64,000 nucleotides of DNA, taken from the NCBI GenBank assembly GCA_024672275.1, contig GCA_024672275.1_4536.1; one strand, given 5' to 3'. How positions within the stretch are numbered: the first letter of the stretch is position 1; each line of letters opens with the position of its first letter. The position numbers and the translations under genes are program-made. This DNA is from a phage. Shown here piece after piece: positions 1-64,000 of the stretch. The notes under the pieces were generated by a model. It was not told where the DNA came from. It was given only the letters and a program-made list of their open reading frames with translations, and did not search any database.

Positions 1-1
1 C

Positions 2-406
2 TTTGTAACAGATCAGGCTGGAATAACAAAGAAAACTTCTTTGAAAGTGCTGTTGAGTGGTGCAGGGGTAACTAGAAACCGTCTGAATGCACGGGGAACA
101 GTAACTAGCACCTTGGCATTAGATATTAGTTCAGCAGAATATTTTTCTGCAACTTTATCTTCTGCAACGTGCACAATTAGTTTTACTAATATTCCAGTAG
201 CAACAAATGCAGTTTTAAACTTTACTTTAGCTTTGCGTCAAGGAAGTGGTGCAAATAAAGTCGTATGGCCTTCTTCTGTAAAATGGAGTTTTGGTCGCCC
301 CCCAGTTTTGAGTTATCGTCAAGGTGCAACAGACACTTTTGAGTTTATCAGTTATGATAATGGAGCAACTTGGACAGGTAGCTTAGTTTTAGCAGGAGTT
401 ATTTAA
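2..406 (+). CDS. tail-associated structural protein, probably 5'-truncated at window edge
   Basis: Frame appears open from nt 2 to the stop at 404-406 (track ORF 41..406 begins at a non-ATG codon); T/S/A/N-rich composition; first gene of the rightward tail series. Confidence 0.35.
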   Translation, partial: FVTDQAGITKKTSLKVLLSGAGVTRNRLNARGTVTSTLALDISSAEYFSATLSSATCTISFTNIPVATNAVLNFTLALRQGSGANKVVWPSSVKWSFGRPPVLSYRQGATDTFEFISYDNGATWTGSLVLAGVI

Positions 407-3282
407 TGTCAAGAGTTAAGCACAATATTGACAACACGTTTCAGTTGATTGAAGGGTTGGTTCAGTTTTTGGAAAGAAATACTGGTCTTACCATAGATCC
501 TACGGTTCAGCACTACATTATCAACCCACAAAACGTATTGGCGAACAACAGACACTTTATTAACTGGACAGCGCAGGAAGGGCAACCAAACGGTGACGCT
601 ACTACCGAAGGTCAATCTGTGCTTATCACTGGTTTTGCTTATGCATATTTGGCTACAGGAGATAAAAAATATCTTGAATCTGCCGAGAAGTATTGGCAAG
701 CCTATATAGATCACTTCTTCGGGGGCCAACCTATTCCTGATCCTCCAGCTAAGTATCGTCCCAACTGGATCATCAATGGTAAAGAACCACGTTTAGCACA
801 CTACCCTCTCACAGATGATGGGTATCCTACGCACGGTGGGTTCAAAGGTAGCATGATGACTTGGATTAACGGAAGGACTGTTATTCCTAAAGGTGCGCCA
901 CATTGGGGAGAATACTTAGATAAAGCTTGGTTTGCTTTCAATGGTAATCTTGGTTGGAACTCTGTTAACGCAACAGTGTATGCAACTAACCCAGATGGTT
1001 CAACCAACTGGAAAGAATATGGAGATCAGTGGGACGTTGAATGGATTATAGATCGTCTAGGACGTAAAGTTGATTGGGATGGTAACATTTTATCTACAGG
1101 TCACAGGTTCGCAGAATATGGAACAGTGCAACTTAAAAATACTTCTGTGAACGGGGACTATAAATTCAACTACGCTACATGCAATCCTGTAGAACACGGT
1201 GGATATCTGCTTAAGCGTAATGAGATGTGGCATAACCGTCCTGTAAACGTTCCGGTAGAGTTAGGTTATCAAGACAATGCTTCCGATGCTGAAACGTGGT
1301 GGTGTGATGCAAACTACTTGATGTATCAGATCACAGGAGAGAGAAAATACTGGCTTTGCTGGCAATCTTCTTTATTGTTGTGTCAAGACTACTCAAACAT
1401 CGATATGTTTGATAAATTCTTCCGTAGATCTACGACAGCAATAATTCCTTTTACAGATGGTATCTCGTATGATTACTCATACCCATCTACAGCAATACCT
1501 AAATATTCTCGTGACGAGTTAGGATACACAGTAATTCGCCAAGATGTTGCAGCACAAACAACTCTAGAACAACAGGCAGTTTGGTTCAGAGTGGATCAGA
1601 ATTCAAAACTGCGTATTGAGTTTCAAGGCGTAGATGATGCAGGGGAAGGTGTTCTTTTCCGTCCAGAGTTAGAATTAAGCAAGACTAAGAGTGAAACAGA
1701 CACAGTGACATATCGTTGTGGCTTACCTCTTGGTGCAGCTAATATGACTAAGATGGATATACCTTTATCTAGTTTTATGCGCACCGAACCTCCTGGAGGT
1801 GGTGTATATATTATTGCTGAACCCAGAATTATTGTTGACTGGGGAAGCAATACTGTGATACAATATAAATATGCAACTGGTATTGCTGGGACAAATAGTG
1901 ATCAGATAGTTTCTGCTAATATGGATTCAGATGGTGGTTTTACTGTTGGGTTTTGGTTAACACCAACTAAAACAGCCAATTTAAAATCTATTACATATCG
2001 TTCATACGCAGATGATTTTAACATCACTATTACGGATTCCGCAGGTTGGAGATGGTGGGCCATGTTAGAAAAAACAAATTCTGCATGGGTTACTAAAGCT
2101 TTAAGTCCTGCTGATTTCAAATTAAGCACTTGGCAACCCAATCATAACGACACAGAGACAAAACCTTCGTCAATAAACCTGACTGCTGTTGATCAGATCA
2201 ACATTGCATTGGATTCTGAACCTGCAAATGGCTTGACAGGGGCAATCGATTTTTATTGTGTTAACGATATCCCATCTTTGTATTCTTCAGCCGCTGGTGA
2301 TGATTACACAATGTATTTCAGGGTTACAGTTTCATCTGAAAATCCTTATACAGCAAAACTTGGAGATTGTACAATACTGGACTATAAACTTGACAGTTTG
2401 AATTATACTCCAGGAATCATTCCATTTTCCAATATTAGTGATCCTAACACAGCATTATATGACGGTTGGCGTGGTATTCCTTACCCAGGTTATCAATACC
2501 CATCCTTATATTGTTTTAAAGGGAGAGATATTGACTGGGTTCGTATGAACAACAGTATAGACTTTTTATATGATTCACAAATGTGGTTTTATAATAAGTT
2601 TGCCCCTGTAATGCCTGGGCCAATGGCACAAGCTTATGTTTGGGATCGTTGGGATGCTCATAAATATGGAAACAAAAATGAGTTCACAATGTATCATTGG
2701 AACGATAAAGCTTGGGATGGTTATGAAGCACGAGCATTCTTCTGTGCGTGTCATACGGTATACGAACTAAAGCGACGAGGAGCCGAAGTTCCTGAAAAAC
2801 TTTTAACAGTTTGTAAAAACTGGATCAACTACCTGAAGTGGTTCCAAGATAACAACGAAGGAAGAACACCAACAATATTTTATCCCAACGGAGAAGTGGC
2901 TGCGCCTGTAGATGACTTTACAAGTCACATGTCTGCGCTCTTTATGGCGGGATGTGCTATAATGGGGATGGCTGGATATGATTCAGAAATTCCTAACATT
3001 AAAATAGTAGCAGACCGCTGTTTTGAACTTATTCAGGAAAACTATATTGTTCTTGGTCCTAATCACGTTATGAATGGTTGTTGGAGTGCTGCTCCTAGAC
3101 CAGACAGTGATAACGGAGTCTTCTTTGGCTTCCACGCTGGAGAGTTGTTACGTGGTTTTGGGTTGTATGCTTTATACAAAAAACTTAATCCCCAAAATGC
3201 ATTACCTGTTTTGGATTCGAGCAATATTCCTGCACTTACTGTTTTGACAATGGCAAACATTAGTGTGGACGTTACCGAGTAA
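406..3282 (+). CDS. large tail/baseplate structural protein (958 aa)
   Basis: Long ORF with ATGA overlap to the upstream ORF; W/Y/N/D-rich, no enzymatic motif recognised; position in tail module. Confidence 0.45.
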   Translation: MSRVKHNIDNTFQLIEGLVQFLERNTGLTIDPTVQHYIINPQNVLANNRHFINWTAQEGQPNGDATTEGQSVLITGFAYAYLATGDKKYLESAEKYWQAYIDHFFGGQPIPDPPAKYRPNWIINGKEPRLAHYPLTDDGYPTHGGFKGSMMTWINGRTVIPKGAPHWGEYLDKAWFAFNGNLGWNSVNATVYATNPDGSTNWKEYGDQWDVEWIIDRLGRKVDWDGNILSTGHRFAEYGTVQLKNTSVNGDYKFNYATCNPVEHGGYLLKRNEMWHNRPVNVPVELGYQDNASDAETWWCDANYLMYQITGERKYWLCWQSSLLLCQDYSNIDMFDKFFRRSTTAIIPFTDGISYDYSYPSTAIPKYSRDELGYTVIRQDVAAQTTLEQQAVWFRVDQNSKLRIEFQGVDDAGEGVLFRPELELSKTKSETDTVTYRCGLPLGAANMTKMDIPLSSFMRTEPPGGGVYIIAEPRIIVDWGSNTVIQYKYATGIAGTNSDQIVSANMDSDGGFTVGFWLTPTKTANLKSITYRSYADDFNITITDSAGWRWWAMLEKTNSAWVTKALSPADFKLSTWQPNHNDTETKPSSINLTAVDQINIALDSEPANGLTGAIDFYCVNDIPSLYSSAAGDDYTMYFRVTVSSENPYTAKLGDCTILDYKLDSLNYTPGIIPFSNISDPNTALYDGWRGIPYPGYQYPSLYCFKGRDIDWVRMNNSIDFLYDSQMWFYNKFAPVMPGPMAQAYVWDRWDAHKYGNKNEFTMYHWNDKAWDGYEARAFFCACHTVYELKRRGAEVPEKLLTVCKNWINYLKWFQDNNEGRTPTIFYPNGEVAAPVDDFTSHMSALFMAGCAIMGMAGYDSEIPNIKIVADRCFELIQENYIVLGPNHVMNGCWSAAPRPDSDNGVFFGFHAGELLRGFGLYALYKKLNPQNALPVLDSSNIPALTVLTMANISVDVTE

Positions 3283-3290
3283 GGGGTAAA

Positions 3291-5444
3291 ATGAAACAAG
3301 CTATATTTACTGTCACGCGAGACAAGAGAGTAAATGCGAGTTCATTTAACTACACGACTGTTGACGGAACAGCAGTCGCTGGTAGAGATTATATTGCAAA
3401 ATCGGGAACACTTGTGTTCCCTGATGATGCTGATTCTGCTACTATTGTGGTTGAAGTATTTGAACGACCAAAGAACTCAATAGATCTTAACTTCTCCCTC
3501 CAAGTTTCAGGGATTAGTCAAAATAACATGATGGTTGAAACAACCATCAATTGTATTATAACTACTATCCAAGAAAATACTACTCCAATAACTTGGACTA
3601 CAAAAGACGTTAAAATGTTCTCTCCTATGTATTGGACAATAGATTCTCAAGCAACGGAAAGTTGTTCTATTGTATCTCATGGAGACTCTTTTACTGCAAG
3701 ATTTGTAAACAGAACAACAGCAGGTTTGGCAGGGGTTATCTGGAGCACAGTTGACAAATATGACCATAAAGGTGTTGGGTATTTGCCTCACACAGATTTA
3801 AGTTCAGAGAAACTTTGGTTTAAAATGGAAATTAGTCAAAACATGCCAGGTTTTAAAGAAGAACCTTTGGTGCCGACTTTGACTGTAACTCTCCTGGATA
3901 AAAGTGTTCATTATGTCAGTTTAGGATTCTACGCTTCAGATATTTCAGAAGATGGTAAAACAGCCACAATAAAGTTAGATTTTAGTAATATCTTTTCTGG
4001 CCCTAATAATGATATTCCTTTGGATATGAGTGCTGTAGATAATATTTTCTTCTCTTTGATTACAGCAAGGTATGAAAAAATAGAAGAGGTTGTACCTATT
4101 GACAGTCAAGAGGCTTGGTTTACTTTCACTCTTCTTGAACCTACTTCTGGTTACAGTATGATGAAAGTCAGCAACCTTGTCCAGCCTGAACATGATATTC
4201 GCATGTGCACATCTTATGATGATATGTATAACCTGACTCCAGAGAGAGTTATTTATAATACATATGCACTAGGTTATCGTGGAATGATTAACCATTACAA
4301 CGGAATGTCTCACTATTATGAGTTCTCATGGAACGGAACATCTTGGGCTTTAAATAGATCTGTTTTCCTGAATCCGGCTACAGAAGCTTGGCTTAACAGT
4401 TTCCATTCTATAGCTAATGAAAATGGCTACACAATAATGAACTCTTTGAGTTTTGAGTTGATGAGCACAGTTTGTCCTGTTGAATGGGTCCAGCATGATT
4501 GGAACGATGCTCTTGCAGCAACAGGGTATAAGCCTCCTAGTTACGTGTTGTCTCCAACTATTGACGAAGGCATGGAATATTTGCAAAATGTTATTAACAA
4601 AATAGCATCTATTTCTCAAGCTAATAACATTCCAGTCGTCATTCAAATTGGTGAACCTTGGTGGTGGTATAATACAGCAAGTAAAATGCCTTGCATATAC
4701 GATTACACTACCAAACTGGCATTCAACACAGAAACTGGCTTATTTGCACAAGATGCAGGAACAATAGATAATTATAAAACAGGAACGCCGTTTGACGAAT
4801 ACTATGCATTTTTGTCTCGTAAACTGGGGTTAAGAGTTACAAAGTTTGCAACAGACACCAGAGCAACTTATCCTGGAGCTAAAGTAACATTGCTTCCGTT
4901 CTTACCGTCAATTATTGGCAACGGTTTGATGGAGAAAGTTAACTTTCCGTCTGATTACTACATTCCTGAAGCTTTTGATTTTTACTGTTCAGAGTGTTAT
5001 GACTGGCTTCTGGAAGGTAAGATGATGAAAGCATTTGATGCAATTACCATACCACATGAAAAATTAGGTTTTGAATATTCTGATATTCACTATCTTTCAG
5101 GTTTTGTTCCAGATGCTACTCTTGCGCCTTTGTATGGCTTCGATCCTGAATCAAACTACCGCACGTATCTTTGGAAAATGATTATAGGTAATATAGTGTT
5201 GAACGCCAACAAGTTTAACGGACTTACACAATATATATGGGCCTATCCTCAAATAATGCACGATTCCATTACGGTAGTTAACTCTCAATCCCAAGTTTTC
5301 TATATGGGTAATGTGCCTTTGAATTGCTATTTGCAAGATATCACTCTTAAACAAGCAAATGTTGAGATTGCTACCATAAGTGGAATTACATTAGCTACTA
5401 AATCTGGAGAAGATTTAGTAACAACACAAAAATTTTATATATAG
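3291..5444 (+). CDS. tail structural protein, putative fibre or baseplate component (717 aa)
   Basis: SD AAGGGG upstream of ATG; long ORF in tail-gene series; no catalytic motif recognised. Confidence 0.45.
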   Translation: MKQAIFTVTRDKRVNASSFNYTTVDGTAVAGRDYIAKSGTLVFPDDADSATIVVEVFERPKNSIDLNFSLQVSGISQNNMMVETTINCIITTIQENTTPITWTTKDVKMFSPMYWTIDSQATESCSIVSHGDSFTARFVNRTTAGLAGVIWSTVDKYDHKGVGYLPHTDLSSEKLWFKMEISQNMPGFKEEPLVPTLTVTLLDKSVHYVSLGFYASDISEDGKTATIKLDFSNIFSGPNNDIPLDMSAVDNIFFSLITARYEKIEEVVPIDSQEAWFTFTLLEPTSGYSMMKVSNLVQPEHDIRMCTSYDDMYNLTPERVIYNTYALGYRGMINHYNGMSHYYEFSWNGTSWALNRSVFLNPATEAWLNSFHSIANENGYTIMNSLSFELMSTVCPVEWVQHDWNDALAATGYKPPSYVLSPTIDEGMEYLQNVINKIASISQANNIPVVIQIGEPWWWYNTASKMPCIYDYTTKLAFNTETGLFAQDAGTIDNYKTGTPFDEYYAFLSRKLGLRVTKFATDTRATYPGAKVTLLPFLPSIIGNGLMEKVNFPSDYYIPEAFDFYCSECYDWLLEGKMMKAFDAITIPHEKLGFEYSDIHYLSGFVPDATLAPLYGFDPESNYRTYLWKMIIGNIVLNANKFNGLTQYIWAYPQIMHDSITVVNSQSQVFYMGNVPLNCYLQDITLKQANVEIATISGITLATKSGEDLVTTQKFYI

Positions 5445-5452
5445 GAGTAAAA

Positions 5453-6757
5453 ATGTCAACTACAATTACTAATTTACCAGAAACATCAAAAGTTAATGGT
5501 TCTGATTACCTGGTTTTAGACCAATCTGATAAGACTGTTAAAAGCACAGTTTCCAACTTTCTTACTGACACTGGGGTGGTTTTAGCCACCCAGTTGAAAG
5601 ATACAGATGGAGCAGATTTAATACAATCCTCAAATGGTAATACTGTTCAGGAAGAGTTGAATAACAATCTTCTTAATAATCGTGAACAGTGGCGTCGTAG
5701 TCTTGCTGAGGCAGGGTTAACCCTTGTCAACGGTAGCTTTGAAGAAGGGGCTACAGTAAACAATAAGACGGATGCTGTTTGGCATATTGCTGGTGGGCAG
5801 TGCTATACGTGGGATGGTGCTTTCCCTAAAGCTGTTCCCTCTGACTCAACCACTACATCAACCGGTGGTGTTGGAACAGGTGCATGGGTTAGTGTTGGTG
5901 ATGCATCTTTGCGTACTGATTTATCTTCATCTGATGGTGCTGGGCTTATTGGTGTTAGCTCTGGAGGGACAGTACAAGGCTCCCTCTCCGACATTAAGAA
6001 CTTAATTAAGCACGCGCAGCCGCTTTCTGACAGACGCATCGTAGCTATTGCTCACCGTGGATATTCAGAGACGTATTTAGAGCAAACACTGATGGCTTAC
6101 AGTCAATGTAATGCTGATGTATTAGAAGTCGATATGCAAACTACATCAGATGGGTATGCTGTGTGCTTCCATGACAATGACTTGTCCCCTGCTACCGTAG
6201 GAGGTTCTGGGGCGGTAAAAGATAACACATACTCCACCGTTTCCGCATTACGTTTTACAAGAGCCGTCGGTACAAGATACGCAGACATGGCGGGCATACC
6301 GACATTGGGGTCAGTCTGCCGGATTGCTATGCGACGCGGTAAAATGCTTCACGCAGAAATAAAAGGCTACAGAACGTTAGAAGATTGCGCTCTTTACTCG
6401 AGCATAGTCAACCAATACGGCTTGAGTCCATACACCACATTTTCATGCTTCGACTTCGCTCCGTTGGCATACACCCACAACATAAATCCGCGTATTACCT
6501 ACGCACTAGAGTTAAACTCTTACGATAGTAGCATGGACGCTAACATAGCAGAGCTTGCGTCCTGGGGCGGGTCTGTGTTGTCTATAAACAAAAACATATT
6601 GAGCACTATAGGCAATAAGAAGCTTCGCGAGTGGGAGGCTATGGGGCTTACTTTGGCCGCATGGACGATATACACGGCAGAACAAATGCAGACCGTTGCC
6701 AATTACGGCATACGTCTTGTATATCTGGATAAAGATTTTTACAACATTATAGGTTAA
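5453..6757 (+). CDS. tail fibre protein with C-terminal glycerophosphodiester phosphodiesterase (GDPD) domain
   Basis: SD AGGAG; N-terminal fibre-anchor-like segment; C-terminal half has GDPD signature IAHRGYSETYLEQTLMAY...CNADVLEVDMQTTSDGYAVCFHDND. Confidence 0.7.
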   Translation: MSTTITNLPETSKVNGSDYLVLDQSDKTVKSTVSNFLTDTGVVLATQLKDTDGADLIQSSNGNTVQEELNNNLLNNREQWRRSLAEAGLTLVNGSFEEGATVNNKTDAVWHIAGGQCYTWDGAFPKAVPSDSTTTSTGGVGTGAWVSVGDASLRTDLSSSDGAGLIGVSSGGTVQGSLSDIKNLIKHAQPLSDRRIVAIAHRGYSETYLEQTLMAYSQCNADVLEVDMQTTSDGYAVCFHDNDLSPATVGGSGAVKDNTYSTVSALRFTRAVGTRYADMAGIPTLGSVCRIAMRRGKMLHAEIKGYRTLEDCALYSSIVNQYGLSPYTTFSCFDFAPLAYTHNINPRITYALELNSYDSSMDANIAELASWGGSVLSINKNILSTIGNKKLREWEAMGLTLAAWTIYTAEQMQTVANYGIRLVYLDKDFYNIIG

Positions 6758-6762
6758 CTGAT

Positions 6763-7530
6763 ATGAAGCAAATTATTAACTCCCGCAATTTCTCACACTG
6801 GGACTTTTTAAACACTGGTTCTGGTACAACGATGGTTGTGCCGGATGGTAGGTTACGTATGCAAAACCCTGATGACTCAAGCAGAGCAATGGTGATTCGC
6901 GATATCATGCTAATGCCTGGGGATACTGTGACCATCTATGGTATTGGAAGGACAACGTCGTTATCATCAGGCGCATTTATAATGGGGGTGGAGTACCCTG
7001 TTGGCAAACGCCTCGCTCAAGCTAACTTTATCCATAACGAAGACAGCTTACTTCTTAAATGTTCATGGAAATGTCCGGTAGACGCCGAACCGTGCACTGT
7101 TAGGCTTGCTTGCGGTCTTCCGAAATCAACAACAGCCATTGCGTATATGACAGACTTATGGATCGAGATTGACTCTGAAAACTTGAGTAGTCGACGCATC
7201 TTAATGGACGGTGTTCTTGAGATAAACGCTGGTGTGGCATCTATATCAACGGCATATGACCGTTGTAACGTAGGATCAATTAACGCGTCCAGCGTCAACG
7301 TTGACATTAGCCCAGCCGTCTTCACCGCAGGAGACCGTAGGCCTTTGGCGTTTGTCCAGCCGATTTTTAACACTAAAGAAACGTACTCATCCGGAGTTTT
7401 AATTCCTGTCGCTGACTTCACTAAGGCTGGGGTTCTAAACATTAGACTTCAAAACCCAGCTACAGGGAATCTCGTAGGTGTTACTGGAGCCAGTATTTAC
7501 AAAACAATAGCTTTCACTGTATATATTTGA
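6763..7530 (+). CDS. hypothetical structural protein (255 aa)
   Basis: ORF contiguous with the tail-gene series; no motif recognised. Confidence 0.35.
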   Translation: MKQIINSRNFSHWDFLNTGSGTTMVVPDGRLRMQNPDDSSRAMVIRDIMLMPGDTVTIYGIGRTTSLSSGAFIMGVEYPVGKRLAQANFIHNEDSLLLKCSWKCPVDAEPCTVRLACGLPKSTTAIAYMTDLWIEIDSENLSSRRILMDGVLEINAGVASISTAYDRCNVGSINASSVNVDISPAVFTAGDRRPLAFVQPIFNTKETYSSGVLIPVADFTKAGVLNIRLQNPATGNLVGVTGASIYKTIAFTVYI

Positions 7531-7543
7531 TTGCAATACACTA

Positions 7544-7566
7544 AAACCCCGCCGAAGCTGGGTTAG
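7544..7566 (-). terminator. putative intrinsic terminator (imperfect GC hairpin with TTCG loop, then T-run on minus strand)
   Basis: Minus-strand reading AACCCAGCTTCGGCGGGGTTTTAG immediately 3' of the ssb relic; stem has one mismatch. Confidence 0.3.
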
Positions 7567-7574
7567 TTCTATCA

Positions 7575-7620
7575 TCAGAACGGAATATCGTCGTCGAAAT
7601 CCATCGGAGGCTCATTACCT
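7575..7620 (-). pseudogene. orphan 3' fragment of an ssb gene (encodes ...NEPPMDFDDDIPF-stop)
   Basis: About 45-60 nt with roughly 85-90% identity to the 3' end of the full ssb at 20782..; upstream frame closed by TAA, so no full ORF; lies in the spacer between tail genes. Confidence 0.5.
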
Positions 7621-7769
7621 CCTTGTGGGCTTTATTGTTTGGGTGGCAGTTGCTGTTTATCAACCAAACCAACGCTGCGGTAGGTAGGGGGTTTTTGTTG
7701 TACCCCCTAACAAATTATTAGGTAGACTGTTTTAGTCAATTACGACTTAACTAACCTGAGAAAGTCCCT

Positions 7770-8060
7770 ATGGGAAATGAACCAGATAACGTAACTCTAG
7801 CCAGACTCGAGGAGAGACTGAGAAACATTTTCGAAAACCAAACCCGTGAATCAAGGGAAAGGGAGAAAATGGAAGAGTCTATTAAAAAACTAAGTGAGTC
7901 TATGGGCGACCTTAGTAACCGACTTAAACGGGTAGAGGAGAGCATCACTAAGTCTGAGCCTACTATTGAAGAGTTCATCACCATTAAACATAAAGTTGCT
8001 GGTGCTGGAATTTTTGGCAAGTTGGCATGGGCTGTAGCAGGTGCAAATGGGCTTCATTAA
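7770..8060 (+). CDS. hypothetical protein, coiled-coil with C-terminal hydrophobic helix (96 aa)
   Basis: ORF; charged heptad-like N-terminal part, C-terminal VAGAGIFGKLAWAVAGANGL segment. Confidence 0.4.
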   Translation: MGNEPDNVTLARLEERLRNIFENQTRESREREKMEESIKKLSESMGDLSNRLKRVEESITKSEPTIEEFITIKHKVAGAGIFGKLAWAVAGANGLH

Positions 8061-8191
8061 GGTTCACACAAGCTATGTCCTGCAAGCGCATGTCATCGCC
8101 ATGTGATAAAATGATGAAAACATATCGTAGCAGGGTTAATCTTGTCTTTAGTTACTATCGTACTAACTCAAAGTGTTGTCACTACCACTGC

Positions 8192-8213
8192 AAGCCCCTC
8201 CAAAGAGGGGCTT
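8192..8213 (+). other. perfect 9-bp stem-loop AAGCCCCTC-CAAA-GAGGGGCTT in an untranslated spacer
   Basis: Palindrome read directly; sits in a ~177-nt non-coding gap inside the tail operon; no clear T-tract. Confidence 0.35.
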
Positions 8214-8237
8214 ACTTAGAAAAACAAAGAGGTTGTT

Positions 8238-8546
8238 ATGAACGAAATGTTCTCCCAAGGTGGTAAAGGTTCAACCGGAATCTTAACCAATAAACAAGCA
8301 GTAGCCCGTCACTTTGGAGTTAAACAATCTGAGGTTGTTTACTTCTCAATTGGTGTGGATTTGGGTGGGTATAAGGTTATCTATGACAAGGAGACGCAAA
8401 GGGCGTATTCCCTACCTGCTGATATTGCCCCAGGTACTACTGCCATTAGTCTTAGTGCTGCTGTACTTGTGCATTCAGCGGGTTCTGTAGACCTTGGGGA
8501 ATTAGCTATATCTTGTGATTTAAAAAGTAATGAGAACGCACTATGA
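8238..8546 (+). CDS. hypothetical protein (102 aa)
   Basis: ORF with SD GAGGT upstream; no motif recognised. Confidence 0.4.
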   Translation: MNEMFSQGGKGSTGILTNKQAVARHFGVKQSEVVYFSIGVDLGGYKVIYDKETQRAYSLPADIAPGTTAISLSAAVLVHSAGSVDLGELAISCDLKSNENAL

Positions 8547-8785
8547 GAAAATTTTTAATAGGTATGTTCTGTACATATCCCGATAATAAAGTCAGTTCTA
8601 CGAAAGTCTGGAACGCTGTAGGCATGTCGGTTATGACAGGCATGTTTATCTTTTTAGGAATAGAAAAAGAAATTCCTGAATGGATGGGTTGGGCTTTTGT
8701 TTTCATGATAACCCCTTCTCGCCTCATGAAAAATCTTATTGATTTACGTTGGGGCAGATCACAATCTACTAAAGAGGATGACTAA
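8543..8785 (+). CDS. small membrane protein (80 aa)
   Basis: ATGA overlap with upstream ORF; two or three hydrophobic segments (FLIGMFCTY, GMSVMTGMFIFLGI, WMGWAFVFMI). Confidence 0.4.
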   Translation: MRKFLIGMFCTYPDNKVSSTKVWNAVGMSVMTGMFIFLGIEKEIPEWMGWAFVFMITPSRLMKNLIDLRWGRSQSTKEDD

Positions 8786-10272
8786 TGGACGAATATGGTT
8801 TGACAGATGCGGGATTTGTAATCCCGACTTTTGACGATGTTCTAAACAATTATATGACAGCAGTAAAAAACACATTTGGTGCAGATGCAGCCACTTCGGA
8901 AGATACTGTGATCGGACAACTGTTTAGAATAATTGCATACACAGATTACACATTGTGGGAAGGTATGCAAGGTGTTTATAATACTCAAACACTGGATGGT
9001 GCAGAAGGTATTTATCTTGATGAAATCTTTTCTAAACGCGGTTTCTATCGAGCAGGTGCAGCAGCAAGTACAGGTTATGCATATGTTAAGAGTAATAACA
9101 AAGCAGCTTGGACTTATGAGCTAGGCACGGATATTTACTTCAACTCTGACAGTGATATGAACTACTATGTTAGCACACCAACTATGTTGAATGCTAAGAT
9201 TGCAGCTTATCAAATCACTCGTGCTAATGCAACTGCTACAGGTGTTCCAAATATTACTTTTTATGCACAAAGTGCGGTGGATGGAGGACTAAACAGTAAA
9301 ACACTTGCACCTGGTTCTTCTACATTTATAACCGATCTTGAAACTTTTATCAAGGCAAACTTAACAGAGGCTGATCGTAGTCTTGTATTTTCTGATTCTG
9401 GTAACTTGTCAATTGGTTTTACTTCTTTAACCAGTGATACTCCAGTGGGACTAGTAACTCCTATCAAATTTTATGCTAGTGTTCCAGTTGGAACAAAATG
9501 GAGTGAAATTCCGGTAGTTGCAGCAGAGAAAGGATACAATCCGGTGGGTGTGGAGTCTATTACAGGAATATCTTCTACCTTTACAGGTTATCTTGATAGT
9601 GGTAACTTCTATTCGTTTTCTCCTGGTCGAGATGTTGAGACAGATGCAGAATTCCGCTCTCGTTTCAATGACAACGTTGACGAAGCTAACGCAGGGACAC
9701 GAGCAGCTATTGTGAAAGCTCTGCTACTTACAGATGGTGTTACTAAGGTGAAGATTTATGATAACCCTACATTACATGATCAAGAACATGCTCCAGCTAT
9801 GACTTTCCAGACTATAGTTTATGGTGGCAGTGCAGAAGAAATTGCAAATGTTATCTATAAAACCAAACCAATCAACACTTTGACACACGGAACAACTAAC
9901 ATAACAGTTACAACAGAAGATGGAGGACAAGAAATTATTCGCTTCTCTCCTGGTGCTTCTGCTATGTATTCTGTAAAACTTGTTTATCAAACTGTCAACG
10001 GAACAACTTTAAGTGGAACAGAAAAACAAAACATCGTAGAAGCTTTACAAAACCTGCAAGCTTACTTTGAGTTAGGTTCTTCAGTAACGAACGATCAAAT
10101 CAAAGGTGTTATTTATGCAGCACTTGCTTTTGGACGCTTGACTTCTCTTCGTGTTTATGTTAAACTTAATACTGAGGATGACAGTAAATATACAGAGAAT
10201 AATATAGTTCCTGCTTATAATGTTGTCCCTTCTTTTGACCTTGATAACATTTCTTACGAGTATGGAGTGTAA
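8785..10272 (+). CDS. baseplate J-like protein (495 aa)
   Basis: N-terminus MDEYGLTDAGFVIPTFDDVLNNYMTAVKNTFGADA resembles the baseplate J / gp47 family N-terminal pattern; position in tail module. Confidence 0.55.
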   Translation: MDEYGLTDAGFVIPTFDDVLNNYMTAVKNTFGADAATSEDTVIGQLFRIIAYTDYTLWEGMQGVYNTQTLDGAEGIYLDEIFSKRGFYRAGAAASTGYAYVKSNNKAAWTYELGTDIYFNSDSDMNYYVSTPTMLNAKIAAYQITRANATATGVPNITFYAQSAVDGGLNSKTLAPGSSTFITDLETFIKANLTEADRSLVFSDSGNLSIGFTSLTSDTPVGLVTPIKFYASVPVGTKWSEIPVVAAEKGYNPVGVESITGISSTFTGYLDSGNFYSFSPGRDVETDAEFRSRFNDNVDEANAGTRAAIVKALLLTDGVTKVKIYDNPTLHDQEHAPAMTFQTIVYGGSAEEIANVIYKTKPINTLTHGTTNITVTTEDGGQEIIRFSPGASAMYSVKLVYQTVNGTTLSGTEKQNIVEALQNLQAYFELGSSVTNDQIKGVIYAALAFGRLTSLRVYVKLNTEDDSKYTENNIVPAYNVVPSFDLDNISYEYGV

Positions 10273-10274
10273 AA

Positions 10275-10904
10275 ATGGCAGTGAGTGTTGACCATGTAAC
10301 AACTTGGGCCAGTATCAATGAAGATGTTAAAAACCTTCTGATTGAAGATTTTAAATCTTCTCCTAACATTGTCAAGCTCCTCTACATCGTATCCAGTGAA
10401 AAGCAAAAGATAGATCAGGCAATGATCTATCTTGCTAAACACCGCTTGATCTCTACAGCCACAGGCAAATACCTAGATATTCTAGGGGAAGAAATGGGGA
10501 TCGAACGTAATGGCTCTGATGATGAAGAGTATAGAACAATATTAAAAATCAGGGCTTACCGCGTAGCCTCATCGGGGACTCGTGGTGACATAATTGATAT
10601 CTTCGCCCGTTTCACAGGAACAGAGCGTGAAACGCTTAATACTTACGTAGGTTTGAATAAAACCTTTGATGTGTTTTTCTACAACCTGTGTCTTCAATCT
10701 GATCAAGCTTTAGAGCAGTTGCTAAGTGTTTTCCCTATTATTAGTAGCTACCGTCTTGGAGCAAAAGCAGGATCAGCTTTTGGTTTTAGTTCTTATTATG
10801 CTACCAAACCGCCTCATGGTATTGGTGGTTTAGGTTCCCTGTACATGGAATCTACTGGGGATGAAACAGGACGCATGTGTACGCTTCTCAAGCAAATAGA
10901 TTAA
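10275..10904 (+). CDS. hypothetical baseplate/tail protein (209 aa)
   Basis: ORF tightly coupled downstream of the baseplate J-like gene. Confidence 0.4.
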   Translation: MAVSVDHVTTWASINEDVKNLLIEDFKSSPNIVKLLYIVSSEKQKIDQAMIYLAKHRLISTATGKYLDILGEEMGIERNGSDDEEYRTILKIRAYRVASSGTRGDIIDIFARFTGTERETLNTYVGLNKTFDVFFYNLCLQSDQALEQLLSVFPIISSYRLGAKAGSAFGFSSYYATKPPHGIGGLGSLYMESTGDETGRMCTLLKQID

Positions 10905-10913
10905 GGAGTTTAA

Positions 10914-11975
10914 ATGGCGAAGCCAATATATTATCCTGACTGGGCTACACAAACTGTAACGCTCCCAGGAACTTTAAACACAAACAAAATTAGACCTAAA
11001 GAAACCATCCGCACAGTTGGTATGGATTATGGTCAAATCATGACTTGCGAAGAAATGAACTGGATTCTTAATAATATCGGTTTATGGATTCGCTATTTGG
11101 TGGATGACTTTCTTCCAACTTTACCTAATACCTACTTGCCTTTAGTGGGAACTAAGATTACAATGGCAGGTGATGCTACTGGTGAGGCTACTTGGAACGG
11201 TAACAAAGAAGTTACTTTATCTATCCAAGTTCAAGATAACAGTCATAATCACTTGTCGGCAAACATTACAGATGCTACTAGTTCAACAGTAACACCAAAC
11301 GTGCTGGTAAAACGTGATGCGGGTGGTGCTATTTATGGTGGTGATGTTTATGTTAACGGTACTTCCACAACAGATCCTGCAACACTGTTCTTCAAAAACT
11401 TTGCAGGACAAACAAATGGTGAGATTTCTGCCGAATATCAAAGCGGAGGTCAGCTTTACATCTATCGCAGAAATCCTAGTACAGGTGGTGTATCGGCAGG
11501 TATTCGTTTATATGATGCGGGTTATGTTCTAATTGATAATCCAAGATCTAACAGTGGACAAGACACTTCAAACGGAAATGCTTTAGTTCGCTTAGATTAT
11601 CTGAACTCTCGTTTGACTTCCCTTCAGAACACATTGCAGACGAATATTAACACTGTTCAAAACAACTTGAATAATGTTAACAACAACCTCTCTTCTCGTA
11701 TAAACAATGTAGAAAGTAATCATCAAAGTCAGATTACAAATAACTACAACTATGCTAACGGAACCTTTGTAAGAGATATTCGTTATACTAGCCAAGGTGT
11801 GTATTATCCACCAGGGAACGAGGTTTCTTGGACTTATATCTGTTCTTCTGGTTATGTTCTTTCTGGTATTATCGTACAGGAAACAGGACGTAGCTCTGCG
11901 GATAACATCGGTGGGGTTTACTTCAAACGCCTCCAGCGCAACGTTAACGGAAACTGGTACGATATTGGAGGCTAA
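10914..11975 (+). CDS. tail fibre protein (353 aa)
   Basis: SD AAGGAG; T/N/S/G-rich with fibre-like segments (VKRDAGGAIYGGDVYVNG; N/Q-rich coiled segment LQNTLQTNINTVQNNLNNVNNNL). Confidence 0.5.
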   Translation: MAKPIYYPDWATQTVTLPGTLNTNKIRPKETIRTVGMDYGQIMTCEEMNWILNNIGLWIRYLVDDFLPTLPNTYLPLVGTKITMAGDATGEATWNGNKEVTLSIQVQDNSHNHLSANITDATSSTVTPNVLVKRDAGGAIYGGDVYVNGTSTTDPATLFFKNFAGQTNGEISAEYQSGGQLYIYRRNPSTGGVSAGIRLYDAGYVLIDNPRSNSGQDTSNGNALVRLDYLNSRLTSLQNTLQTNINTVQNNLNNVNNNLSSRINNVESNHQSQITNNYNYANGTFVRDIRYTSQGVYYPPGNEVSWTYICSSGYVLSGIIVQETGRSSADNIGGVYFKRLQRNVNGNWYDIGG

Positions 11976-12521
11976 ATGATATTTACAAACTTTAAAAAAT
12001 ATATTCCTGAAGACCCTGAACTAAAAGAATTGGTAGAAGCAGAGAACATTCTTTTTCTTCGTTGCGACCAAGGTTACGATTGGTATGATTTACGTAGCAC
12101 AGAATTCAATAACGATAAAATGAAAGTCGTTTTTGATGATCAAAATCGTATTGTGTTTTGGAATACTGATCCTACACTACTTTGCCCTGAAGATCTTTCT
12201 ATAGCACAAGTAGACTTTAATATAGATACTTTTGAGGATATTAGGAACAAGGTTCTGGATTTAGAAACCTTAACTCTTAAGGATAAAGAGTATTCCCGTG
12301 AAGAGTTGATGACACAAGCTAGTGCAAAAATTCGCTCTTTACAAGAAACAGCGGTAGCACTTATAACACCTTTACAGTATGCTAAAGATTTAGAAATGGC
12401 TACTGAAGACGAATTAGCTTATCTTAAAAATCTTCAAGTTTATGTAGTTAAACTAAATCGTGTTCCGCTTCAAAAAGACTATCCTTACGCTATAGATTGG
12501 CCTACATTACCGACAGAATAA
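11976..12521 (+). CDS. hypothetical acidic protein, possibly fibre assembly/chaperone by position (181 aa)
   Basis: ORF directly after the tail fibre gene with TAAATG-type coupling; no motif recognised. Confidence 0.3.
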   Translation: MIFTNFKKYIPEDPELKELVEAENILFLRCDQGYDWYDLRSTEFNNDKMKVVFDDQNRIVFWNTDPTLLCPEDLSIAQVDFNIDTFEDIRNKVLDLETLTLKDKEYSREELMTQASAKIRSLQETAVALITPLQYAKDLEMATEDELAYLKNLQVYVVKLNRVPLQKDYPYAIDWPTLPTE

Positions 12522-12530
12522 GGGATCACT

Positions 12531-12866
12531 ATGGAATTTCAAGAAGCATGGGGACTTGCAAAGGATGCAATAATCCCTTTAATCGGAGTCATCTGGTTCT
12601 TTTTCAAACAAAAAATGGATAAATTCGGCTCTGATCTTGAGGAAATGGAGGAGAAAAGTCGAGAGCTAGAGAAGAAGTTGGTCTTTGTTGAATCAACTTA
12701 TGCAACTAAAGCCGAACTTACCCAGATGCTAAATCAAATTAACTCTACATTAATGGCAAATAATAACACCCTTGAGCAAAAAATTGAAAAGATTATGGAC
12801 CTCAAGAATGCGACTATCCAAATGATGCTAGATGACATAGTTAAACGTACACAGAATAAGGGGTAA
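12531..12866 (+). CDS. hypothetical protein with N-terminal hydrophobic segment and coiled coil (111 aa)
   Basis: ORF; IIPLIGVIWFFF hydrophobic stretch followed by a charged helical region. Confidence 0.35.
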   Translation: MEFQEAWGLAKDAIIPLIGVIWFFFKQKMDKFGSDLEEMEEKSRELEKKLVFVESTYATKAELTQMLNQINSTLMANNNTLEQKIEKIMDLKNATIQMMLDDIVKRTQNKG

Positions 12867-12869
12867 TTA

Positions 12870-15800
12870 ATGGCAACATTCCCAACATATCCAGCAACGT
12901 CTCTCGAACAGGGCGTAGACCTGGTTATTTTCTCATCTAACCAACTCCATGATGTTATTAATGGAAGTGCTACAGAGAGTATTGAAACAGAATCAGGGTT
13001 GATACCAACCCTGAGAAAAGCCCTTGTTGACAACTTTTTCTTTAAAAGCCCATTAGATTGGGCGCAAGGCACAAACGAAACAGTTTTTAACCAACTTCGT
13101 TATTTCCAGAATGGAGTATTGAGCGGTTATTACTATGCCCCTAACGCTACATTGGTTAACCCAATCCCTATGCAAGGGACTCCAGTAGGAGATAACAACT
13201 GGGTATTGTGGGGACTGAAGACAGAACAATTGGCAACAGAAGTCACCCCTTGGGTATATTCTGGTGCAACTGGTTATGAAACAGTAATCAGTCCTCCTTA
13301 CATCTTTGATAGTGCTATTGTTACGATTAATGGTGTTATTCAGGTTCTGGGGGAAGCTTTCCGTATAGAAGATAGTAAGATCATCTTATCTGAACCTTTG
13401 GGACACGATCCTGCAACAGGACTGCCAAACAAACTTTTTGCTTATATTGGCAAAATCGTAGCTTCAGCAGATACAGATCCTAATCTAGAGAACCGTCTTG
13501 TTAGTTTAGAAACAAAAACGGAAGAACTAACAGAAAGCATGGATAAAGTCCCTCTGCAAACTATTGCTCGTAAGTATGGTTTGTTAGATGATGAGGTGGC
13601 TTACGCAACAGCAGGTCAATCGTTAACAGGGATTAAAGCTCTGTATGATCCGGTAGCGCAGTCTTCCTACACATTACCTCCTAACATCACAGGCACTTTA
13701 ACATCCTTGTCTGTTTCTGGAGTAATGACTTATTCTGGAGGATCTGTAGACCTTTCTGCACTGGCTGTTGAGCGTGGACAGTTTGTTCATTTGCCTACAA
13801 GCTTTGGTAATAATGTAACTCTGACAGCTAAAAATCAGACGATTGGACGTGGCGCTGGTCGTTATCGTTGGGCTGGAAGTTTACCAAAAAGTATTTTGGC
13901 CTCCGATACATTGGAGACAAGCGGTGGATTAGGTCCAAATGCATGGGTTCTGACCAATACAGAAGGACTGTTAACCCCTCGTGGTGGAACATACAACGAT
14001 TTATTCGATGTTGTCTACTTGTCCGAATTTGCTAACAATACAACTACCTATACCACACCAGAAGCAGCTTTCCAGGCGGCACTGTTAGCAGCAAAAGCTT
14101 CGAAAAGCAAGATTCTCGATGCTTACGGTTGCGATATGACTTTCACGACAAGCTCTTTTGATATTCAAGATATCACTTTGCGTGGTGGTGTGTTCCGTGG
14201 TCAACGCGACTATCGTGTGCAGAATGCTACAGTAGAAGGCACAACTTTCCGTAACTCTCGTGTTATGTATTGGGGTGGTGCTGTGCGCATGTTCGATTGT
14301 TTGTGGGACGGTGCTCCTCGCCCAGGTCAAGTTGGTAGCTTGGTATTCCAAGGCAACCCAATATCAGGTACTTTTGAAATTGATAACTGTACTTTTAAAA
14401 ACGGGTTGTATGGCATCCTTCAACAAGGAACAGGGGAACCAGTAACACGTGGTGTCTTCCGTAACCTTACCTTCATGGACATGCAAGGTGATGCAATAGA
14501 ACTGAACGTCATCAATAAACATTATGATGATGGTTGTGTGATTGAGAATATTTACCTGTCTAATATCGATGGGACTAACGCTCCTATTCCTCTGTCCAAC
14601 TGGGGTATCGGTATCGGTGTAGCTGGTAAAGGACCATATGGTTACGGAATCCCTGATGATCAATATTGCAAGAATATTACAATTCGTAACGTTTTTGCAA
14701 AACGTTGTCGTCAGATTGTCCACGTAGAAGTTGGTCGTAATATCTCTATCGAAAACATTCATGGCGATCCAGACCAGACCGTATCTGTTGGGACAGGTTT
14801 GGCAACTGGCGCAGTTGTAATGTATGGAAGTAAAGATTTTACGATTGACGGTGTTTACGGAGAGCCTAAAACAGACGGTAGCACACTTGCAAGTAATATC
14901 CGTATGATTTATTTGGAGTGGGGAACTAACGCAGTTCTGGACGAAGAGGGTAATCCGGTAGTTCCGGCACAGGGTAGACCTTCAAACCCATGCTTTAACT
15001 ATTCTGTTCGTAACATTCACACCAAAACTGGGCGTGTTTTTGCGGGAGTTTCCGCTGGGCCAGGTTATGAAAACAGAGTTAGCTTTGAAAATATTCGTTG
15101 CGCTGCATTGCAGTTGTTCGGTATAGCTTCTTGGCTTTCAATGTCTAACATCACCTGTAATATCTTCGATTGTGTTGGTCAACCTGAATCTGGGCCAGGA
15201 ACATTTTATGATGGATTCTTCCGTAGAGAAAAATCTGTTCTTGAAATGGTTAACGTAAACTGTTACCCAGATGGCAAGACGATGGTTACTGGTCGTCCAC
15301 AGTGGAGCCGTTGCCGTTACTCGGATATTCATCGTGTCAACTGTAATGTTGAAGCTAATATGTATACCAATATCGCAGGTGGTATTGGAGCTATTGTAGG
15401 GACAACGGGCAAAGTTTATTACTTAGAGCCTAACCCTAGTCGAAACATTGATGGAATGCATTTCCCAACAGGGAAAGAGTTTGACAAAGGTGATATGATA
15501 GTCAAGGCGGATAATACGTTCTTCCTTGTAACAACAAGTGGGGCATATATTCCAGATATCCCAGCTTTCGGTATTCGAGCTACACAGGCAGGAGATACAT
15601 TCCTGACACAGAACTTGACTCCTAACGGGACAGCAACAAATGCTTCTTGGTTGTATCATTACCCTCTGTCAGCAGGGACACGTATCCGTATTCCTGGTGC
15701 TGGTGTAGGTGGAGCAGATTTGGACACAGTTATTACTCGTGCACCTTATCAAGATAATGATACGTGGACTAACCCAGTTAAAATAGACATTGCAGATCCA

Positions 15801-15923
15801 ATTGTAACGCCTACAAGTGCTGGAGTTAGAATTAAAACCATACCTAATGATTCCAGTAATGTTTCTGTAGGTAATACTGCGGTTATTCGCCCAACGCCAG
15901 TAGTAGATGTGCCAACAACCTAA
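12870..15923 (+). CDS. tailspike protein with parallel beta-helix (pectate-lyase-like) repeats; putative depolymerase (1017 aa)
   Basis: SD AAGGGG; repeated beta-helix-like coils (GNPISGTFEIDNCTFKNGLYGILQ, NLTFMDMQGDAIELNV, IENIYLSNIDGTNAPI, ITIRNVFAKRCRQIVHVEVGRNISIENIHGD). Confidence 0.6.
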   Translation: MATFPTYPATSLEQGVDLVIFSSNQLHDVINGSATESIETESGLIPTLRKALVDNFFFKSPLDWAQGTNETVFNQLRYFQNGVLSGYYYAPNATLVNPIPMQGTPVGDNNWVLWGLKTEQLATEVTPWVYSGATGYETVISPPYIFDSAIVTINGVIQVLGEAFRIEDSKIILSEPLGHDPATGLPNKLFAYIGKIVASADTDPNLENRLVSLETKTEELTESMDKVPLQTIARKYGLLDDEVAYATAGQSLTGIKALYDPVAQSSYTLPPNITGTLTSLSVSGVMTYSGGSVDLSALAVERGQFVHLPTSFGNNVTLTAKNQTIGRGAGRYRWAGSLPKSILASDTLETSGGLGPNAWVLTNTEGLLTPRGGTYNDLFDVVYLSEFANNTTTYTTPEAAFQAALLAAKASKSKILDAYGCDMTFTTSSFDIQDITLRGGVFRGQRDYRVQNATVEGTTFRNSRVMYWGGAVRMFDCLWDGAPRPGQVGSLVFQGNPISGTFEIDNCTFKNGLYGILQQGTGEPVTRGVFRNLTFMDMQGDAIELNVINKHYDDGCVIENIYLSNIDGTNAPIPLSNWGIGIGVAGKGPYGYGIPDDQYCKNITIRNVFAKRCRQIVHVEVGRNISIENIHGDPDQTVSVGTGLATGAVVMYGSKDFTIDGVYGEPKTDGSTLASNIRMIYLEWGTNAVLDEEGNPVVPAQGRPSNPCFNYSVRNIHTKTGRVFAGVSAGPGYENRVSFENIRCAALQLFGIASWLSMSNITCNIFDCVGQPESGPGTFYDGFFRREKSVLEMVNVNCYPDGKTMVTGRPQWSRCRYSDIHRVNCNVEANMYTNIAGGIGAIVGTTGKVYYLEPNPSRNIDGMHFPTGKEFDKGDMIVKADNTFFLVTTSGAYIPDIPAFGIRATQAGDTFLTQNLTPNGTATNASWLYHYPLSAGTRIRIPGAGVGGADLDTVITRAPYQDNDTWTNPVKIDIADPIVTPTSAGVRIKTIPNDSSNVSVGNTAVIRPTPVVDVPTT

Positions 15924-15929
15924 TGGAAT

Positions 15930-15956
15930 AGAGGGGGGATTCCCCCCTCTTCTTCC
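15930..15956 (+). terminator. GC-rich hairpin AGAGGGGGG-ATT-CCCCCCTCT downstream of the tailspike gene
   Basis: Perfect 9-bp palindrome followed by TCTTCC; approximate coordinates. Confidence 0.45.
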
Positions 15957-15986
15957 AATAGAATGGTCTAATGATAGGAGAGATAA

Positions 15987-18011
15987 ATGAATTTAACAAG
16001 ACCTAATAGTGCGATAGCCGATCTGGTAGAAGCTACTTATCGAAAACGTCGCAGCTTTGAGGCAGGTTTTACATTACGTAATCCCCGTGAAGTTTTGCTG
16101 TTAGCAGCAGAAGGGAATTATTACCAATGGAAAGGAACTTTTCCTAAAGTAGTTCCAGCAAACTCTACGCCAGCCACCACAGGTGGTATTTCTTCCCTTG
16201 CATGGCAAAATGTTGGGACCGCTGATGATATAGCAATTATCAATGCCAAGTTTACGGCAGTGCAGCAACAGATCGATGATCTGTCGGAAACAATACCTGA
16301 AGCTGGTAAATCAGCTTATCAGATCGCACTTGATAATGGTTTTGTTGGAACAGAAGCACAATGGCTTGCTTCTTTGAAAGGAGATACTGGTGCTCAACTT
16401 AATATTAAAGGATCATTAGCAAGCACTAGTGAGCTACCATCTACAGGTAACGTTGCAGGGGACGGTTATATCGTAGGCGATGTAATCTATGCTTGGGATG
16501 GTTCTGTTTGGAAACTTATTTCTTCTCTTGGGCCAGAAGGGAAATCAGCTTATGAGGTATGGTTGGCAGATGGTAATACAGGATCTGTTTATGATTTTCT
16601 TACCTCTATAAAAGGTGATAAAGGTGATATTGGTCCTACAGGGCCACAGGGAGCACCTGGTGTTAACGCCAACGGTTTTGATTATCGTGGGGATTTGCCT
16701 TCTACAAGTAACTTACCACAACCTAACTCTGAAAACGTAAGCCAAGCTTATTCTATCAATGGTAATCTTTATGTCTCTAATGGGACAGCTTGGGTCAACA
16801 TGGGTAATATTGTTGGTCCTCAAGGTCCACAAGGTGAGGCAGGTAAAGACGGTCTTGATGGAACAGATGGAGATGAAGGGAAATCTGCATATCAAAGTTG
16901 GCTGGATGCTGGTAATGAAGGGACAGAAGTAGATTTTATTGCCTCACTTAAAGGTCCAAAAGGAGACAAGGGTGATCAAGGAGAGCGAGGTCCACAAGGT
17001 GAACTAGGTCCACAAGGACCAGTGGGTGCAACAGGATCAGGCTTAGAGATTATCGGGGTTCTGAACAGTGAAGCTGAACTTCCTCCTACTGGAGAAGTAG
17101 GTGATGCATATAAAATTAATAATGATTTGTATGTTTGGATTCAAGATGCTACGGAATGGATGAATGTTGGCAGTCTTGGAGGAACATCAATTACAGCTAA
17201 AGGTCATGTTCCGAACAGTGAAGCTCTCCCTGTTTATAATAACTATGGTGATGCCTATTTAACTGAAGACACTAGTAATCTTTATATCTATACCTACGAT
17301 CAAGACACCAATTCCGCATCTTTTGTTGACATGGGAAGTATTAAAGGCGACAAAGGTGAAAAAGGGGATAAAGGCGATAAGGGTGATCCTGGAACAAACG
17401 GAACTAACGGTACTGATGGGACCAACGGTAAAGACGGCGCACAGTGGTTTGTAGCAACAACTAATCCAGTCGCAGGTGATGGTGTTATCAATGATTACGC
17501 TTTCAACACTACCACTGGAGCAGTGTTTAAGAAAACAGATTCTTCTACATGGACACTTATAGGAACTCTTCCTAGTATACCAGAAGCCCCTCAAGATGGC
17601 TTGACGTATGGTCGTTCTGATGGTAACTGGATTGAAATATCAGGATCAGATCCTACGGAAGCTATAACACCAACTAAAGTTACAGCAGGTTTCATGGAAC
17701 TTGAAACAACTACTGCCAACTCTGGAGCATCTTGGACCCCTTCTGGAACTTCCAATATGTATGTTGTTACAGTAACCGATGCTTTAACAGTTGGAGCATG
17801 GCCTGGTGTCACTGGCTCTACAAAGCCTAAAGCGTTTTCAGCAATGATTTATTTGATTCAAGATACAACGGGACACACGGTTACACTAGATGCGTCTTAT
17901 GGAGCACTGAATGATACAGAAATAGCAACTACTGCTAACGCAGTAACAATTTTGCAATTAACGTATCCTGGTGTGGGTGATATCGTGGACATGGTTGTTG
18001 TAACACGATAA
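15987..18011 (+). CDS. collagen-like repeat tail fibre protein (674 aa)
   Basis: SD AGGAGA; four G-X-Y tracts (KGDKGDIGPTGPQGAPG; GPQGPQGEAGKDGLDGTDGDEGK; KGPKGDKGDQGERGPQGELGPQGPVGATG; KGDKGEKGDKGDKGDPGTNGTNGTDGTNGKDG). Confidence 0.7.
   Translation: MNLTRPNSAIADLVEATYRKRRSFEAGFTLRNPREVLLLAAEGNYYQWKGTFPKVVPANSTPATTGGISSLAWQNVGTADDIAIINAKFTAVQQQIDDLSETIPEAGKSAYQIALDNGFVGTEAQWLASLKGDTGAQLNIKGSLASTSELPSTGNVAGDGYIVGDVIYAWDGSVWKLISSLGPEGKSAYEVWLADGNTGSVYDFLTSIKGDKGDIGPTGPQGAPGVNANGFDYRGDLPSTSNLPQPNSENVSQAYSINGNLYVSNGTAWVNMGNIVGPQGPQGEAGKDGLDGTDGDEGKSAYQSWLDAGNEGTEVDFIASLKGPKGDKGDQGERGPQGELGPQGPVGATGSGLEIIGVLNSEAELPPTGEVGDAYKINNDLYVWIQDATEWMNVGSLGGTSITAKGHVPNSEALPVYNNYGDAYLTEDTSNLYIYTYDQDTNSASFVDMGSIKGDKGEKGDKGDKGDPGTNGTNGTDGTNGKDGAQWFVATTNPVAGDGVINDYAFNTTTGAVFKKTDSSTWTLIGTLPSIPEAPQDGLTYGRSDGNWIEISGSDPTEAITPTKVTAGFMELETTTANSGASWTPSGTSNMYVVTVTDALTVGAWPGVTGSTKPKAFSAMIYLIQDTTGHTVTLDASYGALNDTEIATTANAVTILQLTYPGVGDIVDMVVVTR
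16611..17439 (+). repeat. interrupted collagen-like G-X-Y triplet repeat tracts within the fibre gene
   Basis: Positions from residue arithmetic (residues ~209-227, 277-299, 322-352, 453-484 of the 674-aa ORF). Confidence 0.6.
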
Positions 18012-18013
18012 CA

Positions 18014-18039
18014 GAAGCCCCGAAAGGGGCTTTCTTTTT
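18014..18039 (+). terminator. intrinsic terminator GAAGCCCC-GAAA-GGGGCTTT + T-tract
   Basis: GC stem with GAAA loop followed by CTTTTT, directly after the fibre gene stop. Confidence 0.6.
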
Positions 18040-18052
18040 ATGGAGGGTTTAA

Positions 18053-20725
18053 ATGTTTCCAATTCCAATATTTACTATTATGACCAGCACTGGTGTCGTT
18101 CCTCTGCCAGCGGGTATTGTTAAAAAAGTAATCACTTTAGATTACCCAGATAATGCTGGTAATTCTAACAGCAGTTTAGCAATTTTGCTTAATGATGGTA
18201 GATTGTTTACTCAAGGCGCAAACCTCTTTGGTGAGATTGCAGATGGAACTCGTAGTGCACGATTCAATAATTTCCACTTAGCTTCTACTGTAGTAGCGGA
18301 TGTGTTTACCGCAGATCGTTGTTTTGTTATTAAAACTAATAGTGGGGGATGGCAATATTCAGGATTGACAGCAGGGTTGGTAGGATCTATAGCAGCAGGT
18401 GGTACGGATGCATGTGTAACTACTTGGACCAGCTTTCCATCTGTAATAACAGGGACTATCTCTTTAGCCAATCTTAAAGAGGTTAAGGGAGGATATAACA
18501 ACACTCTCTGGTTAATGAATAGTGGTGTTCTTTACGGATCTGGTCAAAACACAGTAGGCAGTTTAGGTGCAAGTACTACTAACGAAGTTTCTACTCCTCG
18601 TCAGATAACAAGTGCAGCAGTTGCTTTTGATGCAGGTTACAACCAATGCTCTTATGTCAACAATGTGGGAACCTTGCGTGTTTGTGGAGCTAGTAAAGGT
18701 TTAGCAGGTAATAATAACACAACAACAGCTTTTGTCAATGCCAAGATATCCGCTACTGAAACAGTGTATGTCAAAGATTACATCAATACAGTTTCCCAGA
18801 CAATAGTTGTAGGAGATACCTCCGGTGGCACGGGTACAGTAAACTACTTATATGTCAGGTCTAATACAGAAACAACCTACACTAAACTGGATACCTTTGC
18901 AGCAGGTTTCTCAACATGGAAATTTCCACCAAGCCGCCACTCTTTTTTCGTTGGGATCAACAATTCCTTGTGGGCTATTGGTAAGAACTACACTGCAAAC
19001 TTAGGTTTGGGGTATGATTCTGCGAGCGGAGATCCACTCCAAGTGGGAAAACCAGTTAAACCTGAAGGAGTGGGTTCTTGGGATATAAACAAGCTCACAA
19101 GCGTTCATACGCTGAATATGGATATTACTAACCAATTAGGTTATCAAGGAACCTTTTTCGTTTATAACGGGGATATGTATTATTCCGGTATTTGGAAAGA
19201 TGGGAAAGCCTCGTATCTGTTCAACAGTGGTCTAAATTATAATAAATTCACACCGATAGCAAGCTCTGTGATTACGGGTGATATTCTGGCAACTGGTTTA
19301 ACTACAGATTCTTTAGGAATTTGTATTGTAGGTGGAACTAAACAGTTGACACATTCTGTTAGCCCAGAAGGAGGTAAACTTTTCAATATTAAATACACTT
19401 CTTCTGCCCCTGCAAACATGACAATATCATCCACTGGTTTAATGACTTTCCATGCAGAAGGTGGTTTTGATGCAGGTATGACAGCCTTAAACGCTGAAGG
19501 AACAACTTTATCAGATACCTCTGGAGGATATGCTTCAACATTGAGTGTTTACACCCCTAGCTTATCTGCGATGGATGTAGGAACAACACAAACAATGGTA
19601 GCAGAAATAACGCCAACAGGAGCAGCAAGCTTACCTGGTATGGTTGTTGAGTATACAACTACAGATCCTAATGTTGCTACAGTAGATCCTACAACTGGTG
19701 TAATAACTGGTGTTGGTGATGGTGGTTGTAGAATTGGTTGCACAGCTACGTATCAAGGTGTTGTTACCGCTTCTGATAGTTCTTATTTAACGGTGAACGC
19801 TGTTGCGGGAAAGGAGTTAGCTCCATCTCCGAGTAGTAGTTTAACGGTTCTAAACGGATATTTCAACCACTCGGCAGATGGGGCAATTACGTTCCCAATT
19901 TTATCGGGTACTGTCACACCAGCTAACTTTGTAGTTAAGGTGGATGACGTTGTAATACCTTCAAATAAAGTAATATTTAGAAATAAAGCTTTCTCTACAG
20001 TGGATAGTTATCCAGCAGGAGAATATAGACTGGCTATTGAATTTGCAAGTGCTTCAGTAGTGAATAGTGTTGATGTGTCTATGGAAGCAAATCCAGATCT
20101 TTTAGAATTATGGGGCGGCAACAGAATTGGTTATTCTACAAGCCCAGCCTCACAATTCTTAAAAGGTTGTGCTAACTTAAGACGAATAACTTCTGATTGT
20201 TTTAGTAACACATCTTACACCGGAACATCTATAAGTGGTATCTTCTCTGGCTGTACAAGTTTGACAGCTATCCCTGAAGGATTATTCAGTGATGCTTTAT
20301 TTCCTTCAATGACAACAATGTCAAGCACGTTTGAAGGTTGTACATCTTTAACATCTATTCCTTCAGATTTATTTAAGAATCTATCAAAAGTTACAAGATA
20401 TTCTTACACCTTTAAAGATTGCACCTCTCTTGCAGAAGTTCCAGCAGGAATGTTTGATAATATTCCAACAAAAGTGACCTCTTTAACAGCTACATTCCAA
20501 GGTTGTTTAGCACTTACAGATTTTAATAAAATCTTTAATGACAACCCAGGGTTAACTGTTTGTGGTAAACGTGGAGCATTATCTTCTTTCTTTAGTGGAT
20601 GCACAAATCTTACAGGAACAGGAACAACATTAACAAATACATTAGGTGGAGTAGCTAATAGTTACCTATTCAGGTATTGCACAAAACTTTCTGATTATAA
20701 CAACATTCCTTCTGGTTATAAATAA
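18053..20725 (+). CDS. tail fibre/adhesin with Big_2 Ig-like domain and C-terminal BspA-type leucine-rich repeats (890 aa)
   Basis: SD GGAGGG; Big_2-like segment (TTDPNVATVDPTTGVITGVGDGGCRIGCTATYQGVVTASDSSYLTVNA); LRR units FSGCTSLTAIPEGLF / FEGCTSLTSIPSDLF / FKDCTSLAEVPAGMF / FQGCLALTDF. Confidence 0.6.
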   Translation: MFPIPIFTIMTSTGVVPLPAGIVKKVITLDYPDNAGNSNSSLAILLNDGRLFTQGANLFGEIADGTRSARFNNFHLASTVVADVFTADRCFVIKTNSGGWQYSGLTAGLVGSIAAGGTDACVTTWTSFPSVITGTISLANLKEVKGGYNNTLWLMNSGVLYGSGQNTVGSLGASTTNEVSTPRQITSAAVAFDAGYNQCSYVNNVGTLRVCGASKGLAGNNNTTTAFVNAKISATETVYVKDYINTVSQTIVVGDTSGGTGTVNYLYVRSNTETTYTKLDTFAAGFSTWKFPPSRHSFFVGINNSLWAIGKNYTANLGLGYDSASGDPLQVGKPVKPEGVGSWDINKLTSVHTLNMDITNQLGYQGTFFVYNGDMYYSGIWKDGKASYLFNSGLNYNKFTPIASSVITGDILATGLTTDSLGICIVGGTKQLTHSVSPEGGKLFNIKYTSSAPANMTISSTGLMTFHAEGGFDAGMTALNAEGTTLSDTSGGYASTLSVYTPSLSAMDVGTTQTMVAEITPTGAASLPGMVVEYTTTDPNVATVDPTTGVITGVGDGGCRIGCTATYQGVVTASDSSYLTVNAVAGKELAPSPSSSLTVLNGYFNHSADGAITFPILSGTVTPANFVVKVDDVVIPSNKVIFRNKAFSTVDSYPAGEYRLAIEFASASVVNSVDVSMEANPDLLELWGGNRIGYSTSPASQFLKGCANLRRITSDCFSNTSYTGTSISGIFSGCTSLTAIPEGLFSDALFPSMTTMSSTFEGCTSLTSIPSDLFKNLSKVTRYSYTFKDCTSLAEVPAGMFDNIPTKVTSLTATFQGCLALTDFNKIFNDNPGLTVCGKRGALSSFFSGCTNLTGTGTTLTNTLGGVANSYLFRYCTKLSDYNNIPSGYK

Positions 20726-20726
20726 G

Positions 20727-20756
20727 AAAAGGAGCCATTCGGCTCCTTTCTTTTAT
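20727..20756. terminator. bidirectional terminator hairpin AAAGGAGCC-ATTC-GGCTCCTTT between convergent fibre and ssb genes
   Basis: Perfect palindrome flanked by A-run upstream and T-run downstream. Confidence 0.5.
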
Positions 20757-20781
20757 AAAAACTCTTTATAAATCAATAAGA

Positions 20782-21669
20782 TCAGAACGGAATATCATCG
20801 TCGAAGTCCATTGGAGGTTCTTCTTGATTACTTGGAGTTGGTTCTGGTTGTGGTTCAGGCTTCTTAACTTCTTTCTTCTCTTCTTTCTTAGGTTGTTCTG
20901 CTGAACCACGAATGGCAGCAGCAACTTTATCAGACAGGGCCAGAACTTTACGAGCAGAATCAATCAGATCTTCTACAGATACAGTCTTAATGGTATGGTC
21001 TTTACAAGCATTGAGGATAGCGTGACCAACAGATGCCCCAAGATCATAATCATTAATATCAACGCCACGAGATTCAGCAATTTCCGATTTCAGTGTGACA
21101 GTTGCAGATTGAACAACCCCAGCGATATCGAAAGCATCGCCTTTAACACCATTACGAATCAGTTCCAGTGCACCATTTACTGCGTGACCAGTTTCCAGAC
21201 CTACAGTATCACGTTTTTTATAGGACTGCTTAGGAGCAGCATCGTTGGAACCTTTATTGCCAGAAGATTTGTTAGACTTCTGAACACCATCGGTAGACAA
21301 TACTGTAATACGAGATTTTTTAGTATTGTAGTAAGTTTTACCGCCTTTATTATCAACGCGATCAATATCAATACTTACTTCTACACCTTTTTCAATAGTG
21401 ATCCAATTATCACCTTCTTTGACTTGCAGGTTTTCATAACCTTCTTTCAGTTCAATATCACCAAGAGAAATCCAAACACCTTTCTCATCTGGTTTAGCAC
21501 CTTTCTCTTTCAGAACAAGAGAAGCTCGGTGAGTTGAAACAATCGTTTTTCCTTCCCAATGAAAAGTTTTAGGTTCGGCGAATTTATCCAGTTTAACGTA
21601 GTCTACGATACCAGTTGCATAAGTTACGGTTTTGCCTTTACGATCAGTTTCAGTATTAATTACGGACAT
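20782..21669 (-). CDS. ssb: single-stranded DNA-binding protein with acidic C-terminal tip DFDDDIPF (295 aa)
   Basis: SD GAGGAG; K/E/P-rich linker then C-terminal ...PPMDFDDDIPF-stop, the canonical SSB-Ct interaction motif; heads the replication block. Confidence 0.6.
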   Translation of the reverse strand: MSVINTETDRKGKTVTYATGIVDYVKLDKFAEPKTFHWEGKTIVSTHRASLVLKEKGAKPDEKGVWISLGDIELKEGYENLQVKEGDNWITIEKGVEVSIDIDRVDNKGGKTYYNTKKSRITVLSTDGVQKSNKSSGNKGSNDAAPKQSYKKRDTVGLETGHAVNGALELIRNGVKGDAFDIAGVVQSATVTLKSEIAESRGVDINDYDLGASVGHAILNACKDHTIKTVSVEDLIDSARKVLALSDKVAAAIRGSAEQPKKEEKKEVKKPEPQPEPTPSNQEEPPMDFDDDIPF

Positions 21670-21685
21670 TATTATCTCCTCTACA

Positions 21686-22078
21686 TTACATTAATTTTGC
21701 ACAGAAAGAGCGGAGTCTTTCCATATCATCTTGCTCTAACAGGTATTTACCTTTACCTATTCCAACTCCAATTTCACCATTAGGAAAATGAACTATTTGC
21801 ACTGGAAAACCTCCGAGTTTAATTGTGGCAGCTTTGCCTTCTTCGTCTATAACGTTTCGGATTGTATCTTGCAGTGAAATGAATTCTTTGTTTGTAATAG
21901 TGGTTTCAATTATTTCAGATGTTTCAACACGAGCAGTTAGCTTCTTGTTTCCACCTTGAATAACCAAAATTTGAAAATAAAAAGAGTTGTCAAGACCTAC
22001 AACATTTTTCTCAACTAGTGTCAAACTGGTATAGTTTCCATAAACAGTTTCAACAGCTATCTTAGAACGTTCAGTCAT
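21686..22078 (-). CDS. hypothetical protein (130 aa)
   Basis: ORF; possible TTGACA promoter element ~35 nt upstream; no motif recognised. Confidence 0.4.
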   Translation of the reverse strand: MTERSKIAVETVYGNYTSLTLVEKNVVGLDNSFYFQILVIQGGNKKLTARVETSEIIETTITNKEFISLQDTIRNVIDEEGKAATIKLGGFPVQIVHFPNGEIGVGIGKGKYLLEQDDMERLRSFCAKLM

Positions 22079-22123
22079 TGAATGCTATCCTATCATAAAA
22101 TGTTTAATATTGTCAAGCTTTAA

Positions 22124-22717
22124 TTACCAAGGAATATCATCTTCTTCCAATCTGGTATCTACTTGAGGTGGACGTGGAACCTTAACCTCTTTCACAAAAC
22201 GAAGATATGGGAAACGTGTAGCAATTTTAATAACATGTTTGGCATCTTCTCTAACATCTTTGTGCAAGAAGCAGATCCCTGTTTCCAAGGTTGTTTCAAA
22301 ATCTTTAGAATAATAACAGTCCTTCCCATCAAATGCAGCCTGGCAGATGGACAGATCGAACTCATTTAGAAAGGTTGTCATTACGCTTGGTTCCATAATC
22401 ATAAGGTTGCAAAGCTGACCATCACGTTCAAACTCAAAAACGTGTTTAAGACCAGTAACACCTTCATAATTGTCAGAAGCCTCTTTGTTTCCTAGTTTAC
22501 GAATATTGGTTCCCATTAAAGCAGATGCAATTAATCCTTGTATTTGTTCTTCAGTCCGATGTGCAGGAAGGGATGTATAGAAATCCAGATCACGTCCAGC
22601 AATATCAAGAATACGCCAATCACGAACAGCACCGCCAGCCAAGACAGAATTAGGATCAGCGATCTTTAATACGGTAAGAATTTCTTTGGCAATATTGATT
22701 TGTTTTGATTTAGTCAT
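22124..22717 (-). CDS. Pol-beta-superfamily nucleotidyltransferase (CCA-adding/poly(A) polymerase head-like) with SSB-like C-terminal tip EEDDIPW (197 aa)
   Basis: GGAVRD motif followed by D-L-D (LAGGAVRDWRILDIAGRDLDFY); protein ends ...RLEEDDIPW-stop; SD GGAG; 8-nt overlap with upstream gene. Confidence 0.5.
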   Translation of the reverse strand: MTKSKQINIAKEILTVLKIADPNSVLAGGAVRDWRILDIAGRDLDFYTSLPAHRTEEQIQGLIASALMGTNIRKLGNKEASDNYEGVTGLKHVFEFERDGQLCNLMIMEPSVMTTFLNEFDLSICQAAFDGKDCYYSKDFETTLETGICFLHKDVREDAKHVIKIATRFPYLRFVKEVKVPRPPQVDTRLEEDDIPW

Positions 22718-22928
22718 TGATACGCTCCACAGTTACTTTTACAACATCGTCCATATTAATCTCATCCCCCAAGACCTCAATAACACCTTCCTCATAAAGT
22801 CGAGCACATTCTTCCCACACTTCAGCTTCCGTCATTCCACCTGCAATCTTATTTGCAAGACCTTTAATAACATCTTCATTTTGTTCATCAACAAGAATTG
22901 AAACATTAAAGCTCACTAATTTACGCAT
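22710..22928 (-). CDS. hypothetical small acidic protein (72 aa)
   Basis: ORF with SD AAGGAG; coupled to flanking genes. Confidence 0.4.
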   Translation of the reverse strand: MRKLVSFNVSILVDEQNEDVIKGLANKIAGGMTEAEVWEECARLYEEGVIEVLGDEINMDDVVKVTVERIND

Positions 22929-22938
22929 TGTTTTCTCC

Positions 22939-23106
22939 TTATACTTCTAAACGGAAAGTTTCTTTAGATACAAAATCGTATCCACCTTTTTCAAGCCAGT
23001 CATTGTAAACCTCATCGGCTTGAGACTCTATCATAAAATACCGAGTGGTAATTTCGTCTCCGACAATACGCACAATTTTATAGCAAATCATGATACCATT
23101 TCCCAT
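22939..23106 (-). CDS. small hypothetical ORF (~55 aa), not in supplied track
   Basis: ATG overlaps the stop of the upstream Zn-ribbon gene (TAATG); its stop is followed by SD+ATG of the next gene; translation read by eye. Confidence 0.3.
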   Translation of the reverse strand: MGNGIMICYKIVRIVGDEITTRYFMIESQADEVYNDWLEKGGYDFVSKETFRLEV

Positions 23107-23297
23107 TAATCTTCCTCCAGATCAATTTCATTATAACAATGTATGCAGAAACCATCATTGTGCATATGTTGTTCATAAGACATATCTTTACCACAAGACC
23201 AACAACGGATATCCCCATCATCCCATTCACGTTCTTCTCCACCTTCAAATTCATCTGGTAGATAAGGCATACCAAAACAATCTAAATCGTAACTCAT
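23106..23297 (-). CDS. small zinc-ribbon protein (63 aa; start adjusted to internal Met36 of track ORF)
   Basis: CxxC...CxxC (CWSCG...CIHCY); SD AGGAGA precedes the internal ATG; the longer track ORF would overlap the polymerase 3' end. Confidence 0.4.
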   Translation of the reverse strand: MSYDLDCFGMPYLPDEFEGGEEREWDDGDIRCWSCGKDMSYEQHMHNDGFCIHCYNEIDLEED

Positions 23298-23310
23298 ATC
23301 TTCTCCTATA

Positions 23311-23328
23311 AAGGGGCAGAAGCCCCTT
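23311..23328 (-). other. stem-loop AAGGGGC-(4 nt)-GCCCCTT between polymerase gene and Zn-ribbon gene
   Basis: Perfect 7-bp GC stem; no T-tract, so it may be a processing/attenuation hairpin rather than a full terminator. Confidence 0.35.
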
Positions 23329-23346
23329 ATAAAACAATACGTTAGA

Positions 23347-26300
23347 TCAGTGACAACTGGCCCAGGAATTCCCCACGTCATATCCAGCAGTAAGCTGAAC
23401 ATTAAGATTGTAAAATTCTCCAGCCTTAGTAACAGCTAAAGCAGCAAGTTCACCTGCCCGACTATAAGCTGTAAACCATCCACCTTTGGGAGATTCATGA
23501 ATGTTAGCCCAAATTTGCCCTGTCTCTTTTTCCTTATTATGCTTCCATTCTTCAACTTTAGCAAGGCATTCTTTATCAATTTTCTTTTGTTCTTCAGGAT
23601 CGTCTACTTTCTTCCAACCTAATGATTCAGGTGAAAACCATTTGAATTCTACGAGGTTACGAGAAACTTCAAGCTGGGCTTCATCGTGATATGCAATCAT
23701 TTGTTGCACGAAGTCTTTATTCTTCCAGTCATCTTTAAAGAAGTCAACACTTAATCCTTCTTCTTCGATCATATCGTCATAAATAACCATTGCACGTTTA
23801 GCACAGATAACCCCACCGCTTTGGAACAGAGAGTTAAGAATCGCGTGAGCAGAACGAGTAGGAACCTTACGACCGTCAATACCCAAAACATATTGTTTAC
23901 CAGTCTTAACCCAGAAATCGTTTAAACGTTCTTTAAGACGCGCCAATGGGAATGCAGCTTCCCAGAAAGCATCGAACACCAATTGACCTGTAAACTTATC
24001 GCTACCAATTGTTTTAGCAACCTTGTCGGCTTGTGCACCATAGGTAATACCATACTTAACAGATTTAGCAGGACTACGTTCAAATTTACGTCCAATAGTT
24101 TCAGTGATACGTTTTGCCATCATTGTGTGAACATCATTAGGTTTCTCTAACAACAGAGCGTTACAATATTCGTGTGGCTCCGGCTCGTACCGCCAACAGT
24201 TTCCTGTGATGGTAATGCAGTCTTTCTGACGCATGACCCACGTACCAAGTTCTGTTTGTGGACACCAAACATCCTCTACACCCCACTCTTCAATAGTCAA
24301 ACTTTGAACAGGAATGTGAGAGCGGTTAGTCAATGTTGCCACTTTTACTTTCTGCTCTTTTGTATTGAAAGCTACAGAGATATTGCCTCCATGCACCAGG
24401 TACGAGGCAGTTAAAGCTGCTTCAAAAAGTTCACCTGGGTTCTGCGCCCAACGCCAAACAGGTTTTTGTTTATGTTCGTGCCAGTAACCATCTGCAATCA
24501 AGAAACCTTCCAAGAAAGCTACACGCTCGGCATGAGACATATTAACTACACGTTCTACCCACGGAACATCCCATTTACCTTGTTGAACATAAGTTAAACT
24601 ATTTACCTGATCTTGTTCCATGTTAAATGGAGCATTACAAATAATGTTATCTCCTGTGCAAAGCTCGGCAGTTGTTCTGACTTTAGGCACATAAGTATTC
24701 CCTTTACTACGGGTATTAACATACCAACGGTGATCTGCTGTTGCACGGTAAGTGTGTGATTTCCCTTTAATCTCAAACGTCTTACTATTTTTATAGAAGA
24801 CCTTACCTTTTACTTTAGTCCATTCTTTCAGACCTGTTTCAGCATTGTACCCTAAAATCTCATCCCCTTCCTTCAGGTCGTGATATCCTACCCAACCTTT
24901 ACGAGTCAAAGCTTGAGCATCCATCGGCACACAGTAGTGTGATTCAATTTTTGCTTCCAAAGAGTCGAAGTCGTAGCCAATCTGGAAGTATTTAGGAACC
25001 TCTACACCAAACAAGTTACGCATCTCCCATCCAAACAAAGATGTGACACGAGGAATATTAGCTACAGATCTGTGCTTCATACGAGAAGTTGCAGCATCAC
25101 ATGTAGCGGCTGGGGTAGGAATACGACCATCTGCCCTTACTGCGGCTAAGAAACCTTTATCGTATTCTTGATCTTCCTCATCTTCTTCCCAATCAGCACC
25201 ACCACCTAAAATAGAGTTCCTACGATGTTTATACGTTAAGTATTCTACAATCTGCGTAGCATAAGGGAATTTCTCACCCAAAGCTTGCAGGTTAGGACAA
25301 ATTTCTTTTTCCTGACCTTTGGTAAAACATGGGTTAGTCAATACTTTAAGACCGCGACCTTTACCTTTTGCTATACGCTCTTGAATCTTCCTTTCCAAAG
25401 TTTCCGGTGTGCACTCCAGATGATCACAACGATCCTGACAAAAATTAGAAGATAGAGTTTGCTCAACGTAAGCTCTAATACCTTTCTGAAGTTCTTCCTC
25501 GCTCTTTTTAATTTTGGTGCCAGATTTAAGCGTCAAGTCTTTATCTTTATATTCAGACGGTACCCAACCTAATCCTACAAGCCAGTTTTTAATATGGGTT
25601 GTATCGTTCAATGTTGCAGGAATGTTAGGATCACATAGAGGCTCATCTGCTGCAACTGGCAGTTTCCACTCTTTCCCCAACATAACTAACCACCAATCGC
25701 CATCCCTCTCTTCCAAATGACCATCATGTTTCTTAGCAAAATTGATCATATGGTTAGTTGGCTCTAAGTTCTTTTTAATTTGCAACTTAGGTGGAATAAA
25801 AGCCTTAAGATAACCTTTTGTTGCTGGTTTAGGTGGCAAAATAGGCTCAACGAGTAAACGAAGACGCTCCATTTCTGCATCCAAAAAAGCAAGGTTCTCT
25901 TCTGCTTGTTTCATGTTAAAAGCAAACCCACGGTGTTCCTGGCGTGTAATAATGTCTGCTACACGTTGTTCAAGTTCAAATGGACCTTCCCATTTATCAT
26001 AATCACCCCATTCTTCCATAAGGTAATTATATACGCTCGTATTGGCTTTGTTGTCATAGATACAGTAATAAAGCATATCCGCAGCAAAAGTCTTAAATCG
26101 ATCTTCTTCTGGAATCTCTTTACGGAAATCTATTTTTACATCACCACCTGCTTTTCGAGAAAGTGCTGCCAAGCTATGTCCTGATTTGCCCTCAATCTTT
26201 CGATCTGGGTTTAACACTTTACTCAAAATCAAGGAGTCAATAAGTTTTACCTTATTTTTGCCCCACGTATTATATTTAACACTGTAATCTAATCCATAAA

Positions 26301-26679
26301 ACAGTTTTGTAGCCAACCAGTCGTAGTTGATACCGTTGTGAGCCACAGCCATTTCAACTAGATATTCAGGCTTGTCTTTAAAATAACCTTCATGATTAAT
26401 AAAATCTGGGAAATCTTTTAGTTGAAAATGTGTGTAATCTTGCGCCACATACTCTTTAAGAACATATGTGTATTTACCATCTGACTCTTCGTAAGGACGC
26501 CCATCAAAGATGTATTTAGGGCCATCGTGGAAAGCTACTATTTCTCCTGTTTCATGGTTCTCTAAGACAATACAGTGCATTTGAAATGTGTCTTTGAGAC
26601 GATAAGGACTAGCTAAATAATCAATAGTGTCATTATTCAACAATCCGTTTGCTTCAATATCCCATGTAAACTTACTCAC
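23347..26679 (-). CDS. family A DNA polymerase with 3'-5' exonuclease domain, interrupted by an intein (1110 aa precursor)
   Basis: Exo I motif WDIEANGL; motif A-like GYDFDSLEAKIESHY; motif B RSPAKSVKYGITYG; motif C YHDE; ~245-aa insertion between motifs A and B. Confidence 0.85.
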   Translation of the reverse strand: MSKFTWDIEANGLLNNDTIDYLASPYRLKDTFQMHCIVLENHETGEIVAFHDGPKYIFDGRPYEESDGKYTYVLKEYVAQDYTHFQLKDFPDFINHEGYFKDKPEYLVEMAVAHNGINYDWLATKLFYGLDYSVKYNTWGKNKVKLIDSLILSKVLNPDRKIEGKSGHSLAALSRKAGGDVKIDFRKEIPEEDRFKTFAADMLYYCIYDNKANTSVYNYLMEEWGDYDKWEGPFELEQRVADIITRQEHRGFAFNMKQAEENLAFLDAEMERLRLLVEPILPPKPATKGYLKAFIPPKLQIKKNLEPTNHMINFAKKHDGHLEERDGDWWLVMLGKEWKLPVAADEPLCDPNIPATLNDTTHIKNWLVGLGWVPSEYKDKDLTLKSGTKIKKSEEELQKGIRAYVEQTLSSNFCQDRCDHLECTPETLERKIQERIAKGKGRGLKVLTNPCFTKGQEKEICPNLQALGEKFPYATQIVEYLTYKHRRNSILGGGADWEEDEEDQEYDKGFLAAVRADGRIPTPAATCDAATSRMKHRSVANIPRVTSLFGWEMRNLFGVEVPKYFQIGYDFDSLEAKIESHYCVPMDAQALTRKGWVGYHDLKEGDEILGYNAETGLKEWTKVKGKVFYKNSKTFEIKGKSHTYRATADHRWYVNTRSKGNTYVPKVRTTAELCTGDNIICNAPFNMEQDQVNSLTYVQQGKWDVPWVERVVNMSHAERVAFLEGFLIADGYWHEHKQKPVWRWAQNPGELFEAALTASYLVHGGNISVAFNTKEQKVKVATLTNRSHIPVQSLTIEEWGVEDVWCPQTELGTWVMRQKDCITITGNCWRYEPEPHEYCNALLLEKPNDVHTMMAKRITETIGRKFERSPAKSVKYGITYGAQADKVAKTIGSDKFTGQLVFDAFWEAAFPLARLKERLNDFWVKTGKQYVLGIDGRKVPTRSAHAILNSLFQSGGVICAKRAMVIYDDMIEEEGLSVDFFKDDWKNKDFVQQMIAYHDEAQLEVSRNLVEFKWFSPESLGWKKVDDPEEQKKIDKECLAKVEEWKHNKEKETGQIWANIHESPKGGWFTAYSRAGELAALAVTKAGEFYNLNVQLTAGYDVGNSWASCH
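24199..24933 (-). mobile_element. intein (Hint domain with degenerate LAGLIDADG block), residues 583-827 of the polymerase
   Basis: Begins with Cys right after motif A (ESHY|CVPMDAQAL), block B-like TADHRWYV, LAGLIDADG-like FLEGFLIADGYW, ends ...ITITGN|C with Cys +1 then WRYE; coordinates by residue arithmetic. Confidence 0.6.
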
Positions 26680-27473
26680 TATTCCTCCTTTCTAATGTTC
26701 TCCAGAACCCACTGAAGTTCTTTTAAACTTAAACTTCTTACTCCCGCAGTTTTACTAGCTTCAGCTTTAAGTAACGGGTAAGCCTCAATGATACGCGTTT
26801 TAAGATCAGAAGTCAAGGCTTTTAAAAAATAGGTAGATGCTTCAGATAAAGAATCTTCTTCTGATAACACTTTACCTGCACTTGCTCCCGCTCTCCTAAC
26901 GACTATATCGTAGTCTTTACTGTTACCTAATACGAATAGTCGATTCTCTCCTAAAACAACGGGAGAACGCTTCTCGTTGCGTTTAATCCATACCTGGAAT
27001 ACACAAGGAACATCCCAAGGTTCTCCATGAAGAATAAAAGATCCTTTTGGACATTCTTCTTCGTAAAGAAGATGCATATGGGGATTTAGCTTGTGTGCAA
27101 AAAAGATTTTTTGAAATGTGCGAGGCAAGATAAAACAAATACCACCTTCGTTATCCAGCATTTCAGCACAATGGTTAAAGAATTTAATGGCAAGACTAGC
27201 ATTTTTTCCAAATGGAGGATTACCGACAAAAGCAGTTACACTACCAACAGACTCAACAGATTGAGCTAAAAAATCTGCCTCAATACAATCTTCAAACTTA
27301 GGGTCAATATCAAAAGAAGTTATGTTTTTAAAACAAGAAGAGAAAGCTCCTTCTCCCGCAGATGGTTCTACGTAGTTAGCTTCCTCTCCAAAAATTTCTT
27401 TGATCTTATCACATAAGAACCCCGCATAAGCGGGGTTAGTGTAATATTGATCAAGTGTGTTCAACTTGCTCAA
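26679..27473 (-). CDS. DNA N6-adenine methyltransferase (264 aa)
   Basis: SAM-binding-like VEPSAGEGAF and catalytic NPPFG motif; 1-nt stop/start overlap with the polymerase gene. Confidence 0.6.
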   Translation of the reverse strand: MSKLNTLDQYYTNPAYAGFLCDKIKEIFGEEANYVEPSAGEGAFSSCFKNITSFDIDPKFEDCIEADFLAQSVESVGSVTAFVGNPPFGKNASLAIKFFNHCAEMLDNEGGICFILPRTFQKIFFAHKLNPHMHLLYEEECPKGSFILHGEPWDVPCVFQVWIKRNEKRSPVVLGENRLFVLGNSKDYDIVVRRAGASAGKVLSEEDSLSEASTYFLKALTSDLKTRIIEAYPLLKAEASKTAGVRSLSLKELQWVLENIRKEE

Positions 27474-27482
27474 TAGTCCTCC

Positions 27483-27914
27483 TTAGTTGTTAGCGAACTC
27501 AATAGTGAGGTCAACTTTACCATCATCAGAAATAACCATGTTTTTAGTATTTTTAAAGATGATATCTACTTTACCTTCACTTACACGACAGAATGCAACA
27601 CCATCTGCAACTTTATCGATATAATATTTGTAAGAAAGAATACCCACTTTACTACGACCAGCACCTTTTGTGAAAGAAGGGCTTACATCGAAACGGAAAC
27701 CTTTAGAAGAAACAACACGGTAAGAACGTCCAGTTGGGATATGTTCAATAACAGAAACATTGTTCTCAACAACTTTTACAGCAAACTCTTCAGGATGATC
27801 CTCAACAATCATATGTGGGATGGCAAATGCCAACGCTTGTTTGTGTTTAATAACACCAGCACCCAGAGCACCAGCAGCTTTAACTTTTGCATTCAGATCG
27901 ATTGTCATACGCAT
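27483..27914 (-). CDS. hypothetical protein (143 aa)
   Basis: ORF; no motif recognised. Confidence 0.4.
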   Translation of the reverse strand: MRMTIDLNAKVKAAGALGAGVIKHKQALAFAIPHMIVEDHPEEFAVKVVENNVSVIEHIPTGRSYRVVSSKGFRFDVSPSFTKGAGRSKVGILSYKYYIDKVADGVAFCRVSEGKVDIIFKNTKNMVISDDGKVDLTIEFANN

Positions 27915-27992
27915 TTTTACTTCTCCTCTTGTTTGGTTGATGAGACAAGTATAAGTCCCTTCCGCAAAGTTGTCAACAGGTATTTTTAATAA

Positions 27993-28008
27993 AAGGGCCG
28001 AAGCCCTT
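27993..28008 (-). terminator. hairpin AAGGGC-TTCG-GCCCTT after the primase-helicase gene
   Basis: Minus-strand GC stem with UUCG loop followed by a short T/A-rich tract; overlaps the stop codon. Confidence 0.35.
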
Positions 28009-29785
28009 AATAGTTGCTATCCGTAGGCAAATTAGCAGGATTGTTGAAATACTGCTCTTTGTCATGCAGAGTTGCAGTTCTAATATCATAGTAAAACTGC
28101 CCTGCTGGACCAGTTTCCGAGAACTCACGGTTTTTTAGGATAAAGCAATGAGTCGTATTGCGTTCTACAGGGTCTTCAGCGGCTTTATCTCGTTCCAAAG
28201 CCAAGGTAATACCAGCACCTTTAGCCAAGAAACTACTACCCATTGCATCGTCCTCTGTTAAGTGTTCATTGCCACCATTAGCCGACTTCTTAACGTGTGA
28301 GATGACGATAATGGTTATAGCATACTCTTTCATGATGCGCTTCAACCATGTTGCTAACTCTTCCTGGGCTTGAACATCCATACCAGAAAGCAAATCAGAA
28401 TAAGGGTCGATAACAAGAATTGTTACTCCAAAATAGATGATCATCTCCAAAACTTTTTCTTTGATAGACTCCACATCTGCTCCACGATCATCACACACAT
28501 AAAAACGTGGTGATCCATCTTCTCTTTCGTAAAAATCTAGGATTTTTTCTTTATTCTCTTCCAAGATTTGAAATTTCTCTTCCGGTGTTTTCCTGTGTAG
28601 AGGAATATGCAGGAACGAGGACAACAGGTTACGAGAATATTTCTTATAAGTTGCTTCCAAGGACAGAATGCCTAGGGTATGTTCTGGGTGCGCAACAATA
28701 ATATGTTTGGTGATCTCGTTCACCATCAAAGTTTTACCGATACTGGTCTTTGCCAGGATGACGGTAATCTCTTCCTCTACTAAACCACCACCCAGCATGT
28801 TTGCAGCTACACGCATAAAAGGAGGCAAGGTAATCATCTTGGATTCCAAGCATTCTAATGCAGCTTCATACAAGACATTAGAAGCATAAACACCTGCTGG
28901 GGTATATAGACGAGCACTCCAAAAAGCTTTTACGAAATCTTTTGCACGACCTTCTTCCAGATACTGATTGGCATCCTTAAGATCCATCTGCATACGGTAG
29001 ACTTTGTTACGAGGCAGCACCTTAACAATATTTTCAAATGCCTCATTACCTGCTTTGTCATTATCCATGCAAACAATAATCTTCTTAAATTTTTCAAAGA
29101 AAGGATATTGTGCCTGAACTTGTTTATACATACTGGTTTCACCAGTTGTGCCACTAACTACTGCTGGAAGTTCATATTTGTTGTCCAAGTTTTCAGACAG
29201 CATTTGATAAGCTGCCAGAGCATCGTGTTCACCACCTGTAATTACCACAGTATGAGAACGGTCTGCAAAACGAATTTGTCCAAAAAGATCTACATCTTTA
29301 CCTACTTGACCAATAGGTTTACTGAAATCTTTAGGATGGATACGACGCTTAAAACCAACCAATTCTTTACCGATGGTAGTTGGATATAAACAACTTTCTA
29401 CTACCATCTGATCCCCTTCCTGACGGTATTCATAACGAACACCATAGAAAGATGAAACTTTTTCTTTAATGCCTCGATAACCACGTGGGTTGGTTGATGT
29501 TTCTTGAACAATTTTACGATGAATCTGTTTATTAAATTCCGAACCCACAATCTCCTCCTCTTCTTCTAAAACTTCACCATTTTCTCGTAACCATTCTACG
29601 CTAGGAATAGTGTATTCACACGCAAAGCACTTAGCACCTTTATGCTCTCCATTAGAATCTAATCCATAAACCATCAGGTTATTACGAGAGCGATCCTTGC
29701 CATTTTTCATGCAGCGCGGACAACCTGTATGCCCTTCCTTGCTAAGATCAACATCAAATCCATATTTAGTTATAATGTGCGACAC
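28007..29785 (-). CDS. bifunctional DNA primase/helicase (T7 gp4-like) (592 aa)
   Basis: N-terminal zinc-binding CPRC...CFAC; TOPRIM (VVITGGEHDALAAYQ; CMDNDKAGNEAF); helicase Walker A ILAKTSIGKT and Walker B-like VIDPYSDL. Confidence 0.85.
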   Translation of the reverse strand: MSHIITKYGFDVDLSKEGHTGCPRCMKNGKDRSRNNLMVYGLDSNGEHKGAKCFACEYTIPSVEWLRENGEVLEEEEEIVGSEFNKQIHRKIVQETSTNPRGYRGIKEKVSSFYGVRYEYRQEGDQMVVESCLYPTTIGKELVGFKRRIHPKDFSKPIGQVGKDVDLFGQIRFADRSHTVVITGGEHDALAAYQMLSENLDNKYELPAVVSGTTGETSMYKQVQAQYPFFEKFKKIIVCMDNDKAGNEAFENIVKVLPRNKVYRMQMDLKDANQYLEEGRAKDFVKAFWSARLYTPAGVYASNVLYEAALECLESKMITLPPFMRVAANMLGGGLVEEEITVILAKTSIGKTLMVNEITKHIIVAHPEHTLGILSLEATYKKYSRNLLSSFLHIPLHRKTPEEKFQILEENKEKILDFYEREDGSPRFYVCDDRGADVESIKEKVLEMIIYFGVTILVIDPYSDLLSGMDVQAQEELATWLKRIMKEYAITIIVISHVKKSANGGNEHLTEDDAMGSSFLAKGAGITLALERDKAAEDPVERNTTHCFILKNREFSETGPAGQFYYDIRTATLHDKEQYFNNPANLPTDSNY

Positions 29786-29797
29786 TTTGTTCTCCTG

Positions 29798-30076
29798 TTA
29801 AAATGGTTCGTTAGTCTCCATCATATATTCTGCTTCTAGTTCTTCCATATGCTTTCTAAATTGGAAAGCAATTTCTGCTACAGTTACATTTAAATCTTTT
29901 TCAAAAACTTCTGTAGAGCCTTCATAAAAACGAATACCGTCAATTAAAAGCCCTCCGTGGTAATCCCAATCACTTTCACGAGAAAGCGGGTTAGGCTCTT
30001 CATAATAGTAATCCACCTCCACAACTAAGGCTTTCCCGTTACGAGTGGTGTATTCAAAATCAAAAGTGTTAATCAT
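29798..30076 (-). CDS. hypothetical protein (92 aa)
   Basis: ORF coupled to the downstream glycosyltransferase gene. Confidence 0.4.
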   Translation of the reverse strand: MINTFDFEYTTRNGKALVVEVDYYYEEPNPLSRESDWDYHGGLLIDGIRFYEGSTEVFEKDLNVTVAEIAFQFRKHMEELEAEYMMETNEPF

Positions 30077-31020
30077 TATAGCTCCTCAAATAAAAGTCTA
30101 CGACGCTCATTCAACACATCAATGTGATAATGAGTCCTGACATACTTAGCTAATGCTAATCCTTTCTCCATGCAAACATCGGGAGCACTTAATAAGTATT
30201 CCGTAATATCTTTCCACTCGGAAGGTGTTTCAGCAAAGAATAACAAATCTTTAAACTCTTGTGTATGATAATTCTCACGAGGAGAACAGATCAAAGGTAA
30301 ACCCTTAGCACCTGCCTCAAGAATTTTAAGATTGCTTTTTGCATTATTAAACACGTTATCAATCAATGGCGCAAGACTGATTTGATGACCATCGTAAGAT
30401 TCCATGTAGTTGGCATATGGTCTTACACCTTCATAAACACAAGTTGGTGCTACATTTTCTCTGATTACAGACCATTCACGACTACTTAAAACTTCAGAAT
30501 CCCTACGAAAACCACATATTGTAAGGTCTTTACCAAAATCGGGCAAGATAGCCAAATCTTGTTTATGTGTTTCACTTCCAGCCCAGACTAATGGAGTTTT
30601 GGAGTAGCGATCACGGGTCAACACAAATTGACCTTCATCGTAAGGAAGTCCATTAGGGATTATGTGCACATTATCATTGTATTGTGAAAGTTCAACTTGC
30701 AAAGCAGGTGTCGTAGTTGTAACAAGATCGCTGTGCTCTAAAAACCATTTTAAATGTTCACGAATACCTGATTCAAAAATACCTTCTAACATGTGTCCTT
30801 TTGGAATAACTAAAGAGTCATCCAAATCCATAACCATTTTAAAGCCTAGGTTTTTAAGGGCTAAAAAGCCCTCTTTACCTTTTGTTGGCACTCCGTTAAA
30901 AACGAAAACGTTGTATTTAGGTTGTGAAGAGAACTGCCTTGAGTAAGGCAGCACTACCCTATGGAAATCGCAGACACTATAATTGATTCCGTTACGATTG
31001 TCAAGAATTATTTGTCCCAT
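30076..31020 (-). CDS. GT-B fold glycosyltransferase, paralog 1 (314 aa)
   Basis: Motif KSNLKILEAGAKGLPLICS resembles the GT1/GT4 EX7E region; clear paralogy to 31028..31975 (shared VVDLDD, WAG..H..DL, ISLAPL(I/V)DN.FNN.KSNLKILEAGAKG). Confidence 0.5.
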   Translation of the reverse strand: MGQIILDNRNGINYSVCDFHRVVLPYSRQFSSQPKYNVFVFNGVPTKGKEGFLALKNLGFKMVMDLDDSLVIPKGHMLEGIFESGIREHLKWFLEHSDLVTTTTPALQVELSQYNDNVHIIPNGLPYDEGQFVLTRDRYSKTPLVWAGSETHKQDLAILPDFGKDLTICGFRRDSEVLSSREWSVIRENVAPTCVYEGVRPYANYMESYDGHQISLAPLIDNVFNNAKSNLKILEAGAKGLPLICSPRENYHTQEFKDLLFFAETPSEWKDITEYLLSAPDVCMEKGLALAKYVRTHYHIDVLNERRRLLFEEL

Positions 31021-31027
31021 ACTTCAC

Positions 31028-31975
31028 CTACAAACTTTCAATAACCTGGCGTCGCAACTCATTTGCATCTGCCAGATTATAATGTGTTCGAACATGTTCA
31101 GCCAAGAACAAGCCACGATCTTCCCGATAGTTTGGATTGCGAAGAAGCTTAACAATTTCGTAATGCCATTCTGCTTTGTTCTCTGCGTAAGCAACAGCAC
31201 GAGCATCTACAGGGTTAAAATAAGGTAATACCTTAGAACAAACAATCGGAATACCCTTTGCTCCAGCTTCTAGGATTTTGAGATTACTTTTACAATTATT
31301 AAAATCATTATCTACCAAAGGAGCTATAGCAATAGCATGACTTTCGTAAACACTCATGTAATTATCTAAATCTTTTACAGCAGCTTTATATTTAGCATTT
31401 GGTAAATTTCTGCGAATCTTAATCCACTCTTGTCCCGTGATGCTCTGCGATGCTTCATATCCCGCAATAGTAAGAAGTTCATCATCGAAAGTATTAGAGA
31501 CTAGTCGTAAATCGGGTTCGTGACTAGCACCGCCAGCCCATACAACAGGGGTACCGGATGAACGATCATTTGACAAAGTGAATTGTCCACTATCAAAAGG
31601 AAGTGCATTTCGGATCACAACAACATTCCTATTTAAGTGACGGATCTTATATGCCAAATATTCTGTAGTCACAATAACCACATCAGCAAGCTTAACCATA
31701 GCTACAATAGCATGAGTGTTTGACTCGTATAGACTTGCTAAATAATGTTCTGGATTAAGTTGGTAGAAATCATCTAAATCTACAACAATCTTAACACCTT
31801 GACGTTTCAAAGATAAAACGTATTCTGCACCTTTAGAGTGGATACGGTTAAACACAACAACATCTTTCTTAGGTTGAAGATTATGGTTGTTAAATGGCAT
31901 AACAATACGATGATAGTCACAACCGCTGTGAGGTTTTGCATCAATTTTTAGTTTAGACCATTTTTTATTTGACAT
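31028..31975 (-). CDS. GT-B fold glycosyltransferase, paralog 2 (315 aa)
   Basis: Same motifs as paralog 1 (KSNLKILEAGAKGIPIVCS); tandem arrangement. Confidence 0.5.
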   Translation of the reverse strand: MSNKKWSKLKIDAKPHSGCDYHRIVMPFNNHNLQPKKDVVVFNRIHSKGAEYVLSLKRQGVKIVVDLDDFYQLNPEHYLASLYESNTHAIVAMVKLADVVIVTTEYLAYKIRHLNRNVVVIRNALPFDSGQFTLSNDRSSGTPVVWAGGASHEPDLRLVSNTFDDELLTIAGYEASQSITGQEWIKIRRNLPNAKYKAAVKDLDNYMSVYESHAIAIAPLVDNDFNNCKSNLKILEAGAKGIPIVCSKVLPYFNPVDARAVAYAENKAEWHYEIVKLLRNPNYREDRGLFLAEHVRTHYNLADANELRRQVIESL

Positions 31976-32648
31976 GTGCTAGTGCCTCCTCATAGGAAAT
32001 TCGGATTTTCCCATTTTTAATATCCTCTAAAGATGCTTTATATTCTTCCCAGTTAATCCCGATAGCAGCTTCTTTCTCTTCTTTTGTCAGATTAGCAAAA
32101 GGCATAGGATTGTTTCCAAAAACATCGTCTGGGTGGATATAAGCCATGATACGAAGTGGACAAGGTGTTGCCTGAATACCATGATTCAAACCAGCAGCTT
32201 TCAAACGGTGTCCCCATTCGGCATCTTCAAAACCATAACCGTGAGTGTAAGGGCGGAAATAACCCATCTTCTCAACAACGGCACGAGAATACATTGCAAA
32301 TTGACACATTGCAAGTTCCCAGAGAATAACTTCTCCTTTGCTTCCAACAACTTTATCTTTGAAGTACTCCGGCATACCAAAGAAATCCCATCCTCCAGAA
32401 ACAGCTTGATCTACAAAGTATGTTTCCCATCCTTCCATGACTGGGTAGCAATCGTCGTCAAAAATAAACCAATAATCATAACCTTCTTCATAAAACTGGT
32501 GTATAAGTTCATTCCTGGCATAAGCTACACCTTTACGGTCTGGATCGTTGAATACTCGAAAATCTGCACGTGGATCTGTTACAAGGTAGTCTTTAAGTGG
32601 GCGGACACCTACAGTGATAACACCCACTCCGATTTTAATATTTTCCAT
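31965..32648 (-). CDS. GT-A fold (family 2-like) glycosyltransferase (227 aa)
   Basis: VAYARNELI, DxD-type FIFDDDCYP, and YGFEDAEW motifs. Confidence 0.55.
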   Translation of the reverse strand: MENIKIGVGVITVGVRPLKDYLVTDPRADFRVFNDPDRKGVAYARNELIHQFYEEGYDYWFIFDDDCYPVMEGWETYFVDQAVSGGWDFFGMPEYFKDKVVGSKGEVILWELAMCQFAMYSRAVVEKMGYFRPYTHGYGFEDAEWGHRLKAAGLNHGIQATPCPLRIMAYIHPDDVFGNNPMPFANLTKEEKEAAIGINWEEYKASLEDIKNGKIRISYEEALAHVK

Positions 32649-32656
32649 TTTCTCTC

Positions 32657-33220
32657 CTAAATAGTTTTACTGTGATCGTGACAGTGTAATAAATGATGTA
32701 TAGACCGTTGAGGATTTGTTTGACCTAATCTGTAAATGTGAAACAGATACATTCCCCGCATCAATCCTAACCTCTTTCCTTTTTCATGTAAAGTGCGAGA
32801 GAAAATTAAGTCGAATTGGATAGATTTTTCTTCAAAAGGAATTTCATTCCACAATGATTTTCTAAAAAGCAAAAAGAAACCTGCCAAAGGTGTTCCGAAA
32901 GGAACTTCTTCAACACTCACTTTATGATATTCTCTTGCAATCTTAGCATATTCTATATGGTTTAGAATATCTGGATCATCGTTAATTTGGTTAGAGAAAA
33001 GCTGATAACCACTGCCTAACCTGTTACAAGTTGCACCTATTACATCAAAAGGCGGGTTTGACATAACAAGCTCTTCAAGCATAGATGGTTGATCAGGTAG
33101 GAGGAACATTGTATCGGTATCTCTTAAACACACCCAACTATCATCTGGAAGAACGGCAATGGCTTCATTGATAGCCTTGCCGATATTTCCTGTCAGATAG
33201 GGAGTAATATAATAAATCAT
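32657..33220 (-). CDS. glycosyltransferase-like protein (187 aa)
   Basis: Possible DxD (CLRDTDTMF) in an N-terminal Rossmann-like context; weak. Confidence 0.35.
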   Translation of the reverse strand: MIYYITPYLTGNIGKAINEAIAVLPDDSWVCLRDTDTMFLLPDQPSMLEELVMSNPPFDVIGATCNRLGSGYQLFSNQINDDPDILNHIEYAKIAREYHKVSVEEVPFGTPLAGFFLLFRKSLWNEIPFEEKSIQFDLIFSRTLHEKGKRLGLMRGMYLFHIYRLGQTNPQRSIHHLLHCHDHSKTI

Positions 33221-33236
33221 TCTCCCCTCCGTTATA

Positions 33237-33428
33237 TTAACTGTCGGCTACAATCCCGCGTTTAATCATTTCCTGTTGGATTTGGATGACACGATCTCGT
33301 GCTTCCATGTATTCTTTAAAAGATTCTTGAAGATGGTCACGAGCTACGTCTCGTAGCTTAATCAGTTTGTCGTTTGTCACTTCTTGAAGAGAGATTTCGC
33401 CAGTTTCATTGGTCCCAAGCGTTTTCAT
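33237..33428 (-). CDS. small hypothetical protein (63 aa)
   Basis: ORF only. Confidence 0.3.
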   Translation of the reverse strand: MKTLGTNETGEISLQEVTNDKLIKLRDVARDHLQESFKEYMEARDRVIQIQQEMIKRGIVADS

Positions 33429-33636
33429 TTACAACCTCCTTAATAGCTACTGCACAGTTCTTACAAATACATTGACCTTTGTTCTTAGAAATTTCAATGT
33501 AAGGTTCATTTTCGTTTTCTCCGCGTCGTGAGTCGTATATTACTGTATTGAAGCAGACAACGCAAATGTTTTTAATAACGACATATTTTTGCACTTTCTG
33601 TTTAGTGCGAAAATTGACTTCAATGACTTCTCCCAT
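33406..33636 (-). CDS. small zinc-ribbon protein (start adjusted to Met17 of track ORF)
   Basis: CVVC...CICKNC pattern; adjusted ATG overlaps the upstream stop by 1 nt. Confidence 0.35.
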   Translation of the reverse strand: MGEVIEVNFRTKQKVQKYVVIKNICVVCFNTVIYDSRRGENENEPYIEISKNKGQCICKNCAVAIKEVVNENAWDQ

Positions 33637-33920
33637 CAATGAATCTCCCCTAAAATGTTGTTTTGAGACATTACTGCGGAGCATTCTACAGCATCATGAG
33701 TCCTTGCAAAACGCTCCCACAACACAGCATCTACTTTAAGAACCATACAAGGATAAATACTGTCGTTGATCATATCAATGCTATATTTATCTACATCGTT
33801 TTCATCTTCCATAAACAAAGTAGCGTATGCTTCTAAATGCTTACGGGTGTAGTATACATCCTCTTCGGTAAGACCGACAACCAGGTAACTTGCTACAACA
33901 ACAGTATTATCTTCTTGCAT
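33636..33920 (-). CDS. hypothetical protein (start adjusted to Met22 of track ORF)
   Basis: SD AGGGGAG precedes the internal ATG; removes the overlap with the hydrolase gene. Confidence 0.35.
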   Translation of the reverse strand: MQEDNTVVVASYLVVGLTEEDVYYTRKHLEAYATLFMEDENDVDKYSIDMINDSIYPCMVLKVDAVLWERFARTHDAVECSAVMSQNNILGEIH

Positions 33921-33921
33921 T

Positions 33922-34443
33922 TTAACTCCCCTTTGGTAGATAGAAACCATGCACTTTATCTCGATAAACAAGACGCATATCACGTTCCCAGTGTGTCTTT
34001 ATATTCCGTTTCTTGAAATATAGAGCACCTTTAGTAACATCTAAAACAGACCGCAATTCAGGAAAATGTTTCTCTAGATAAAGTAAACGCTCCGCTATTG
34101 CTTTTGCTTCCTGCCACTTATCTTTCTCTGTTACGTTAAAAGTTTTCGCATATGAGAATTGTCCTTTCTGGAACAAGACTCCTCTGACTGTGTTAGGGAA
34201 GTAGGTATCATTTCTTCTGTTGATTACCACATTCCCAACGGCATTCATTCCTTTTTTACCCAGACCGCGACCTTCTGCGTAAATTGCACAAGCTAATAGA
34301 ATTTTATCATTATATTGCTTTGTACATTTGTGAACTACTTTAGCGGTTTTTACGTTTGCAGCTTCGGCTTTCGCCACAACAGGTGTAAATGTAAAAGCAG
34401 TTAAGGATAGTAACGCAACTGTTACAAAGTTTTTTATCAGCAA
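33922..34443 (-). CDS. secreted cell wall hydrolase, SleB/CwlJ (Hydrolase_2)-like (173 aa)
   Basis: N-terminal signal peptide MLIKNFVTVALLSLTAFTFTPVVAKA; Hydrolase_2-like core LLACAIYAEGRGLGKKGMNAVGNVVINR...VLFQKGQFSY. Confidence 0.6.
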   Translation of the reverse strand: MLIKNFVTVALLSLTAFTFTPVVAKAEAANVKTAKVVHKCTKQYNDKILLACAIYAEGRGLGKKGMNAVGNVVINRRNDTYFPNTVRGVLFQKGQFSYAKTFNVTEKDKWQEAKAIAERLLYLEKHFPELRSVLDVTKGALYFKKRNIKTHWERDMRLVYRDKVHGFYLPKGS

Positions 34444-34504
34444 ATTTTGCCTCCTTTTTAAGTTAACGAATTTCTAGTATAACACGATAGAGGCTTTATT
34501 GCAA

Positions 34505-34524
34505 GAGGGGGATTTCTCCCCCTC
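34505..34524 (-). other. stem-loop GAGGGGGA-TTTC-TCCCCCTC between terD and the hydrolase gene
   Basis: Perfect GC palindrome, near-identical to the hairpin at ~15930; no T-tract. Confidence 0.3.
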
Positions 34525-34542
34525 AAAATCATTTGTTAATTA

Positions 34543-35145
34543 TTATGGACATTCATACCATTCTTTTTTACCACCGAAGGCCATCACCACATCACAAATA
34601 TCCAGACCAGCTTTACCTACACCATATGCTTTCAGCTTCCATTCCCCATCTTCACGAACCAAGGAAGCCACGTGGCAGATTGTGTTGCCAGCTACTTCAG
34701 GAGCCAGGAAGTCAAAATCCAGAATTTCCACATTGCGCTCGGAGTCAAAGATTTTAAGCATACCTTCAGAAGCATGACCAAAACGTTTCAGACCTGTATC
34801 ATCATCAATGGTCAGAACAAAGGCAATCTCTTGTGCATCAGGAGAGATTTTAGCCAGAGTAATATCAATCTGCTCCATGCTGCCAGTTCCATCACGAACA
34901 TCGTCACCAGCGAAGGTAGAACGTTCAGGATCAAACTTGTTAGCATAGCAAACCAGGTGACGTGCAGACAGCATTTCAGGATTGCCAGCGGCATTGTGAC
35001 GACAAACCAGTGCACTTACATCCAGATCCAGTTTAGAATCAGATTTCCAAGAGAATTCCAGGCGCAGTTCTTTCAGAGCCGGAGCAACTTTCTTCAGGGA
35101 AATTTTTTCGCTAGAGCCTTTTTTCAGGGAAATTTTATCAGTCAT
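34543..35145 (-). CDS. terD: TerD-domain stress-response protein (200 aa)
   Basis: Whole-length match to the TerD pattern: ISLKKG...ISLKK N-terminus, DLDVSALV, GDDVRDGTG, FVLTIDDD, GEWKLKAYGVGKAGL. Confidence 0.85.
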   Translation of the reverse strand: MTDKISLKKGSSEKISLKKVAPALKELRLEFSWKSDSKLDLDVSALVCRHNAAGNPEMLSARHLVCYANKFDPERSTFAGDDVRDGTGSMEQIDITLAKISPDAQEIAFVLTIDDDTGLKRFGHASEGMLKIFDSERNVEILDFDFLAPEVAGNTICHVASLVREDGEWKLKAYGVGKAGLDICDVVMAFGGKKEWYECP

Positions 35146-35160
35146 CTTTTGTCTCCTCTA

Positions 35161-35430
35161 TTATTTAAGTGTAATACCAGTTACAGTCAATTCTACTTCC
35201 AAAAGCTTAGATGTGTTTTGGATTGATACTAATTGTGCATGATGGTTTAGTTCTACAGCAGAACAATCATTTTCCCCATCATCTACTTTTAAATAAACAA
35301 TGATTTCACTAAGGTCTAAACCATTTTCGTCAAATGCATTTTCATAGACGAAAGTATCTCCTACATCCAAATCTTTAATGGTAAGGCATCGTTTATTTAC
35401 TTTTTGCTCATCAATTTCGAAGTTTAACAC
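35161..35430 (-). CDS. small hypothetical protein, paralog of 36452..36796 (89 aa)
   Basis: Shares F(N/E)I(Q/D)E(E/Q)K...DL..G.TF.Y..A.E..GLD and C-terminal V(E/D)L(T/E)VT(G/N)ITLK with its paralog. Confidence 0.4.
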   Translation of the reverse strand: MLNFEIDEQKVNKRCLTIKDLDVGDTFVYENAFDENGLDLSEIIVYLKVDDGENDCSAVELNHHAQLVSIQNTSKLLEVELTVTGITLK

Positions 35431-35659
35431 TTCTTCCTCCTAATGTTATCTCCGGTTTGTATATACGAAGAATTATAGCATTTTCATTTTCTTTGTCAAC
35501 CCATTCTTCATAATCGGGCCATACATGAATCTCTACTCTACTTACAATATCTTCCATTCGCACAGTCCCAATGAAATACTCTTTGAGACTGCGCATAATG
35601 AAAGCTTCTCTCTCGCGCCAATAATTTTCTATGACTTGAGAGGCAAGCTCGTCGATCAT
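35411..35659 (-). CDS. hypothetical protein (82 aa)
   Basis: ORF coupled between the vWA gene and the small paralog. Confidence 0.35.
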   Translation of the reverse strand: MIDELASQVIENYWREREAFIMRSLKEYFIGTVRMEDIVSRVEIHVWPDYEEWVDKENENAIILRIYKPEITLGGRSVKLRN

Positions 35660-36450
35660 TTTTTAGCACCTACTTTAACAACCCACTCTCCGAACTCTTC
35701 AGATAAGAGTTTGTCATAAAGCTCTGAATCTGTCAAGTCTAAATCTTTAATGCCAATAAAACCAACATTATCATAAGCATTTGCCAGTTCTTTCAGGAAG
35801 CCGAACTTCTCATTACCAACGCCAACCATGAACCAATAAATAGGTTTATTCTTATTCTCTTCGATAAGACGACGAACAGCACTAGGATCACCATTCTCAC
35901 CATCCGTCTGGAAGAATACAACACCAGGGGTAACGTCAGCACCTGGTTCAGATACAGCTACAACCTTTTCACGCTCTACAGATACTGTTTCAGTTTTACC
36001 AAGCAGACGATTAAAGAAGCCTTTCTTTGGAGCCTCTTCTTGTACCACTTGTTTAGTGGTAATATATTTGGTAACAGTGCCAAAATACTCATCGTAGATA
36101 TCTGCCATTACAGGGGCGTAATTTGTTCCACCTCCGATACGAACATTACGCATACATTTACCAACATAGTCATCGTAAACGTCTGCTGTTGCTGGAGTAA
36201 GCTCTTGAGAACTCGTATTGAAGGCCCACATGTCAATTTGTTCATTATCGTCGAACAGCATACCAAAAGGAAGCAGTTTACCTACAAAATCACTCACTAC
36301 CCCACGAGCATATAGACCATGCATACTACCAGAAATATCTAAAGCACATGCTACACGAAGAACAATCTTACCTTCATTCAGGTTCTTATTCTTTTTCAGA
36401 GAGAAAGCAAGGTTTTCTTGACGTTTTTTCAGGCTGATTTTCTCGGACAT
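35656..36450 (-). CDS. von Willebrand factor A (vWA) domain protein, TerY-like (264 aa)
   Basis: MIDAS motif DISGSM, plus GGGTNYAP and FFQTDGENGD elements. Confidence 0.7.
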   Translation of the reverse strand: MSEKISLKKRQENLAFSLKKNKNLNEGKIVLRVACALDISGSMHGLYARGVVSDFVGKLLPFGMLFDDNEQIDMWAFNTSSQELTPATADVYDDYVGKCMRNVRIGGGTNYAPVMADIYDEYFGTVTKYITTKQVVQEEAPKKGFFNRLLGKTETVSVEREKVVAVSEPGADVTPGVVFFQTDGENGDPSAVRRLIEENKNKPIYWFMVGVGNEKFGFLKELANAYDNVGFIGIKDLDLTDSELYDKLLSEEFGEWVVKVGAKK

Positions 36451-36451
36451 A

Positions 36452-36796
36452 TTATTTCTCCTTCTTAAGTGTAATGTTGGTAACTTCTAAATCTACTTCC
36501 ACCATATTTGTATCTGGCGGGATGCAATGAGTATATCCTCGTTGTGCTAGTGATCCATTAATACAGATCGCACTGTTTGTGGAATTTTTAATGAACACCA
36601 AGTTACGGTAGGTATCCAACCCTGCGTCTTCATAGGCATCATAATACATGAATGTGGCCCCTATGCCAAGATCTTCGAAAGCAATAGGTAAATCCTGACA
36701 CTTTTCTTCTTGAATATTGAATCTAAACACGCATACCTCCTCTACCAATTTTGAAGCCCAAATCGTAAGCTTCCTTAGTGATCTTTTGTAACTCAC
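36452..36796 (-). CDS. small hypothetical protein, paralog of 35161..35430 (true start probably downstream of track start)
   Basis: Conserved region aligns with the 89-aa paralog; the track ORF overlaps the upstream gene by ~74 nt. Confidence 0.35.
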   Translation of the reverse strand: MSYKRSLRKLTIWASKLVEEVCVFRFNIQEEKCQDLPIAFEDLGIGATFMYYDAYEDAGLDTYRNLVFIKNSTNSAICINGSLAQRGYTHCIPPDTNMVEVDLEVTNITLKKEK

Positions 36797-37286
36797 TTAT
36801 AGGAAGTGTTACAAGAGGATCATCTTCTTCAATTTCCATCTTGTCATCTTCTGTTTCAATGAGAGTATTATGCACTTTGTGATAAGGGTTGTCAACACGT
36901 TTAAACTTATTCTTTTCTGTGCTGAAAAAACAATCTGGATCTTCTTCACCATCACCCCAACCTTGGTTAGGATCTCCGTCAGATTGTTCTGTAGGGATTT
37001 CACCTGTAAAGTACTCTTCCAGCACCATAGCAATACCGTCCCTTGGATTTGAGGAATGCATTAAATCACAAACCTTACCCCAATCCATAGCCCATTCGAA
37101 CCGTTCACGAACGCCATTTTCATCCTCCTTTCCAGAGAAAACACAACCATAACTATCATAGTTGCCATACATCTCTTCAATAACAACACCGTCCTTCAAA
37201 AGAAAGAGATAACAAGGTGATCCGTCGAAAGAAGTAGAAAGGGCAGCTTTGCCCGATTCCTTACACAAAAAACTAAAACAACCCAT
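36723..37286 (-). CDS. hypothetical acidic protein (187 aa)
   Basis: ORF; D/E-rich; no motif recognised. Confidence 0.4.
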   Translation of the reverse strand: MGCFSFLCKESGKAALSTSFDGSPCYLFLLKDGVVIEEMYGNYDSYGCVFSGKEDENGVRERFEWAMDWGKVCDLMHSSNPRDGIAMVLEEYFTGEIPTEQSDGDPNQGWGDGEEDPDCFFSTEKNKFKRVDNPYHKVHNTLIETEDDKMEIEEDDPLVTLPISELQKITKEAYDLGFKIGRGGMRV

Positions 37287-37684
37287 TACAAACCCTCCTT
37301 CAGATTATCAAGAGCTACAGTGGTTTCACAAAAGTCTCCATACGTTTTATGATGTTCTAGAAAAGCTTCAGGTCCACCCCAATCATTATCTTGTGTATTC
37401 CAGCCATCAATAAAAGCATCTTCAATGATTGTGATCAGTTCCTGTCGAGTCAACGTAATGGTATCAGGTTTCTGCGTAGTTTCCACACGGAACCCTGGTT
37501 CTTCATAAAAACCTTTAGTTACAATGGACTCTAACTCTTCTGCATCACAGAGGAAGTAGCCACAAAGATAACACCAACCGTCATCATCTTTCATTACTTC
37601 ATAAACTTCACCACTTGCTAACTTGATGAAAAGAGTAGGGTCTGTTACTGTAAGTTTTAAAAGAATACCTGTTGGATTATACAT
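37286..37684 (-). CDS. hypothetical protein (132 aa)
   Basis: ORF with ATGA coupling to the downstream gene. Confidence 0.4.
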   Translation of the reverse strand: MYNPTGILLKLTVTDPTLFIKLASGEVYEVMKDDDGWCYLCGYFLCDAEELESIVTKGFYEEPGFRVETTQKPDTITLTRQELITIIEDAFIDGWNTQDNDWGGPEAFLEHHKTYGDFCETTVALDNLKEGL

Positions 37685-37849
37685 CTTCTTCCTCCTCTAA
37701 AATATGGAACCCGTAATTACAATAATCCTGAAAGGTTTCGTGTGCAAGATCTTCTATATCCTCTTGAGACATATCATCTTCAATTTCGATATCCACAACC
37801 TCATTGCATCCACACCAAGCAGTTTCAATATTCACTCGTAATATTTTCA

Positions 37850-38047
37850 TTACTCCTCCTCCTCATTGAAGTCAATATCTGCAAGGAGTTCGAATTTACG
37901 GAAGTTACGACAACCTTCATAAATATAACAATCACGACAAACTGCTAGAACACTTGGGGGATATATGCCTCCCATCGGCGCGAATCGTTTTTCGTCATCA
38001 TAACGGACACCAATGTCCTCATCAATTATATAGATACGGATTCTCAT
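37850..38047 (-). CDS. small hypothetical protein, Cys-containing, acidic C-terminus (65 aa)
   Basis: ORF overlapping the telA-like stop (ATGA). Confidence 0.3.
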   Translation of the reverse strand: MRIRIYIIDEDIGVRYDDEKRFAPMGGIYPPSVLAVCRDCYIYEGCRNFRKFELLADIDFNEEEE

Positions 38048-39156
38048 TTACCAAGCCCTCGTTTCACAGCAGCTACCATCCCGTCTTCCAGAGATTGAAC
38101 TTCGTTAATATAATCAACACGAGCAGCACGGGCTTCCGTATTGATGCGGTTAGTTTCTTCCAACATCTTAACCAAGTTTTCCTGATCGTGACGCAGAGTT
38201 TCAATATCCAACACTTGACGGTTAGCCAGTGCTGCTGCTTCGATCTGATTCTGTGTGGCAAGATCGCTACCCAGTTTAATTGCCAGGTTAAATTCATCAA
38301 GAACGTTATTCTGCGTCTCTGCTGCTTTCATTTGACGTAAGCTCTCGATATACATTGAGAAGTTAGCAGAGTAAGCAGGAATAACATTATTTACTATATT
38401 ACGCGCAGATCGCATTAAGCTTGCAGAAACTTTTTGCATACCTTGTACACGCGGTCCCATTTGGACACACAGTAGGCGCAATGCCTTTAAATCTGCAATA
38501 CGAATCTCCAGAAGATCCAAAGTATCTCGGATCACTTGTCGCTGTTCTACTGCATCTTCTGGAAGAGCAGCCAAAGCTTGTTCTTCTTTTTCATAGGTTG
38601 CTGTTAGAAGCTGCATATCTCGGTTCAAACTTGCAGCATATTGTCCAATAGCTTGATGTAGCTTTTCAAGATATACCAAGGAATCTTCTTCTTTGCGAAT
38701 ATCCATTTGAAGGTTCTTTACCAACTCTTCAATACGGTTATTAACATTATCAAACTCCCCAAACAGGTCTTCTTTCATACCCATAACTTTTTTAATGAGT
38801 TTAGTAATACCCTTGCTTTGTTTAATAGAGTTTGGATCAAGTTGTTTTGCCTGTTTAATCAAAGCTGTGAGTCGTTCACTCATCTGATCGCCTTGATTAC
38901 TACGTTGATGTTTTAACACCTCGGCATTCAAGGAACGCAAGGTTGTTCCTGCCTCTGCCCCAATCTCTTCAATCTCTTGTCGGGTCATAGAAGGCAAAAC
39001 TGGAACTTCTTGCGGTGCCGCTGGTGCATAAACAGGACTGGCATCTAACACGCTTGGAGCGAATACAGATTTACTTGCATCTGTTGTTGCAGCGAATACA
39101 CTCATTTCAGACTTCTTCTGACCACCAGTAGCTGCTTTTAAAAATGGACTTGTCAT
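38044..39156 (-). CDS. TelA-like (toxic anion resistance / KlaA family) protein (370 aa)
   Basis: Size and long helical, charged composition consistent with TelA; co-localised with TerD/TerC/vWA; no sharp motif, so the call leans on context. Confidence 0.5.
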   Translation of the reverse strand: MTSPFLKAATGGQKKSEMSVFAATTDASKSVFAPSVLDASPVYAPAAPQEVPVLPSMTRQEIEEIGAEAGTTLRSLNAEVLKHQRSNQGDQMSERLTALIKQAKQLDPNSIKQSKGITKLIKKVMGMKEDLFGEFDNVNNRIEELVKNLQMDIRKEEDSLVYLEKLHQAIGQYAASLNRDMQLLTATYEKEEQALAALPEDAVEQRQVIRDTLDLLEIRIADLKALRLLCVQMGPRVQGMQKVSASLMRSARNIVNNVIPAYSANFSMYIESLRQMKAAETQNNVLDEFNLAIKLGSDLATQNQIEAAALANRQVLDIETLRHDQENLVKMLEETNRINTEARAARVDYINEVQSLEDGMVAAVKRGLGK

Positions 39157-39743
39157 TCTTCATTCTCCTCTTCTGCATCTCTTATATATGGTGAAACACC
39201 GTACTCTTTAGCTACTTTAACCCAATCATCCCATTTATACAACCATAATTTTCCTTCAGTTCCTTCTTTATCTGATTTCAACCACATGTTAGGTTGCTTG
39301 CCTGGGTACATGCGATTAGGTTTACGATTATAACCTCTAACACATCTTGTCGCAAACCTATCTACCAGAACAAGAACATATTTATATTCGTGGTTCAACG
39401 GCTCTTTGGAAGTGGCTTTAGGATTAGCCCCTAACTCTGCTGCCAGTTTTTGCCAATGAGCACCGTGTCTACTAAACTTACCCATACAACCATCAATAGC
39501 ATGAGCAATTTCGTGCTTCATTGTATCCACGATCATGTCTCTTGTGGAGTTCTTATGCAAGTGCCAATTTACAACAACAATTTTATCTCGGTAGTTGCAC
39601 CAACCGAAAGAGTTATTCACTTTGTTTCTAACACAAGCTTTATATCCTGCTTCATGTAACATGTTGTAGTAAACAGGAAAATCTTCTTTTATTTCCTGCA
39701 TCACTTCCCACCACAAGAGTTGCAAGTCTCTCTCGGTATGCAT
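39153..39743 (-). CDS. SprT-like zinc metalloprotease domain protein (196 aa)
   Basis: HExxH in KHEIAHAIDGCMGKFSRHGAHW. Confidence 0.5.
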   Translation of the reverse strand: MHTERDLQLLWWEVMQEIKEDFPVYYNMLHEAGYKACVRNKVNNSFGWCNYRDKIVVVNWHLHKNSTRDMIVDTMKHEIAHAIDGCMGKFSRHGAHWQKLAAELGANPKATSKEPLNHEYKYVLVLVDRFATRCVRGYNRKPNRMYPGKQPNMWLKSDKEGTEGKLWLYKWDDWVKVAKEYGVSPYIRDAEEENEE

Positions 39744-39746
39744 AAC

Positions 39747-40340
39747 TTACACCTTAAAAGCGAAATGCGTGGTCGTGGCTTCAAAATCAGGGCCAGATAA
39801 ACTTGCACTGAAATCTGAAATATTTGTAATTAAAAAGCTTTTATGCATACCTAACACAGCCACGCTTTCAATATCTTCTACTAACATTTCAATCATGTTA
39901 GAAACATGGCTGAACGTATAGTTTTGTTTTTTGATGGTGTAGAAAGAAAGACTCCCACCTGCTGTATAAGATACCTCTTCAAAATCTTTAATCGTATATT
40001 GTGTGCCATCAGTAAAGAAAATGGTAGCTTTATTAGTAGCACGTTTCTTGTTTTTTGGTCCTTTTTTACGTTTACTGCGAGTAGGCAAACCGTTTGGGAA
40101 CACCGTAGCTACAAATTCTTCAGGGGAAACCTCCTTACCGAAATCATAACCGTAAGAAACAGCGTCTATAAACTCGTCGTCTTCATTTTTAAAATAATGA
40201 AAATAGGGCCAATTTGAGAGATTATCAAGCATCTTATGCTCATCCACAGCAGAGAACGTATCTCTCAAAGCACGTGTGATTTGTAAAGCATTAGGCAAAC
40301 TTTTAACACCTGTAATGGAAGTACGAATAGAAATTGTCAT
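39747..40340 (-). CDS. hypothetical protein (197 aa)
   Basis: ORF; no motif recognised. Confidence 0.4.
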   Translation of the reverse strand: MTISIRTSITGVKSLPNALQITRALRDTFSAVDEHKMLDNLSNWPYFHYFKNEDDEFIDAVSYGYDFGKEVSPEEFVATVFPNGLPTRSKRKKGPKNKKRATNKATIFFTDGTQYTIKDFEEVSYTAGGSLSFYTIKKQNYTFSHVSNMIEMLVEDIESVAVLGMHKSFLITNISDFSASLSGPDFEATTTHFAFKV

Positions 40341-40354
40341 TGTTTTTCTCCTTA

Positions 40355-40792
40355 TTAACGTCGCTTGCTACGAGATGAACTCTTTTTACTTAAAGGGCTA
40401 TTGTAAGATTTACGAGTTGTATAGCTACTATTTGTTTTAAAAGTCTGTCTCGGCTTTTCATAAGTTTTTATCTCTTGTTTAGGCTTACCATAAAAATTAG
40501 TTTTCGGTTTAGGTGTATTATAATGCTTATTAATAATCGTTCTGTTATCGTTATAATCCCCACTGCTACGATTACTACCGCCACTCATCATATGCCCTAA
40601 CAACATACCTGTAGCAAACTCACCAACACCGCTACTACTAGAACCGCCACCATTGTTGATAATAGTTGTATCTCCGTCAGATCCTTGTTGAGCGTATTGT
40701 TGAGGAGGTTGTTGGTATTGTGCAGGATTTGTTTCATCCTCGCAAGCTGTTAAAAAGATACAACCAATTAAAATCAGGGCTAGTTTTTTCAT
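40355..40792 (-). CDS. lipoprotein, G/S/N/K-rich (start adjusted to Met26 of track ORF)
   Basis: Signal peptide + lipobox MKKLALILIGCIFLTAC; low-complexity GGGSSSSG region. Confidence 0.5.
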   Translation of the reverse strand: MKKLALILIGCIFLTACEDETNPAQYQQPPQQYAQQGSDGDTTIINNGGGSSSSGVGEFATGMLLGHMMSGGSNRSSGDYNDNRTIINKHYNTPKPKTNFYGKPKQEIKTYEKPRQTFKTNSSYTTRKSYNSPLSKKSSSRSKRR

Positions 40793-40979
40793 ATTTGCTT
40801 TCCTCGTTTTGGCTATTAATACATCTGTGTTTGAAATCTCCAGAGAAGCAATAAAGTTGCTCTCCATCTCGGTATAAACTCACTTTACTGCCGTTGATTA
40901 CGCTTGTCAATACAAAAATTACAACAAACAACCCTATTGCAAAACAGATATTTTCAAACACAACCAACAAGTATTTCAT
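40734..40979 (-). CDS. possible small membrane protein (81 aa)
   Basis: Hydrophobic helix ICFAIGLFVVIFVLTSVI; overlaps the lipoprotein gene start region, so it is uncertain. Confidence 0.25.
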   Translation of the reverse strand: MKYLLVVFENICFAIGLFVVIFVLTSVINGSKVSLYRDGEQLYCFSGDFKHRCINSQNEESKYEKTSPDFNWLYLFNSLRG

Positions 40980-41326
40980 TTTAAAAATACCTCATCATCA
41001 GTTTCATTATCCCAGAAGAACAAATCCCAACCATTCGGATCATTCCATTTGGCTGCTGGAGAAGTCCATATTTGTTCGATATCAATATTCAAAACTTCAC
41101 CGTTTCGTTTTGAAACAGCTTTAGTTAATTCCCAACGAGACACAGGCTCCACTTCCCCTGAACCGCTCCCACAACAAGCTACCACATTAGGAGGCAAATT
41201 AATTGGATCTTTGGTCACAATCATAACGCTTACCCCAGGGTAAACTTTTGAAAGATAATCTAAAACGTAATCCACATCGCCAGATAAATCCCAAATAAGT
41301 TCTTGAATTTCATCAAAATTATTCAT
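40976..41326 (-). CDS. hypothetical protein (116 aa)
   Basis: ORF with SD AGGAGA. Confidence 0.4.
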   Translation of the reverse strand: MNNFDEIQELIWDLSGDVDYVLDYLSKVYPGVSVMIVTKDPINLPPNVVACCGSGSGEVEPVSRWELTKAVSKRNGEVLNIDIEQIWTSPAAKWNDPNGWDLFFWDNETDDEVFLK

Positions 41327-41337
41327 AAGTCTCTCCT

Positions 41338-41362
41338 ATAAAATAGCCTCCCGAAGGAGGCT
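41338..41362 (-). terminator. terminator hairpin AGCCTCC-TTCG-GGAGGCT + AUUUUAU after terC
   Basis: Minus-strand GC stem with 4-nt loop followed by a U-rich tract, immediately before the next RBS. Confidence 0.45.
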
Positions 41363-41368
41363 CATCTA

Positions 41369-42343
41369 TTAAACAGCAGCTTCTTCTTTTTCAGGGAAGA
41401 TAAAGCTTGCAATAACACCAAGAGCTAATGTGCCTAGAACAATCATCAGACTTACGTTAGGGGAAATATCATGCGGGAAGAATGACCACTTGGCATGAAG
41501 TGTTTCACCGAACGGGTGATACATAAGTTTAGCACCAACAAACACCAGAACCACAGCAACAGCTTTCTCTAAGTGAACCAGATATTTCACAGCTACACTT
41601 AACACAAAGAAAAGTGCACGTAAACCAAGAACAGCCATCAGCATTGCAGAATAAACTAGCAGAGGTTCTTGTGTCACACCGATCACAGCCGGAACTGAAT
41701 CAAAAGAGAAGACAATATCTGTAAGCTCAATAACAAACACACAAAGAAGAGCAGGAGTTGCATATTTAATACCATTCTTAATGGTAATGAACTTTTCACC
41801 ATCTAGTGCATTGTGCACAGGCAGAACTTTACCTACTAAACGAACAGCCCAATGCTTAGAGTAATCAATATCCTCTTCTTCGTCACCACCTTTGATGATA
41901 GCCACGGCAGACCAAGCTACAATCAAACCGAACAACACTTGGACCGACCAATGAAGGTTAAACAAAGCGGTCCCTGCTGCAACAAAAATACCTCGGAAGA
42001 CAATGGCTCCTGCAATCCCCCAAAGTAAAATCTTATGTTGGAGATGTGTGCTCTTAATTCCAAAGCTTGCAAAAATTGCCATGAATACCATCAGGTTATC
42101 TACAGAAAGACTCTTTTCCAACACATAGCCACTTAGGAAAAGCGCGGCAAACTCTTTACCATGTTCTACCCAAATGAATGCGTAATATCCTAAAGCTAAA
42201 GCAATCCAAAAAACAGACCAAAGCAAAGCAGATTTAATTCCAATTTCTTTATTCTCTTTATGACCAAAGAAATCGATACCAATAGACAATGCCAAAATAC
42301 TAACTAAAACAACTACATCAATAATTGGGAAACCGAGTTGCAT
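41369..42343 (-). CDS. terC: TerC-family integral membrane protein (324 aa)
   Basis: Multiple TM helices; TerC signature LEKSLSVDNLMVFMAIF and FSFDSVPAVIG. Confidence 0.8.
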   Translation of the reverse strand: MQLGFPIIDVVVLVSILALSIGIDFFGHKENKEIGIKSALLWSVFWIALALGYYAFIWVEHGKEFAALFLSGYVLEKSLSVDNLMVFMAIFASFGIKSTHLQHKILLWGIAGAIVFRGIFVAAGTALFNLHWSVQVLFGLIVAWSAVAIIKGGDEEEDIDYSKHWAVRLVGKVLPVHNALDGEKFITIKNGIKYATPALLCVFVIELTDIVFSFDSVPAVIGVTQEPLLVYSAMLMAVLGLRALFFVLSVAVKYLVHLEKAVAVVLVFVGAKLMYHPFGETLHAKWSFFPHDISPNVSLMIVLGTLALGVIASFIFPEKEEAAV

Positions 42344-42422
42344 TCTTTTCTCCTCTCTTTGCGGGGAATTATTCCCCGCTTTATGTGATATATCTTACTC
42401 TTTTTAAGAACTATGTCAACAC

Positions 42423-42644
42423 TTATTTTGTTGAATGAGAGGAAAAGATTCCTCGTAATACCGCCAGAATAAACGAAACACAAACCACGGTCCAGAAGGT
42501 TACTGGGACAGTGATATCTGCATGACCCATAACTTCAGCAACATAGTTGTAAGCCAGCAACAGTAACCAAGCTGGAATCAAACTAAGCATAAAAGCAATA
42601 ACAAAAAAGCTTACCACCGCAACAATACCTGCAAAAACACCCAT
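42423..42644 (-). CDS. small membrane protein, 2 TM (73 aa)
   Basis: Two hydrophobic helices. Confidence 0.4.
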   Translation of the reverse strand: MGVFAGIVAVVSFFVIAFMLSLIPAWLLLLAYNYVAEVMGHADITVPVTFWTVVCVSFILAVLRGIFSSHSTK

Positions 42645-42656
42645 ACTAATCTCCTC

Positions 42657-43130
42657 TTAAAGTTTATAAATAGTCACATCGTGACCTGTTTTTACTAAAG
42701 TTTCTTCAATCATCACTTGGATGATAGCCCAATTACCTCCAGCATATCCAGCGCCAATCATAGGTAAGCCGATCTTACATTTTTGGTCACGGAGAAGCAA
42801 ATCGTTAGCCATAGCTATTAGTGCATCGTAAAGTGCATCATAGTCCAACTGACGACCTTTAGCATTATATCCGTAACGGTATTGCCCGTATAGATTATAT
42901 ACCAAAGGGTCTGATTGTTCGTCTGGCACCCCTAAACTAAAAGAACCTAACTTACTTTGATCACCAGCCATTGTGTCTAAATCTGCCGCATATGCATAAG
43001 GGAATGCTCGTTTAATTTGCGGAGCAATTCCTGCTCCCATATTACACATACAATTGCAACAATGAGCAATAACAGTTACTTCACCTGCTTTAGCGGCATC
43101 AATAAGATTACCTGTTTTCATTTTAAGCAT
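42657..43130 (-). CDS. macro domain protein (start adjusted to Met23 of track ORF)
   Basis: VIAHCCNCMCNMGAGIA...IGLPMIGAGYAGG fits the macro fold; SD AAGGAG before the adjusted ATG. Confidence 0.6.
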   Translation of the reverse strand: MLKMKTGNLIDAAKAGEVTVIAHCCNCMCNMGAGIAPQIKRAFPYAYAADLDTMAGDQSKLGSFSLGVPDEQSDPLVYNLYGQYRYGYNAKGRQLDYDALYDALIAMANDLLLRDQKCKIGLPMIGAGYAGGNWAIIQVMIEETLVKTGHDVTIYKL

Positions 43131-43143
43131 TTTTAGCTCCTTA

Positions 43144-43971
43144 TTACAGAATGTGTTGTTTTGTGTAACGATCCAAGAATTCAAAGTTTTCAACATACTT
43201 TGAAATTCGGTTGTAACCTTCTCCCAAACATCCGAAGAAAAGTTGCTCTACATAGTAGTGTGGCAATTGGCTAAGAATGATTTTGAAGTCTTCATGATTT
43301 TGGCCCATAAGATACTTAATAGGACGAACAAGACACTGTGCATCACGTTCTTCATTAATCATTTTAACAAACGCTTCTGGTGTATTAATGTAGTTAAAAT
43401 TCAGTTTAGCTTCGGTATCTGCTTGATTACCTTCATATTTTGCAAAATACAAGAAGTAAACATCATTTTTAACTTGATTTTCATCAAGGATCTCAATCAG
43501 TTTGTCTTCATGAGTTCCAGTGATATTTACATCATCAATAAACACAAGCTTCTTATCACCCCAGAATTCTTTGTTGCAGTAGAATGTATCCCCATCAATA
43601 AGTTTCTTACGACTAGCTTTATCCAAGAAACCATAATCGTTGATATAGCTAACTTTACGATGAATAATATCTAGTTCTGCTGAACAACCTTGATCATATT
43701 GTGATTGCAACATATTAAAGTAATTAATAAAATGATCTGTCATCATTGTTGCAGCATTATGCACATGGTTGTAAGGAGAAGGAATGATAACAAATTGTTC
43801 CCCAATATGTTTCATTGCCACTTGAGCAAAAAACTGAAGTGCCAATTCTTTACCCATACGACGCGCAGCCTGGTTACTACCAAATTTCAATTTTGAATAG
43901 TCTTTGATATCAAAAGTAGCAGTTTCCAGGTCATCAAATTTATTTGCAAAAATTTGAGTTTGATTACGCAT
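43144..43971 (-). CDS. phosphoribosyltransferase (type I PRTase)-like protein (275 aa)
   Basis: PRPP-binding motif KKLVFIDDVNITGTHEDK. Confidence 0.5.
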   Translation of the reverse strand: MRNQTQIFANKFDDLETATFDIKDYSKLKFGSNQAARRMGKELALQFFAQVAMKHIGEQFVIIPSPYNHVHNAATMMTDHFINYFNMLQSQYDQGCSAELDIIHRKVSYINDYGFLDKASRKKLIDGDTFYCNKEFWGDKKLVFIDDVNITGTHEDKLIEILDENQVKNDVYFLYFAKYEGNQADTEAKLNFNYINTPEAFVKMINEERDAQCLVRPIKYLMGQNHEDFKIILSQLPHYYVEQLFFGCLGEGYNRISKYVENFEFLDRYTKQHIL

Positions 43972-44620
43972 TTACAATTTCTCCTCTTTTAAGTTTCTCT
44001 AGTAAGTCGTTAGGGTTCTTAATATGACAGAAGTTAAATCCTAAGTCAACACATTTTCCATCATATTCTTCACTATCGCCTACGTGCAACACTTCGTGCC
44101 CTAACAGAGGGATCGGAGAATACGTGAGCGTGCGAGCAAAGAATCGCGGATCTGGTTTACAAAGTAAAGCTTCATCCGAAAAATGGGTGAACTCAAAACA
44201 ATTCCAACTATCAAACTTACAAGCACGACGCAGGATATCCCCTGATATGAAGTTGGTGTTACTCTTAATACTCAAATCATAACGCCCCGAAAGATACAGC
44301 AAGTACATCGGCAGATCTACGGCTACGTGTGGTGGAAACTTAAGGAACCACTGTTCACACTCGAAACGAAGCTTTGCAGACTTCCAAGGCGTTATCCCAA
44401 GTTCAGAACCAAGTCTTTCCCAGGCGTATGCTGCACACTCGGCTCGGCCTTGAAGTGCTGCATTATCCAGTTCCTTTTTGATCTTTTTATAAGCTACTCT
44501 TGCTTCCACTTCCGTAATATCTCCATATTTTGCGATAGTCCAGGCTCGCATGTCTGCGTAATTGGAGTTTGCTGTGATCAGTGTGTTCCATACATCAAAA
44601 GAGATATGTTTAATAGTCAT
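43964..44620 (-). CDS. HAD-superfamily hydrolase-like protein (218 aa)
   Basis: Motif I-like ISFDVWNTL, motif IV-like LHVGDSEEYD. Confidence 0.5.
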   Translation of the reverse strand: MTIKHISFDVWNTLITANSNYADMRAWTIAKYGDITEVEARVAYKKIKKELDNAALQGRAECAAYAWERLGSELGITPWKSAKLRFECEQWFLKFPPHVAVDLPMYLLYLSGRYDLSIKSNTNFISGDILRRACKFDSWNCFEFTHFSDEALLCKPDPRFFARTLTYSPIPLLGHEVLHVGDSEEYDGKCVDLGFNFCHIKNPNDLLEKLKRGEIVNA

Positions 44621-44621
44621 A

Positions 44622-45227
44622 TTAAGCCCACCATGCGTCTAAGTTAAGATTACTGTCCACTACCACTTGTTCTATGTGGTAGCCTTTTATCTGTATCCCA
44701 CTGTTCAAGAGCATCTCATACGCTTCATTGAAACGCAACTTATCTTCTGCGGAATATAAGCGAGCATTATAAAATCGGTAATCAATTTCTTCAGCATTAG
44801 AAGAAATACGGAAGAAGTTTGTTTCTACTTCGGGGTCACTTGCTGAAGTCTTAATGTGAACTTCTCCATAATTTTCTTTACTTAGATCCATGAAAAGAAC
44901 ACAGGCAACATGTTTAAACATTCGTTCCAGTTTGTAACGAACAACATTGAAACCTGCATTCTCAAGTTTTTCTACACACTGCAACATTAAAGTAGTGTCG
45001 AGATCGCTTTGATACTTTGTTAACATACGATCACGTTGAGACTTTGTATCCCGATGTAAATCAATTGTTGTGCATTTGGCACCAATAATCTTAGCTGCTT
45101 TCATCAACTCTTCAGAACTAACGTTAGATAAAGTAAGATGAAAATGAGCTTTCCACACTTTTTTAGCAGGGACACCAAAAGATTTATCCCCACTATTCGG
45201 CATGTTGACTACTACACTATGTTGCAT
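44622..45227 (-). CDS. hypothetical protein (201 aa)
   Basis: ORF; no motif recognised; adjacent to the HAD/PRTase genes. Confidence 0.4.
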   Translation of the reverse strand: MQHSVVVNMPNSGDKSFGVPAKKVWKAHFHLTLSNVSSEELMKAAKIIGAKCTTIDLHRDTKSQRDRMLTKYQSDLDTTLMLQCVEKLENAGFNVVRYKLERMFKHVACVLFMDLSKENYGEVHIKTSASDPEVETNFFRISSNAEEIDYRFYNARLYSAEDKLRFNEAYEMLLNSGIQIKGYHIEQVVVDSNLNLDAWWA

Positions 45228-45242
45228 TACTTATCTCCTCAC

Positions 45243-45467
45243 TTAAAATGGAAGTCTTTGAAGTTCATCTCCTCCGATATCAAGTAATTTAGCAACATCT
45301 CGATCAGAAAGCAACTCTTTTCTTTGTAAAATATCCACAAGGGTTGCAAGAATGTCCTTAACGTCCCGATCACTGTTCTTCAAAAGTTCTCCTGCCGTCC
45401 CTACTCTATCTCCTATAGCAAAATATGTAACCATGAAACCTCCTAAGTTAATCTGATTGCCAACCAC
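45243..45467 (-). CDS. hypothetical protein (74 aa)
   Basis: ORF only. Confidence 0.35.
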   Translation of the reverse strand: MVGNQINLGGFMVTYFAIGDRVGTAGELLKNSDRDVKDILATLVDILQRKELLSDRDVAKLLDIGGDELQRLPF

Positions 45468-45918
45468 TTGCCGTTTTGGTCCATAATCTTTGATTATCTG
45501 ACCCTCTGAAAGGTTTTGTAGTTGGATTGTTTATTTCATACTTTCCGTCTACAATAATGTCAACAAGATTTTTAATATACAAAGGCACTTCCTCAAAAGT
45601 ATACCCTGTATATACCATTATATCTTTGCTTGACCCATAAACGTCTCTAACCTTTTCTATAAGGTTTTTAACATTGTAAATATTCTGTGGATCTAATGGC
45701 TCTCCTCCTAAAATTGTTAAACCTTTTACAAACGGTCTTGACAAATCTTTTAAAACTTGCTCTACATTTTCGTGAGTGAACGGTTTCCCATAAGAATAAG
45801 ACCAGGCTTTTTGGTTAAAACAGCCACGACAACCGTGGCTACAACCACTAACCCAGAGGGAGCACCTAACTCCCTCGCCATTAATAAGATCTACAGGTTC
45901 ATATCCTGCAAAATTCAA
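45448..45918 (-). CDS. nrdG: anaerobic ribonucleoside-triphosphate reductase activating protein (radical SAM) (156 aa)
   Basis: CxxxCxxC cluster CSHGCRGC near the N-terminus; overlaps nrdD. Confidence 0.8.
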   Translation of the reverse strand: MNFAGYEPVDLINGEGVRCSLWVSGCSHGCRGCFNQKAWSYSYGKPFTHENVEQVLKDLSRPFVKGLTILGGEPLDPQNIYNVKNLIEKVRDVYGSSKDIMVYTGYTFEEVPLYIKNLVDIIVDGKYEINNPTTKPFRGSDNQRLWTKTASGWQSD

Positions 45919-47729
45919 AGATGTTTCTCCCTTTGCAAAACTTCCTGCATTTTACCTTTGTTGTAAGGGCGTGAATTAGGGGCAGAAAGATACCCTGACA
46001 CACGTCTAACTACAGAAATAGTTTCTTCTTCATGGTTGCCACAATCAGGACACTCAAACCCTTTAGCCGTTGCCTTAAATTCTCCATGAAAACCACACTT
46101 AAAGCATTGATCCACGGGCTGATTAATACCAAAATAGTGAATATGTTCATAAGCGTAGTCTACTAAAGTCTCCAAAGCTTCTAAGTTATTCTTTAAGTTT
46201 GGTGTTTCGACATAACTTATGTTACCACCATTACTAATCTGTGCAAAACCTGCTTCATAATCCCATTTTTCAAAAGGATTTGTTACCAACCATACAGGTT
46301 GATGAAAAGAGTTAGTAAGATAGTCTCTTTCTACCAAACCTGGATATTTTTCATTTAAAGCTGTTGCAAACTTATAGCACAAGGATTCTGCTGGAGTTCC
46401 ATAGAGACTAAACGCCAGCTTAGATCGTTCTTTAAACACAGCACACACATCTTTCATATGTTGCAGAATGCTTTTACCAAGTTCCTTTTTATCTTTTTCT
46501 TCTGGATAAAGGATTTCCAAAGCTTCAGCAAGACCTACATAACCAATACTAATAGAAGCATAACCATCTTCAAACAAAACACCAATTTCATCGTTGGCAT
46601 TTAAACGCGCTAAAGCCCCTTCCATGAAAAGAATAGGGTTTTCAGATGCTTTGGTATGTTTAATACGGTTTACACGTAACATGTGAGCATCGTAGGCTAT
46701 CTCCATATGTTTATTAAGGAGGTCGGTGAAAGATTCTCCTTTACTTCTCGCTTCCGCAGCAATCAGAGGCAAGTTGATAGAAACTACTCCAAGGTTGAAG
46801 CGTCCATCATATTTTTCTCCTTGTTCGGTGGCATAGTACGACAAAAAGGAACGACAACCCATACTCGTAACAGTGCCATCTGCTGATCCCGTAACTTCTT
46901 TGTTCAAAGGAACAGAAATAAAATCTGGATAAATACGATCAGCACAACATGCCAAAGCTTGTTGCTTAAGGTCATAGTTAGGATCACTAGGTTTCATGTT
47001 AACACCTTCTTGTAAAAAGAAAATAACTTTAGGGAATACAGGCGTTACATGATCTTTGCCTAGACCATTACTATGCACTTTAAGATAATTAGCTGTGATC
47101 ATTCTGCCAAAAACAGAGGTATCCAGACCCATACTGATTGTAATAAAAGGAGATTGTCCATTAACACTCATTAAAGTATTAACCTGATACAAGAGAGTTT
47201 GCATAGCATCATATACATCTTGTTCGGTCATTTCCAGGGCTTCTTTCCTTGCATAACAACCGTAGCGACGTTTGGTTATCTCCATGTTTTTAAGGAAACT
47301 AGCTTCAACATAAGGACTAAGACCTTTATCAATGTGCGCACACGTCTGACCTCCATACTGACTGGAGGCAACAGCTTGGATAATTTGAGTTAGCACTGTG
47401 GTAGCTACTCCAATAGATTTTGGTTTTTCTATCTGTGCAGCACCGATCTTAAAACCATTTTCTAACATATCTTGATAATTAACAAGACAACAGTTTGTAA
47501 GAGGAGAGAGTAGATAATCCAAGTCGTGAATATGTCCAAAACCTTCTGTATGCCATTCTGACAAGTTTTTTGGCAGTATCTGTGTCATTGCCATATGTTT
47601 GCTTAAAATCCCCGCCAAGAGATCCCTGTGCGTGTTAACGAGGTGGGAAGGTTTGTTTGCATTCTCTCTAGTGTATGTTTCTGAAGTGCGATCTAAAAAA
47701 GAAAAAACATCTTGGTACAAATCTTTCAT
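45915..47729 (-). CDS. nrdD: anaerobic (class III) ribonucleoside-triphosphate reductase (604 aa)
   Basis: C-terminal glycine-radical motif RRVSGYL and zinc ribbon CFKCG...CPDCG. Confidence 0.9.
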   Translation of the reverse strand: MKDLYQDVFSFLDRTSETYTRENANKPSHLVNTHRDLLAGILSKHMAMTQILPKNLSEWHTEGFGHIHDLDYLLSPLTNCCLVNYQDMLENGFKIGAAQIEKPKSIGVATTVLTQIIQAVASSQYGGQTCAHIDKGLSPYVEASFLKNMEITKRRYGCYARKEALEMTEQDVYDAMQTLLYQVNTLMSVNGQSPFITISMGLDTSVFGRMITANYLKVHSNGLGKDHVTPVFPKVIFFLQEGVNMKPSDPNYDLKQQALACCADRIYPDFISVPLNKEVTGSADGTVTSMGCRSFLSYYATEQGEKYDGRFNLGVVSINLPLIAAEARSKGESFTDLLNKHMEIAYDAHMLRVNRIKHTKASENPILFMEGALARLNANDEIGVLFEDGYASISIGYVGLAEALEILYPEEKDKKELGKSILQHMKDVCAVFKERSKLAFSLYGTPAESLCYKFATALNEKYPGLVERDYLTNSFHQPVWLVTNPFEKWDYEAGFAQISNGGNISYVETPNLKNNLEALETLVDYAYEHIHYFGINQPVDQCFKCGFHGEFKATAKGFECPDCGNHEEETISVVRRVSGYLSAPNSRPYNKGKMQEVLQREKHL

Positions 47730-47794
47730 TATTAATCCTTATTTTGTGAGTAGAACTATTATTCTACCTCTTCCAACCGAAAAAAGCTTTGAGG

Positions 47795-47822
47795 AAAATC
47801 AAAAAAGGCGCAAAGTGCGCCT
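47795..47822 (-). terminator. intrinsic terminator AGGCGC-ACTTT-GCGCCT + UUUUUU (minus strand) upstream of nrdD
   Basis: GC stem followed on the minus strand by CTTTTTTG; separates the 448-aa gene from nrdD. Confidence 0.55.
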
Positions 47823-47829
47823 TTAAGTT

Positions 47830-49176
47830 TTATCGTTTGGAGAGGAATTGTCTTCCCATGATCTTACCGTTCTTTACAGCGGTCCCATCGTGTCCATTAT
47901 AATCCCAAGTTCCATCAATGTTGCGCAAGAAGCTATCACGAACAGTGTAGGCTTTACCGTTCTCTACTTTACTTTCTTCAACAATGATTGCCATAACAAG
48001 CTTATTTTCAATTTCGGTAGTAACCGATTCTTTAATACCCTCTGTAACTTCACGATCATATTGGATATAAACTCGCTCCTCGGTCACTTGCACGTCTACC
48101 ACATTTTTAAATGTGTATGTCTGCTGTGTAGTGTAAAGGACACGAACGACACTCTTCTTACCTACTGGAGGCTTCTGACGACGCTTGCGGTAACGGGGAG
48201 ACGGGTTAAGTTTAATATAACCTACAATATCTGATCCATCTCCAGAGTGGCTCCAATAAAACGTCTCTGCCAAACCTTTTCCTTGGTCCCCATTTCGAAA
48301 AAGAACATTAACAGGACCATCACAAGGGCGTCTACCTCCGATGTGGGCTTGGTATTTTGCTGTTCTTGGGAGAACAAAATATTCTTCAATCTGCCATTCA
48401 CTGTCGTATTTCTCCCATTCGAAGTGGTTGGCTTTACATACTTCTAAAACACCATTTTTGTAACGGACTTGAACAAAGTCCTCACAAGGTTGAATACCTG
48501 TATTAGGAATATAGGTAGGCTCTGTGTCTTCTGGTTCAAAAGTCTCTTTTTGTTGTTCCACATCTTCCACTTTTCTTACATGCTTAGTATAAAACATATC
48601 TTTAAACTCCTGTGCTTCAACCTCAACTGCAAATTCATGTTCTCTAACAGCCGGAGGCACAAGGCTTCCACACTCAAGATGTAGAGCATCCAGACCTGCC
48701 ATTTTATCGTAAAAGATAACTTTTCGATACTTCTTACCGTCTTCTGGAATAGCAGGGTCTACTCGTTTAAGACGGGAAGCATCGCTTTTAGTCCAAAAAC
48801 TCTTCCCTGTTGTATTATTGAAAGTAGTAATCATTTCTCCAATTTCTTCTTCAGAAAGGTTACTAGTGTCTGTGTAAACATCTTCAATTTTTAGCATTTT
48901 AGTTTTCTTAAAAATTAAATCTAGCATTGCATCTCCTGTAAAACGTAGTTCATTATCTCCTACTGTCGGCTCTCCAGAAAATTCATCGGTCCCGACTGTG
49001 TGACAGATGTATGGAAAATTTGTGCAACCGTGTAAAAGAGCATATTGTCCTGTAAGTTTAGGATCTGTCTCTTTAGTCCAACCATATGCAATCTCAATAG
49101 CTTTGCAAAGCCTATCGAACAAGCCCCGATTGTTTGCCGCTGTTACCAAATCTTGCTTATGTGCATATACATTCAT
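47830..49176 (-). CDS. hypothetical protein (448 aa)
   Basis: Long ORF; no motif recognised. Confidence 0.45.
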   Translation of the reverse strand: MNVYAHKQDLVTAANNRGLFDRLCKAIEIAYGWTKETDPKLTGQYALLHGCTNFPYICHTVGTDEFSGEPTVGDNELRFTGDAMLDLIFKKTKMLKIEDVYTDTSNLSEEEIGEMITTFNNTTGKSFWTKSDASRLKRVDPAIPEDGKKYRKVIFYDKMAGLDALHLECGSLVPPAVREHEFAVEVEAQEFKDMFYTKHVRKVEDVEQQKETFEPEDTEPTYIPNTGIQPCEDFVQVRYKNGVLEVCKANHFEWEKYDSEWQIEEYFVLPRTAKYQAHIGGRRPCDGPVNVLFRNGDQGKGLAETFYWSHSGDGSDIVGYIKLNPSPRYRKRRQKPPVGKKSVVRVLYTTQQTYTFKNVVDVQVTEERVYIQYDREVTEGIKESVTTEIENKLVMAIIVEESKVENGKAYTVRDSFLRNIDGTWDYNGHDGTAVKNGKIMGRQFLSKR

Positions 49177-49727
49177 AATAACCCTCCCCGTTTTATTGCA
49201 ATAGATGCCCTAGGCTCTGCGATACCAGTGGCGTATAAATATGGATGACCTTGTGGAGAAGTTCTCATCCCAAACGAACCTAATTCTAACCCATACATAT
49301 CTTCCACGTCAAGACCAATATCTGTCTCTATGATTTGAGTTTGAACTTTGTAATACGTCCAAAAGAAATAGCGCATAGTTTCGGCATATTCTTTGACGGA
49401 CGCTCCTGGATAAAACTCAATAATTTCCAACTTTAAGAAAATGTTAAAATGAGCATCATCCAACTCTTCTTCTGTTCGGTAGCAAGGTGTTAGAGCCATA
49501 TAAGGATGATCTGTTGAAAATTCAAACCCATCTTTCTCCATCTGGAGGAAAGACTGCTCTGCACTGGCTACGTAGAACTTACCATTAGGATGCCCCAAGG
49601 GGCGATCCTCTTTACCTTCTGGTAATGTATATGCAAGGATATCCGCATCTACAAGATAAGGGACTTCCAACATCTCCGCAAATCGCCCGTAGTAATCAAT
49701 AGCTTGAGCAATAACAGCTACGTTCAT
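49173..49727 (-). CDS. hypothetical protein (184 aa)
   Basis: ORF with ATGA coupling. Confidence 0.4.
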   Translation of the reverse strand: MNVAVIAQAIDYYGRFAEMLEVPYLVDADILAYTLPEGKEDRPLGHPNGKFYVASAEQSFLQMEKDGFEFSTDHPYMALTPCYRTEEELDDAHFNIFLKLEIIEFYPGASVKEYAETMRYFFWTYYKVQTQIIETDIGLDVEDMYGLELGSFGMRTSPQGHPYLYATGIAEPRASIAIKRGGLL

Positions 49728-49975
49728 GATCTTCCTCCTGTGCGGAAAGCGCGTTTAGTAATGTTGGACATAATGATTAAGTCTTGTAAAGTCATATCTG
49801 GGAACTGTTGTTCTAAAACTCCCTCAACAGCACCTATAATATCTGATAATTCAACAAGTTGCATTATTTTGCAATCCTGTTCAACAGCATCAAAAAGTTC
49901 TTCTACTTCCTCTTTAATCTTTTCTATGCTGCCATAAGGTTGTTTCTTAATGTCTGTTATGTGATACCCTGCCAT
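49724..49975 (-). CDS. small protein, possibly MazG-like pyrophosphatase (83 aa)
   Basis: EEVEELFDA...ELSDIIGA resembles the MazG ExxE...ELGD pattern; weak. Confidence 0.3.
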   Translation of the reverse strand: MAGYHITDIKKQPYGSIEKIKEEVEELFDAVEQDCKIMQLVELSDIIGAVEGVLEQQFPDMTLQDLIIMSNITKRAFRTGGRS

Positions 49976-51568
49976 TTAACGATCCTCTCTGATTTGATTA
50001 ATCTTACGAGCAAGGGCAGCTATAAGCTTATCTTCTTCAGATACAGGAGCCGTGCTCTTACCTAAACGATGCATGTCTAAAATCTCTTGAACAGTTCGGT
50101 TCCATTGTAGACATTTAATACAACGTGTATGTGCAACATACAGAAGATTTCGTTCTGATTCTTCAAGACCTACCCACTCACCCTTCTTATCATAATTGGA
50201 AGGGAAGTCATTTGCAACAATAACCTGATCCCACTCCAAACCTTTTGATTTGTGGGCTGTAGTTAAAGTAACTTTAGCCGTTGGAGAGTTACGGTGCATA
50301 CGTAAAGTGTATGCAATATTATTAGCTTTACCAGAAACAACGATGTTTAAAAGTCGTTTTGCATCAGGATCTGATTCTGCACACTCTACAAATTCTTCCC
50401 AAGAAGTGTAAGGTAGGACTGTCTCATGCTTAACTTTGTCCAAATCACCTCTACGTAAAGCATTAACACTATCAACCATAGAAATGAAATCTTTGGTATC
50501 TACGTTAATAATAATCTCTTCTCCGTTAGCGATTCGGTCCATAGCTTCGAGCAACAGAGTCAAATTCTTACGGAAAATAATGGTGTAAGGTTTACTATAA
50601 TCTACCACATCAGAATGAAAACTTCCAGTGACAGTATCATAACCTTTGCCTACCAGCGGATGCTTCAGAGGTGAGCGATCAGAAAGGATCGCATTAGCAA
50701 TGTCCGCAACTTTAGGACCAAAGCGAAAACAAGCTGTCAGAGGCAACTCAACCCCATATGTAGCCGTTTGCTTCATCATGTTCTGGCTTCCACGGAACTG
50801 ATAAATACTCTGAAATTCATCACCCACAACAACAATACGTTTAGCCGATTTAGCATTGCGAAGGATAGACAGGAATGCAGGGTTAACATCCTGGAATTCA
50901 TCTCCAAAAATAATATCATATCCTAAGTCTTCTTTGCTCAATTCAAAGAGTTTCACATAGGTGTCATGAGTCATAATGGTTTCTGATTTAGGATCAATAC
51001 GCTCACGCCAAAGTTGCTTCGCATATTTAACAACTTCGTTAATAAGTTTTTGTTCGTTGATGTTCTTACGTTTAAGATCTGACATATGCACTTTAGGAAA
51101 ATGTTTATGTCCAATATGTTCATCGTCAGAAAACTCGTATTTAGCTAAAGTTTGTTTTACCATTAACCCGATCATTGCACGAGTCAGTAGCACTTTACCA
51201 TTCTTATCGATCAAGTTCTGAATCTTGAATTTTTTAGCAATCTCACTACCAGTTCCAGCTACGTTAACATATTGACCTTCTGGACGAGACAATTTGTGTC
51301 GAAGGTTTTGTGGAAGACGCTGGTAACAGATTGAATGTAGCGTTCGGCACATAACATTAGGCGGCATTTTACGTCGAGCTTCCTCTGCCATACTTTTGTT
51401 AAACGCCAAGTATAGAATACTATCATTTGTGCCATTAGCCAACATATACAGTGTTGACGTTTTACCTGATCCAGATTTAGCTTGAATTGTAACGAAACGA
51501 TTTTCTTTATACCCGCTTTCAATAGCGTATTGTTCCTCTGTAGGTGTAAAACTCAATTGTGTAGACAC
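49976..51568 (-). CDS. UvrD/Rep-type superfamily 1 DNA helicase (530 aa)
   Basis: Walker A AKSGSGKTSTL; motif II FGDEFQDVNP; other SF1 blocks present. Confidence 0.8.
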   Translation of the reverse strand: MSTQLSFTPTEEQYAIESGYKENRFVTIQAKSGSGKTSTLYMLANGTNDSILYLAFNKSMAEEARRKMPPNVMCRTLHSICYQRLPQNLRHKLSRPEGQYVNVAGTGSEIAKKFKIQNLIDKNGKVLLTRAMIGLMVKQTLAKYEFSDDEHIGHKHFPKVHMSDLKRKNINEQKLINEVVKYAKQLWRERIDPKSETIMTHDTYVKLFELSKEDLGYDIIFGDEFQDVNPAFLSILRNAKSAKRIVVVGDEFQSIYQFRGSQNMMKQTATYGVELPLTACFRFGPKVADIANAILSDRSPLKHPLVGKGYDTVTGSFHSDVVDYSKPYTIIFRKNLTLLLEAMDRIANGEEIIINVDTKDFISMVDSVNALRRGDLDKVKHETVLPYTSWEEFVECAESDPDAKRLLNIVVSGKANNIAYTLRMHRNSPTAKVTLTTAHKSKGLEWDQVIVANDFPSNYDKKGEWVGLEESERNLLYVAHTRCIKCLQWNRTVQEILDMHRLGKSTAPVSEEDKLIAALARKINQIREDR

Positions 51569-51582
51569 GTATTTCTCCTCTC

Positions 51583-52098
51583 TTAATAAAAACTCTTGAC
51601 AATCCTCATCATTTCCTTAGCTCTGCTGGCATAAGGTTCTTTTAGATTAGGTGGCAAATGTGCATTAATGTACCCCATTTGTTTTTCCCATGTCCACTTA
51701 TCTTTAAATCTTGGCATGGTGTCTCCTGCTAAACTGTTTTCTTTTCGTGTTTGAATAATCCAATTACATGGAAAATGCACACCACCTTTACGGAAGGGAA
51801 TATAATGTCCCAATGTGAATGCCTTATTGTTCTTTAAACGTCCAGCTAAATTAAGATTAACAATAAGACTACGAAACACGTAGTATTGATAAAGATTGTC
51901 AACAGTATATACAGAGTAGTATGCTCTAAGTGCATTATCTCTACTAAGATTACCAACATCCAAACTGCACCAGTTTAAATTACTTGGATCGTAGTTGTGA
52001 TTATCAATCCATTCTTCTCTTTCCTCAAATTCTGCATTAACAGCAGACTGCCCTGCTGTAGATACAAAAAGAGAATTTGCATCAAAGAACATACTCAC
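51583..52098 (-). CDS. hypothetical protein (171 aa)
   Basis: ORF only. Confidence 0.4.
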   Translation of the reverse strand: MSMFFDANSLFVSTAGQSAVNAEFEEREEWIDNHNYDPSNLNWCSLDVGNLSRDNALRAYYSVYTVDNLYQYYVFRSLIVNLNLAGRLKNNKAFTLGHYIPFRKGGVHFPCNWIIQTRKENSLAGDTMPRFKDKWTWEKQMGYINAHLPPNLKEPYASRAKEMMRIVKSFY

Positions 52099-52105
52099 TC
52101 CCCCT

Positions 52106-52459
52106 TTAGTTTACATCGTTTAGAGCATTACCAATCTTTAAGATAATAACATCATTAAGAGCGTCTTCTCCATTAAGGCCAGAGAAAGCAGGAGTAACGA
52201 AAGTTACCATATAATAATGGTCTTCTTGTAGGATTGCGATAACGCCGTCTAGTTTAACATCTCCTGTGAAACGAAAAACTTTCAACTTTTGTTCTAAAGG
52301 AAGATCTCCTTCAACATTTAAAACCATATCTCCGACACCAAACTTTTCTGCCCCGATGTAGATGTAAGCTTGGTCATCTTTTTTATGGTAATACAATGTT
52401 GCTTGTTTGTCTTGTAGTGTTGTGATACCAAACACATCTACATCAATAATATTTTTCAA
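52106..52459 (-). CDS. hypothetical protein (117 aa)
   Basis: ORF only. Confidence 0.4.
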   Translation of the reverse strand: MKNIIDVDVFGITTLQDKQATLYYHKKDDQAYIYIGAEKFGVGDMVLNVEGDLPLEQKLKVFRFTGDVKLDGVIAILQEDHYYMVTFVTPAFSGLNGEDALNDVIILKIGNALNDVN

Positions 52460-52471
52460 AAAATTCTCCTC

Positions 52472-53014
52472 TTATTTTGTGTTGACCTTATTTCGCATTA
52501 ACCTGTGGGATACAGAGTTGCGAGATCTGTTTAGAACCTTACCAATCCCTGCATGACTATACCCTTCACTATTTAACTTTTCAAGAATCTGGTCTTCTTC
52601 CTCTGTCCAGTAGCGGCGTTTAGCTTGTCTATCATCCACACCATACATGATAGGTTGCTTTACATCCATCACTTTTAGCAATCTGACAGCCTCTTCCGCT
52701 TTCTCTTTTTTGAAACGGAGATAAGGGATTAAATTCTCAAGCAATCTTATCACACTTTCTCTGCTGCTAACATTGATATTATACATCAAATTATCATATT
52801 TTTCAGCCCAAGCTACGCGCGATGTGAAAGAGACAGTATATCCATAACTTTCCAACTCTTTAGCCAAATCGGTCATTTCTTCTGCCGATCTCTCGTGTTG
52901 TGTAAGGTTTACTGTGTAGGAGTCTGAAGTCTCCCTGTTTCTGCTTATAATAGACCCATCACAATCTATACAACCTGCGTAGTAAGCATAAAACAGTTGT
53001 TCTTTTATGTCCAC
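52472..53014 (-). CDS. LAGLIDADG-like homing endonuclease candidate with C-terminal HTH-like region (180 aa)
   Basis: Single LAGLIDADG-like block YYAGCIDCDGSI and NLIPYLRFKKEKAEEAVRLL; C-terminal YWTEEEDQILEKLNSEGYSHAGIGKVL. Confidence 0.4.
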   Translation of the reverse strand: MDIKEQLFYAYYAGCIDCDGSIISRNRETSDSYTVNLTQHERSAEEMTDLAKELESYGYTVSFTSRVAWAEKYDNLMYNINVSSRESVIRLLENLIPYLRFKKEKAEEAVRLLKVMDVKQPIMYGVDDRQAKRRYWTEEEDQILEKLNSEGYSHAGIGKVLNRSRNSVSHRLMRNKVNTK

Positions 53015-53018
53015 AATA

Positions 53019-53381
53019 TTAACCTAAACACATACGTGCGATCAGACCCTGGATGAGTTTATCTGCTTCTTCCCGATCATAGTCGGTATCTTCTATACCA
53101 CCATCTTCGTCACGATAAACTTTACCTTCCAGGTACCCAGCATCGATCAAACCAATAATCAAATCGAACTGCCAGCAAGAGTTACCGAAAGGGCGTTTTC
53201 CACTGAAACTATCTTCTTCTTCCCAAAGTGTAGAGAGCAGTCGTCTGAAATATTCACGCACAGTAACAGTGCCAAGATCATCGTCTTCAAAAACAACATC
53301 TAAAGCATCTGGTTCAGCTTTCTCTACAACAGGCACATAACGTTGACCATTAATAACAACATCTACGATTGTTTCTCTCAT
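53019..53381 (-). CDS. hypothetical acidic protein (120 aa)
   Basis: ORF only. Confidence 0.4.
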   Translation of the reverse strand: MRETIVDVVINGQRYVPVVEKAEPDALDVVFEDDDLGTVTVREYFRRLLSTLWEEEDSFSGKRPFGNSCWQFDLIIGLIDAGYLEGKVYRDEDGGIEDTDYDREEADKLIQGLIARMCLG

Positions 53382-53740
53382 TTTTCCTCCTTTTTGTATT
53401 CAATGAACATATCTGCATAGTAAGCTTTACGTTCTTCAAATTTAGCAGGGTTTACCACAATGAACAACACCTTTCTATTGTCTTGTGGTTCTTTGACTGT
53501 AATATATAAATCTTTTGTGCAATAGAAACCTGTGGCTTTGTAAGCGTCACCCCAATTATCCACTCCACGATCTATACGATCAAACTTGCAGTTATACTTT
53601 TTATCATCCACCTGGTAGACAGCTTCACCACCATACCAAGTGAAGAATTGGCTACCTTCCACCCCAATCTTGAAACCATCACGGGCGGCTGTAGCATTGG
53701 TGGCAATCATCAACATCAGGACACAAAGTAGCCTTTTCAT
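53378..53740 (-). CDS. secreted hypothetical protein with signal peptide (120 aa)
   Basis: N-terminal MKRLLCVLMLMIATNATAARDG. Confidence 0.4.
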   Translation of the reverse strand: MKRLLCVLMLMIATNATAARDGFKIGVEGSQFFTWYGGEAVYQVDDKKYNCKFDRIDRGVDNWGDAYKATGFYCTKDLYITVKEPQDNRKVLFIVVNPAKFEERKAYYADMFIEYKKEEK

Positions 53741-54046
53741 TTAGAATTCCTCTTCAGTCTTCTGTCGGTTTTTGAAGAATACTACATCATATACATCTCC
53801 GTAACCATCATTTACACAGAACATAATAAAACGATCATCTTCTGCTGTTGGTGCACGATGTTCAAGTTCAAAACTTTCAATAAAACCGCGTGAATTTACG
53901 TAGTAGATTTCATCCTCACCAGAGAACATCCAATCCCTGTCTATCAGATAGAAAGCTAAACTCACAGGCGACAACTCATCCTTCACAGAATCATTGTACA
54001 GCATGTGGGCTGCAACTGCCAAGCTTAAAGTCGGATTATACAACAT
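53741..54046 (-). CDS. hypothetical protein, tandem paralog A (101 aa)
   Basis: Shares FIM(F/Y).VN(D/N)G.G(D/E)..(D/N)VVF.K and acidic C-terminus with 54046..54354. Confidence 0.4.
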   Translation of the reverse strand: MLYNPTLSLAVAAHMLYNDSVKDELSPVSLAFYLIDRDWMFSGEDEIYYVNSRGFIESFELEHRAPTAEDDRFIMFCVNDGYGDVYDVVFFKNRQKTEEEF

Positions 54047-54354
54047 TACACCTCCTCGTCAGACTCATCTGCTTTAGAGAATACAACATTAAACGTTTCA
54101 CCGCAACCATTATTTACGAAATACATGATAAAGTTTTCATCTTCGTCTACAGGGCCACGGTATTCCAGTTCGTAGCTATACAGAGAACTATCGCTTGTGG
54201 CTCCCTGCGGATACCAGAAATAGATCTCATCGAAAGATTTAACCCACTTCAAACCTGTACGATCCTCAAACACTAATGAGGAAGGATTGTCAGCATCTTT
54301 GACAGCTTCTTCATAATCCTGGTGGAACTTGACTGCTGTTGATAATGTGCTCAT
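54046..54354 (-). CDS. hypothetical protein, tandem paralog B (start adjusted to Met14 of track ORF)
   Basis: Paralog of 53741..54046; adjusted length 102 aa matches the paralog; track start is a non-ATG codon. Confidence 0.4.
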   Translation of the reverse strand: MSTLSTAVKFHQDYEEAVKDADNPSSLVFEDRTGLKWVKSFDEIYFWYPQGATSDSSLYSYELEYRGPVDEDENFIMYFVNNGCGETFNVVFSKADESDEEV

Positions 54355-54527
54355 TATGCCTCCTCGTAATGTTTGCAAACAACGTGTCTCCACGTCTTCT
54401 TATAATGTTCTCGCTTCATCATAGCTTCTTGATAAGAGGGAATACGCTGTAACAGAAGTCTCCATTCGCAGTCTACGCCCATACGTCCGTACAAAGCATA
54501 ACGAACATTGTTTTTCTTGTCTTGCAT
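54354..54527 (-). CDS. small hypothetical ORF (~57 aa), not in supplied track
   Basis: Strong SD GGAGGGAG before the ATG; stop overlaps the downstream start (TAATG); read by eye, coordinates approximate. Confidence 0.3.
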   Translation of the reverse strand: MQDKKNNVRYALYGRMGVDCEWRLLLQRIPSYQEAMMKREHYKKTWRHVVCKHYEEA

Positions 54528-54546
54528 ACTCCCTCCGATCAGTTAA

Positions 54547-54744
54547 TTAAACTTTTTCCCAAGTACCAAAAGCACAGGAAGGGTAGATTCCAACTTGAGG
54601 GTTTCCGTTATCATCTTTGAAAGTAAAACTGTTGTTGTCTTTATCAAGAACTGTAGAATAAATCTTACCAACAGTAACGCAGTTGGAAGCTTGACCCAGT
54701 TCAGTGAGAGTAAGACATTTCATTTTCTGTTTCTTTGTAGCCAT
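54547..54744 (-). CDS. small hypothetical protein (65 aa)
   Basis: SD AAGGAG; preceded by a strong promoter-like element. Confidence 0.4.
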   Translation of the reverse strand: MATKKQKMKCLTLTELGQASNCVTVGKIYSTVLDKDNNSFTFKDDNGNPQVGIYPSCAFGTWEKV

Positions 54745-54774
54745 TTATAAAATCTCCTTAGTAAGTGAATCTTT

Positions 54775-54816
54775 ATTCTACACAAAGAGTTTTGCACATG
54801 TCAAGTAACTCTTTGT
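54775..54816 (-). promoter_or_regulatory. sigma70-like promoter TTGACA-18-TAGAAT embedded in a 10-bp inverted repeat (ACAAAGAGTT...AACTCTTTGT)
   Basis: Hexamers and palindrome read directly on the minus strand upstream of 54547..54744; approximate coordinates. Confidence 0.4.
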
Positions 54817-54826
54817 CAGATTAGTC

Positions 54827-55096
54827 TTAATGATTAGTGATGTTGATGACAATCTTAGTTTCAACCTTAGCCCAACAGTAATCTGCTTCATTAAAACGAC
54901 TAGTCACAATGTATTCTCCTGCACGAGAACCTGTTAAGCACACTGCACCTGTATCTGTAGCTAAGTAGTAGTCCCGTTCTTGTTCACTTACTTCTGAATC
55001 GTAGTAGTAGAAAACAGACATAGGTTCAATTTCAGATAAACGGTATAACTTTGGAACAGGGGATTTCTCGATAAACTCAACAGAAGTTTTACTCAT
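54827..55096 (-). CDS. hypothetical protein (89 aa)
   Basis: ORF only. Confidence 0.35.
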   Translation of the reverse strand: MSKTSVEFIEKSPVPKLYRLSEIEPMSVFYYYDSEVSEQERDYYLATDTGAVCLTGSRAGEYIVTSRFNEADYCWAKVETKIVINITNH

Positions 55097-55329
55097 TTGT
55101 TTTCTCCTAGATCTAAACTAATTAAGAAGTCACGAAGGATGATCATTTGTTCTGTAGACAATGATAATACACCTTCTCCATAAATATCACCAGACCATTC
55201 AGCAGTTAGATCTAATGTACCAGTACCAGGAAACCAATCAACAGTGATCTGATTACCATTAGAGTCAGGTAGTATTCCACTGACTAACATAACACACTCT
55301 CCTATTATTGTTCTTGATCTTACGATCAT
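55093..55329 (-). CDS. hypothetical protein (78 aa)
   Basis: ORF with ATGA coupling. Confidence 0.35.
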   Translation of the reverse strand: MIVRSRTIIGECVMLVSGILPDSNGNQITVDWFPGTGTLDLTAEWSGDIYGEGVLSLSTEQMIILRDFLISLDLGENK

Positions 55330-55466
55330 CTACCGATAAGAACAAGTACTTAAATCTCTGTTCTTCGAACATCTAACGATAGAGATTAATCTATTACATA
55401 ATCTATACTCGCTATCGCTCGACCCTTCGGGGTTAGGGTAGCATATTTTTTGAAAAAAGTCAACAC

Positions 55467-55784
55467 TTATTTTTTGGTAAGTAGATAAATCAATTGTTCA
55501 CCTGCTTCTGGTGCATATAGTGCTTTAGTATCGAAGTCAAAGAAATGAGTGACTCCTGTTACTTTGGATGCATGAATAGATAATCGTGCAAGCTTAAGCA
55601 GATTATCCATTTCCGCAATCTTTGCACGAAATACTGCACGTGTAGCGTCAAAAGCTGCATGTGGCATGTATTTACGATTTAGACTACTACGTTTAAATTT
55701 ACGATAATCTGCAATGATCTTGTTACGTTCTTTGTTCAAGTGTTTTACCAGTGCAGTATATACATGTGGTTCTTTGTTAGCCAT
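55467..55784 (-). CDS. hypothetical basic protein (start adjusted to Met12 of track ORF)
   Basis: SD GAGGAG precedes the internal ATG. Confidence 0.35.
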   Translation of the reverse strand: MANKEPHVYTALVKHLNKERNKIIADYRKFKRSSLNRKYMPHAAFDATRAVFRAKIAEMDNLLKLARLSIHASKVTGVTHFFDFDTKALYAPEAGEQLIYLLTKK

Positions 55785-55989
55785 TGTTAATCTCCTCTTC
55801 ATATGTTGGTAGTGCATGGTATGCGATCACAGGTGCCAAGTCAAAATAAAAATGACCATTGATAACAGCTATCGTGCCATTGCGTGTTTTGTTAACTTCA
55901 CAGAATCCCTTCTTGCCGTTTGCCATGATTACAAGCCACTCTCCGATAGGAACATCCTCGGTACCAGATACTTTAATCCATCCACTCAC
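55777..55989 (-). CDS. hypothetical protein (70 aa)
   Basis: ORF only. Confidence 0.35.
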   Translation of the reverse strand: MSGWIKVSGTEDVPIGEWLVIMANGKKGFCEVNKTRNGTIAVINGHFYFDLAPVIAYHALPTYEEEINNG

Positions 55990-56246
55990 TTTACTTCCCC
56001 TTTGTAATCGGACACTATACCAGGTCTTACTTTTGCCTTAAGATGTTTCAACTCTGCCATAGGAGTTGCCACTTGTATAAGGTTAATAATTTCAACCTCG
56101 TAGATAGTATACTCATAACCCGCATACTTCCCGATGGAATGCAGGTATTTGATAGCATGTTCAGGTGAATCTGCTTCAACATACCCCAAATCTTTTGTAG
56201 TGCGGCCTTCACAGTCGCCTTCTGTAGTTACGTGATAAAGTGTCAT
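55986..56246 (-). CDS. hypothetical protein (86 aa)
   Basis: ORF only. Confidence 0.35.
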   Translation of the reverse strand: MTLYHVTTEGDCEGRTTKDLGYVEADSPEHAIKYLHSIGKYAGYEYTIYEVEIINLIQVATPMAELKHLKAKVRPGIVSDYKGEVK

Positions 56247-56388
56247 AAAACCTCCTCATAGTAAGGTAAAGCCTTGATCAGTTGTTCTGAAGTGCCATTT
56301 TGCACCCACGTAACACCCTTGTCAAGAGAAACAAACCCTTTCTTATCGATAAATTTACGGAGACAACCAGTGAACTTGTTTTTGTAGA

Positions 56389-56832
56389 TCATTTCTTCTT
56401 TCCTTTCTTTAATTTGTTGTGACCTTTACCCTTATAAAGCTTGTGATTACGAGCAGACGGGTTATTTTGGTTCTCCAGTCGGCTAACAGGTGTATTCCAA
56501 AGGTTTCCTGCTACAAAAGATGCTGCCACAAGTTCTTCCAGGTATACAAAATCCAAAGCAGGTATCTTTGTTTCCCTCGTCTCGCGTTCTACATTAGACA
56601 ACACACCTTCTTCCTTACTGTCTTCTTTTTCAATTACAGACCAACCCTCTTCCTGCCAAGCTTCCCCTCTGAACCAAGTTTCCATGTTATAACCTTGTTC
56701 GTCGAGAATAACACCATCTCGCATCTCAAACCATTCACCACCACAAAAATGGCGGTGCTCAACACGTCTACCTTCCTTCATTGCTTCTTTAGCTTCGGGC
56801 CAAGTCAGTTTGATGTTTTGGATGTTTTGCAT
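56389..56832 (-). CDS. hypothetical protein with basic C-terminal tail (147 aa)
   Basis: First gene of the leftward block after the divergent promoter region; K-rich C-terminus. Confidence 0.4.
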   Translation of the reverse strand: MQNIQNIKLTWPEAKEAMKEGRRVEHRHFCGGEWFEMRDGVILDEQGYNMETWFRGEAWQEEGWSVIEKEDSKEEGVLSNVERETRETKIPALDFVYLEELVAASFVAGNLWNTPVSRLENQNNPSARNHKLYKGKGHNKLKKGKKK

Positions 56833-56862
56833 TTGTTTTCTCCTTTTGTTTGGTAGGAGTTG

Positions 56863-56890
56863 ATCTTAACAAGATTAAAAAGTATGTCAA
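56863..56890 (-). promoter_or_regulatory. candidate sigma70 promoter TTGACA-16-TAAGAT for the leftward genes
   Basis: Perfect -35 hexamer on the minus strand, 16-nt spacer, 4/6 -10; approximate coordinates. Confidence 0.3.
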
Positions 56891-56893
56891 TAC

Positions 56894-56921
56894 TTGATCT
56901 GAAATTATTTTCAGGTATCAT
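56894..56921 (+). promoter_or_regulatory. candidate sigma70 promoter TTGATC-16-TATCAT for the rightward early genes
   Basis: Read on the plus strand ~25 nt upstream of the 56947 ORF; approximate coordinates. Confidence 0.3.
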
Positions 56922-56946
56922 GTATGAACATTAACAAGAGAGGTAG

Positions 56947-57240
56947 ATGATGAACATTACTTTAGCAACTAAGAATATTTCTGAAACAATTAACGGTTTT
57001 GGTGTGATTGTAGCCTTGCACGGTAACAATGAGAAATGGTTGGCTTCTTTTGAAGAGGATCGTCAACACAACATTATTTTAGATGCCCCTATAAAAGTTA
57101 TGCATATCGTTGGTGAAAGCAAAGTGCTCACTTCCTCCCGTTCAAAAGAACAAATTACAAATGAATTAGTAAAACTGCTTGACAATGTTCTTAACATGTT
57201 TGATAATGCACCCATCGATACAAAACGTGTCTTAATGTGA
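56947..57240 (+). CDS. hypothetical early protein (97 aa)
   Basis: ORF with SD GAGAGG. Confidence 0.4.
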   Translation: MMNITLATKNISETINGFGVIVALHGNNEKWLASFEEDRQHNIILDAPIKVMHIVGESKVLTSSRSKEQITNELVKLLDNVLNMFDNAPIDTKRVLM

Positions 57241-57252
57241 GAGGAGAACAAA

Positions 57253-57540
57253 ATGTACTATTCACAAGACGAAGTAGCAAACATTAAACTGGCAGTGGGC
57301 GATCTTATTGTGTCACCTAACTACTATTGGGATAACACAGATTTGGTTGAAGTAGTAACCTATGTTGGAGTTGAAGGTATTGTGCTCTACACACTAGGTG
57401 GAGGTGTTGTTGGGGAAATGGAACGTTATACGACAACGAAGAAACTGGTAAGCTCTTATCACATGTTTTTACACCAAGGTTCGGAAGAGTATACAGCTTT
57501 CTTGTTGAAATTAGATGCAGATCGGGAGAAGGCACGATGA
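57253..57540 (+). CDS. hypothetical protein (95 aa)
   Basis: ORF with SD GAGGAG. Confidence 0.4.
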   Translation: MYYSQDEVANIKLAVGDLIVSPNYYWDNTDLVEVVTYVGVEGIVLYTLGGGVVGEMERYTTTKKLVSSYHMFLHQGSEEYTAFLLKLDADREKAR

Positions 57541-57893
57541 AAATTGTACACGATGAAATTCAAATAGAAGAAAGTGACCTGATGGATTTGGATGCAGCTT
57601 TGGGGAAGGTAATCTATGCAGGAATTAAAGCCTTCCGTGAGAAGGCAAACAATAGCACGTTTGTCATGATCCCCACTAAACTGATGCGTGTTTTGTATCC
57701 AAATAGAAGTGCGCCGTATACAGATGAAGAAGAGGAGACAGGTAGAAGAGAGTGGTTAAATATTTTAGAAAAGATGGAGAATGCTTTTATTGATAGCGGT
57801 AATCCAGAAATCGTGTATGCTGAAGATCAAAGGAAGGCACGGTTAGAGGGCCGTCTTTTATTCGCTAGTTATTTTGACAATCTTTGGAGCTAA
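57537..57893 (+). CDS. hypothetical protein (118 aa)
   Basis: ATGA-coupled ORF. Confidence 0.4.
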   Translation: MKIVHDEIQIEESDLMDLDAALGKVIYAGIKAFREKANNSTFVMIPTKLMRVLYPNRSAPYTDEEEETGRREWLNILEKMENAFIDSGNPEIVYAEDQRKARLEGRLLFASYFDNLWS

Positions 57894-58072
57894 ATATGTC
57901 TGAATTCTTCACAATGGCTTTCTTAGGGATCTATCTGATTATTAGTGCTGTTGGCTTAATCATGTCTCTAATAGAGGAAATGGGAATTAAGTGGAATTGT
58001 GCATTCGGTATAGCTCTTATGCTCACTCCAGTTTGGATCTACATTTGCAAATCGGTTGAACTAATTGGTTAA
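57884..58072 (+). CDS. small membrane protein (62 aa)
   Basis: Two hydrophobic helices (FFTMAFLGIYLIISAVGLIMSLI; CAFGIALMLTPVWIYI). Confidence 0.4.
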   Translation: MELNMSEFFTMAFLGIYLIISAVGLIMSLIEEMGIKWNCAFGIALMLTPVWIYICKSVELIG

Positions 58073-58082
58073 TGGAGGTAAT

Positions 58083-58421
58083 ATGTTTAGTAAAGAAATG
58101 AGAGAGGTGATCGCTACTCTGGTAGTTGATCATGGTGTTGAAGTTGAGCGTCACGTTTGGAAAGACGAGCCTCCTTTCTTTGATTTGGCATCACGGGCTA
58201 AAAGTCACATGTATCTCCTTGAAGATGATAAGGATTTTATTCTGCGTATGCGTTATGATCGAGAGTTTAAAATTCCTCTTGACACAGATCCTGATGATGT
58301 AGTATTGTGGTTGGCAGAGCATTTCGCATTTAACGCTCTACATGGAAGAAGTTTTGGTAATGAACGTTGGGATACCATTTGTCGTAAACATAATATTGAA
58401 CCAGAATACGGGAGTATGTAA
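58083..58421 (+). CDS. hypothetical protein (start adjusted to Met7 of track ORF)
   Basis: SD GGAGGT precedes the internal ATG. Confidence 0.4.
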   Translation: MFSKEMREVIATLVVDHGVEVERHVWKDEPPFFDLASRAKSHMYLLEDDKDFILRMRYDREFKIPLDTDPDDVVLWLAEHFAFNALHGRSFGNERWDTICRKHNIEPEYGSM

Positions 58422-58672
58422 TGTTAAGCGTTAAGCCTAAGATGATCAGTGAAGACCAGAAAGATTTCATTTACAAGTGTGGACGAATCTGGAGAGAGTA
58501 TACCAAGGGTAACGAGGTCGTGGTGGTTACTGAACACCAGATTGAAATCTCTGATCTTTTCGGTGATTATTTGCAAGTGATCAAATTAGGCATTGACAGA
58601 GGTTTGGTGCAGGTGTTAACATTATCCCAAGTTGAAGCAGAACACTTAGACAAAATCATTGTCGAGTTCTAA
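58421..58672 (+). CDS. hypothetical protein (83 aa)
   Basis: ATGA-type coupled ORF. Confidence 0.4.
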   Translation: MLSVKPKMISEDQKDFIYKCGRIWREYTKGNEVVVVTEHQIEISDLFGDYLQVIKLGIDRGLVQVLTLSQVEAEHLDKIIVEF

Positions 58673-58685
58673 GAGGAGAAAGAAT

Positions 58686-58850
58686 ATGATCTCTTTAGAA
58701 TCAATAGCTTTTAAGAAAGGGTATACCGCAGGGTTCAAGTTTGGTATGTTTAATAAAGTAAATCCATATTGTCCAAAGACACACAAAAAGGAATTCGAAG
58801 AATGGGAAGATGGATTTTCTAAAGGCTACCAGGCAAAGGGTTGGTTGTAA
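58686..58850 (+). CDS. small hypothetical protein (start adjusted to Met10 of track ORF)
   Basis: SD AGGAGA precedes the internal ATG. Confidence 0.35.
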   Translation: MISLESIAFKKGYTAGFKFGMFNKVNPYCPKTHKKEFEEWEDGFSKGYQAKGWL

Positions 58851-58859
58851 GGAGATAAT

Positions 58860-59024
58860 ATGATTTTAAACTTCATCATCAATTTGTGTTTGACATTGGG
58901 ACTACTTTGTGCGATAGTATCCCCTCTGGTTGGTGAATATTGTTCAGAACTGGCGATGTTTATAGTTCTTGGTGCAGCTATTGCTAATATGTTTGTCGCT
59001 GCGATTTGTATGTTGTGGGAATAG
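58860..59024 (+). CDS. small membrane protein (~54 aa), not in supplied track
   Basis: SD AAGGAG + ATG; two hydrophobic helices (MILNFIINLCLTLGLLCAIV...MFIVLGAAIANMFVAAICMLW); read by eye. Confidence 0.4.
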   Translation: MILNFIINLCLTLGLLCAIVSPLVGEYCSELAMFIVLGAAIANMFVAAICMLWE

Positions 59025-59035
59025 GAGGGAAGTTT

Positions 59036-59392
59036 ATGAAAAAATTAATCTTAGCCACATTGCTGGCTACCGTAAGCTTCACCACTTACGCTCAAAAATT
59101 TGTAGCAGTTAAAACGGATATTGGTAAAGATGTTGTGATCACAGGCAACAAGTTTTACTATACATCTGGAAATGGTATTCTAGAAGAGTGCAAAGATGTT
59201 GAGGCATATACAGGAAAAGAAGATAACACGGAACGTCCTTTTTATTCGATTATAGCTACTTGCAAAAATGAAATAGTAGCTATTAAACAATACAAAGATG
59301 CACCTGGAGGAGAGTACTTATTAATCAAGAATATTAAGAGTGAAAAAACTGCAAAGTTTACAGTAATTATTTTAAAAGGAGAAACGTTCTAA
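59036..59392 (+). CDS. secreted hypothetical protein (start adjusted to Met11 of track ORF)
   Basis: SD AGGAGGG; signal peptide MKKLILATLLATVSFTTYAQ. Confidence 0.45.
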   Translation: MKKLILATLLATVSFTTYAQKFVAVKTDIGKDVVITGNKFYYTSGNGILEECKDVEAYTGKEDNTERPFYSIIATCKNEIVAIKQYKDAPGGEYLLIKNIKSEKTAKFTVIILKGETF

Positions 59393-60531
59393 TGAAATAC
59401 ACTATTTTTGGAGATGTGGCTGTTGTAAATAAGGAATATGGTGTTGAAGCTAATAAACTTCCTGCTGGAGTTTGGGTTGTCAACTGCGATCCGCACGGTA
59501 ACTACTCTTTAGTGCGTGGCGAAAGTTTCTCTCTTCCGAACACTCTTTATGGGGAAACTAAAGACCGCGCCGCACATGTTATTAAAACATTTGCTCGTCG
59601 TAGTAAAGAAGGTAAAAATACTGGGGTGTTACTGACAGGGACAAAGGGCAGTGGTAAGACGATGTTAGCTAAACTGATTAGCATGTCCCTAATGTCCACA
59701 GAAGGTTTAGGTATTCCAACCATTTTGGTGACACAGCCTTACACAGATGCTGGATTCTTAGAATTTATGAGTAAAATTACAGATCGTGCTGTTGTTTTAT
59801 TTGACGAGTTTGATAAAGTGTACGCTAAGAAAGAAGATCAGGAAGCACTGTTGACCTTGTTGGATGGAACAGGAAGTGGAAATAAACTTTACATCCTCAC
59901 TAAAAATAGTGGCTATATCTCAGAATATTTTGTAAACCGTCCTAGTCGTATCTACTACAGTTTCAATTACGATAAACTGTCTAGTGAAACTATGTTAGAT
60001 TACTTGGATAAGAACTTGGTAAATAAAAAGCACGTAGATAACTTCCAACGTTTATGGGATGTTAGCACAGAGTTGTCTTTCGATGTTATTCAAGGCATTG
60101 TAGAAGAATTGAATTTCTATCCAAAAATGACTTTTAAAGAATGTCTTGAAATGATGGGTATTTCTTTAGGGAACGATGCTAAATGGAATGTGGCTTCTAT
60201 CGTAGCTAATGGCAAAACCTTGAAGGTGAATTGGATCAATAACTGGCACGACTTCACCCCTACTAAGTTTTTGTCGGGTGCTTGTTCCCTGAACATCTAT
60301 CTACAAAGTTTGAAAGATGATGAAGTGGAAGCAATGGAAACCAACAGTTATGTTATCCTGGATGAAGATGGTGATCCACATATTGATCTATGTGCAACGG
60401 CTGATGGTCTAACTTGTGATCTGATTGAAGGTGGTAAGATTCTGGTTATGAGCACTACACCAGGAAACACTCTGCGAGTGGTTCTGGAGCCTGTAACACA
60501 ACGTTCCACTACCCTGGGTAGCGTATTCTGA
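59392..60531 (+). CDS. AAA-type ATPase (379 aa)
   Basis: Walker A LLTGTKGSGKT and Walker B VVLFDEFDK. Confidence 0.6.
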   Translation: MKYTIFGDVAVVNKEYGVEANKLPAGVWVVNCDPHGNYSLVRGESFSLPNTLYGETKDRAAHVIKTFARRSKEGKNTGVLLTGTKGSGKTMLAKLISMSLMSTEGLGIPTILVTQPYTDAGFLEFMSKITDRAVVLFDEFDKVYAKKEDQEALLTLLDGTGSGNKLYILTKNSGYISEYFVNRPSRIYYSFNYDKLSSETMLDYLDKNLVNKKHVDNFQRLWDVSTELSFDVIQGIVEELNFYPKMTFKECLEMMGISLGNDAKWNVASIVANGKTLKVNWINNWHDFTPTKFLSGACSLNIYLQSLKDDEVEAMETNSYVILDEDGDPHIDLCATADGLTCDLIEGGKILVMSTTPGNTLRVVLEPVTQRSTTLGSVF

Positions 60532-60547
60532 TACAGCACAAATAGCT

Positions 60548-60572
60548 AAACCCGCTTCGGCGGGTTTTGTTA
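60548..60572 (+). terminator. intrinsic terminator AAACCCGC-TTCG-GCGGGTTT + TTTTGTT
   Basis: Perfect GC stem with TTCG loop followed by a T-tract, after the ATPase gene. Confidence 0.6.
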
Positions 60573-60609
60573 TATTGATTTCAGTTTAATAGGGAGATAA
60601 TTGTTAGAT

Positions 60610-61599
60610 ATGCCAGTAAAGAAGAGTATTGAACAATATATTGAAGAGTGTCAACCTATTGCTGCTGCTAAAGGGATTGAGATTATTGGAATTGTTGAGC
60701 CGTTTACAGGACAACACACGAAAATGATCAATCGTTGTCAGTATGCTCATGAATGGAACACTACAACATTTAAAAACTTTAAAACTGGTCGTGCTGGTTG
60801 TCCTGTCTGTGCAATTGGGAAAGGATTTGGGAAAGGAGGTAAGACAGACGATCAGCACATAAAAGATTTCATTAACACAGGAAAGTTTAAACCTGGCACC
60901 ATTTTCACCAATACAGGCAAACGTAAAGGGAGTCATATTCTCTGGATGGTTGAATGTCCTGTTTGTTCTCATGATGAATACGTACAAGCAGGAGTGTGTG
61001 ATGGTAAATTTTACATTGCAGGGAACGATCTTAAAAAAGGGATTATCCCTTGTCGTTGTACTAGAGTTTACCGTTATACAAAAGATCAGATCACTTACAA
61101 GGTGAGAAAAGGTTTAGAAAGTAAAGGATATATCTGGATGGAGTGGATTAGTAAACCTTCCTCAACAGGAGAGTTTAAATATGGATGTAAGGATCACGGG
61201 GAGCAAATAGGGAATGCTGACCACTTATTACATAAGGGGCGTGGTTGTCCGCAGTGTAAAGGGCATACACAACAACAGGCATACATCAACTATATCTACG
61301 ATGAACAAAATCTTCTCTGTGCTTTGAAGTTTGGTATTGCCAATAGTAGTGATCGCCGTATCAAAGAACAAAATAGTCATAATGTGTTTACTATGAAACA
61401 GAGCCAAGTGTGGCACTTCCCTACTGTGAAGCAATGCAAAGATGCAGAAAAGCGTTGTAAGCGTGTCCTTCACACGGAAGCAGTGAGCAAATATTCTATG
61501 CCAGATGGCTACACAGAAACAGTAGAGTTATCTTGCATGGCCTCAATACAAAACATTTATAAACTTTATGGTGGAACATTACAGGAGGAAACATGTTAG
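60610..61599 (+). CDS. multi-zinc-ribbon protein with HNH-like CxxH...CPxC repeats (start uncertain)
   Basis: Repeated units CQYAHEW...GCPVC, ECPVCSHDEY, CKDHGEQIGNADHLLHKGRGCPQC; track start is a non-ATG codon, first ATG at Met4. Confidence 0.4.
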   Translation: MPVKKSIEQYIEECQPIAAAKGIEIIGIVEPFTGQHTKMINRCQYAHEWNTTTFKNFKTGRAGCPVCAIGKGFGKGGKTDDQHIKDFINTGKFKPGTIFTNTGKRKGSHILWMVECPVCSHDEYVQAGVCDGKFYIAGNDLKKGIIPCRCTRVYRYTKDQITYKVRKGLESKGYIWMEWISKPSSTGEFKYGCKDHGEQIGNADHLLHKGRGCPQCKGHTQQQAYINYIYDEQNLLCALKFGIANSSDRRIKEQNSHNVFTMKQSQVWHFPTVKQCKDAEKRCKRVLHTEAVSKYSMPDGYTETVELSCMASIQNIYKLYGGTLQEETC

Positions 61600-61958
61600 T
61601 TGACGTTCAAATTATGCGCAACGAAAGAATGGACTTCTTTGAAGCAGTAGAGAAACATCTGATTCGATGGGACTATGAATTTGTTCCTGCTGGATGTGGA
61701 CCAGTAGAGCATTTAGCGGAAGACGACGATGTATACATGATCATTCGTCAAGTGTACCAGACAGACCAGTGTGAAGAAACTCCCGAACTGATTTTGTTTG
61801 AGTGTAAAGATCTTGCAAAATATTTTGACTATGGCGGAAAAGAGGGTCATAATCTCTCCAGATACAATAAACGTCTACTTATCTTAGACTACATGCGGAA
61901 CAACAAACACAAACTCATCGACGCAGACGCAGTTTATGGCTACTGGTGGATGGATTAA
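61593..61958 (+). CDS. hypothetical protein (121 aa)
   Basis: ORF overlapping the upstream stop. Confidence 0.4.
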   Translation: MLVDVQIMRNERMDFFEAVEKHLIRWDYEFVPAGCGPVEHLAEDDDVYMIIRQVYQTDQCEETPELILFECKDLAKYFDYGGKEGHNLSRYNKRLLILDYMRNNKHKLIDADAVYGYWWMD

Positions 61959-61971
61959 CAAAGGAGAAACT

Positions 61972-62160
61972 ATGGCACGTTTAGCAGATAACCCTGTATT
62001 CTACCCCGTTCTTGATCTTTATGATGAATTGACATATGTTGTGGAGCGGTATAACTACAATGAAGATCTTTTGGAGACAAACCTTAAAGTGGTCCTGATG
62101 AAAGCCTATCAGAAAGGGCAACGTGAAATTTTGGAGAGTATGAAAAATGCGAATAACTGA
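61972..62160 (+). CDS. small hypothetical protein (start adjusted to Met13 of track ORF)
   Basis: SD AAGGAGA precedes the internal ATG. Confidence 0.35.
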   Translation: MARLADNPVFYPVLDLYDELTYVVERYNYNEDLLETNLKVVLMKAYQKGQREILESMKNANN

Positions 62161-62689
62161 TGATTATGTATTCTTCTTTTCACATAAAGATGTGTTTAGT
62201 AATTGGTATATTGCACCCTTTACAGAAACCGAACCAGGTTACAATCAAACATTTAATTGTGTCGAACAATATATGATGTGGCGTAAAGCTTTGCTTTTTA
62301 ATGACCACAACACTGCACAGGCTATTCTGACTCATAGTTTGATACGGAAAGATGAGAAGATCCAAGCTTATTACAAACGTATGGGTAGGGCAGTGTCGGA
62401 TTTTGATAACAACGTATGGGAAGAGAACCGTGAGCGTATTGTTATGCGAGGTTTATGCTTGAAATATGTACAGAATCCAGATTTGTATGCAGACTTACAC
62501 CTTTACCAATACAAAACGTTTGTTGAAGCAAGCCCCTACGATAAGGTTTACGGAATTGGAATGGGGATGTATGAACCAGGGGTGCTAAACCCTGCCACCT
62601 GGAAAGGGCAGAATCTTTTAGGCAAATATCATAATAAACTGATCGAAATACTTTTCCCAGACAAAATACCGCAAAGACGATATTTGTGA
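62147..62689 (+). CDS. NADAR (YbiA-like, DUF1768) family protein (180 aa)
   Basis: FFFSHKDVFSNWYIAPF, FNCVEQYMMWRKALLF and IVMRGLCLKYVQNPDL match the NADAR pattern. Confidence 0.65.
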   Translation: MRITDDYVFFFSHKDVFSNWYIAPFTETEPGYNQTFNCVEQYMMWRKALLFNDHNTAQAILTHSLIRKDEKIQAYYKRMGRAVSDFDNNVWEENRERIVMRGLCLKYVQNPDLYADLHLYQYKTFVEASPYDKVYGIGMGMYEPGVLNPATWKGQNLLGKYHNKLIEILFPDKIPQRRYL

Positions 62690-62745
62690 TATTTTAACTT
62701 TTTTCATTTTTAGAACAAAGGTGTCACTTTGTAGCACAGAAATAA

Positions 62746-62779
62746 GGCTCCTACAGCACCGTAGAGAGCCTATTATTTT
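62746..62779 (+). terminator. putative terminator GGCTCCTAC-(6 nt)-GTAGAGAGCC + TATTATTTT
   Basis: 9-bp stem with one bulge, then a T-rich tract, after the NADAR gene; approximate. Confidence 0.4.
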
Positions 62780-62930
62780 GTCCTATACAAACACTTGTCT
62801 TTTTCAGTTTGCATCACTGGGATTCGATCTGAGTGGGTTCCTGAAGGTCTGCCAATAAGATTAAAGGTTATCTCAAATTCCCATTACCTATTATCTCAAA
62901 AATCCCTCAAATTATTTAAACTTTTTAAGA

Positions 62931-63120
62931 ATTTACAAAAGTGAAAGTTGAAAACCAAAATTTAAAGTTTAGGAAAATTATCTTAAAATGTCAGATACAA
63001 AACAAAACTCAAAAGTCAAGGAAAATTTTAAAAATTTTGCGCGCCCACAGTATTTAAAGTTTTTTTGCTTTTACAAAAATGAAAGTACAAAAGCAAAATT
63101 TAAAGTTTACAAAAATTTAT
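62931..63120. repeat. AT-rich imperfect direct repeats (~46 bp, ~80% identical; core AAAATTTAAAGTTTA), iteron-like
   Basis: TACAAAAGTGAAAGTTGAAAACCAAAATTTAAAGTTTAGGAAAATT vs TACAAAAATGAAAGTACAAAAGCAAAATTTAAAGTTTACAAAAATT, with related words between; approximate coordinates. Confidence 0.5.
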
Positions 63121-63129
63121 GCAGATGGG

Positions 63130-63235
63130 AATGAGAAGAGTTCTCATATGGAAATGCAAATGATAATGATTCGCATTTAAGTTTATAAATGAGATTGATT
63201 CTTATTTAATAAGGTAAATGATAATCATTCTCATC
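63130..63235. promoter_or_regulatory. array of palindromic / Fur-box-like operator sites
   Basis: ATGAGAAGAGTTCTCAT palindrome; AAATGATAATGATTCGCATTT and AAATGATAATCATTCTCATC resemble the Fur box GATAATGATAATCATTATC; approximate coordinates. Confidence 0.4.
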
Positions 63236-63493
63236 TAGAGAATGACGCGCAGGGGCGGTGTTTGTCTCGCGCTCCCGTGTCCCCTCGCCATGTAATAAGA
63301 ATAACAGATCCAGCCAGGAAAGCAAGCGATTATTTTATCTTTACATTTCTTTACAAATATATAGCGCCCAGCCTACCGGCGATCAACCTTCCAACCAGTG
63401 CCCTGGTATGTTAGCCCCGCCTTTACGCCGTGGGGTGGCGCTTCCTCTTCTGTATGTAAAACAGTATAAGCCCGATCCCTGGGCTTGTCAAGA

Positions 63494-63760
63494 TTATTTT
63501 TTGTTTTCTTGCCAGGAAAGGACACCTAACCAAAAATGCATATCGCCCCGCGCCCCTGGTGGGATCTTGCTTTCCCCGCCGCCACTGCAAGCCCATAAAT
63601 AACCATCAGCGAACGGATCAAAGTTTTCTATTTCTTCCACCTTATGATCGCCCAGGTTGAGAACTGTTTCAACCTTTAAGCCCGTTGCGCTTGCTACCTG
63701 GTGCACCGTGCCGCCTTGCCAGCCCAATGAGTGCATAAGGTGTAATGTAGTATTTGTCAT
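63494..63760 (-). CDS. hypothetical protein in the GC-richer terminal segment (88 aa); coding status uncertain
   Basis: ORF with weak SD; N-terminal half looks protein-like, C-terminal half is G/P-rich. Confidence 0.25.
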   Translation of the reverse strand: MTNTTLHLMHSLGWQGGTVHQVASATGLKVETVLNLGDHKVEEIENFDPFADGYLWACSGGGESKIPPGARGDMHFWLGVLSWQENKK

Positions 63761-64000
63761 GGTGTCGCCCTTTCTTTGTTGTGCGCCCTAGTTGGCGCGG
63801 TAGAAAGATGATAGCCTTTTCCTTTATATATAGCAAGCAAAAAGAAAATAAAAAAGATTGAAAAAGTGGTTGACGTTCCTCACCTGGTAGCGTAGTATTC
63901 ATCTTGTCGAGGGGGGCGCGGCACAACGACAATAAACAACAGGCGGGCGCAATGCAGGACGGGCAAAGGTGAGGATCTCCATAATCCACCGTCAACCAAC

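Follow-up and report, generated by a model that had tools for sequence, protein, structure and literature searches.

The window analysed here is a stretch of 64,000 nucleotides of phage DNA. The 4 kb around the region of interest are 98.5-98.8% identical to the Escherichia phages anhysbys and phAPEC8 and to many other Phapecoctavirus genomes (Stephanstirmvirinae). Two small genes, here termed sA and sB, lie together with Ter genes and neighbouring genes, all on the minus strand and within a stretch densely filled with small genes (Table 1). Their placement directly upstream of two different Ter genes, as claimed in an earlier note on this DNA, was found as described: sB ends 1 nt before the ATG of the gene for the vWA-TerF-like protein, and sA ends 15 nt before the ATG of terD. 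TelA and a TerC/Alx membrane protein are encoded in the same phage Ter cluster. The vWA-TerF-like protein contains a complete MIDAS metal-binding motif, with D38-x-S40-x-S42, T109 and D183 invariant in the vWA alignment; vWA domains usually bind a protein ligand at this site. A search of Rfam over positions 30000..46000 gave no match.

Table 1. Features of the Ter cluster and its surroundings in the window.
Feature	Position	Strand	Length	Matches and remarks
Run of four predicted glycosyltransferase-like genes	30076..33220	-		just downstream of endolysin
TerD-domain protein	34543..35145	-	200 aa	PF02342, E=3.2e-28; immediately downstream of sA
sA	35161..35430	-	89 aa	PHROG 11278; copy after vWA, directly upstream of TerD; GGAGG, then GTG start
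82-aa gene	35411..35659	-	82 aa	PHROG 22387; between vWA and sA; contains the sA-TerD promoter-like site; PsgM04F orthologue
Perfect sigma-70 consensus TTGACA-N16-TATAAT with upstream TG	35472..35499	-		inside the 82-aa gene, ~40 nt before the sA start
vWA-TerF-like protein	35656..36450	-	264 aa	PF10138, E=1.3e-37; immediately downstream of sB
sB	36452..36730	-	92 aa	sA paralogue; copy before vWA; GTG start at 36730
187-aa gene	36723..37286	-	187 aa	PHROG 14928; upstream of sB, 3' end overlaps the sB start; contains the sB-vWA promoter-like site
Sigma-70-like site TTGACA-N17-CATAAT (11/12)	36867..36895	-		~137 nt before the sB start
132-aa protein	37286..37684	-	132 aa	PHROG 14200 in C-terminal half only (residues 67-132)
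TelA	38044..39156	-		PF05816, E=3.2e-33, and phrog_5890; same phage Ter cluster
SprT-like zinc metalloprotease	39153..39743	-		PF10263, E 5e-9
TerC/Alx membrane protein	41369..42343	-		TIGR03718, E=2.3e-95; same phage Ter cluster

Several features of the surrounding genes were recorded. The SprT-like gene overlaps the start of the TelA gene by 4 nt, and the same overlap, with a gene of 591 nt, is found in phage PsgM04F. The equivalents of the glycosyltransferase-like genes are annotated as glycosyltransferase folds in phi92 (gp163-166) and as glycosyltransferases in PsgM04F. The 187-aa gene has equivalents in phi92 (gp175) and phAPEC8 (gp061). The N-terminal half of the 132-aa protein gave weak matches to SH3 models of Pfam (E 0.015), while the half matching PHROG 14200 is encoded as a stand-alone ORF of 72-83 aa directly before vWA in two related contigs (L013, 3286-3504; L014, 3092-3343), both of which are without the 187-aa gene and without sB. 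The vWA protein (MSEKISLKKRQENLAFSLKK, 36450..36380, minus strand) and TerD (MTDKISLKKGSSEKISLKKVAP, 35145..35080, minus strand) have a common N-terminal K-I-S-L-K-K motif, which is repeated in both and hints that the vWA-TerF-like protein starts with a TerD-type first strand.

The open reading frame first listed for sB (36452..36796, 114 aa) is simply the longest possible reading, and its first 22 codons run over the 3' end of the 187-aa gene. The start of sB is placed at the GTG at 36730, which overlaps the stop of that gene, on account of a GGAGG Shine-Dalgarno sequence ahead of it, the 279-nt length of the equivalent phAPEC8 gp062, the 90-92 aa of the homologues and a PHROG match covering positions 1-92 of 92. 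Further equivalents are phAPEC8 gp065 for sA and phi92 gp174 for sB, and sA orthologues are located at 7295-7576 in PsgM04F (L003) and at 4509-4802 in contig L012. A reading of one or both frames as non-coding artefacts draws on the overlap of those 22 codons. Against it stand a dN/dS of 0.16-0.22 for sB compared to its orthologues in PsgM04F, phi92 and Klebsiella phage 05F01, homologues down to about 25% identity that keep the hydrophobic pattern, a confidently predicted fold, a Shine-Dalgarno sequence on both genes and the annotation of both, as hypothetical proteins, in many phage genomes. For the 89-aa and 92-aa versions the artefact reading is refuted, its probability being practically nil, and of the longer frame only the first 22 codons are a frame artefact. 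Judged by these signatures of selection and translation, sA and sB are real genes.

The two proteins are paralogues, as the earlier note had proposed. BLASTP aligned sA and sB without gaps over 89 residues (29 identities, 33%; E=2e-15), and their Smith-Waterman score of 126 is far above chance when compared to 5000 shuffled controls (mean 25.9, sd 4.8, maximum 57; z=20.8). The common core described before (F-x-I, DL..G.TF.Y, GLD and V.L.VT.ITLK) coincides with conserved columns of the family alignment. The proteins are small and acidic and evolve faster than vWA (24-26% vs 50% identity between the window and contig L005). In a neighbour-joining tree calculated without bootstrap, the copies preceding vWA group together in a single clade, which lies inside a set of several deep lineages made up of copies following vWA. 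This suggests that the position before TerD is ancestral and that sB arose by a later duplication. The genes upstream of the two copies, encoding 82 and 187 aa, are unrelated to each other (E 0.055); the duplication thus left out the upstream gene.

Both proteins belong to PHROG 11278 (sA, E=2.6e-45, residues 1-89 vs 1-89 of 92; sB, E=5.2e-49, residues 1-92 vs 1-92 of 92), which was matched by 16 of 16 members of the family alignment. The earlier statement that they cannot be assigned to a known family therefore holds in part: they fall into this PHROG of unknown function, and nothing with a known function matches. In Pfam, no match was obtained for any of the 16 family members at E<=1, and searches of NCBIfam, PADLOC and the sequences of the PDB gave no informative match for sA or sB. 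Kinship with TerD was not found either, neither as a match to PF02342 in Pfam nor by hhalign against the TerD of the window (probability 0.3%). Likewise, membership in the core Ter components (TerB, TerC, TelA and vWA-TerF/TerY) was not detected with Pfam, NCBIfam or PADLOC, and the family was not found in bacterial ter/tel operons. Word-indexed searches with each paralogue reached close relatives only, whereas an exhaustive profile search reached distant ones; the latter yielded only about 20 stand-alone small homologues, with a phage context for every contig read.

An AlphaFold model of sB built from 8 close sequences was unusable (pLDDT 45), while the 16-sequence alignment gave a pLDDT of 82.5 and a pTM of 0.70, with five short strands and one helix. 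The predicted fold of sA and sB is putatively a small SH3-like beta-barrel, and SH3-like small beta-barrels (the SH3-like domain of ribosomal protein L2, FeoA, the C-terminal domain of DtxR, KOW, Tudor and HspQ) are candidates for the closest known folds. A Foldseek search of the predicted model against the PDB returned nothing significant. In BFVD the best match to the sB model was the sA paralogue of phAPEC8 (TM 0.81), and all but two of the further matches are unnamed or uncharacterised small phage proteins. The aspartate of the GLD motif is replaced by Asn or Ser in two members of the wider family; it is not invariant, which weakens a simple model of this residue as ligand of the vWA MIDAS, and the model was dropped as a firm claim.

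Profile searches also matched many repeat proteins of 1000-5700 aa, with E down to 1.5e-25, which carry He_PIG, Big_9, DUF11, DUF7507 and HYR domains. These matches would fit a reading of sA and sB as stand-alone Ig-like beta-sandwich domains, kin to the repeats (He_PIG, DUF11 or HYR) that make up giant surface proteins. However, the scores add up 4-22 short stretches (often 16-50 residues, containing the G-x-T-F-x-Y hairpin) over several unrelated repeat families, none of the relatives of sA and sB gave a direct match to these Pfam models, and the predicted model is a barrel with a helix, not a sandwich. An Ig-like origin is accordingly very improbable, and the matches to giant proteins were rejected after the Pfam check as motif-level noise. 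Summed hairpin matches of this kind are a trap for automated annotation.

Both small genes are preceded by promoter-like sites located within the coding region of the respective upstream gene (Table 1). The site ahead of sA is the only exact match to TTGACA-N16-TATAAT in the 64-kb window, where 0.09 would be expected. Its hexamers are exact in PsgM04F (L003), L012 and L029, with 6 of the 16 spacer bases differing in the alignment of L003 and L012, and the site ahead of sB is conserved in phi92 (L001), PsgM04F, L012, L020 and L029; in both cases the conservation is partly confounded by coding constraint. The two sites suggest two early units, one comprising sB and vWA and the other sA and TerD, each behind its own promoter. 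A C-terminal tail, K-(K/E)-E-K, is present only in the copies preceding vWA. In sB it reads KKEK and is encoded by AAGAAGGAGAAATAA (36452..36466, minus strand), which contains the Shine-Dalgarno sequence of vWA, the latter starting 1 nt after the sB stop. The tail may therefore be kept for translation of vWA and not for a function of the protein.

In the phage collection, the family was found in 127 records, mostly named Escherichia phages (Phapecoctavirus, Justusliebigvirus), about 65-70 of which carry two copies. All carriers with a classification in the taxonomy lines read belong to the Stephanstirmvirinae. The vWA-TerF-like protein was found in 219 phage records, with 106 Escherichia records recovered in both the family and the vWA searches, and the host-genus counts are consistent with linkage of the family to vWA and TerD. 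Some records of Campylobacter, Acinetobacter and Pseudomonas phages are near-identical in this region to E. coli Phapecoctavirus and Justusliebigvirus genomes, which suggests host mislabelling or contamination. IMG/VR contigs with vWA were found by a scan seeded with the vWA alignment.

The proposed link to the vWA and TerD genes was borne out, the small family standing beside one or both of them in every context read, down to about 25% identity. In the searched loci, 21 of 21 family matches on the contigs inspected are no more than two genes away from vWA and/or TerD. The arrangement itself varies. PsgM04F and L012 have the two-copy layout of the window; phi92 has only gp174, which is immediately followed by vWA (gp173) and this in turn by TerD (gp172); and L009 carries two tandem copies between vWA and TerD. 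Distant homologues (23-31% identity) come from unrelated sequencing runs, and each of them is on a phage contig on which vWA-TerF-like, the small protein, TerD and endolysin follow one another in this order. One dedicated partner per Ter component, as the earlier note had it, is consequently not a rule, since phi92 has only the copy before vWA, others place one or two between vWA and TerD, and the family is missing from many phages.

At a relaxed threshold of E<=10, the family was absent from 13 fetched loci (9 distinct) with vWA or with vWA and TerD (L013, L014, L017-L019, L021-L023, L024, L025, L026, L027 and L028). They comprise contigs in which vWA abuts TerD (L013, L017-L019, L021-L024), contig L014, which ends just after vWA, Klebsiella phage KP13-16, and the compact TelA-vWA-TerC-TerD cassettes of Caulobacter phages, Pseudomonas phage Cygsa01 and Rhizobium phages. 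L013 and L014 are close relatives, with vWA proteins 65-68% identical to that of the window. Inspected by eye, the small ORFs beside vWA in the family-less loci are unrelated to sA and sB. About 92 of the 219 vWA-bearing phage records gave no tblastn match to the family. Among bacterial genomes, scanned at one per species, no bacterial homologue was revealed; the only match was a phage contig inside a metagenome-assembled genome. Co-occurrence is one-sided: in the inspected contigs the family is confined to the surroundings of vWA or TerD, whereas these two genes are often present without it. Its scattered occurrence and the lack of bacterial homologues argue against a core Ter component, and on this distribution the family is classed as an optional, lineage-specific accessory gene of one phage group and not as an obligate partner of vWA or TerD.

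The tie of sA and sB to the vWA and TerD genes is a matter of observation as regards position, and it probably extends to transcription. In the proposed explanation, sA and sB are phage-restricted paralogues of PHROG 11278 of about 90 residues, predicted to form small SH3-like beta-barrels. The family would have originated among the Ter genes of Stephanstirmvirinae-like myophages, where it would have undergone duplication, relocation and loss. The copy following vWA, just before TerD, appears ancestral, and the copy preceding vWA forms a derived clade. Each copy is probably made together with the product of its downstream Ter gene, sB with the vWA-TerF-like protein and sA with TerD, from transcripts that are most likely early and synthesized by the host RNA polymerase. 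The most likely role would be that of an optional subunit, accessory to the phage Ter apparatus, which would bind the soluble part made up of vWA and TerD and tune or scaffold it. The adaptor or chaperone activity suggested in the earlier note is hypothetical. A putative binding of sA and sB to vWA or TerD is plausible, given that the vWA protein keeps a complete MIDAS and that the bacterial TerF fusion implies that TerD and vWA act together. For the explanation as a whole, i.e. lineage-specific paralogues made together with Ter genes and putatively serving as optional accessories of vWA/TerD, we estimate about an even chance. A bolder version, in which the small barrels are non-covalent bridges joining the separate phage vWA and TerD into a TerF-like complex, with each diverged copy specialised for one partner, is rather unlikely.

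The main competing explanation assumes inherited linkage only, with sA and sB being ordinary small early phage proteins (e.g. for host takeover or anti-defence) that were duplicated locally and have no tie to vWA or TerD. All carriers have the same broad gene order (TelA ... vWA ... TerD, endolysin) and represent one broad phage group, so that the linkage could be mere inheritance. The patchy presence, with several losses even among close relatives, fits this view as well, as do weak links of the family to phrog_7832 (7 of 16 members, best E 1.3e-5) and phrog_10911 and the structural neighbours found in BFVD in Erwinia, Proteus, Pseudomonas and other coliphages, which together point to a candidate larger set of small barrels unconnected with Ter. 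However, vWA or TerD remains the neighbour even where the gene differs in exact position and copy number and in the other genes around it, and its coding region overlaps or abuts those of the Ter genes, sB even encoding the ribosome-binding site of vWA. Inherited linkage alone is considered less likely than not. It is improbable that the proteins are regulators or inhibitors which hold the phage vWA or TerD inactive until needed or block host Ter proteins, for which inhibition of some phages is known. Small, acidic proteins that evolve fast compared to vWA are typical of modulators, and the apparent early expression from predicted host-type promoters would suit such a function; to our knowledge, E. 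coli K-12, the usual laboratory host, has no ter operon, which counts against it. The data presented here do not separate a regulator from the accessory subunit favoured above.

The genes themselves were already annotated as hypothetical and their PHROG was catalogued, whereas the linkage of the paralogous pair to vWA and TerD in a phage Ter cassette appears to be new. In the papers searched on Ter genes in phages, neither the small proteins nor their association with vWA and TerD were found described, and the entry of PHROG 11278, of which both window proteins are members, gives neither a function nor a link to vWA or TerD. As a small, easily expressed protein linked to vWA and TerD, each family member is a candidate partner for binding and could help to reveal how the two assemble or what controls them. 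What is gained is a lead that can be tested, together with a better annotation of about 130 phage genomes, with no new mechanism indicated; if the small barrels did act as bridges, they would provide a simple handle to reconstitute and dissect the soluble part of the Ter system.

The role of Ter proteins in phage resistance and their use by phages have been discussed (PMC7824862). An abbreviated phage Ter cassette consisting of TelA, a TerF-type vWA protein, TerC and TerD has been described in jumbo and related phages (Iyer et al. 2021, PMC7824862) and in phiKp34 (PMC8386662). The window resembles this cassette in that TelA, the vWA-TerF-like protein, TerC/Alx and TerD are all encoded on the same strand and span no more than 8 kb. 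Unlike the compact cassettes of Caulobacter, Rhizobium and Pseudomonas phages, which are without the small protein, the cluster of the window is spread out and contains the small-protein copies and other small genes. In bacterial TerF, a TerD domain and a C-terminal vWA domain are fused in one protein, and PF10138 is described as a vWA found in the TerF C terminus. Compared to bacterial TerF, the same two domains are present in the phage, but they are encoded by separate neighbouring genes, with the predicted small barrel encoded beside or between them.

What the first reader, a model, noticed from the sequence alone, without database searches (positions are those of the whole stretch)
62147..62689. 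NADAR-family protein plus a separate macro-domain gene: candidate anti-ADP-ribosylation countermeasures
The 180-aa ORF matches the NADAR (YbiA-like) pattern; NADAR proteins can reverse DarT-type ADP-ribosylation of DNA. A macro domain, the other main ADP-ribose-removing fold, is encoded at 42657..43130 in the Ter cluster. Two independent ADP-ribose-processing folds in one phage suggest pressure from host ADP-ribosylating defences.
Basis: partly seen in the sequence, partly recalled or inferred. Interest (0 to 1): 0.55.

Follow-up and report, generated by a model that had tools for sequence, protein, structure and literature searches.

The report
Phage NADAR and macrodomain anti-defence genes
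This E. coli phage carries two unlinked ADP-ribose-removing enzymes, a NADAR protein and a macrodomain protein, whose close relatives in other phages are already shown to defeat bacterial NAD+-based defences, so the finding is real but ordinary.

Summary
Both genes exist exactly where stated. The window is a phAPEC8-like coliphage (Phapecoctavirus). ORF 62147-62689(+) is a clear NADAR protein (Pfam 7.8e-36). All ADP-ribose-contacting and catalytic residues are conserved. It is 59% identical to AdfN-Bas60 of the sister genus and lies in the same gene order. AdfN-Bas60 was shown experimentally to neutralise the DarT1 toxin and to rescue phages from DarTG1.

ORF 42657-43130(-) is a true macrodomain. 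Pfam support is marginal, but PHROG 335 scores 1e-55 and the AlphaFold model (pLDDT 92) matches TARG1, DarG, Poa1p and SCO6735. It belongs to a phage family with two tested members:
- T4 Tk.4 (AdfM), needed to resist DarTG2.
- Vibrio phage Gary Adpp, an ADPR-1''-phosphate phosphatase that helps rebuild NAD+.

The window protein is nearer to Adpp in sequence. However, the phage lacks the NAD+-rebuilding genes Adpp works with, and the active-site residues are identical in all three proteins, so its substrate is unresolved.

Its position beside the Ter-cluster HAD-PRTase pair is specific to this phage lineage. Verdict: a new member of known kinds, of low-to-moderate interest.

The parts
62147..62689 (+). 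NADAR-domain gene (180 aa), ortholog of AdfN-Bas60. Predicted guanine-ADP-ribose DNA glycohydrolase. Key residues: E40, K47, R81, W91, R95, E127, D132.
   Evidence: Pfam NADAR 7.8e-36. 59% identity, E 2e-69, to bas60_0111. Residues mapped through the 8BAU alignment and Schuller 2023.
62133..62138 (+). Shine-Dalgarno-like GGAGAG, 8 nt upstream of the NADAR ATG. The NADAR start overlaps the end of the preceding 74-aa ORF (61936-62160), so it is the last gene of a + strand operon.
   Evidence: Sequence read directly; ORF list.
59392..60531 (+). AAA-type ATPase (phrog_2376). It serves as a synteny anchor: the same ATPase lies upstream of the NADAR gene in Justusliebigvirus phages Bas60 and inny.
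42657..43130 (-). Macrodomain gene (157 aa) of the phage Tk.4/AdfM-Adpp family (PHROG 335). It has a Q-type (SCO6735-like) active site: H23, N26, G34, N79, Q83, G126, G128, W134.
43137..43142 (-). AAGGAG ribosome-binding site, 6 nt before the macro ATG (43130) and 1 nt after the PRTase stop codon (43144-43146). This indicates co-transcription with the upstream HAD-PRTase pair.
   Evidence: Sequence read directly.
43144..43971 (-). PRTase_3 (ComF-like type I phosphoribosyltransferase), the immediate upstream neighbour of the macro gene. Ter-associated module.
   Evidence: Pfam PF15610 2.1e-41. AlphaFold model pLDDT 92 with HGPRT/ComF-like fold matches.
43964..44620 (-). HAD-family hydrolase whose end overlaps the PRTase_3 start by 8 nt. 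It is the invariable partner of PRTase_3 (18 of 18 loci).
41369..42343 (-). TerC membrane protein, downstream of the macro gene. It marks the Ter cluster.
   Evidence: Pfam TerC 3e-40.

Best explanation
The window comes from a phAPEC8-like (Phapecoctavirus) E. coli myophage that carries two separate, unlinked anti-defence enzymes aimed at host NAD+-consuming immunity.

(1) The 180-aa NADAR protein is an orphan antitoxin-like AdfN. When a host DarT1 toxin ADP-ribosylates guanines in single-stranded phage DNA and blocks replication, the enzyme binds the ADP-ribose and cleaves the N-glycosidic ribose-guanine bond. K47, R81, W91 and R95 are predicted to bind the diphosphate. E40 and E127 are predicted to act at the distal ribose. 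The result is clean DNA.

(2) The 157-aa macrodomain is a Q-type ADP-ribosyl hydrolase of the phage Tk.4/AdfM-Adpp family. This phage has no NAD+ rebuilding pathway for an Adpp-type phosphatase to feed. Its most likely benefit is therefore the one shown for T4 Tk.4 and for SCO6735: removal of ADP-ribose from thymidines modified by DarT2. It probably also retains ADPR-1''-phosphate phosphatase activity.

What is shown: domain identity, residue conservation, orthology and synteny to tested proteins, and absence of NARP genes. What is inferred: the substrates and the in vivo role of the window proteins themselves.
For: Phage identity: 93-99% nucleotide identity to Phapecoctavirus genomes.

NADAR:
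- Pfam 7.8e-36.
- 59% identity over the full length to Bas60 bas60_0111, in the same order ATPase ... NADAR, non-coding repeats, then a 267-nt minus-strand ORF.
- AdfN-Bas60 neutralises DarT1 without other phage factors and rescues RB69, T5 and Bas25 on DarTG1 hosts, but does not rescue on DarTG2 hosts (PMC11825919).
- Equivalents of PnNADAR E43, K50, R79, W89, R93, E125 and D130 are all conserved.
- The only PDB sequence hit is PnNADAR, an enzyme active on guanine-ADPr.
- It hits the same PADLOC model as AdfN-Bas60.

Macro:
- High-confidence macro fold.
- Same PHROG as T4 Tk.4, with 37% identity to it. Deleting tk.4 sensitises T4 to DarTG2.
- H/N/Q/G active-site residues match those of SCO6735, which cleaves thymidine-ADPr DNA and rescues cells from DarT. 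The longer basic loop after Q83 is also shared.
- No Adps, Namat, NAMPT or Prs homologue is found in the window or in the genome of the 98-99% identical phage EF1-1.
Against: Neither window protein has been tested.

NADAR:
- It also passes NCBIfam's cutoff for the YbiA-type riboflavin-intermediate N-glycosidase model, and it carries the YbiA-type Glu127.
- NADARs with in vitro guanine-ADPr activity do not always protect in cells. YbiA and T4 gp30.3 failed in a plasmid rescue assay.

Macro:
- It is more similar to the ADPR-1''P phosphatase Adpp (41%, 109 bits) and to macros next to NARP1 or in NAD islands (48%, 120-142 bits) than to Tk.4 (72 bits).
- 25 of the 80 nearest viral loci place the macro beside NAMPT/Namat or Prs/Adps genes.
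- The tree does not resolve which tested relative it groups with (55 versus 37 of 100 bootstraps).
- Enzymatic DNA de-ADP-ribosylation by Tk.4 itself was inferred in that preprint, not shown.
Confidence: 0.6

Rival explanations
1. The macrodomain is an Adpp-type ADPR-1''-phosphate phosphatase, or more broadly a hydrolase of soluble ADP-ribose derivatives. It would act on the products of RES-type NAD+ phosphorylases such as aRES, not on ADP-ribosylated DNA. On this reading it counters NAD+ depletion or toxic metabolites rather than ADP-ribosylation.
For: 41% full-length identity to Vibrio phage Gary Adpp (KNV71_gp137), which converts ADPR-1P to ADPR and is required for NARP1-AP to beat aRES. 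48% identity to the NARP1-adjacent macro of Pseudomonas phage PHB09. 25 of 80 nearest viral loci have NAMPT/Namat or Prs/Adps within 6 kb. Iyer et al. 2022 argued that phage Macro and NADAR domains mainly target soluble ADPr derivatives.
Against: The window and the near-identical EF1-1 genome contain no Adps, Namat, NAMPT or Prs. ADPR made from ADPR-1P therefore could not be turned back into NAD+ by any known phage route. The active-site residues are identical to those of T4 Tk.4/AdfM and SCO6735, so sequence cannot favour this reading. ADPR-1''P phosphatase activity is a common side activity of macrodomains, as noted in the aRES preprint's own discussion.
Confidence: 0.35
2. The NADAR protein is a housekeeping YbiA-type N-glycosidase that destroys reactive riboflavin-pathway intermediates or other small ribosyl compounds. 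This is what several GenBank records imply with 'GTP cyclohydrolase II' or 'YbiA-like N-glycosidase'.
For: It passes the NCBIfam TIGR02464 equivalog-domain cutoff (113 against 73.7 bits). It carries the Glu (E127) that defines the YbiA branch in de Souza and Aravind's scheme, as quoted.
Against: No riboflavin or dinG-ybiB context exists in the window. E. coli YbiA (PDB 2B3W) is not detected even at E<=10, whereas PnNADAR is found at 3.8e-15. The 59%-identical ortholog AdfN-Bas60 was shown to counter DarT1 and was placed by its authors with non-YbiA bacterial NADARs. PnNADAR has the same Glu and is active on guanine-ADPr.
Confidence: 0.07
3. The macrodomain is an integral enzyme of the Ter-associated HAD-PRTase_3 pathway. 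It would process a phosphoribosyl or ADP-ribosyl intermediate of the predicted nucleoside-like Ter metabolite.
For: HAD, PRTase_3 and macro are arranged head to tail with overlapping or 13-nt junctions. This order is kept in relatives down to 49-52% macro identity.
Against: Across 18 PRTase_3 loci, HAD is always present. The macro occurs only in the 5 loci with at least 63% PRTase identity, which belong to the same phage lineage, and in 0 of 13 more distant loci. Eight of those 13 carry TerC, TerD or TelA. Only 4 of 80 macro loci have PRTase_3. The adjacency therefore looks inherited, not functional.
Confidence: 0.08
4. The macrodomain partners the phage's own sirtuin. It would hydrolyse O-acetyl-ADP-ribose or reverse Sir2-made ADP-ribosylation, so it serves phage metabolism or self-protection rather than counter-defence.
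For: The closest relative, EF1-1, encodes a Sir2 outside this window. 15 of 80 related macro loci have a SIR2 gene within a few kb. Many database homologues are labelled O-acetyl-ADP-ribose deacetylase.
Against: In this phage lineage Sir2 lies about 100 kb from the macro gene and is not in the window. The label is an automatic name. The tested family members act against DarTG2 and aRES.
Confidence: 0.07

Closest known systems
AdfN-Bas60 (bas60_0111, Escherichia phage PaulScherrer, Justusliebigvirus); Johannesman et al. 2025, Nat Commun
   Same: 59% identical over the full length. Same position after the ATPase gene and before a repeat-rich non-coding stretch. Same subfamily of phages (Stephanstirmvirinae). 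Same PADLOC and Pfam hits. All catalytic residues are shared.
   Different: Different genus. Two small ORFs are inserted upstream in the window. The window protein lacks a 6-residue insertion and has a different C-terminal tail. It has not been tested.
AdfN-T4 (gp30.3) and DarG1 NADAR antitoxins
   Same: Same superfamily, and the same predicted chemistry on guanine-ADP-ribose.
   Different: No detectable pairwise similarity in PDB searches: only PnNADAR is found. T4-type NADARs have His and DarG1 has Asp where the window protein has Glu127. T4 AdfN needs the phage context to work, whereas AdfN-Bas60 does not.
Phytophthora nicotianae NADAR (PDB 8BAU)
   Same: Best solved relative (3.8e-15). E43, K50, R79, W89, R93, E125 and D130 are all matched.
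   Different: It is a eukaryotic stand-alone protein. W133 is Tyr135 in the window protein. The physiological substrate of PnNADAR is unknown.
T4 Tk.4 = AdfM (anti-DarT factor macrodomain; HIDEN-SEQ preprint 2025)
   Same: Same PHROG 335. 37% identity over 124 residues. Identical H/N/Q/G/W active-site positions. Both are stand-alone proteins in an E. coli myophage that also carries an AdfN and lacks NARP1.
   Different: Tk.4 lacks the 6-residue loop after the conserved Gln. It scores lower (72 bits) than the Adpp-type relatives.
Adpp (Vibrio phage Gary KNV71_gp137), the ADPR-1''P phosphatase of NARP1-AP (Osterman et al. preprint 2026)
   Same: 41% identity end to end, the same loop length after Gln83, and the same active-site residues.
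   Different: Adpp sits between Adps and Namat and works by feeding them. The window phage has neither gene.
SCO6735 / BT1257 (ALC1-like, Gln-type macrodomains), with DarG and TARG1
   Same: Best solved sequence relatives (5e-13). Gln replaces the catalytic Lys, His and Asn are conserved, and the basic 'mobile loop' is extended. SCO6735 cleaves thymidine-ADPr DNA.
   Different: Only 28-32% identity. Val25 of SCO6735 is Cys24 here. TARG1 K84/D125 and DarG K80 are absent. There is no DarT-binding domain as in DarG.
Chimallivirus AdfM (PhiKZ gp104)
   Same: A phage-encoded orphan macrodomain that removes DarT2 ADP-ribose from DNA.
   Different: It is DarG-like with a catalytic Lys (K78), and it is imported into the phage nucleus. 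It was not compared directly here.

Membership tests
NADAR superfamily (Pfam PF08719) | Profile match above the curated threshold | tested here: met
   124.2 bits against a cutoff of 35.1, E=7.8e-36, covering residues 11-161.
NADAR superfamily (Pfam PF08719) | Conserved Glu and Lys of helix 1 (PnNADAR E43, K50) and an acidic residue at the E125/D171 position | tested here: met
   E40, K47 and E127 are invariant in the alignment with AdfN-Bas60, jumbo-phage NADARs and PnNADAR.
NADAR superfamily (Pfam PF08719) | NADAR (YbiA-like) alpha-helical fold | not tested
   No structure model was made for this protein. Only a sequence match to PDB 8BAU is available.
AdfN (phage anti-DarT1 NADAR) | Orthology to an experimentally validated AdfN | tested here: met
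   59% identity, E 2e-69, to bas60_0111, with conserved gene order. The function of AdfN-Bas60 is reported in PMC11825919.
AdfN (phage anti-DarT1 NADAR) | Orphan: no cognate DarT next to it | tested here: met
   The neighbours are an ATPase, a CapR-domain endonuclease and two small unknown ORFs. No ART domain is found among them.
AdfN (phage anti-DarT1 NADAR) | Removes guanine-linked ADP-ribose from DNA and rescues from DarT1/DarTG1 | not testable with these tools
   Needs toxin-rescue, plaque and gel-shift assays.
YbiA-type riboflavin-intermediate N-glycosidase (TIGR02464) | Profile match above the curated cutoff | tested here: met
   113.1 bits against 73.7.
YbiA-type riboflavin-intermediate N-glycosidase (TIGR02464) | Riboflavin-pathway fusion or dinG-ybiB operon context, and closeness to E. 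coli YbiA | tested here: not met
   No such genes lie near it. YbiA (2B3W) is not detected at E<=10 in the PDB search.
Macro domain (Pfam PF01661) | Profile match and macro fold | tested here: met
   Pfam 23.0 bits against 22 is marginal. phrog_335 scores 1e-55. The AF2 model has pLDDT 91.9, and Foldseek gives TM 0.75-0.82 to TARG1, BT1257, DarG and Poa1p.
AdfM / T4 Tk.4 (phage anti-DarT2 macrodomain) | Homology to Tk.4 with a shared active site | tested here: met
   Same PHROG. 37% identity over 124 aa, E 1e-21. H23, N26, G34, N79, Q83, G126, G128 and W134 are identical.
AdfM / T4 Tk.4 (phage anti-DarT2 macrodomain) | Groups with Tk.4 rather than with other subgroups | tested here: inconclusive
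   Neighbour-joining bootstraps: the window groups with Adpp to the exclusion of Tk.4 in 55 of 100, and with Tk.4 to the exclusion of Adpp in 37 of 100.
AdfM / T4 Tk.4 (phage anti-DarT2 macrodomain) | Protects phage from DarTG2 and removes thymidine-ADPr | not testable with these tools
   Needs a knockout on DarTG2 hosts and oligonucleotide assays.
Adpp (NARP1-AP ADPR-1''P phosphatase) | Homology to Gary Adpp | tested here: met
   41% identity over 157 aa, E 4e-36.
Adpp (NARP1-AP ADPR-1''P phosphatase) | Encoded in or with a NARP1 operon (Adps plus Namat) | tested here: not met
   tblastn with Adps, Namat, NAMPT and Prs queries found nothing in the window or in EF1-1, apart from about 2.5 kb of that record, a stretch that falls within the span the window corresponds to.
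DarG / TARG1-type macrodomain hydrolases | Catalytic Lys (DarG K80, TARG1 K84) and, for TARG1, Asp125 | tested here: not met
   Gln83 and Ala130 occupy these positions. The scores against DarG models are far below cutoff (34 against 250 bits).
SCO6735-type (Gln-type ALC1-like) macrodomains | His24, Asn27, Gln85, Gly128 and the extended mobile loop | tested here: met
   H23, N26, Q83 and G128 are present, and the loop has equal length with R85, K91 and R93. Val25 is Cys24.
Ter-system biosynthetic module (HAD + PRTase_3) | The macro is a regular component of the module | tested here: not met
   HAD accompanies PRTase_3 in 18 of 18 loci. The macro is present in 0 of 13 loci outside the window's own lineage.

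The most novel reading that the evidence does not exclude
The tightly packed HAD-PRTase_3-macro operon, conserved in phAPEC8-like and phi92-like phages, could be a new pathway. In it the macrodomain would process an ADP-ribosyl or phosphoribosyl phosphate intermediate, for example ADPR-1''P from RES-type defences. This would tie the enigmatic Ter system to NAD+/ADP-ribose immunity, possibly as a NARP-independent salvage or signal-destroying route.
Probability: 0.07. Interest if true: 0.6.

Novelty: new member of a known kind. Interest (0 to 1): 0.25.

Why it matters
It adds Phapecoctavirus, a genus often proposed for phage therapy against E. coli, to the phages that probably carry ready-made countermeasures against DarTG1 and possibly against DarTG2 or aRES. 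This bears on predicting host range against strains that carry those defences. It also flags a practical annotation problem: the NADAR gene is labelled 'GTP cyclohydrolase II' and the macro gene 'phosphatase' in public records. Finally, one phage macro family (PHROG 335) now holds members with two different demonstrated roles and identical active-site residues, so the family needs direct substrate profiling. None of this is conceptually new.

Tried and rejected
- The Anantharaman/Aravind 2012 Ter paper could not be read, and the AdfN paper's supplementary tables are not held. Bas60 was instead identified through BLAST and its locus tags.
- I first suspected that AdfN-Bas60 was an rV5-like protein about 41% identical to the window NADAR. 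Reading Maffei 2021 showed that Bas60-62 are phi92-like, which makes it the 59% ortholog.
- I tested whether the HAD next to the window macro is the same HAD_SAK_2 that flanks the macro in jumbo-phage NAD islands. There is no similarity.
- The 201-aa ORF 44622-45227 gave nothing in Pfam, NCBIfam or PDB. My idea that it was a 2H phosphoesterase therefore remains unsupported.
- PRTase_3 gave no PDB sequence hit. Its model matches only generic type I PRTases, so a role as an Adps or Namat analogue could not be supported.
- Fold search, PADLOC and a neighbour-joining tree could not separate the DNA-hydrolase reading from the phosphatase reading of the macro. The support values printed on the rerooted tree are unreliable and were replaced by the direct counts.
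- No tRNA and no Rfam family were found in the window.
It served only for rooting and for the K84/D125 comparison, which the SCO6735 paper confirms independently.
Full report
**Observation.** Both genes are present at the stated coordinates. ORF 62147-62689 (+) encodes 180 aa. Its ATG is preceded by GGAGAG and overlaps the end of the preceding small ORF. It matches Pfam NADAR at E=7.8e-36 (124 bits against a cutoff of 35), phrog_1017 at 7.5e-52 and NCBIfam TIGR02464 above cutoff. That ATG has an AAGGAG 6 nt upstream and lies 13 nt after the stop of the upstream PRTase gene. The longer mechanical ORF to 43196 simply overlaps that gene. Pfam Macro is only just above threshold (23.0 against 22 bits). 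The call is secured by three other results: phrog_335 at 1e-55; PDB sequence hits to SCO6735, BT1257, TARG1 and DarG; and an AlphaFold2 model of pLDDT 91.9 that Foldseek superposes on TARG1, BT1257, DarG, Poa1p and SCO6735 at TM 0.75-0.82. The Ter cluster around it is real: TerD, vWA-TerF, TelA, SprT-like, TerC, PRTase_3 and HAD.

**Source.** The window is 93-99% identical to phAPEC8-like coliphages of the genus Phapecoctavirus (Stephanstirmvirinae). The best match is Escherichia phage EF1-1. Both genes are conserved across about 70 genomes of the genus.

**The NADAR gene.**
- Johannesman et al. (Nat Commun 2025) showed that phages carry orphan NADAR proteins, named AdfN. These remove DarT1-made ADP-ribose from guanines of phage DNA.
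- One of them, AdfN-Bas60, neutralises DarT1 on its own and restores plating of RB69, T5 and Bas25 on DarTG1 hosts, but not on DarTG2 hosts.
- Bas60-62 are phi92-like phages, now placed in Justusliebigvirus, the sister genus of Phapecoctavirus.
- Their NADAR gene, bas60_0111 in phage PaulScherrer, was located by BLAST. It is 59% identical to the window protein over its full length (E 2e-69).
- It occupies the same position: downstream of the same ATPase, last in its operon, and followed by a repeat-rich non-coding stretch and a 267-nt minus-strand ORF.
- The alignment to the ADP-ribose-bound Phytophthora NADAR (8BAU) was read against the residues described by Schuller et al. 2023. It shows E40, K47, R81, W91, R95, E127 and D132 in the places of E43, K50, R79, W89, R93, E125 and D130. 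All are invariant among the phage relatives aligned.
- The 'GTP cyclohydrolase II' and 'YbiA-like N-glycosidase' labels in GenBank stem from the TIGR02464 model. There is no riboflavin context, and E. coli YbiA is not even detected in a PDB search at E<=10.
- I therefore read this gene as an AdfN ortholog. This rests on orthology to a tested protein, not on a test of this protein. A caveat is that in vitro activity and in-cell protection do not always coincide among NADARs.

**The macro gene.**
- Its family, PHROG 335, occurs in about 3,000 phage records, including T4 Tk.4 and macros of rV5-like, FelixO1-like and Vi1-like phages.
- Two members have been characterised.
  - T4 tk.4 was the single hit in a transposon screen on DarTG2. 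A clean deletion sensitised T4 to DarTG2, and the gene was named adfM. T4 thus carries AdfN plus AdfM.
  - The macro between Adps and Namat of Vibrio phage Gary, named Adpp, dephosphorylates ADPR-1''-phosphate. That compound is the product of the aRES NAD+ phosphorylase. Dephosphorylation lets the NARP1 pathway rebuild NAD+.
- The window protein is 41% identical to Adpp end to end (109 bits). It is 48% identical to the NARP1-adjacent macro of Pseudomonas phage PHB09 (142 bits), 45-51% identical to macros in jumbo-phage NAD islands, and 37% identical over 124 residues to Tk.4 (72 bits).
- The positions H23, N26, G34, N79, Q83, G126, G128 and W134 are identical in all of these proteins and in SCO6735.
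- SCO6735 is a Gln-type macrodomain that efficiently cleaves thymidine-linked ADP-ribose from DNA and rescues cells from DarT. There, H24, N27, Q85 and G128 matter.
- The catalytic Lys of DarG and TARG1, and Asp125 of TARG1, are absent.
- Tk.4 and the rV5 macro lack a 6-residue loop after the Gln. The window protein, Adpp and SCO6735 share this loop.
- A bootstrapped neighbour-joining tree does not decide which tested relative the window protein groups with (55 against 37 of 100). Fold search and PADLOC do not decide either.

**Context analysis.**
- Among the 80 best IMG/VR loci that encode a relative of the macro, 25 have NAMPT/Namat and/or Prs/Adps within 6 kb. Twelve have a NADAR gene within 6 kb, usually just upstream, and 15 have a SIR2 gene. 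Only 4 have the HAD-PRTase_3-TerC arrangement of the window (examples).
- Conversely, among 18 loci that encode PRTase_3, the HAD gene is immediately upstream in all 18. The macro is present only in the 5 loci with at least 63% PRTase identity, which is the window's own lineage. It is present in none of the 13 more distant loci, 8 of which carry TerC, TerD or TelA.
- HAD-PRTase_3 is therefore the functional Ter-associated pair. The macro is a lineage-specific neighbour, although it is clearly co-transcribed with them here.
- The window and the near-identical EF1-1 genome contain no Adps, Namat, NAMPT or Prs. An Adpp-type phosphatase would thus have nothing to feed.

**Mechanism proposed.**
- The NADAR protein is made from a + strand operon of small genes. 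It binds the ADP-ribose on guanine N2 of single-stranded phage DNA that DarT1 has modified. It hydrolyses the ribose-base bond and releases ADP-ribose, which unblocks replication. This is inferred from the ortholog and the conserved site.
- The macrodomain most likely removes ADP-ribose from DarT2-modified thymidines, as inferred for T4 Tk.4 and shown for SCO6735. Gln83 would position the distal ribose, and the basic loop (R85, K91, R93) would help bind DNA. ADPR-1''P phosphatase activity is probably present as well.
- I put about 0.8 on the NADAR statement, about 0.5 on the macro acting against DarT2, and about 0.35 on a primarily soluble-metabolite role.

**Comparison and novelty.** Phage AdfN (2025), phage macrodomain AdfM (T4 Tk.4 in 2025; chimallivirus in 2026) and Adpp (2026) are all described. 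The tendency of Macro and NADAR to co-occur in large phages was documented in 2022. The window adds an untested member of each kind in a further genus. It also adds a modest observation: one macro family spans two demonstrated functions with an unchanged active site. This is a new member of a known kind, with interest about 0.25.

**What did not work.** See the separate field. In brief, several literature items were not held, the 201-aa neighbour stayed unassignable, and no computational criterion separated the two candidate macro substrates.

Noticed in passing
window 62800-64000: Downstream of the NADAR gene lies an AT-rich stretch (26-28% GC) with direct repeats. There are two 72-nt copies at 62908 and 63046, and three 29-nt-spaced units at 63130-63237 with small palindromes (AATGAGAAnnnTTCTCAT). 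It is followed by an abrupt rise to 49-50% GC at 63250-64000, against about 39% elsewhere. Related records annotate a 'repeat_region' here. It could be an origin, a regulatory hub or a terminal-repeat boundary.
   Followed up: partly
window 34543-44620 (minus strand): A fairly complete phage Ter cluster: TerD, vWA-TerF-like, TelA, SprT-like protease, TerC, then macro, PRTase_3 and HAD. Across 18 viral loci the HAD gene always lies immediately upstream of PRTase_3, which suggests an obligate enzyme pair.
   Followed up: partly
window 44622-45227 (-): A 201-aa protein (phrog_22504) lies just upstream of the HAD gene. It has no Pfam, NCBIfam or PDB match. It is conserved at 76-78% identity in three related viral contigs but is absent from phi92-like phage alia.
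   Followed up: partly
window 60601-61599 (+): A 332-aa protein with CapR homology domains, treble-clef zinc-finger signatures and a weak GIY-YIG-like (MUG113) match sits between the ATPase and the NADAR operon tail. It is annotated 'endonuclease' and could be a mobile homing-type element. In phi92-like phages a differently sized hypothetical gene occupies this slot.
   Followed up: no
L016, L018, L020 (metagenomic jumbo-phage contigs), about 1-10000: A recurrent 'NAD island': NUDIX, Glu_synthase-like, NAMPT, NADAR, an unknown gene, macro, HAD_SAK_2, SIR2 and PRPP synthetase-like. NADAR and macro are separated by only one gene. The NADAR there is 34% identical to the window's NADAR.
   Followed up: partly
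L006:4734-5450 (Escherichia phage alia): In phi92-like phages the macro gene is annotated as 238 aa. Its roughly 80-aa N-terminal extension overlaps the PRTase stop by 8 nt. In the window the equivalent upstream frame is closed. Whether the extension is real or a start-codon artefact was not checked.
   Followed up: no
public records matched: Records named 'Campylobacter phage' (B15, A150 and others) and 'Acinetobacter phage vB_AbaM_ABPW7' are 93-98% identical to these coliphages, so the host labels look doubtful. The NADAR gene is variously labelled GTP cyclohydrolase II, DNA methyltransferase or hypothetical protein.
   Followed up: no
EF1-1 genome outside the window (L011 22448-23263 and 28292-28873; L101 4179-5664): The closest relative also encodes a Sir2 NAD-dependent enzyme, a DprA-like protein that may be a SLOG domain, and an RNA ligase plus phosphoesterase pair. 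The full phage therefore has a broader NAD+/ADP-ribose and RNA-repair toolkit than the window shows.
   Followed up: partly

Follow-up and report, generated by a model that had tools for sequence, protein, structure and literature searches.

Four palindromic boxes of 21 bp, placed exactly 29 bp from start to start (63129-63236), lie in non-coding DNA of a phAPEC8-like (Phapecoctavirus) genome from a virulent coliphage, and they match Fur-type sites in every sense testable from sequence. The stretch of this genome that was analyzed, referred to here as the window, comprises 64 kb. We tentatively interpret the boxes as an array of operators for host Fur that gates early transcription, a reading that is possible rather than probable. 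The boxes and the AT-rich repeats beside them would form the left half of a conserved control module in non-coding DNA, located where the terminal block of small early genes has its inner boundary. The module is ordered as AT-rich direct repeats, Fur-type boxes and a GC-rich conserved block, and is kept across the Stephanstirmvirinae and Vequintavirinae with lineage-specific repeats, one to five Fur boxes and the GC-rich block.

The left limit of the non-coding module is an intrinsic terminator (62745..62779), a hairpin AGGCTCC..GAGAGCCT followed by the T-run attatttt, which is also annotated as a terminator in phAPEC8. It comes after the last rightward gene, which encodes a NADAR domain (62147-62689), and closes the upstream operon. 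On the other side lies an ORF of 88 amino acids (phrog_19316; 63494..63760, minus strand), upstream of a leftward promoter described below and co-oriented with it. This ORF is annotated in relatives and belongs to a PHROG without assigned function; it gave no significant Pfam match (best E 0.03, under the gathering score of the family). A promoter-like element, TTGACG-17-TAGTAT (63870..63898, plus strand), opens the rightward block of small early genes. That block extends for some 12.9 kb to the inferred genome end and has many products without assigned function. The module thus sits at the inner edge of this block, about 12.9 kb (approximately 8-8.5%) from the inferred genome end; the corresponding distance in Justusliebigvirus is 11.3-12.1 kb. 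The termini of the window phage were placed by homology to phages BME3 and DE16. The genome end of the Justusliebigvirus BME3 has been defined with PhageTerm (PMC12210895) and corresponds by homology to position ~1817 of DE16, a point 12.9 kb rightward of the boxes. A packaging or terminus region, one of the functions suggested in a preliminary description of this DNA, was not borne out: because the terminal repeat of the relatives maps elsewhere, that reading is rejected, and by this homology the Fur-box stretch is not a terminus.

The boxes are imperfect palindromes of 17-21 bp of the form AAATGAkAATnATTmTCATTT, starting at 63129, 63158, 63187 and 63216. Scored with a weight matrix of phage boxes, box 1 (GAATGAGAAGAGTTCTCATAT, 63129..63149) reaches 20.5 bits, box 2 (AAATGATAATGATTCGCATTT, 63158..63178) 26.6 bits, box 3 (AAATGAGATTGATTCTTATTT, 63187..63207) 22.0 bits and box 4 (AAATGATAATCATTCTCATCT, 63216..63236) 28.0 bits. 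Box 2 agrees with the Fur consensus at 14 of 19 positions and box 4 at 16 of 19, the latter with a perfect 7-1-7 core TGATAATcATTCTCA. When up to 3 mismatches were allowed, AATGAKAATNATTMTCATT matched the window four times, always inside the array, where 0.41 matches were expected and 0 of 100 shuffles reached four. The best fit to the 19-bp Fur consensus GATAATGATAATCATTATC, GTAAATGATAATCATTCTC at 63214-63232 (16/19), is the sole match with at most 3 mismatches in the 64 kb (expected 0.01). The preliminary description had placed palindromic, operator-like sites directly after the AT-rich repeats, and these are present there and exceed chance; its resemblance of two of them to the Fur box is also real, but the sites number four. 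It had further named scores no better than those of random AT-rich sequence as grounds for dismissing the resemblance. Since in dinucleotide-preserving shuffles of the local AT-rich stretch the probability of a best match with at most 3 mismatches was 0.0002-0.002, the boxes do better than such sequence.

The resemblance extends to the operators of the host. A weight matrix built from 74 phage boxes alone was scanned on 50 kb of E. coli K-12, and its top 7 matches all fell in the fepB-entC, fepA-fes and fepD-entS control regions, three divergent ent-fep promoter regions that together make up 726 bp of the DNA scanned. In the 15 kb around fhuA the best match was the fhuA Fur box (20.6 bits), the next one scoring 7.7. 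We take the fepA-fes, fepD-entS, fepB-entC and fhuA regions to be established Fur operators, and the phage-derived matrix ranks them first. The phage boxes are the stronger sites, with 20-30 bits vs. 14-21 bits for the E. coli operators scored. Their consensus favours TGAGAAT (G in 56%) over the TGATAAT of the Fur consensus, and they have conserved AAA/TTT flanks. Fur boxes are well known from bacterial iron regulons and from a few cargo genes of temperate phages (stx1, sit). Our literature searches on Fur and phages, including T5 and the Vequintavirinae, brought up no description of Fur boxes in virulent phages.

The sequence of the boxes and their most frequent spacing, 29 bp, are kept in Phapecoctavirus, Justusliebigvirus, Certrevirus, Mydovirus, Seunavirus, Vequintavirus, Henunavirus and Avunavirus. 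An equivalent of box 4 was present in 16 of 16 phages examined, and the interval between the conserved block and the proximal box is free of indels in 20 sequences. In several relatives the module contains no more than one or two boxes. In IMG/VR the exact pattern of a single box hit more than 120 scattered contigs and was uninformative, and the double-box pattern hit 3 loci. Across the whole genome of DE16, strong boxes are confined to the module and to a place beside the terminus, so that they flank the terminal early block on both sides. Elsewhere in these genomes a box also accompanies a promoter-like sequence: within the terminal repeat it comes directly after TTGATT-17-TAATAA (DE16) or TATAGA (BME3). 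The explanation by Fur operators leaves this confinement to both ends of the block unexplained.

The same boxes occur in the unrelated T5-like siphoviruses. In T5 the elements annotated as DRC repeats and as palindromes E, G and I are Fur-type boxes (22-30 bits), found at 9472, 9507 (weak), 9576 and 9611, and the 55 nt comprising boxes 2 and 3 of the window with their spacer (63152-63206) are 83-87% identical to part of a T5-like box array. The T5 array occupies 9472-9637, with the 7.9% nick just to its right, and its box at 9611-9631 spans position 9618, the calculated shear point of first-step transfer. In T5, as in DE16, every strong box is either within the terminal early segment or next to it, and one is 55-230 bp from the end. 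No mention of Fur was found in the T5 literature consulted. A tblastn search with T5 terminal-repeat proteins (A1, A2, dmp and others) gave no match in the 64-kb window and about 90 kb of relative loci, which included the phapecoctavirus early block. Likewise, tblastn of E. coli Fur against a whole relative genome returned only noise (E >5) and no Fur homologue. Because T5-like phages share the boxes without detected shared terminal-repeat proteins, and no Fur homologue was detected, the comparison suggests that the partner of the boxes is a host factor rather than a phage factor. The direct repeats beside the boxes differ completely between subfamilies, and the constancy of the boxes while these phage-specific repeats diverge accords with a host partner that stays the same.

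To the right of the array lies the conserved GC-rich non-coding block (63237..63457), a candidate early non-coding RNA of about 220 nt on the minus strand, directed leftward toward the boxes. Its predicted source is a sigma70-type promoter, TTGACA-17-TATACT with an A-tract upstream (63463..63491, minus strand; 11/12), located about 215 nt from the boxes on the opposite strand and aimed toward them. The hexamers and the 17-bp spacing of this promoter are kept in 15 of 15 phages (9-12 of 12 positions) and the spacer sequence varies. The block itself is approximately 70-85% conserved in unannotated DNA of many genera. Several features would fit a structured RNA: in the proposed fold 92.8% of cells pair vs. 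29-48% with the partners slid, G.U asymmetry favours the minus strand, and a putative 5' pseudoknot stem shows compensatory changes from CCCC/GGGG to CCAG/CUGG and CCAA/UUGG. The covariation score is modest (0.109 vs. 0.090, 1 of 500 shuffles), RNAalifold gave a weak consensus with a covariation term of only -0.36, and thermodynamic folding of the block was not significant on either strand (z-scores -0.29 and +0.52). An Rfam scan of 62400-64000 on both strands, with E up to 5, returned noise only. Protein coding in the block was considered and rejected, as indels are not multiples of three and include a 1-nt indel between near-identical phages; for this reason the ORF of 114 amino acids annotated in phAPEC8 is probably spurious. 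The hairpin of box 4 was flagged as terminator-like on the minus strand, and the combinations of hairpin and U-run at the boxes would make weak intrinsic terminators.

A further promoter-like element, weak and rightward, overlaps the array. Box 4 covers the -35 and the spacer of GTAAAT-18-GAGAAT-6-CA, which matches the consensus at 8 of 12 positions and has a degenerate -35 in the window (GTAAAT). The conserved part, GAGAAT-gacgcg-CA (63238..63251, plus strand), allows three readings: it may be a fifth Fur-like hexamer, the inverted partner of 63226-63233; it may be a weak -10 reading rightward, followed by a GC-rich discriminator and a CA start that does not vary; or it may be the 3' tail of the leftward RNA. 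In two lineages the -10 is without the critical A at position 2 (CTGAAT, CGGAAT). TTGAAT-18-nnGAAT-6-CA is present in 10 of 10 Vequintavirinae examined, where the match to a promoter is better (TTGAAT-18-CAGAAT).

In the mechanism that we propose, dimers of host Fe2+-Fur would occupy the four adjoining sites, and as the 29-bp spacing is about one Fur footprint, they would form a continuous protein coat of about 116 bp. The near-consensus sigma70 promoter (read 63491..63463, minus) would drive its transcript toward the boxes, and the array would start about 7 nt past the end of the conserved GC-rich early transcript. The bound array may then act as an iron-dependent roadblock and operator that fixes the 3' end of the leftward RNA and keeps host RNA polymerase out of the AT-rich repeats and the antisense of the upstream operon. 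The rightward promoter at box 4 would be occluded by it as well. Under iron scarcity apo-Fur would leave, and roadblock and occlusion would both relax. Against the explanation stands the fact that Fur does not usually act by a roadblock about 215 nt past the promoter.

The AT-rich DNA to the left of the boxes has a GC content of 25%. Its longest repeat pair is 72 nt long (62908..62979 and 63046..63117), 82% identical and offset by 138 bp. The sub-motif TTTAAAsTTT occurs at 62915 (TTTAAACTTT) and 62961 (TTTAAAGTTT) in copy 1 and at 63053 and 63099 (both TTTAAAGTTT) in copy 2. With up to 1 mismatch it has 11 matches in the 64 kb, 4 of them in the direct repeats. The pair of direct repeats of about 46 bp reported in the preliminary description does exist, but the repeats measure 72 nt and 46 bp is the spacing of the sub-motif within each copy. 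The unit TTATTTAAAsTTTTT is found in 2-3 copies in other Stephanstirmvirinae, and the Vequintavirinae have unrelated repeats with GATC palindromes at the same place; the AT-rich direct repeats are, on this comparison, lineage-specific. They might be bound by a phage protein that evolves with them, or might consist of bent DNA that melts easily. The explanation by Fur operators assigns them no specific role.

An unlikely alternative is a replication origin, in which a phage initiator would bind the AT-rich direct repeats as iterons that also serve as the unwinding element, the leftward transcript would act as R-loop, primer or activator, and the boxes would be architectural sites for host factors. 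Origins primed or activated by a transcript are known from T4 (oriE/oriF), T7 (the primary origin) and ColE1, and this view is favoured by the location of the module, which like the T7 primary origin lies at the edge of the early region. The layout is also origin-like: an early sigma70 promoter, a GC- and purine-rich transcript, palindromes, and then 2-5 long direct repeats in DNA of 25% GC. Iterons are recognized as at least three direct repeats beside AT-rich DNA; relatives have three direct repeats, and the two 72-nt repeats of the window, with their four TTTAAAsTTT sub-motifs, conform to this. The change of repeats between subfamilies is what iterons co-evolving with their initiator would show, and the GATC palindromes in the Vequintavirinae repeats are in keeping with an origin. 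However, no DnaA-box or IHF consensus was found in 62690-63500, and the neighbours (the NADAR protein and the 88-aa protein) include no recognized initiator, although this last point is weak evidence. The GC-skew analysis suggested as a check for an origin showed no switch at the site: skew, which in such phages mainly tracks transcription, flips sign at about 20 and 57 kb together with gene orientation and not at 63 kb. Fur is, to our knowledge, not an origin factor. Moreover, the terminal repeat of T5 contains this box array too, but the T5 origins have been mapped near the genome middle (Davison, bioRxiv 10.1101/866236). Of the iteron origin in the preliminary description, the repeats and the AT-richness therefore stand, but DnaA and IHF sites, a recognized initiator and a skew switch were not found.

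Somewhat more doubtful still is the view that the boxes are operators of a phage-encoded regulator that shares or mimics the specificity of Fur, a cluster for early timing in the manner of Cro or a repressor, in which host Fur would play no part. Operators of phage repressors typically take the form of 17-bp palindromes arrayed at a fixed spacing, and the region is rich in small early genes without assigned function. The preference for TGAGAAT over TGATAAT and the conserved AAA/TTT flanks also favour a specificity of the phage's own. Against such a regulator speak the recurrence of the boxes in T5-like siphoviruses, with no T5 terminal-repeat homologue detected by tblastn in the sequences compared, the lack of a Fur homologue in the tblastn search of the whole relative genome, and the constancy of the box across subfamilies in which the adjacent phage-specific repeats diverge completely. 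Given how well the phage-box matrix recovers the operators of host Fur, this protein would be a competitor for the boxes anyway. It is improbable, in our view, that the boxes serve simply as a decoy with no target nearby, about 7 strong sites per genome in hundreds of copies that would titrate host Fur and derepress iron uptake for iron-dependent enzymes of the phage, its class Ia and III ribonucleotide reductases. Multicopy Fur boxes do derepress the Fur regulon, as in the FURTA assay, and the strength of the phage sites relative to those of E. coli, their tight 29-bp packing and the ribonucleotide reductase subunits encoded by the phage are all consistent with titration. A decoy, however, needs no fixed position, whereas the distance from the proximal box to the block is invariant, boxes are confined to both ends of the early block, and several relatives have only one or two of them at the module. 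In addition, T5 degrades host DNA early in infection, so that derepression of host genes would be pointless there.

A similarly low probability attaches to the view that the boxes mark, like the injection stop of T5, where the DNA segment that enters first comes to its end, as a boundary or stop signal that would work through DNA structure or a bound protein together with the boxes near the end and would affect delivery, end protection or the topology of that segment rather than a promoter. This would agree with the place of the module at about 8.5% from the inferred end in Phapecoctavirus and its similar distance in Justusliebigvirus, with the T5 array adjoining the 7.9% nick and its box across the shear point, and with the limitation of strong boxes in DE16 and T5 to the terminal early segment and its borders. 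On the other hand, we know of no report of two-step DNA transfer in these myoviruses, the termini of the window phage are placed by homology, and DnaA boxes like those of the T5 region are missing from the module. The block of small genes also continues across the terminus in the circular map, so the early segment is less clearly delimited than in T5. A broader version, that Fur-type boxes bracket a first-entering host-takeover segment in three groups of virulent enterobacterial phages, the T5-, rV5- and phAPEC8-like ones, with the array at about 8% as the equivalent of the T5 injection stop and Fur or another box-binder as the trans factor, is highly speculative and the least probable of the readings given here.

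Strong, phased arrays of Fur type thus occur in two myovirus subfamilies and in T5-like siphoviruses at the ends of the terminal early segment, and in the myoviruses they are tied to a conserved candidate early non-coding transcript. If host Fur binds them, as in the operator reading that we prefer, lytic phages would read or manipulate the iron status of the host at the start of infection, which would be relevant to phage therapy at iron-limited body sites. If the bracketing reading were true, two-step delivery or activation of the DNA, coupled to host iron status, would be expected in rV5- and phAPEC8-like myoviruses as well. The identity offered here for the T5 DRC repeats and palindromes E, G and I, situated at the boundary of first-step transfer, yields a simple testable hypothesis.

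Among known systems, the Fur operators of the E. coli iron regulon (19-bp Fur box, 7-1-7 TGATAATnATTATCA) have the same motif, box 4 being closest to it, and are clustered at several host promoters, as the phage sites are. The phage sites differ in belonging to a virulent phage, in forming a set of four at a strict 29-bp phase, in lying downstream of a strong promoter aimed at them and not over a clear -35/-10, and in the G at heptamer position 4 and the AAA/TTT flanks of their consensus. Origins of the iteron or transcript-primed type (lambda ori, P1 oriR, T4 oriE/oriF, the T7 primary origin) likewise combine direct repeats, AT-rich DNA, palindromic protein sites and a host-polymerase promoter firing into them, but neither an adjacent initiator gene nor DnaA/IHF sites nor a skew signal was found at the module. 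Decoys cloned in the FURTA assay also place multiple strong Fur sites on high-copy DNA; these are laboratory constructs, however, whereas the phage sites hold conserved positions that a pure decoy would not need. Finally, Repeat Region 3 in the left terminal repeat of T5 (DRC copies 1-4 and palindromes E, G, H and I), the candidate region of the injection-stop signal, has a phased array of Fur-type boxes followed by a GC-rich palindrome. The T5 array differs in its period (35 bp vs. 29 bp), in the DnaA boxes (paired, in inverted repeats D'/C') and nine DRD repeats on its other side, DnaA boxes being absent from the window module, and in having no conserved GC-rich block with its promoter. Both arrays nevertheless lie about 8% from a genome end, and in T5 as in a relative of the window phage the boxes are confined to the terminal early segment.

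Over its last 1.4 kb, the window shares 98-99% identity with phAPEC8-like myoviruses (Phapecoctavirus, Stephanstirmvirinae), e.g. vB_EcoM_DE16 and ZCKP1. The repeats and operator-like sites discussed here sit within a gap of ~1.2 kb. Its left border is the last gene of the rightward cluster, encoding a NADAR-domain protein (62147-62689) and followed by a hairpin with a T-run (62745-62779) that is visible in the sequence and annotated as a terminator in phAPEC8; its right border is TTGACG-17-TAGTAT (63870-63898), the first promoter in a long rightward series of small early genes. The 114-aa GTG ORF phAPEC8_00257, annotated in phAPEC8 (window 63258-63602, plus strand) and overlapping a conserved non-coding block, is probably not a gene, since 1-nt indels break the frame between near-identical phages; the ORF conserved in relatives is one of 88 aa on the opposite strand (63494-63760, phrog_19316). 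The early region of phAPEC8 also carries 20-nt annotated "PHIRE promoters", GTAGGGCGGCAATGGTGCCG (4308-4327, 5836-5855, 6852-6871 and 4591-4610), which lie directly downstream of sigma70-type promoters, fold as a hairpin and resemble conserved stem-loops in the 5' leaders of early transcripts, not promoters.

A repeat search identified a pair of direct repeats, each 72 nt long, at 62908-62979 and 63046-63117 (82% identical, offset 138 bp). The sub-motif TTTAAAsTTT at 62915, 62961, 63053 and 63099 accounts for four of its 11 near-exact copies in the whole 64 kb, and TTTACAAAA is present in both repeats (62933 and 63071). Direct repeats had been noticed in the preliminary description with a length of ~46 bp, which is the spacing of TTTAAAsTTT and not the repeat unit. 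To the right of the repeats are four imperfect palindromes of 21 bp (boxes 1-4), starting at 63129, 63158, 63187 and 63216, exactly 29 bp apart. With up to three mismatches, AATGAKAATNATTMTCATT matches the window only at these boxes (0.41 matches expected; none of 100 shuffles reached four). Both the repeats and the operator-like sites of the first reading are thus confirmed as observations, with four Fur-like sites in place of the two first counted. The stretch 63214-63232 agrees at 16 of 19 positions with the consensus operator of Fur, the iron-sensing repressor of the host, and is the sole match with three or fewer mismatches in the 64 kb (0.01 expected). Such a match arises in 0.02-0.2% of dinucleotide-preserving shuffles of only the 25-29%-GC stretch around the boxes, and the suggested resemblance to a Fur box therefore exceeds chance, also by the standard of random AT-rich DNA.

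A weight matrix derived from 74 non-redundant boxes, all from phage loci, was scanned over E. coli K-12. Between 595001 and 645000 its top seven matches all fall in the intergenic regions of fepB-entC, fepA-fes and fepD-entS. These regions, the three divergent promoters under Fur control in the enterobactin cluster, comprise 726 bp of the 50 kb scanned. In the 15 kb around fhuA the best match, TTATAATAATCATTCTCGTTT (20.6 bits, the next having 7.7), is located 55 bp upstream of fhuA and is the known fhuA Fur operator. Boxes 1-4 score 20.5-28 bits on this matrix, although they are included in its training set. The phage boxes are indistinguishable from host Fur operators in sequence specificity, and at the sequence level the case for assigning them to the Fur type is strong.

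A distant BLAST search with 62690-63500 showed that ~63150-63500 is kept at 70-85% identity, mostly in unannotated DNA, beyond Phapecoctavirus in Justusliebigvirus, in Citrobacter phage Tr1 and in the Vequintavirinae, namely Vequintavirus (rV5), Seunavirus (PVP-SE1), Certrevirus (CR8, KaOmega, POP15), Mydovirus (KpS8), Henunavirus (an Erwinia phage) and Avunavirus (Av-05). The common order, from left to right in window orientation, is three to five long AT-rich direct repeats of subfamily-specific sequence, Fur-type boxes (one to five per relative, modal spacing 29 bp), a link of invariant length (nnGAAT-rrCnsr-CA), a GC-rich block and a minus-strand sigma70 promoter. In the Vequintavirinae the AT-rich repeats are replaced by three ~75-bp repeats of quite different sequence, GGTTCTCGATCG..TTTTCGTTTTCAAAA..AAAAAATTTTT, containing GATC palindromes and A/T tracts (L004 1230-1460, L009 1230-1440, L008 1250-1440 and, in rV5_ev168, L005 1250-1400). 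rV5_ev168 further has, at 1500-1790, two tandem units of a Fur box and a GC hairpin with loop GGTGnTTGTCTC, and lacks the other parts of the conserved block; GATAATGATAATCGTTCTC, the second of its boxes, agrees with the 19-bp Fur consensus at 17 positions.

The leftward promoter of the window (TTGACA-17-TATACT, within 63237-63491, minus strand) retains its hexamers and 17-bp spacing in all 15 phages, with 9-12 of 12 hexamer positions matching. An A/T-rich tract lies upstream, and the spacer sequence exists in several unrelated versions. Hexamers and spacing kept while the spacer varies are strong comparative evidence of a real promoter, which would fire leftward through the GC-rich block toward the boxes. 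The block it would drive (~210-220 nt from 63237, minus strand), conserved in two myovirus subfamilies, is not protein-coding, as its indels are not multiples of three. In a hand-drawn structure 92.8% of cells pair, against 29-48% with the partners slid, and G.U pairs favour the minus strand over the plus strand (104/120 vs. 87/120 in one helix, 95/99 vs. 78/99 in another). Covariation in this structure is modest (0.109 vs. 0.090, reached by one of 500 shuffles). A 5' pseudoknot stem reads CCCC/GGGG, replaced by CCAG/CUGG in Tr1 and by CCAA/UUGG in the Erwinia phage. RNAalifold gave little consensus structure for the block, its folding energies were ordinary, and no Rfam family matches it. Given this mixed evidence we term the block a candidate early non-coding RNA; its 5' part may form an H-type pseudoknot. 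In all relatives the block contains, almost unchanged, the tandem motif CTTTACAnnTCTTTACAAA (63341-63357), made up of two CTTTACA units at a distance of 11 bp.

The ends of Justusliebigvirus BME3 were determined by PhageTerm as 342-bp direct terminal repeats (PMC12210895). The BME3 record begins at the physical end, and in phages VEcB and EmilieFrey the position matching its terminal repeat lies 11.3-12.1 kb to the right of the module. By homology the genome end corresponds to DE16 ~1817, 12.9 kb (~8.5% of the genome) right of the boxes and separated from them by ~35 small rightward early genes. At this distance the module locus is not the terminus, and the packaging or terminus region envisaged in the preliminary description is not supported. 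A complete Phapecoctavirus genome was put together from DE16 1-80000, the window and DE16 139000-151363. In it, boxes scoring 12 bits or more are limited to two places: the module, with four, and the non-coding DNA next to the inferred end, with three (DE16 808, 1564 and 1743). BME3 has boxes at 52-75 and 247-270, ~55 and 250 bp from its end; in Stephanstirmvirinae such boxes were found both within and next to the short direct terminal repeat. One terminal box lies directly 3' of a promoter-like TTGATT-17-TAATAA (DE16) or TATAGA (BME3), and a promoter-like element followed by such a putative operator is the classical Fur-repressed arrangement. The left-end copy of this element would read into the genome.

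In our preferred, tentative reading, the boxes may form a host-Fur operator array gating early transcription at the boundary of the early block. The footprint of Fur is 27-31 bp, so that the 29-bp period is close to one footprint and four sites would form a continuous block of ~116 bp. The covered array would begin 7 nt past the conserved RNA block, a distance invariant among relatives, and would overlap a minus-strand terminator-like hairpin. The array also overlaps a weak promoter-like element of rightward orientation, with the sequence TTGAAT-18-CAGAAT-6-CA in 10 of 10 Vequintavirinae and GTAAAT-18-GAGAAT in the window. Bound Fur would set the end of the leftward RNA, block read-through of the leftward transcript and occlude the rightward start, and low iron would release these controls. 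It is unlikely that the module is instead a replication origin, with iterons and a primer transcript. That the boxes merely act as a decoy for Fur appears remote. Fur operators are already known as a kind of element; a search of the Fur and phage literature revealed no account of a phased array that is conserved among virulent phages, is linked to an early non-coding RNA and is limited to the ends of terminal early segments.

T5-like phages have, ~9.6 kb into their left terminal repeat, a segment with 83-87% identity to window 63152-63206. In T5 (AY587007) the boxes are at 9472-9492, 9507-9527 (weak), 9576-9596 (29.9 bits) and 9611-9637, corresponding to copies 1, 3 and 4 of the annotated "direct repeat C" and to palindromes E, G and I, with a period of 35 bp compared to 29 bp in the window. 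The T5 array is followed by GC palindrome J and then by the 7.9% nick at 9661-9668. Davison placed the first-step-transfer shear point at 9618 and considered that the injection-stop signal probably resides in this "Repeat Region 3", with Fur unmentioned (bioRxiv 10.1101/866236). A corresponding boundary or injection-stop function of the phAPEC8-like module is conceivable and quite improbable. Within T5 1-111000, all boxes that reach 12 bits lie in the terminal repeat (230-250, 6021-6041 and the array at 9472-9637). It is doubtful that the boxes are operators of a phage-encoded regulator: the T5 terminal-repeat proteins, including A1 and A2, had no tblastn match in the window or the retrieved relative loci, and tblastn with a Fur query detected no homologue in the complete genome of the close relative DE16. 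A cis element and its confinement to terminal early segments, common to two unrelated groups in which no common protein was detected, favour a host factor as the binding partner of the boxes. The long-known, unexplained repeats of T5 thereby gain an identity, judged from their sequence, as Fur-type boxes.
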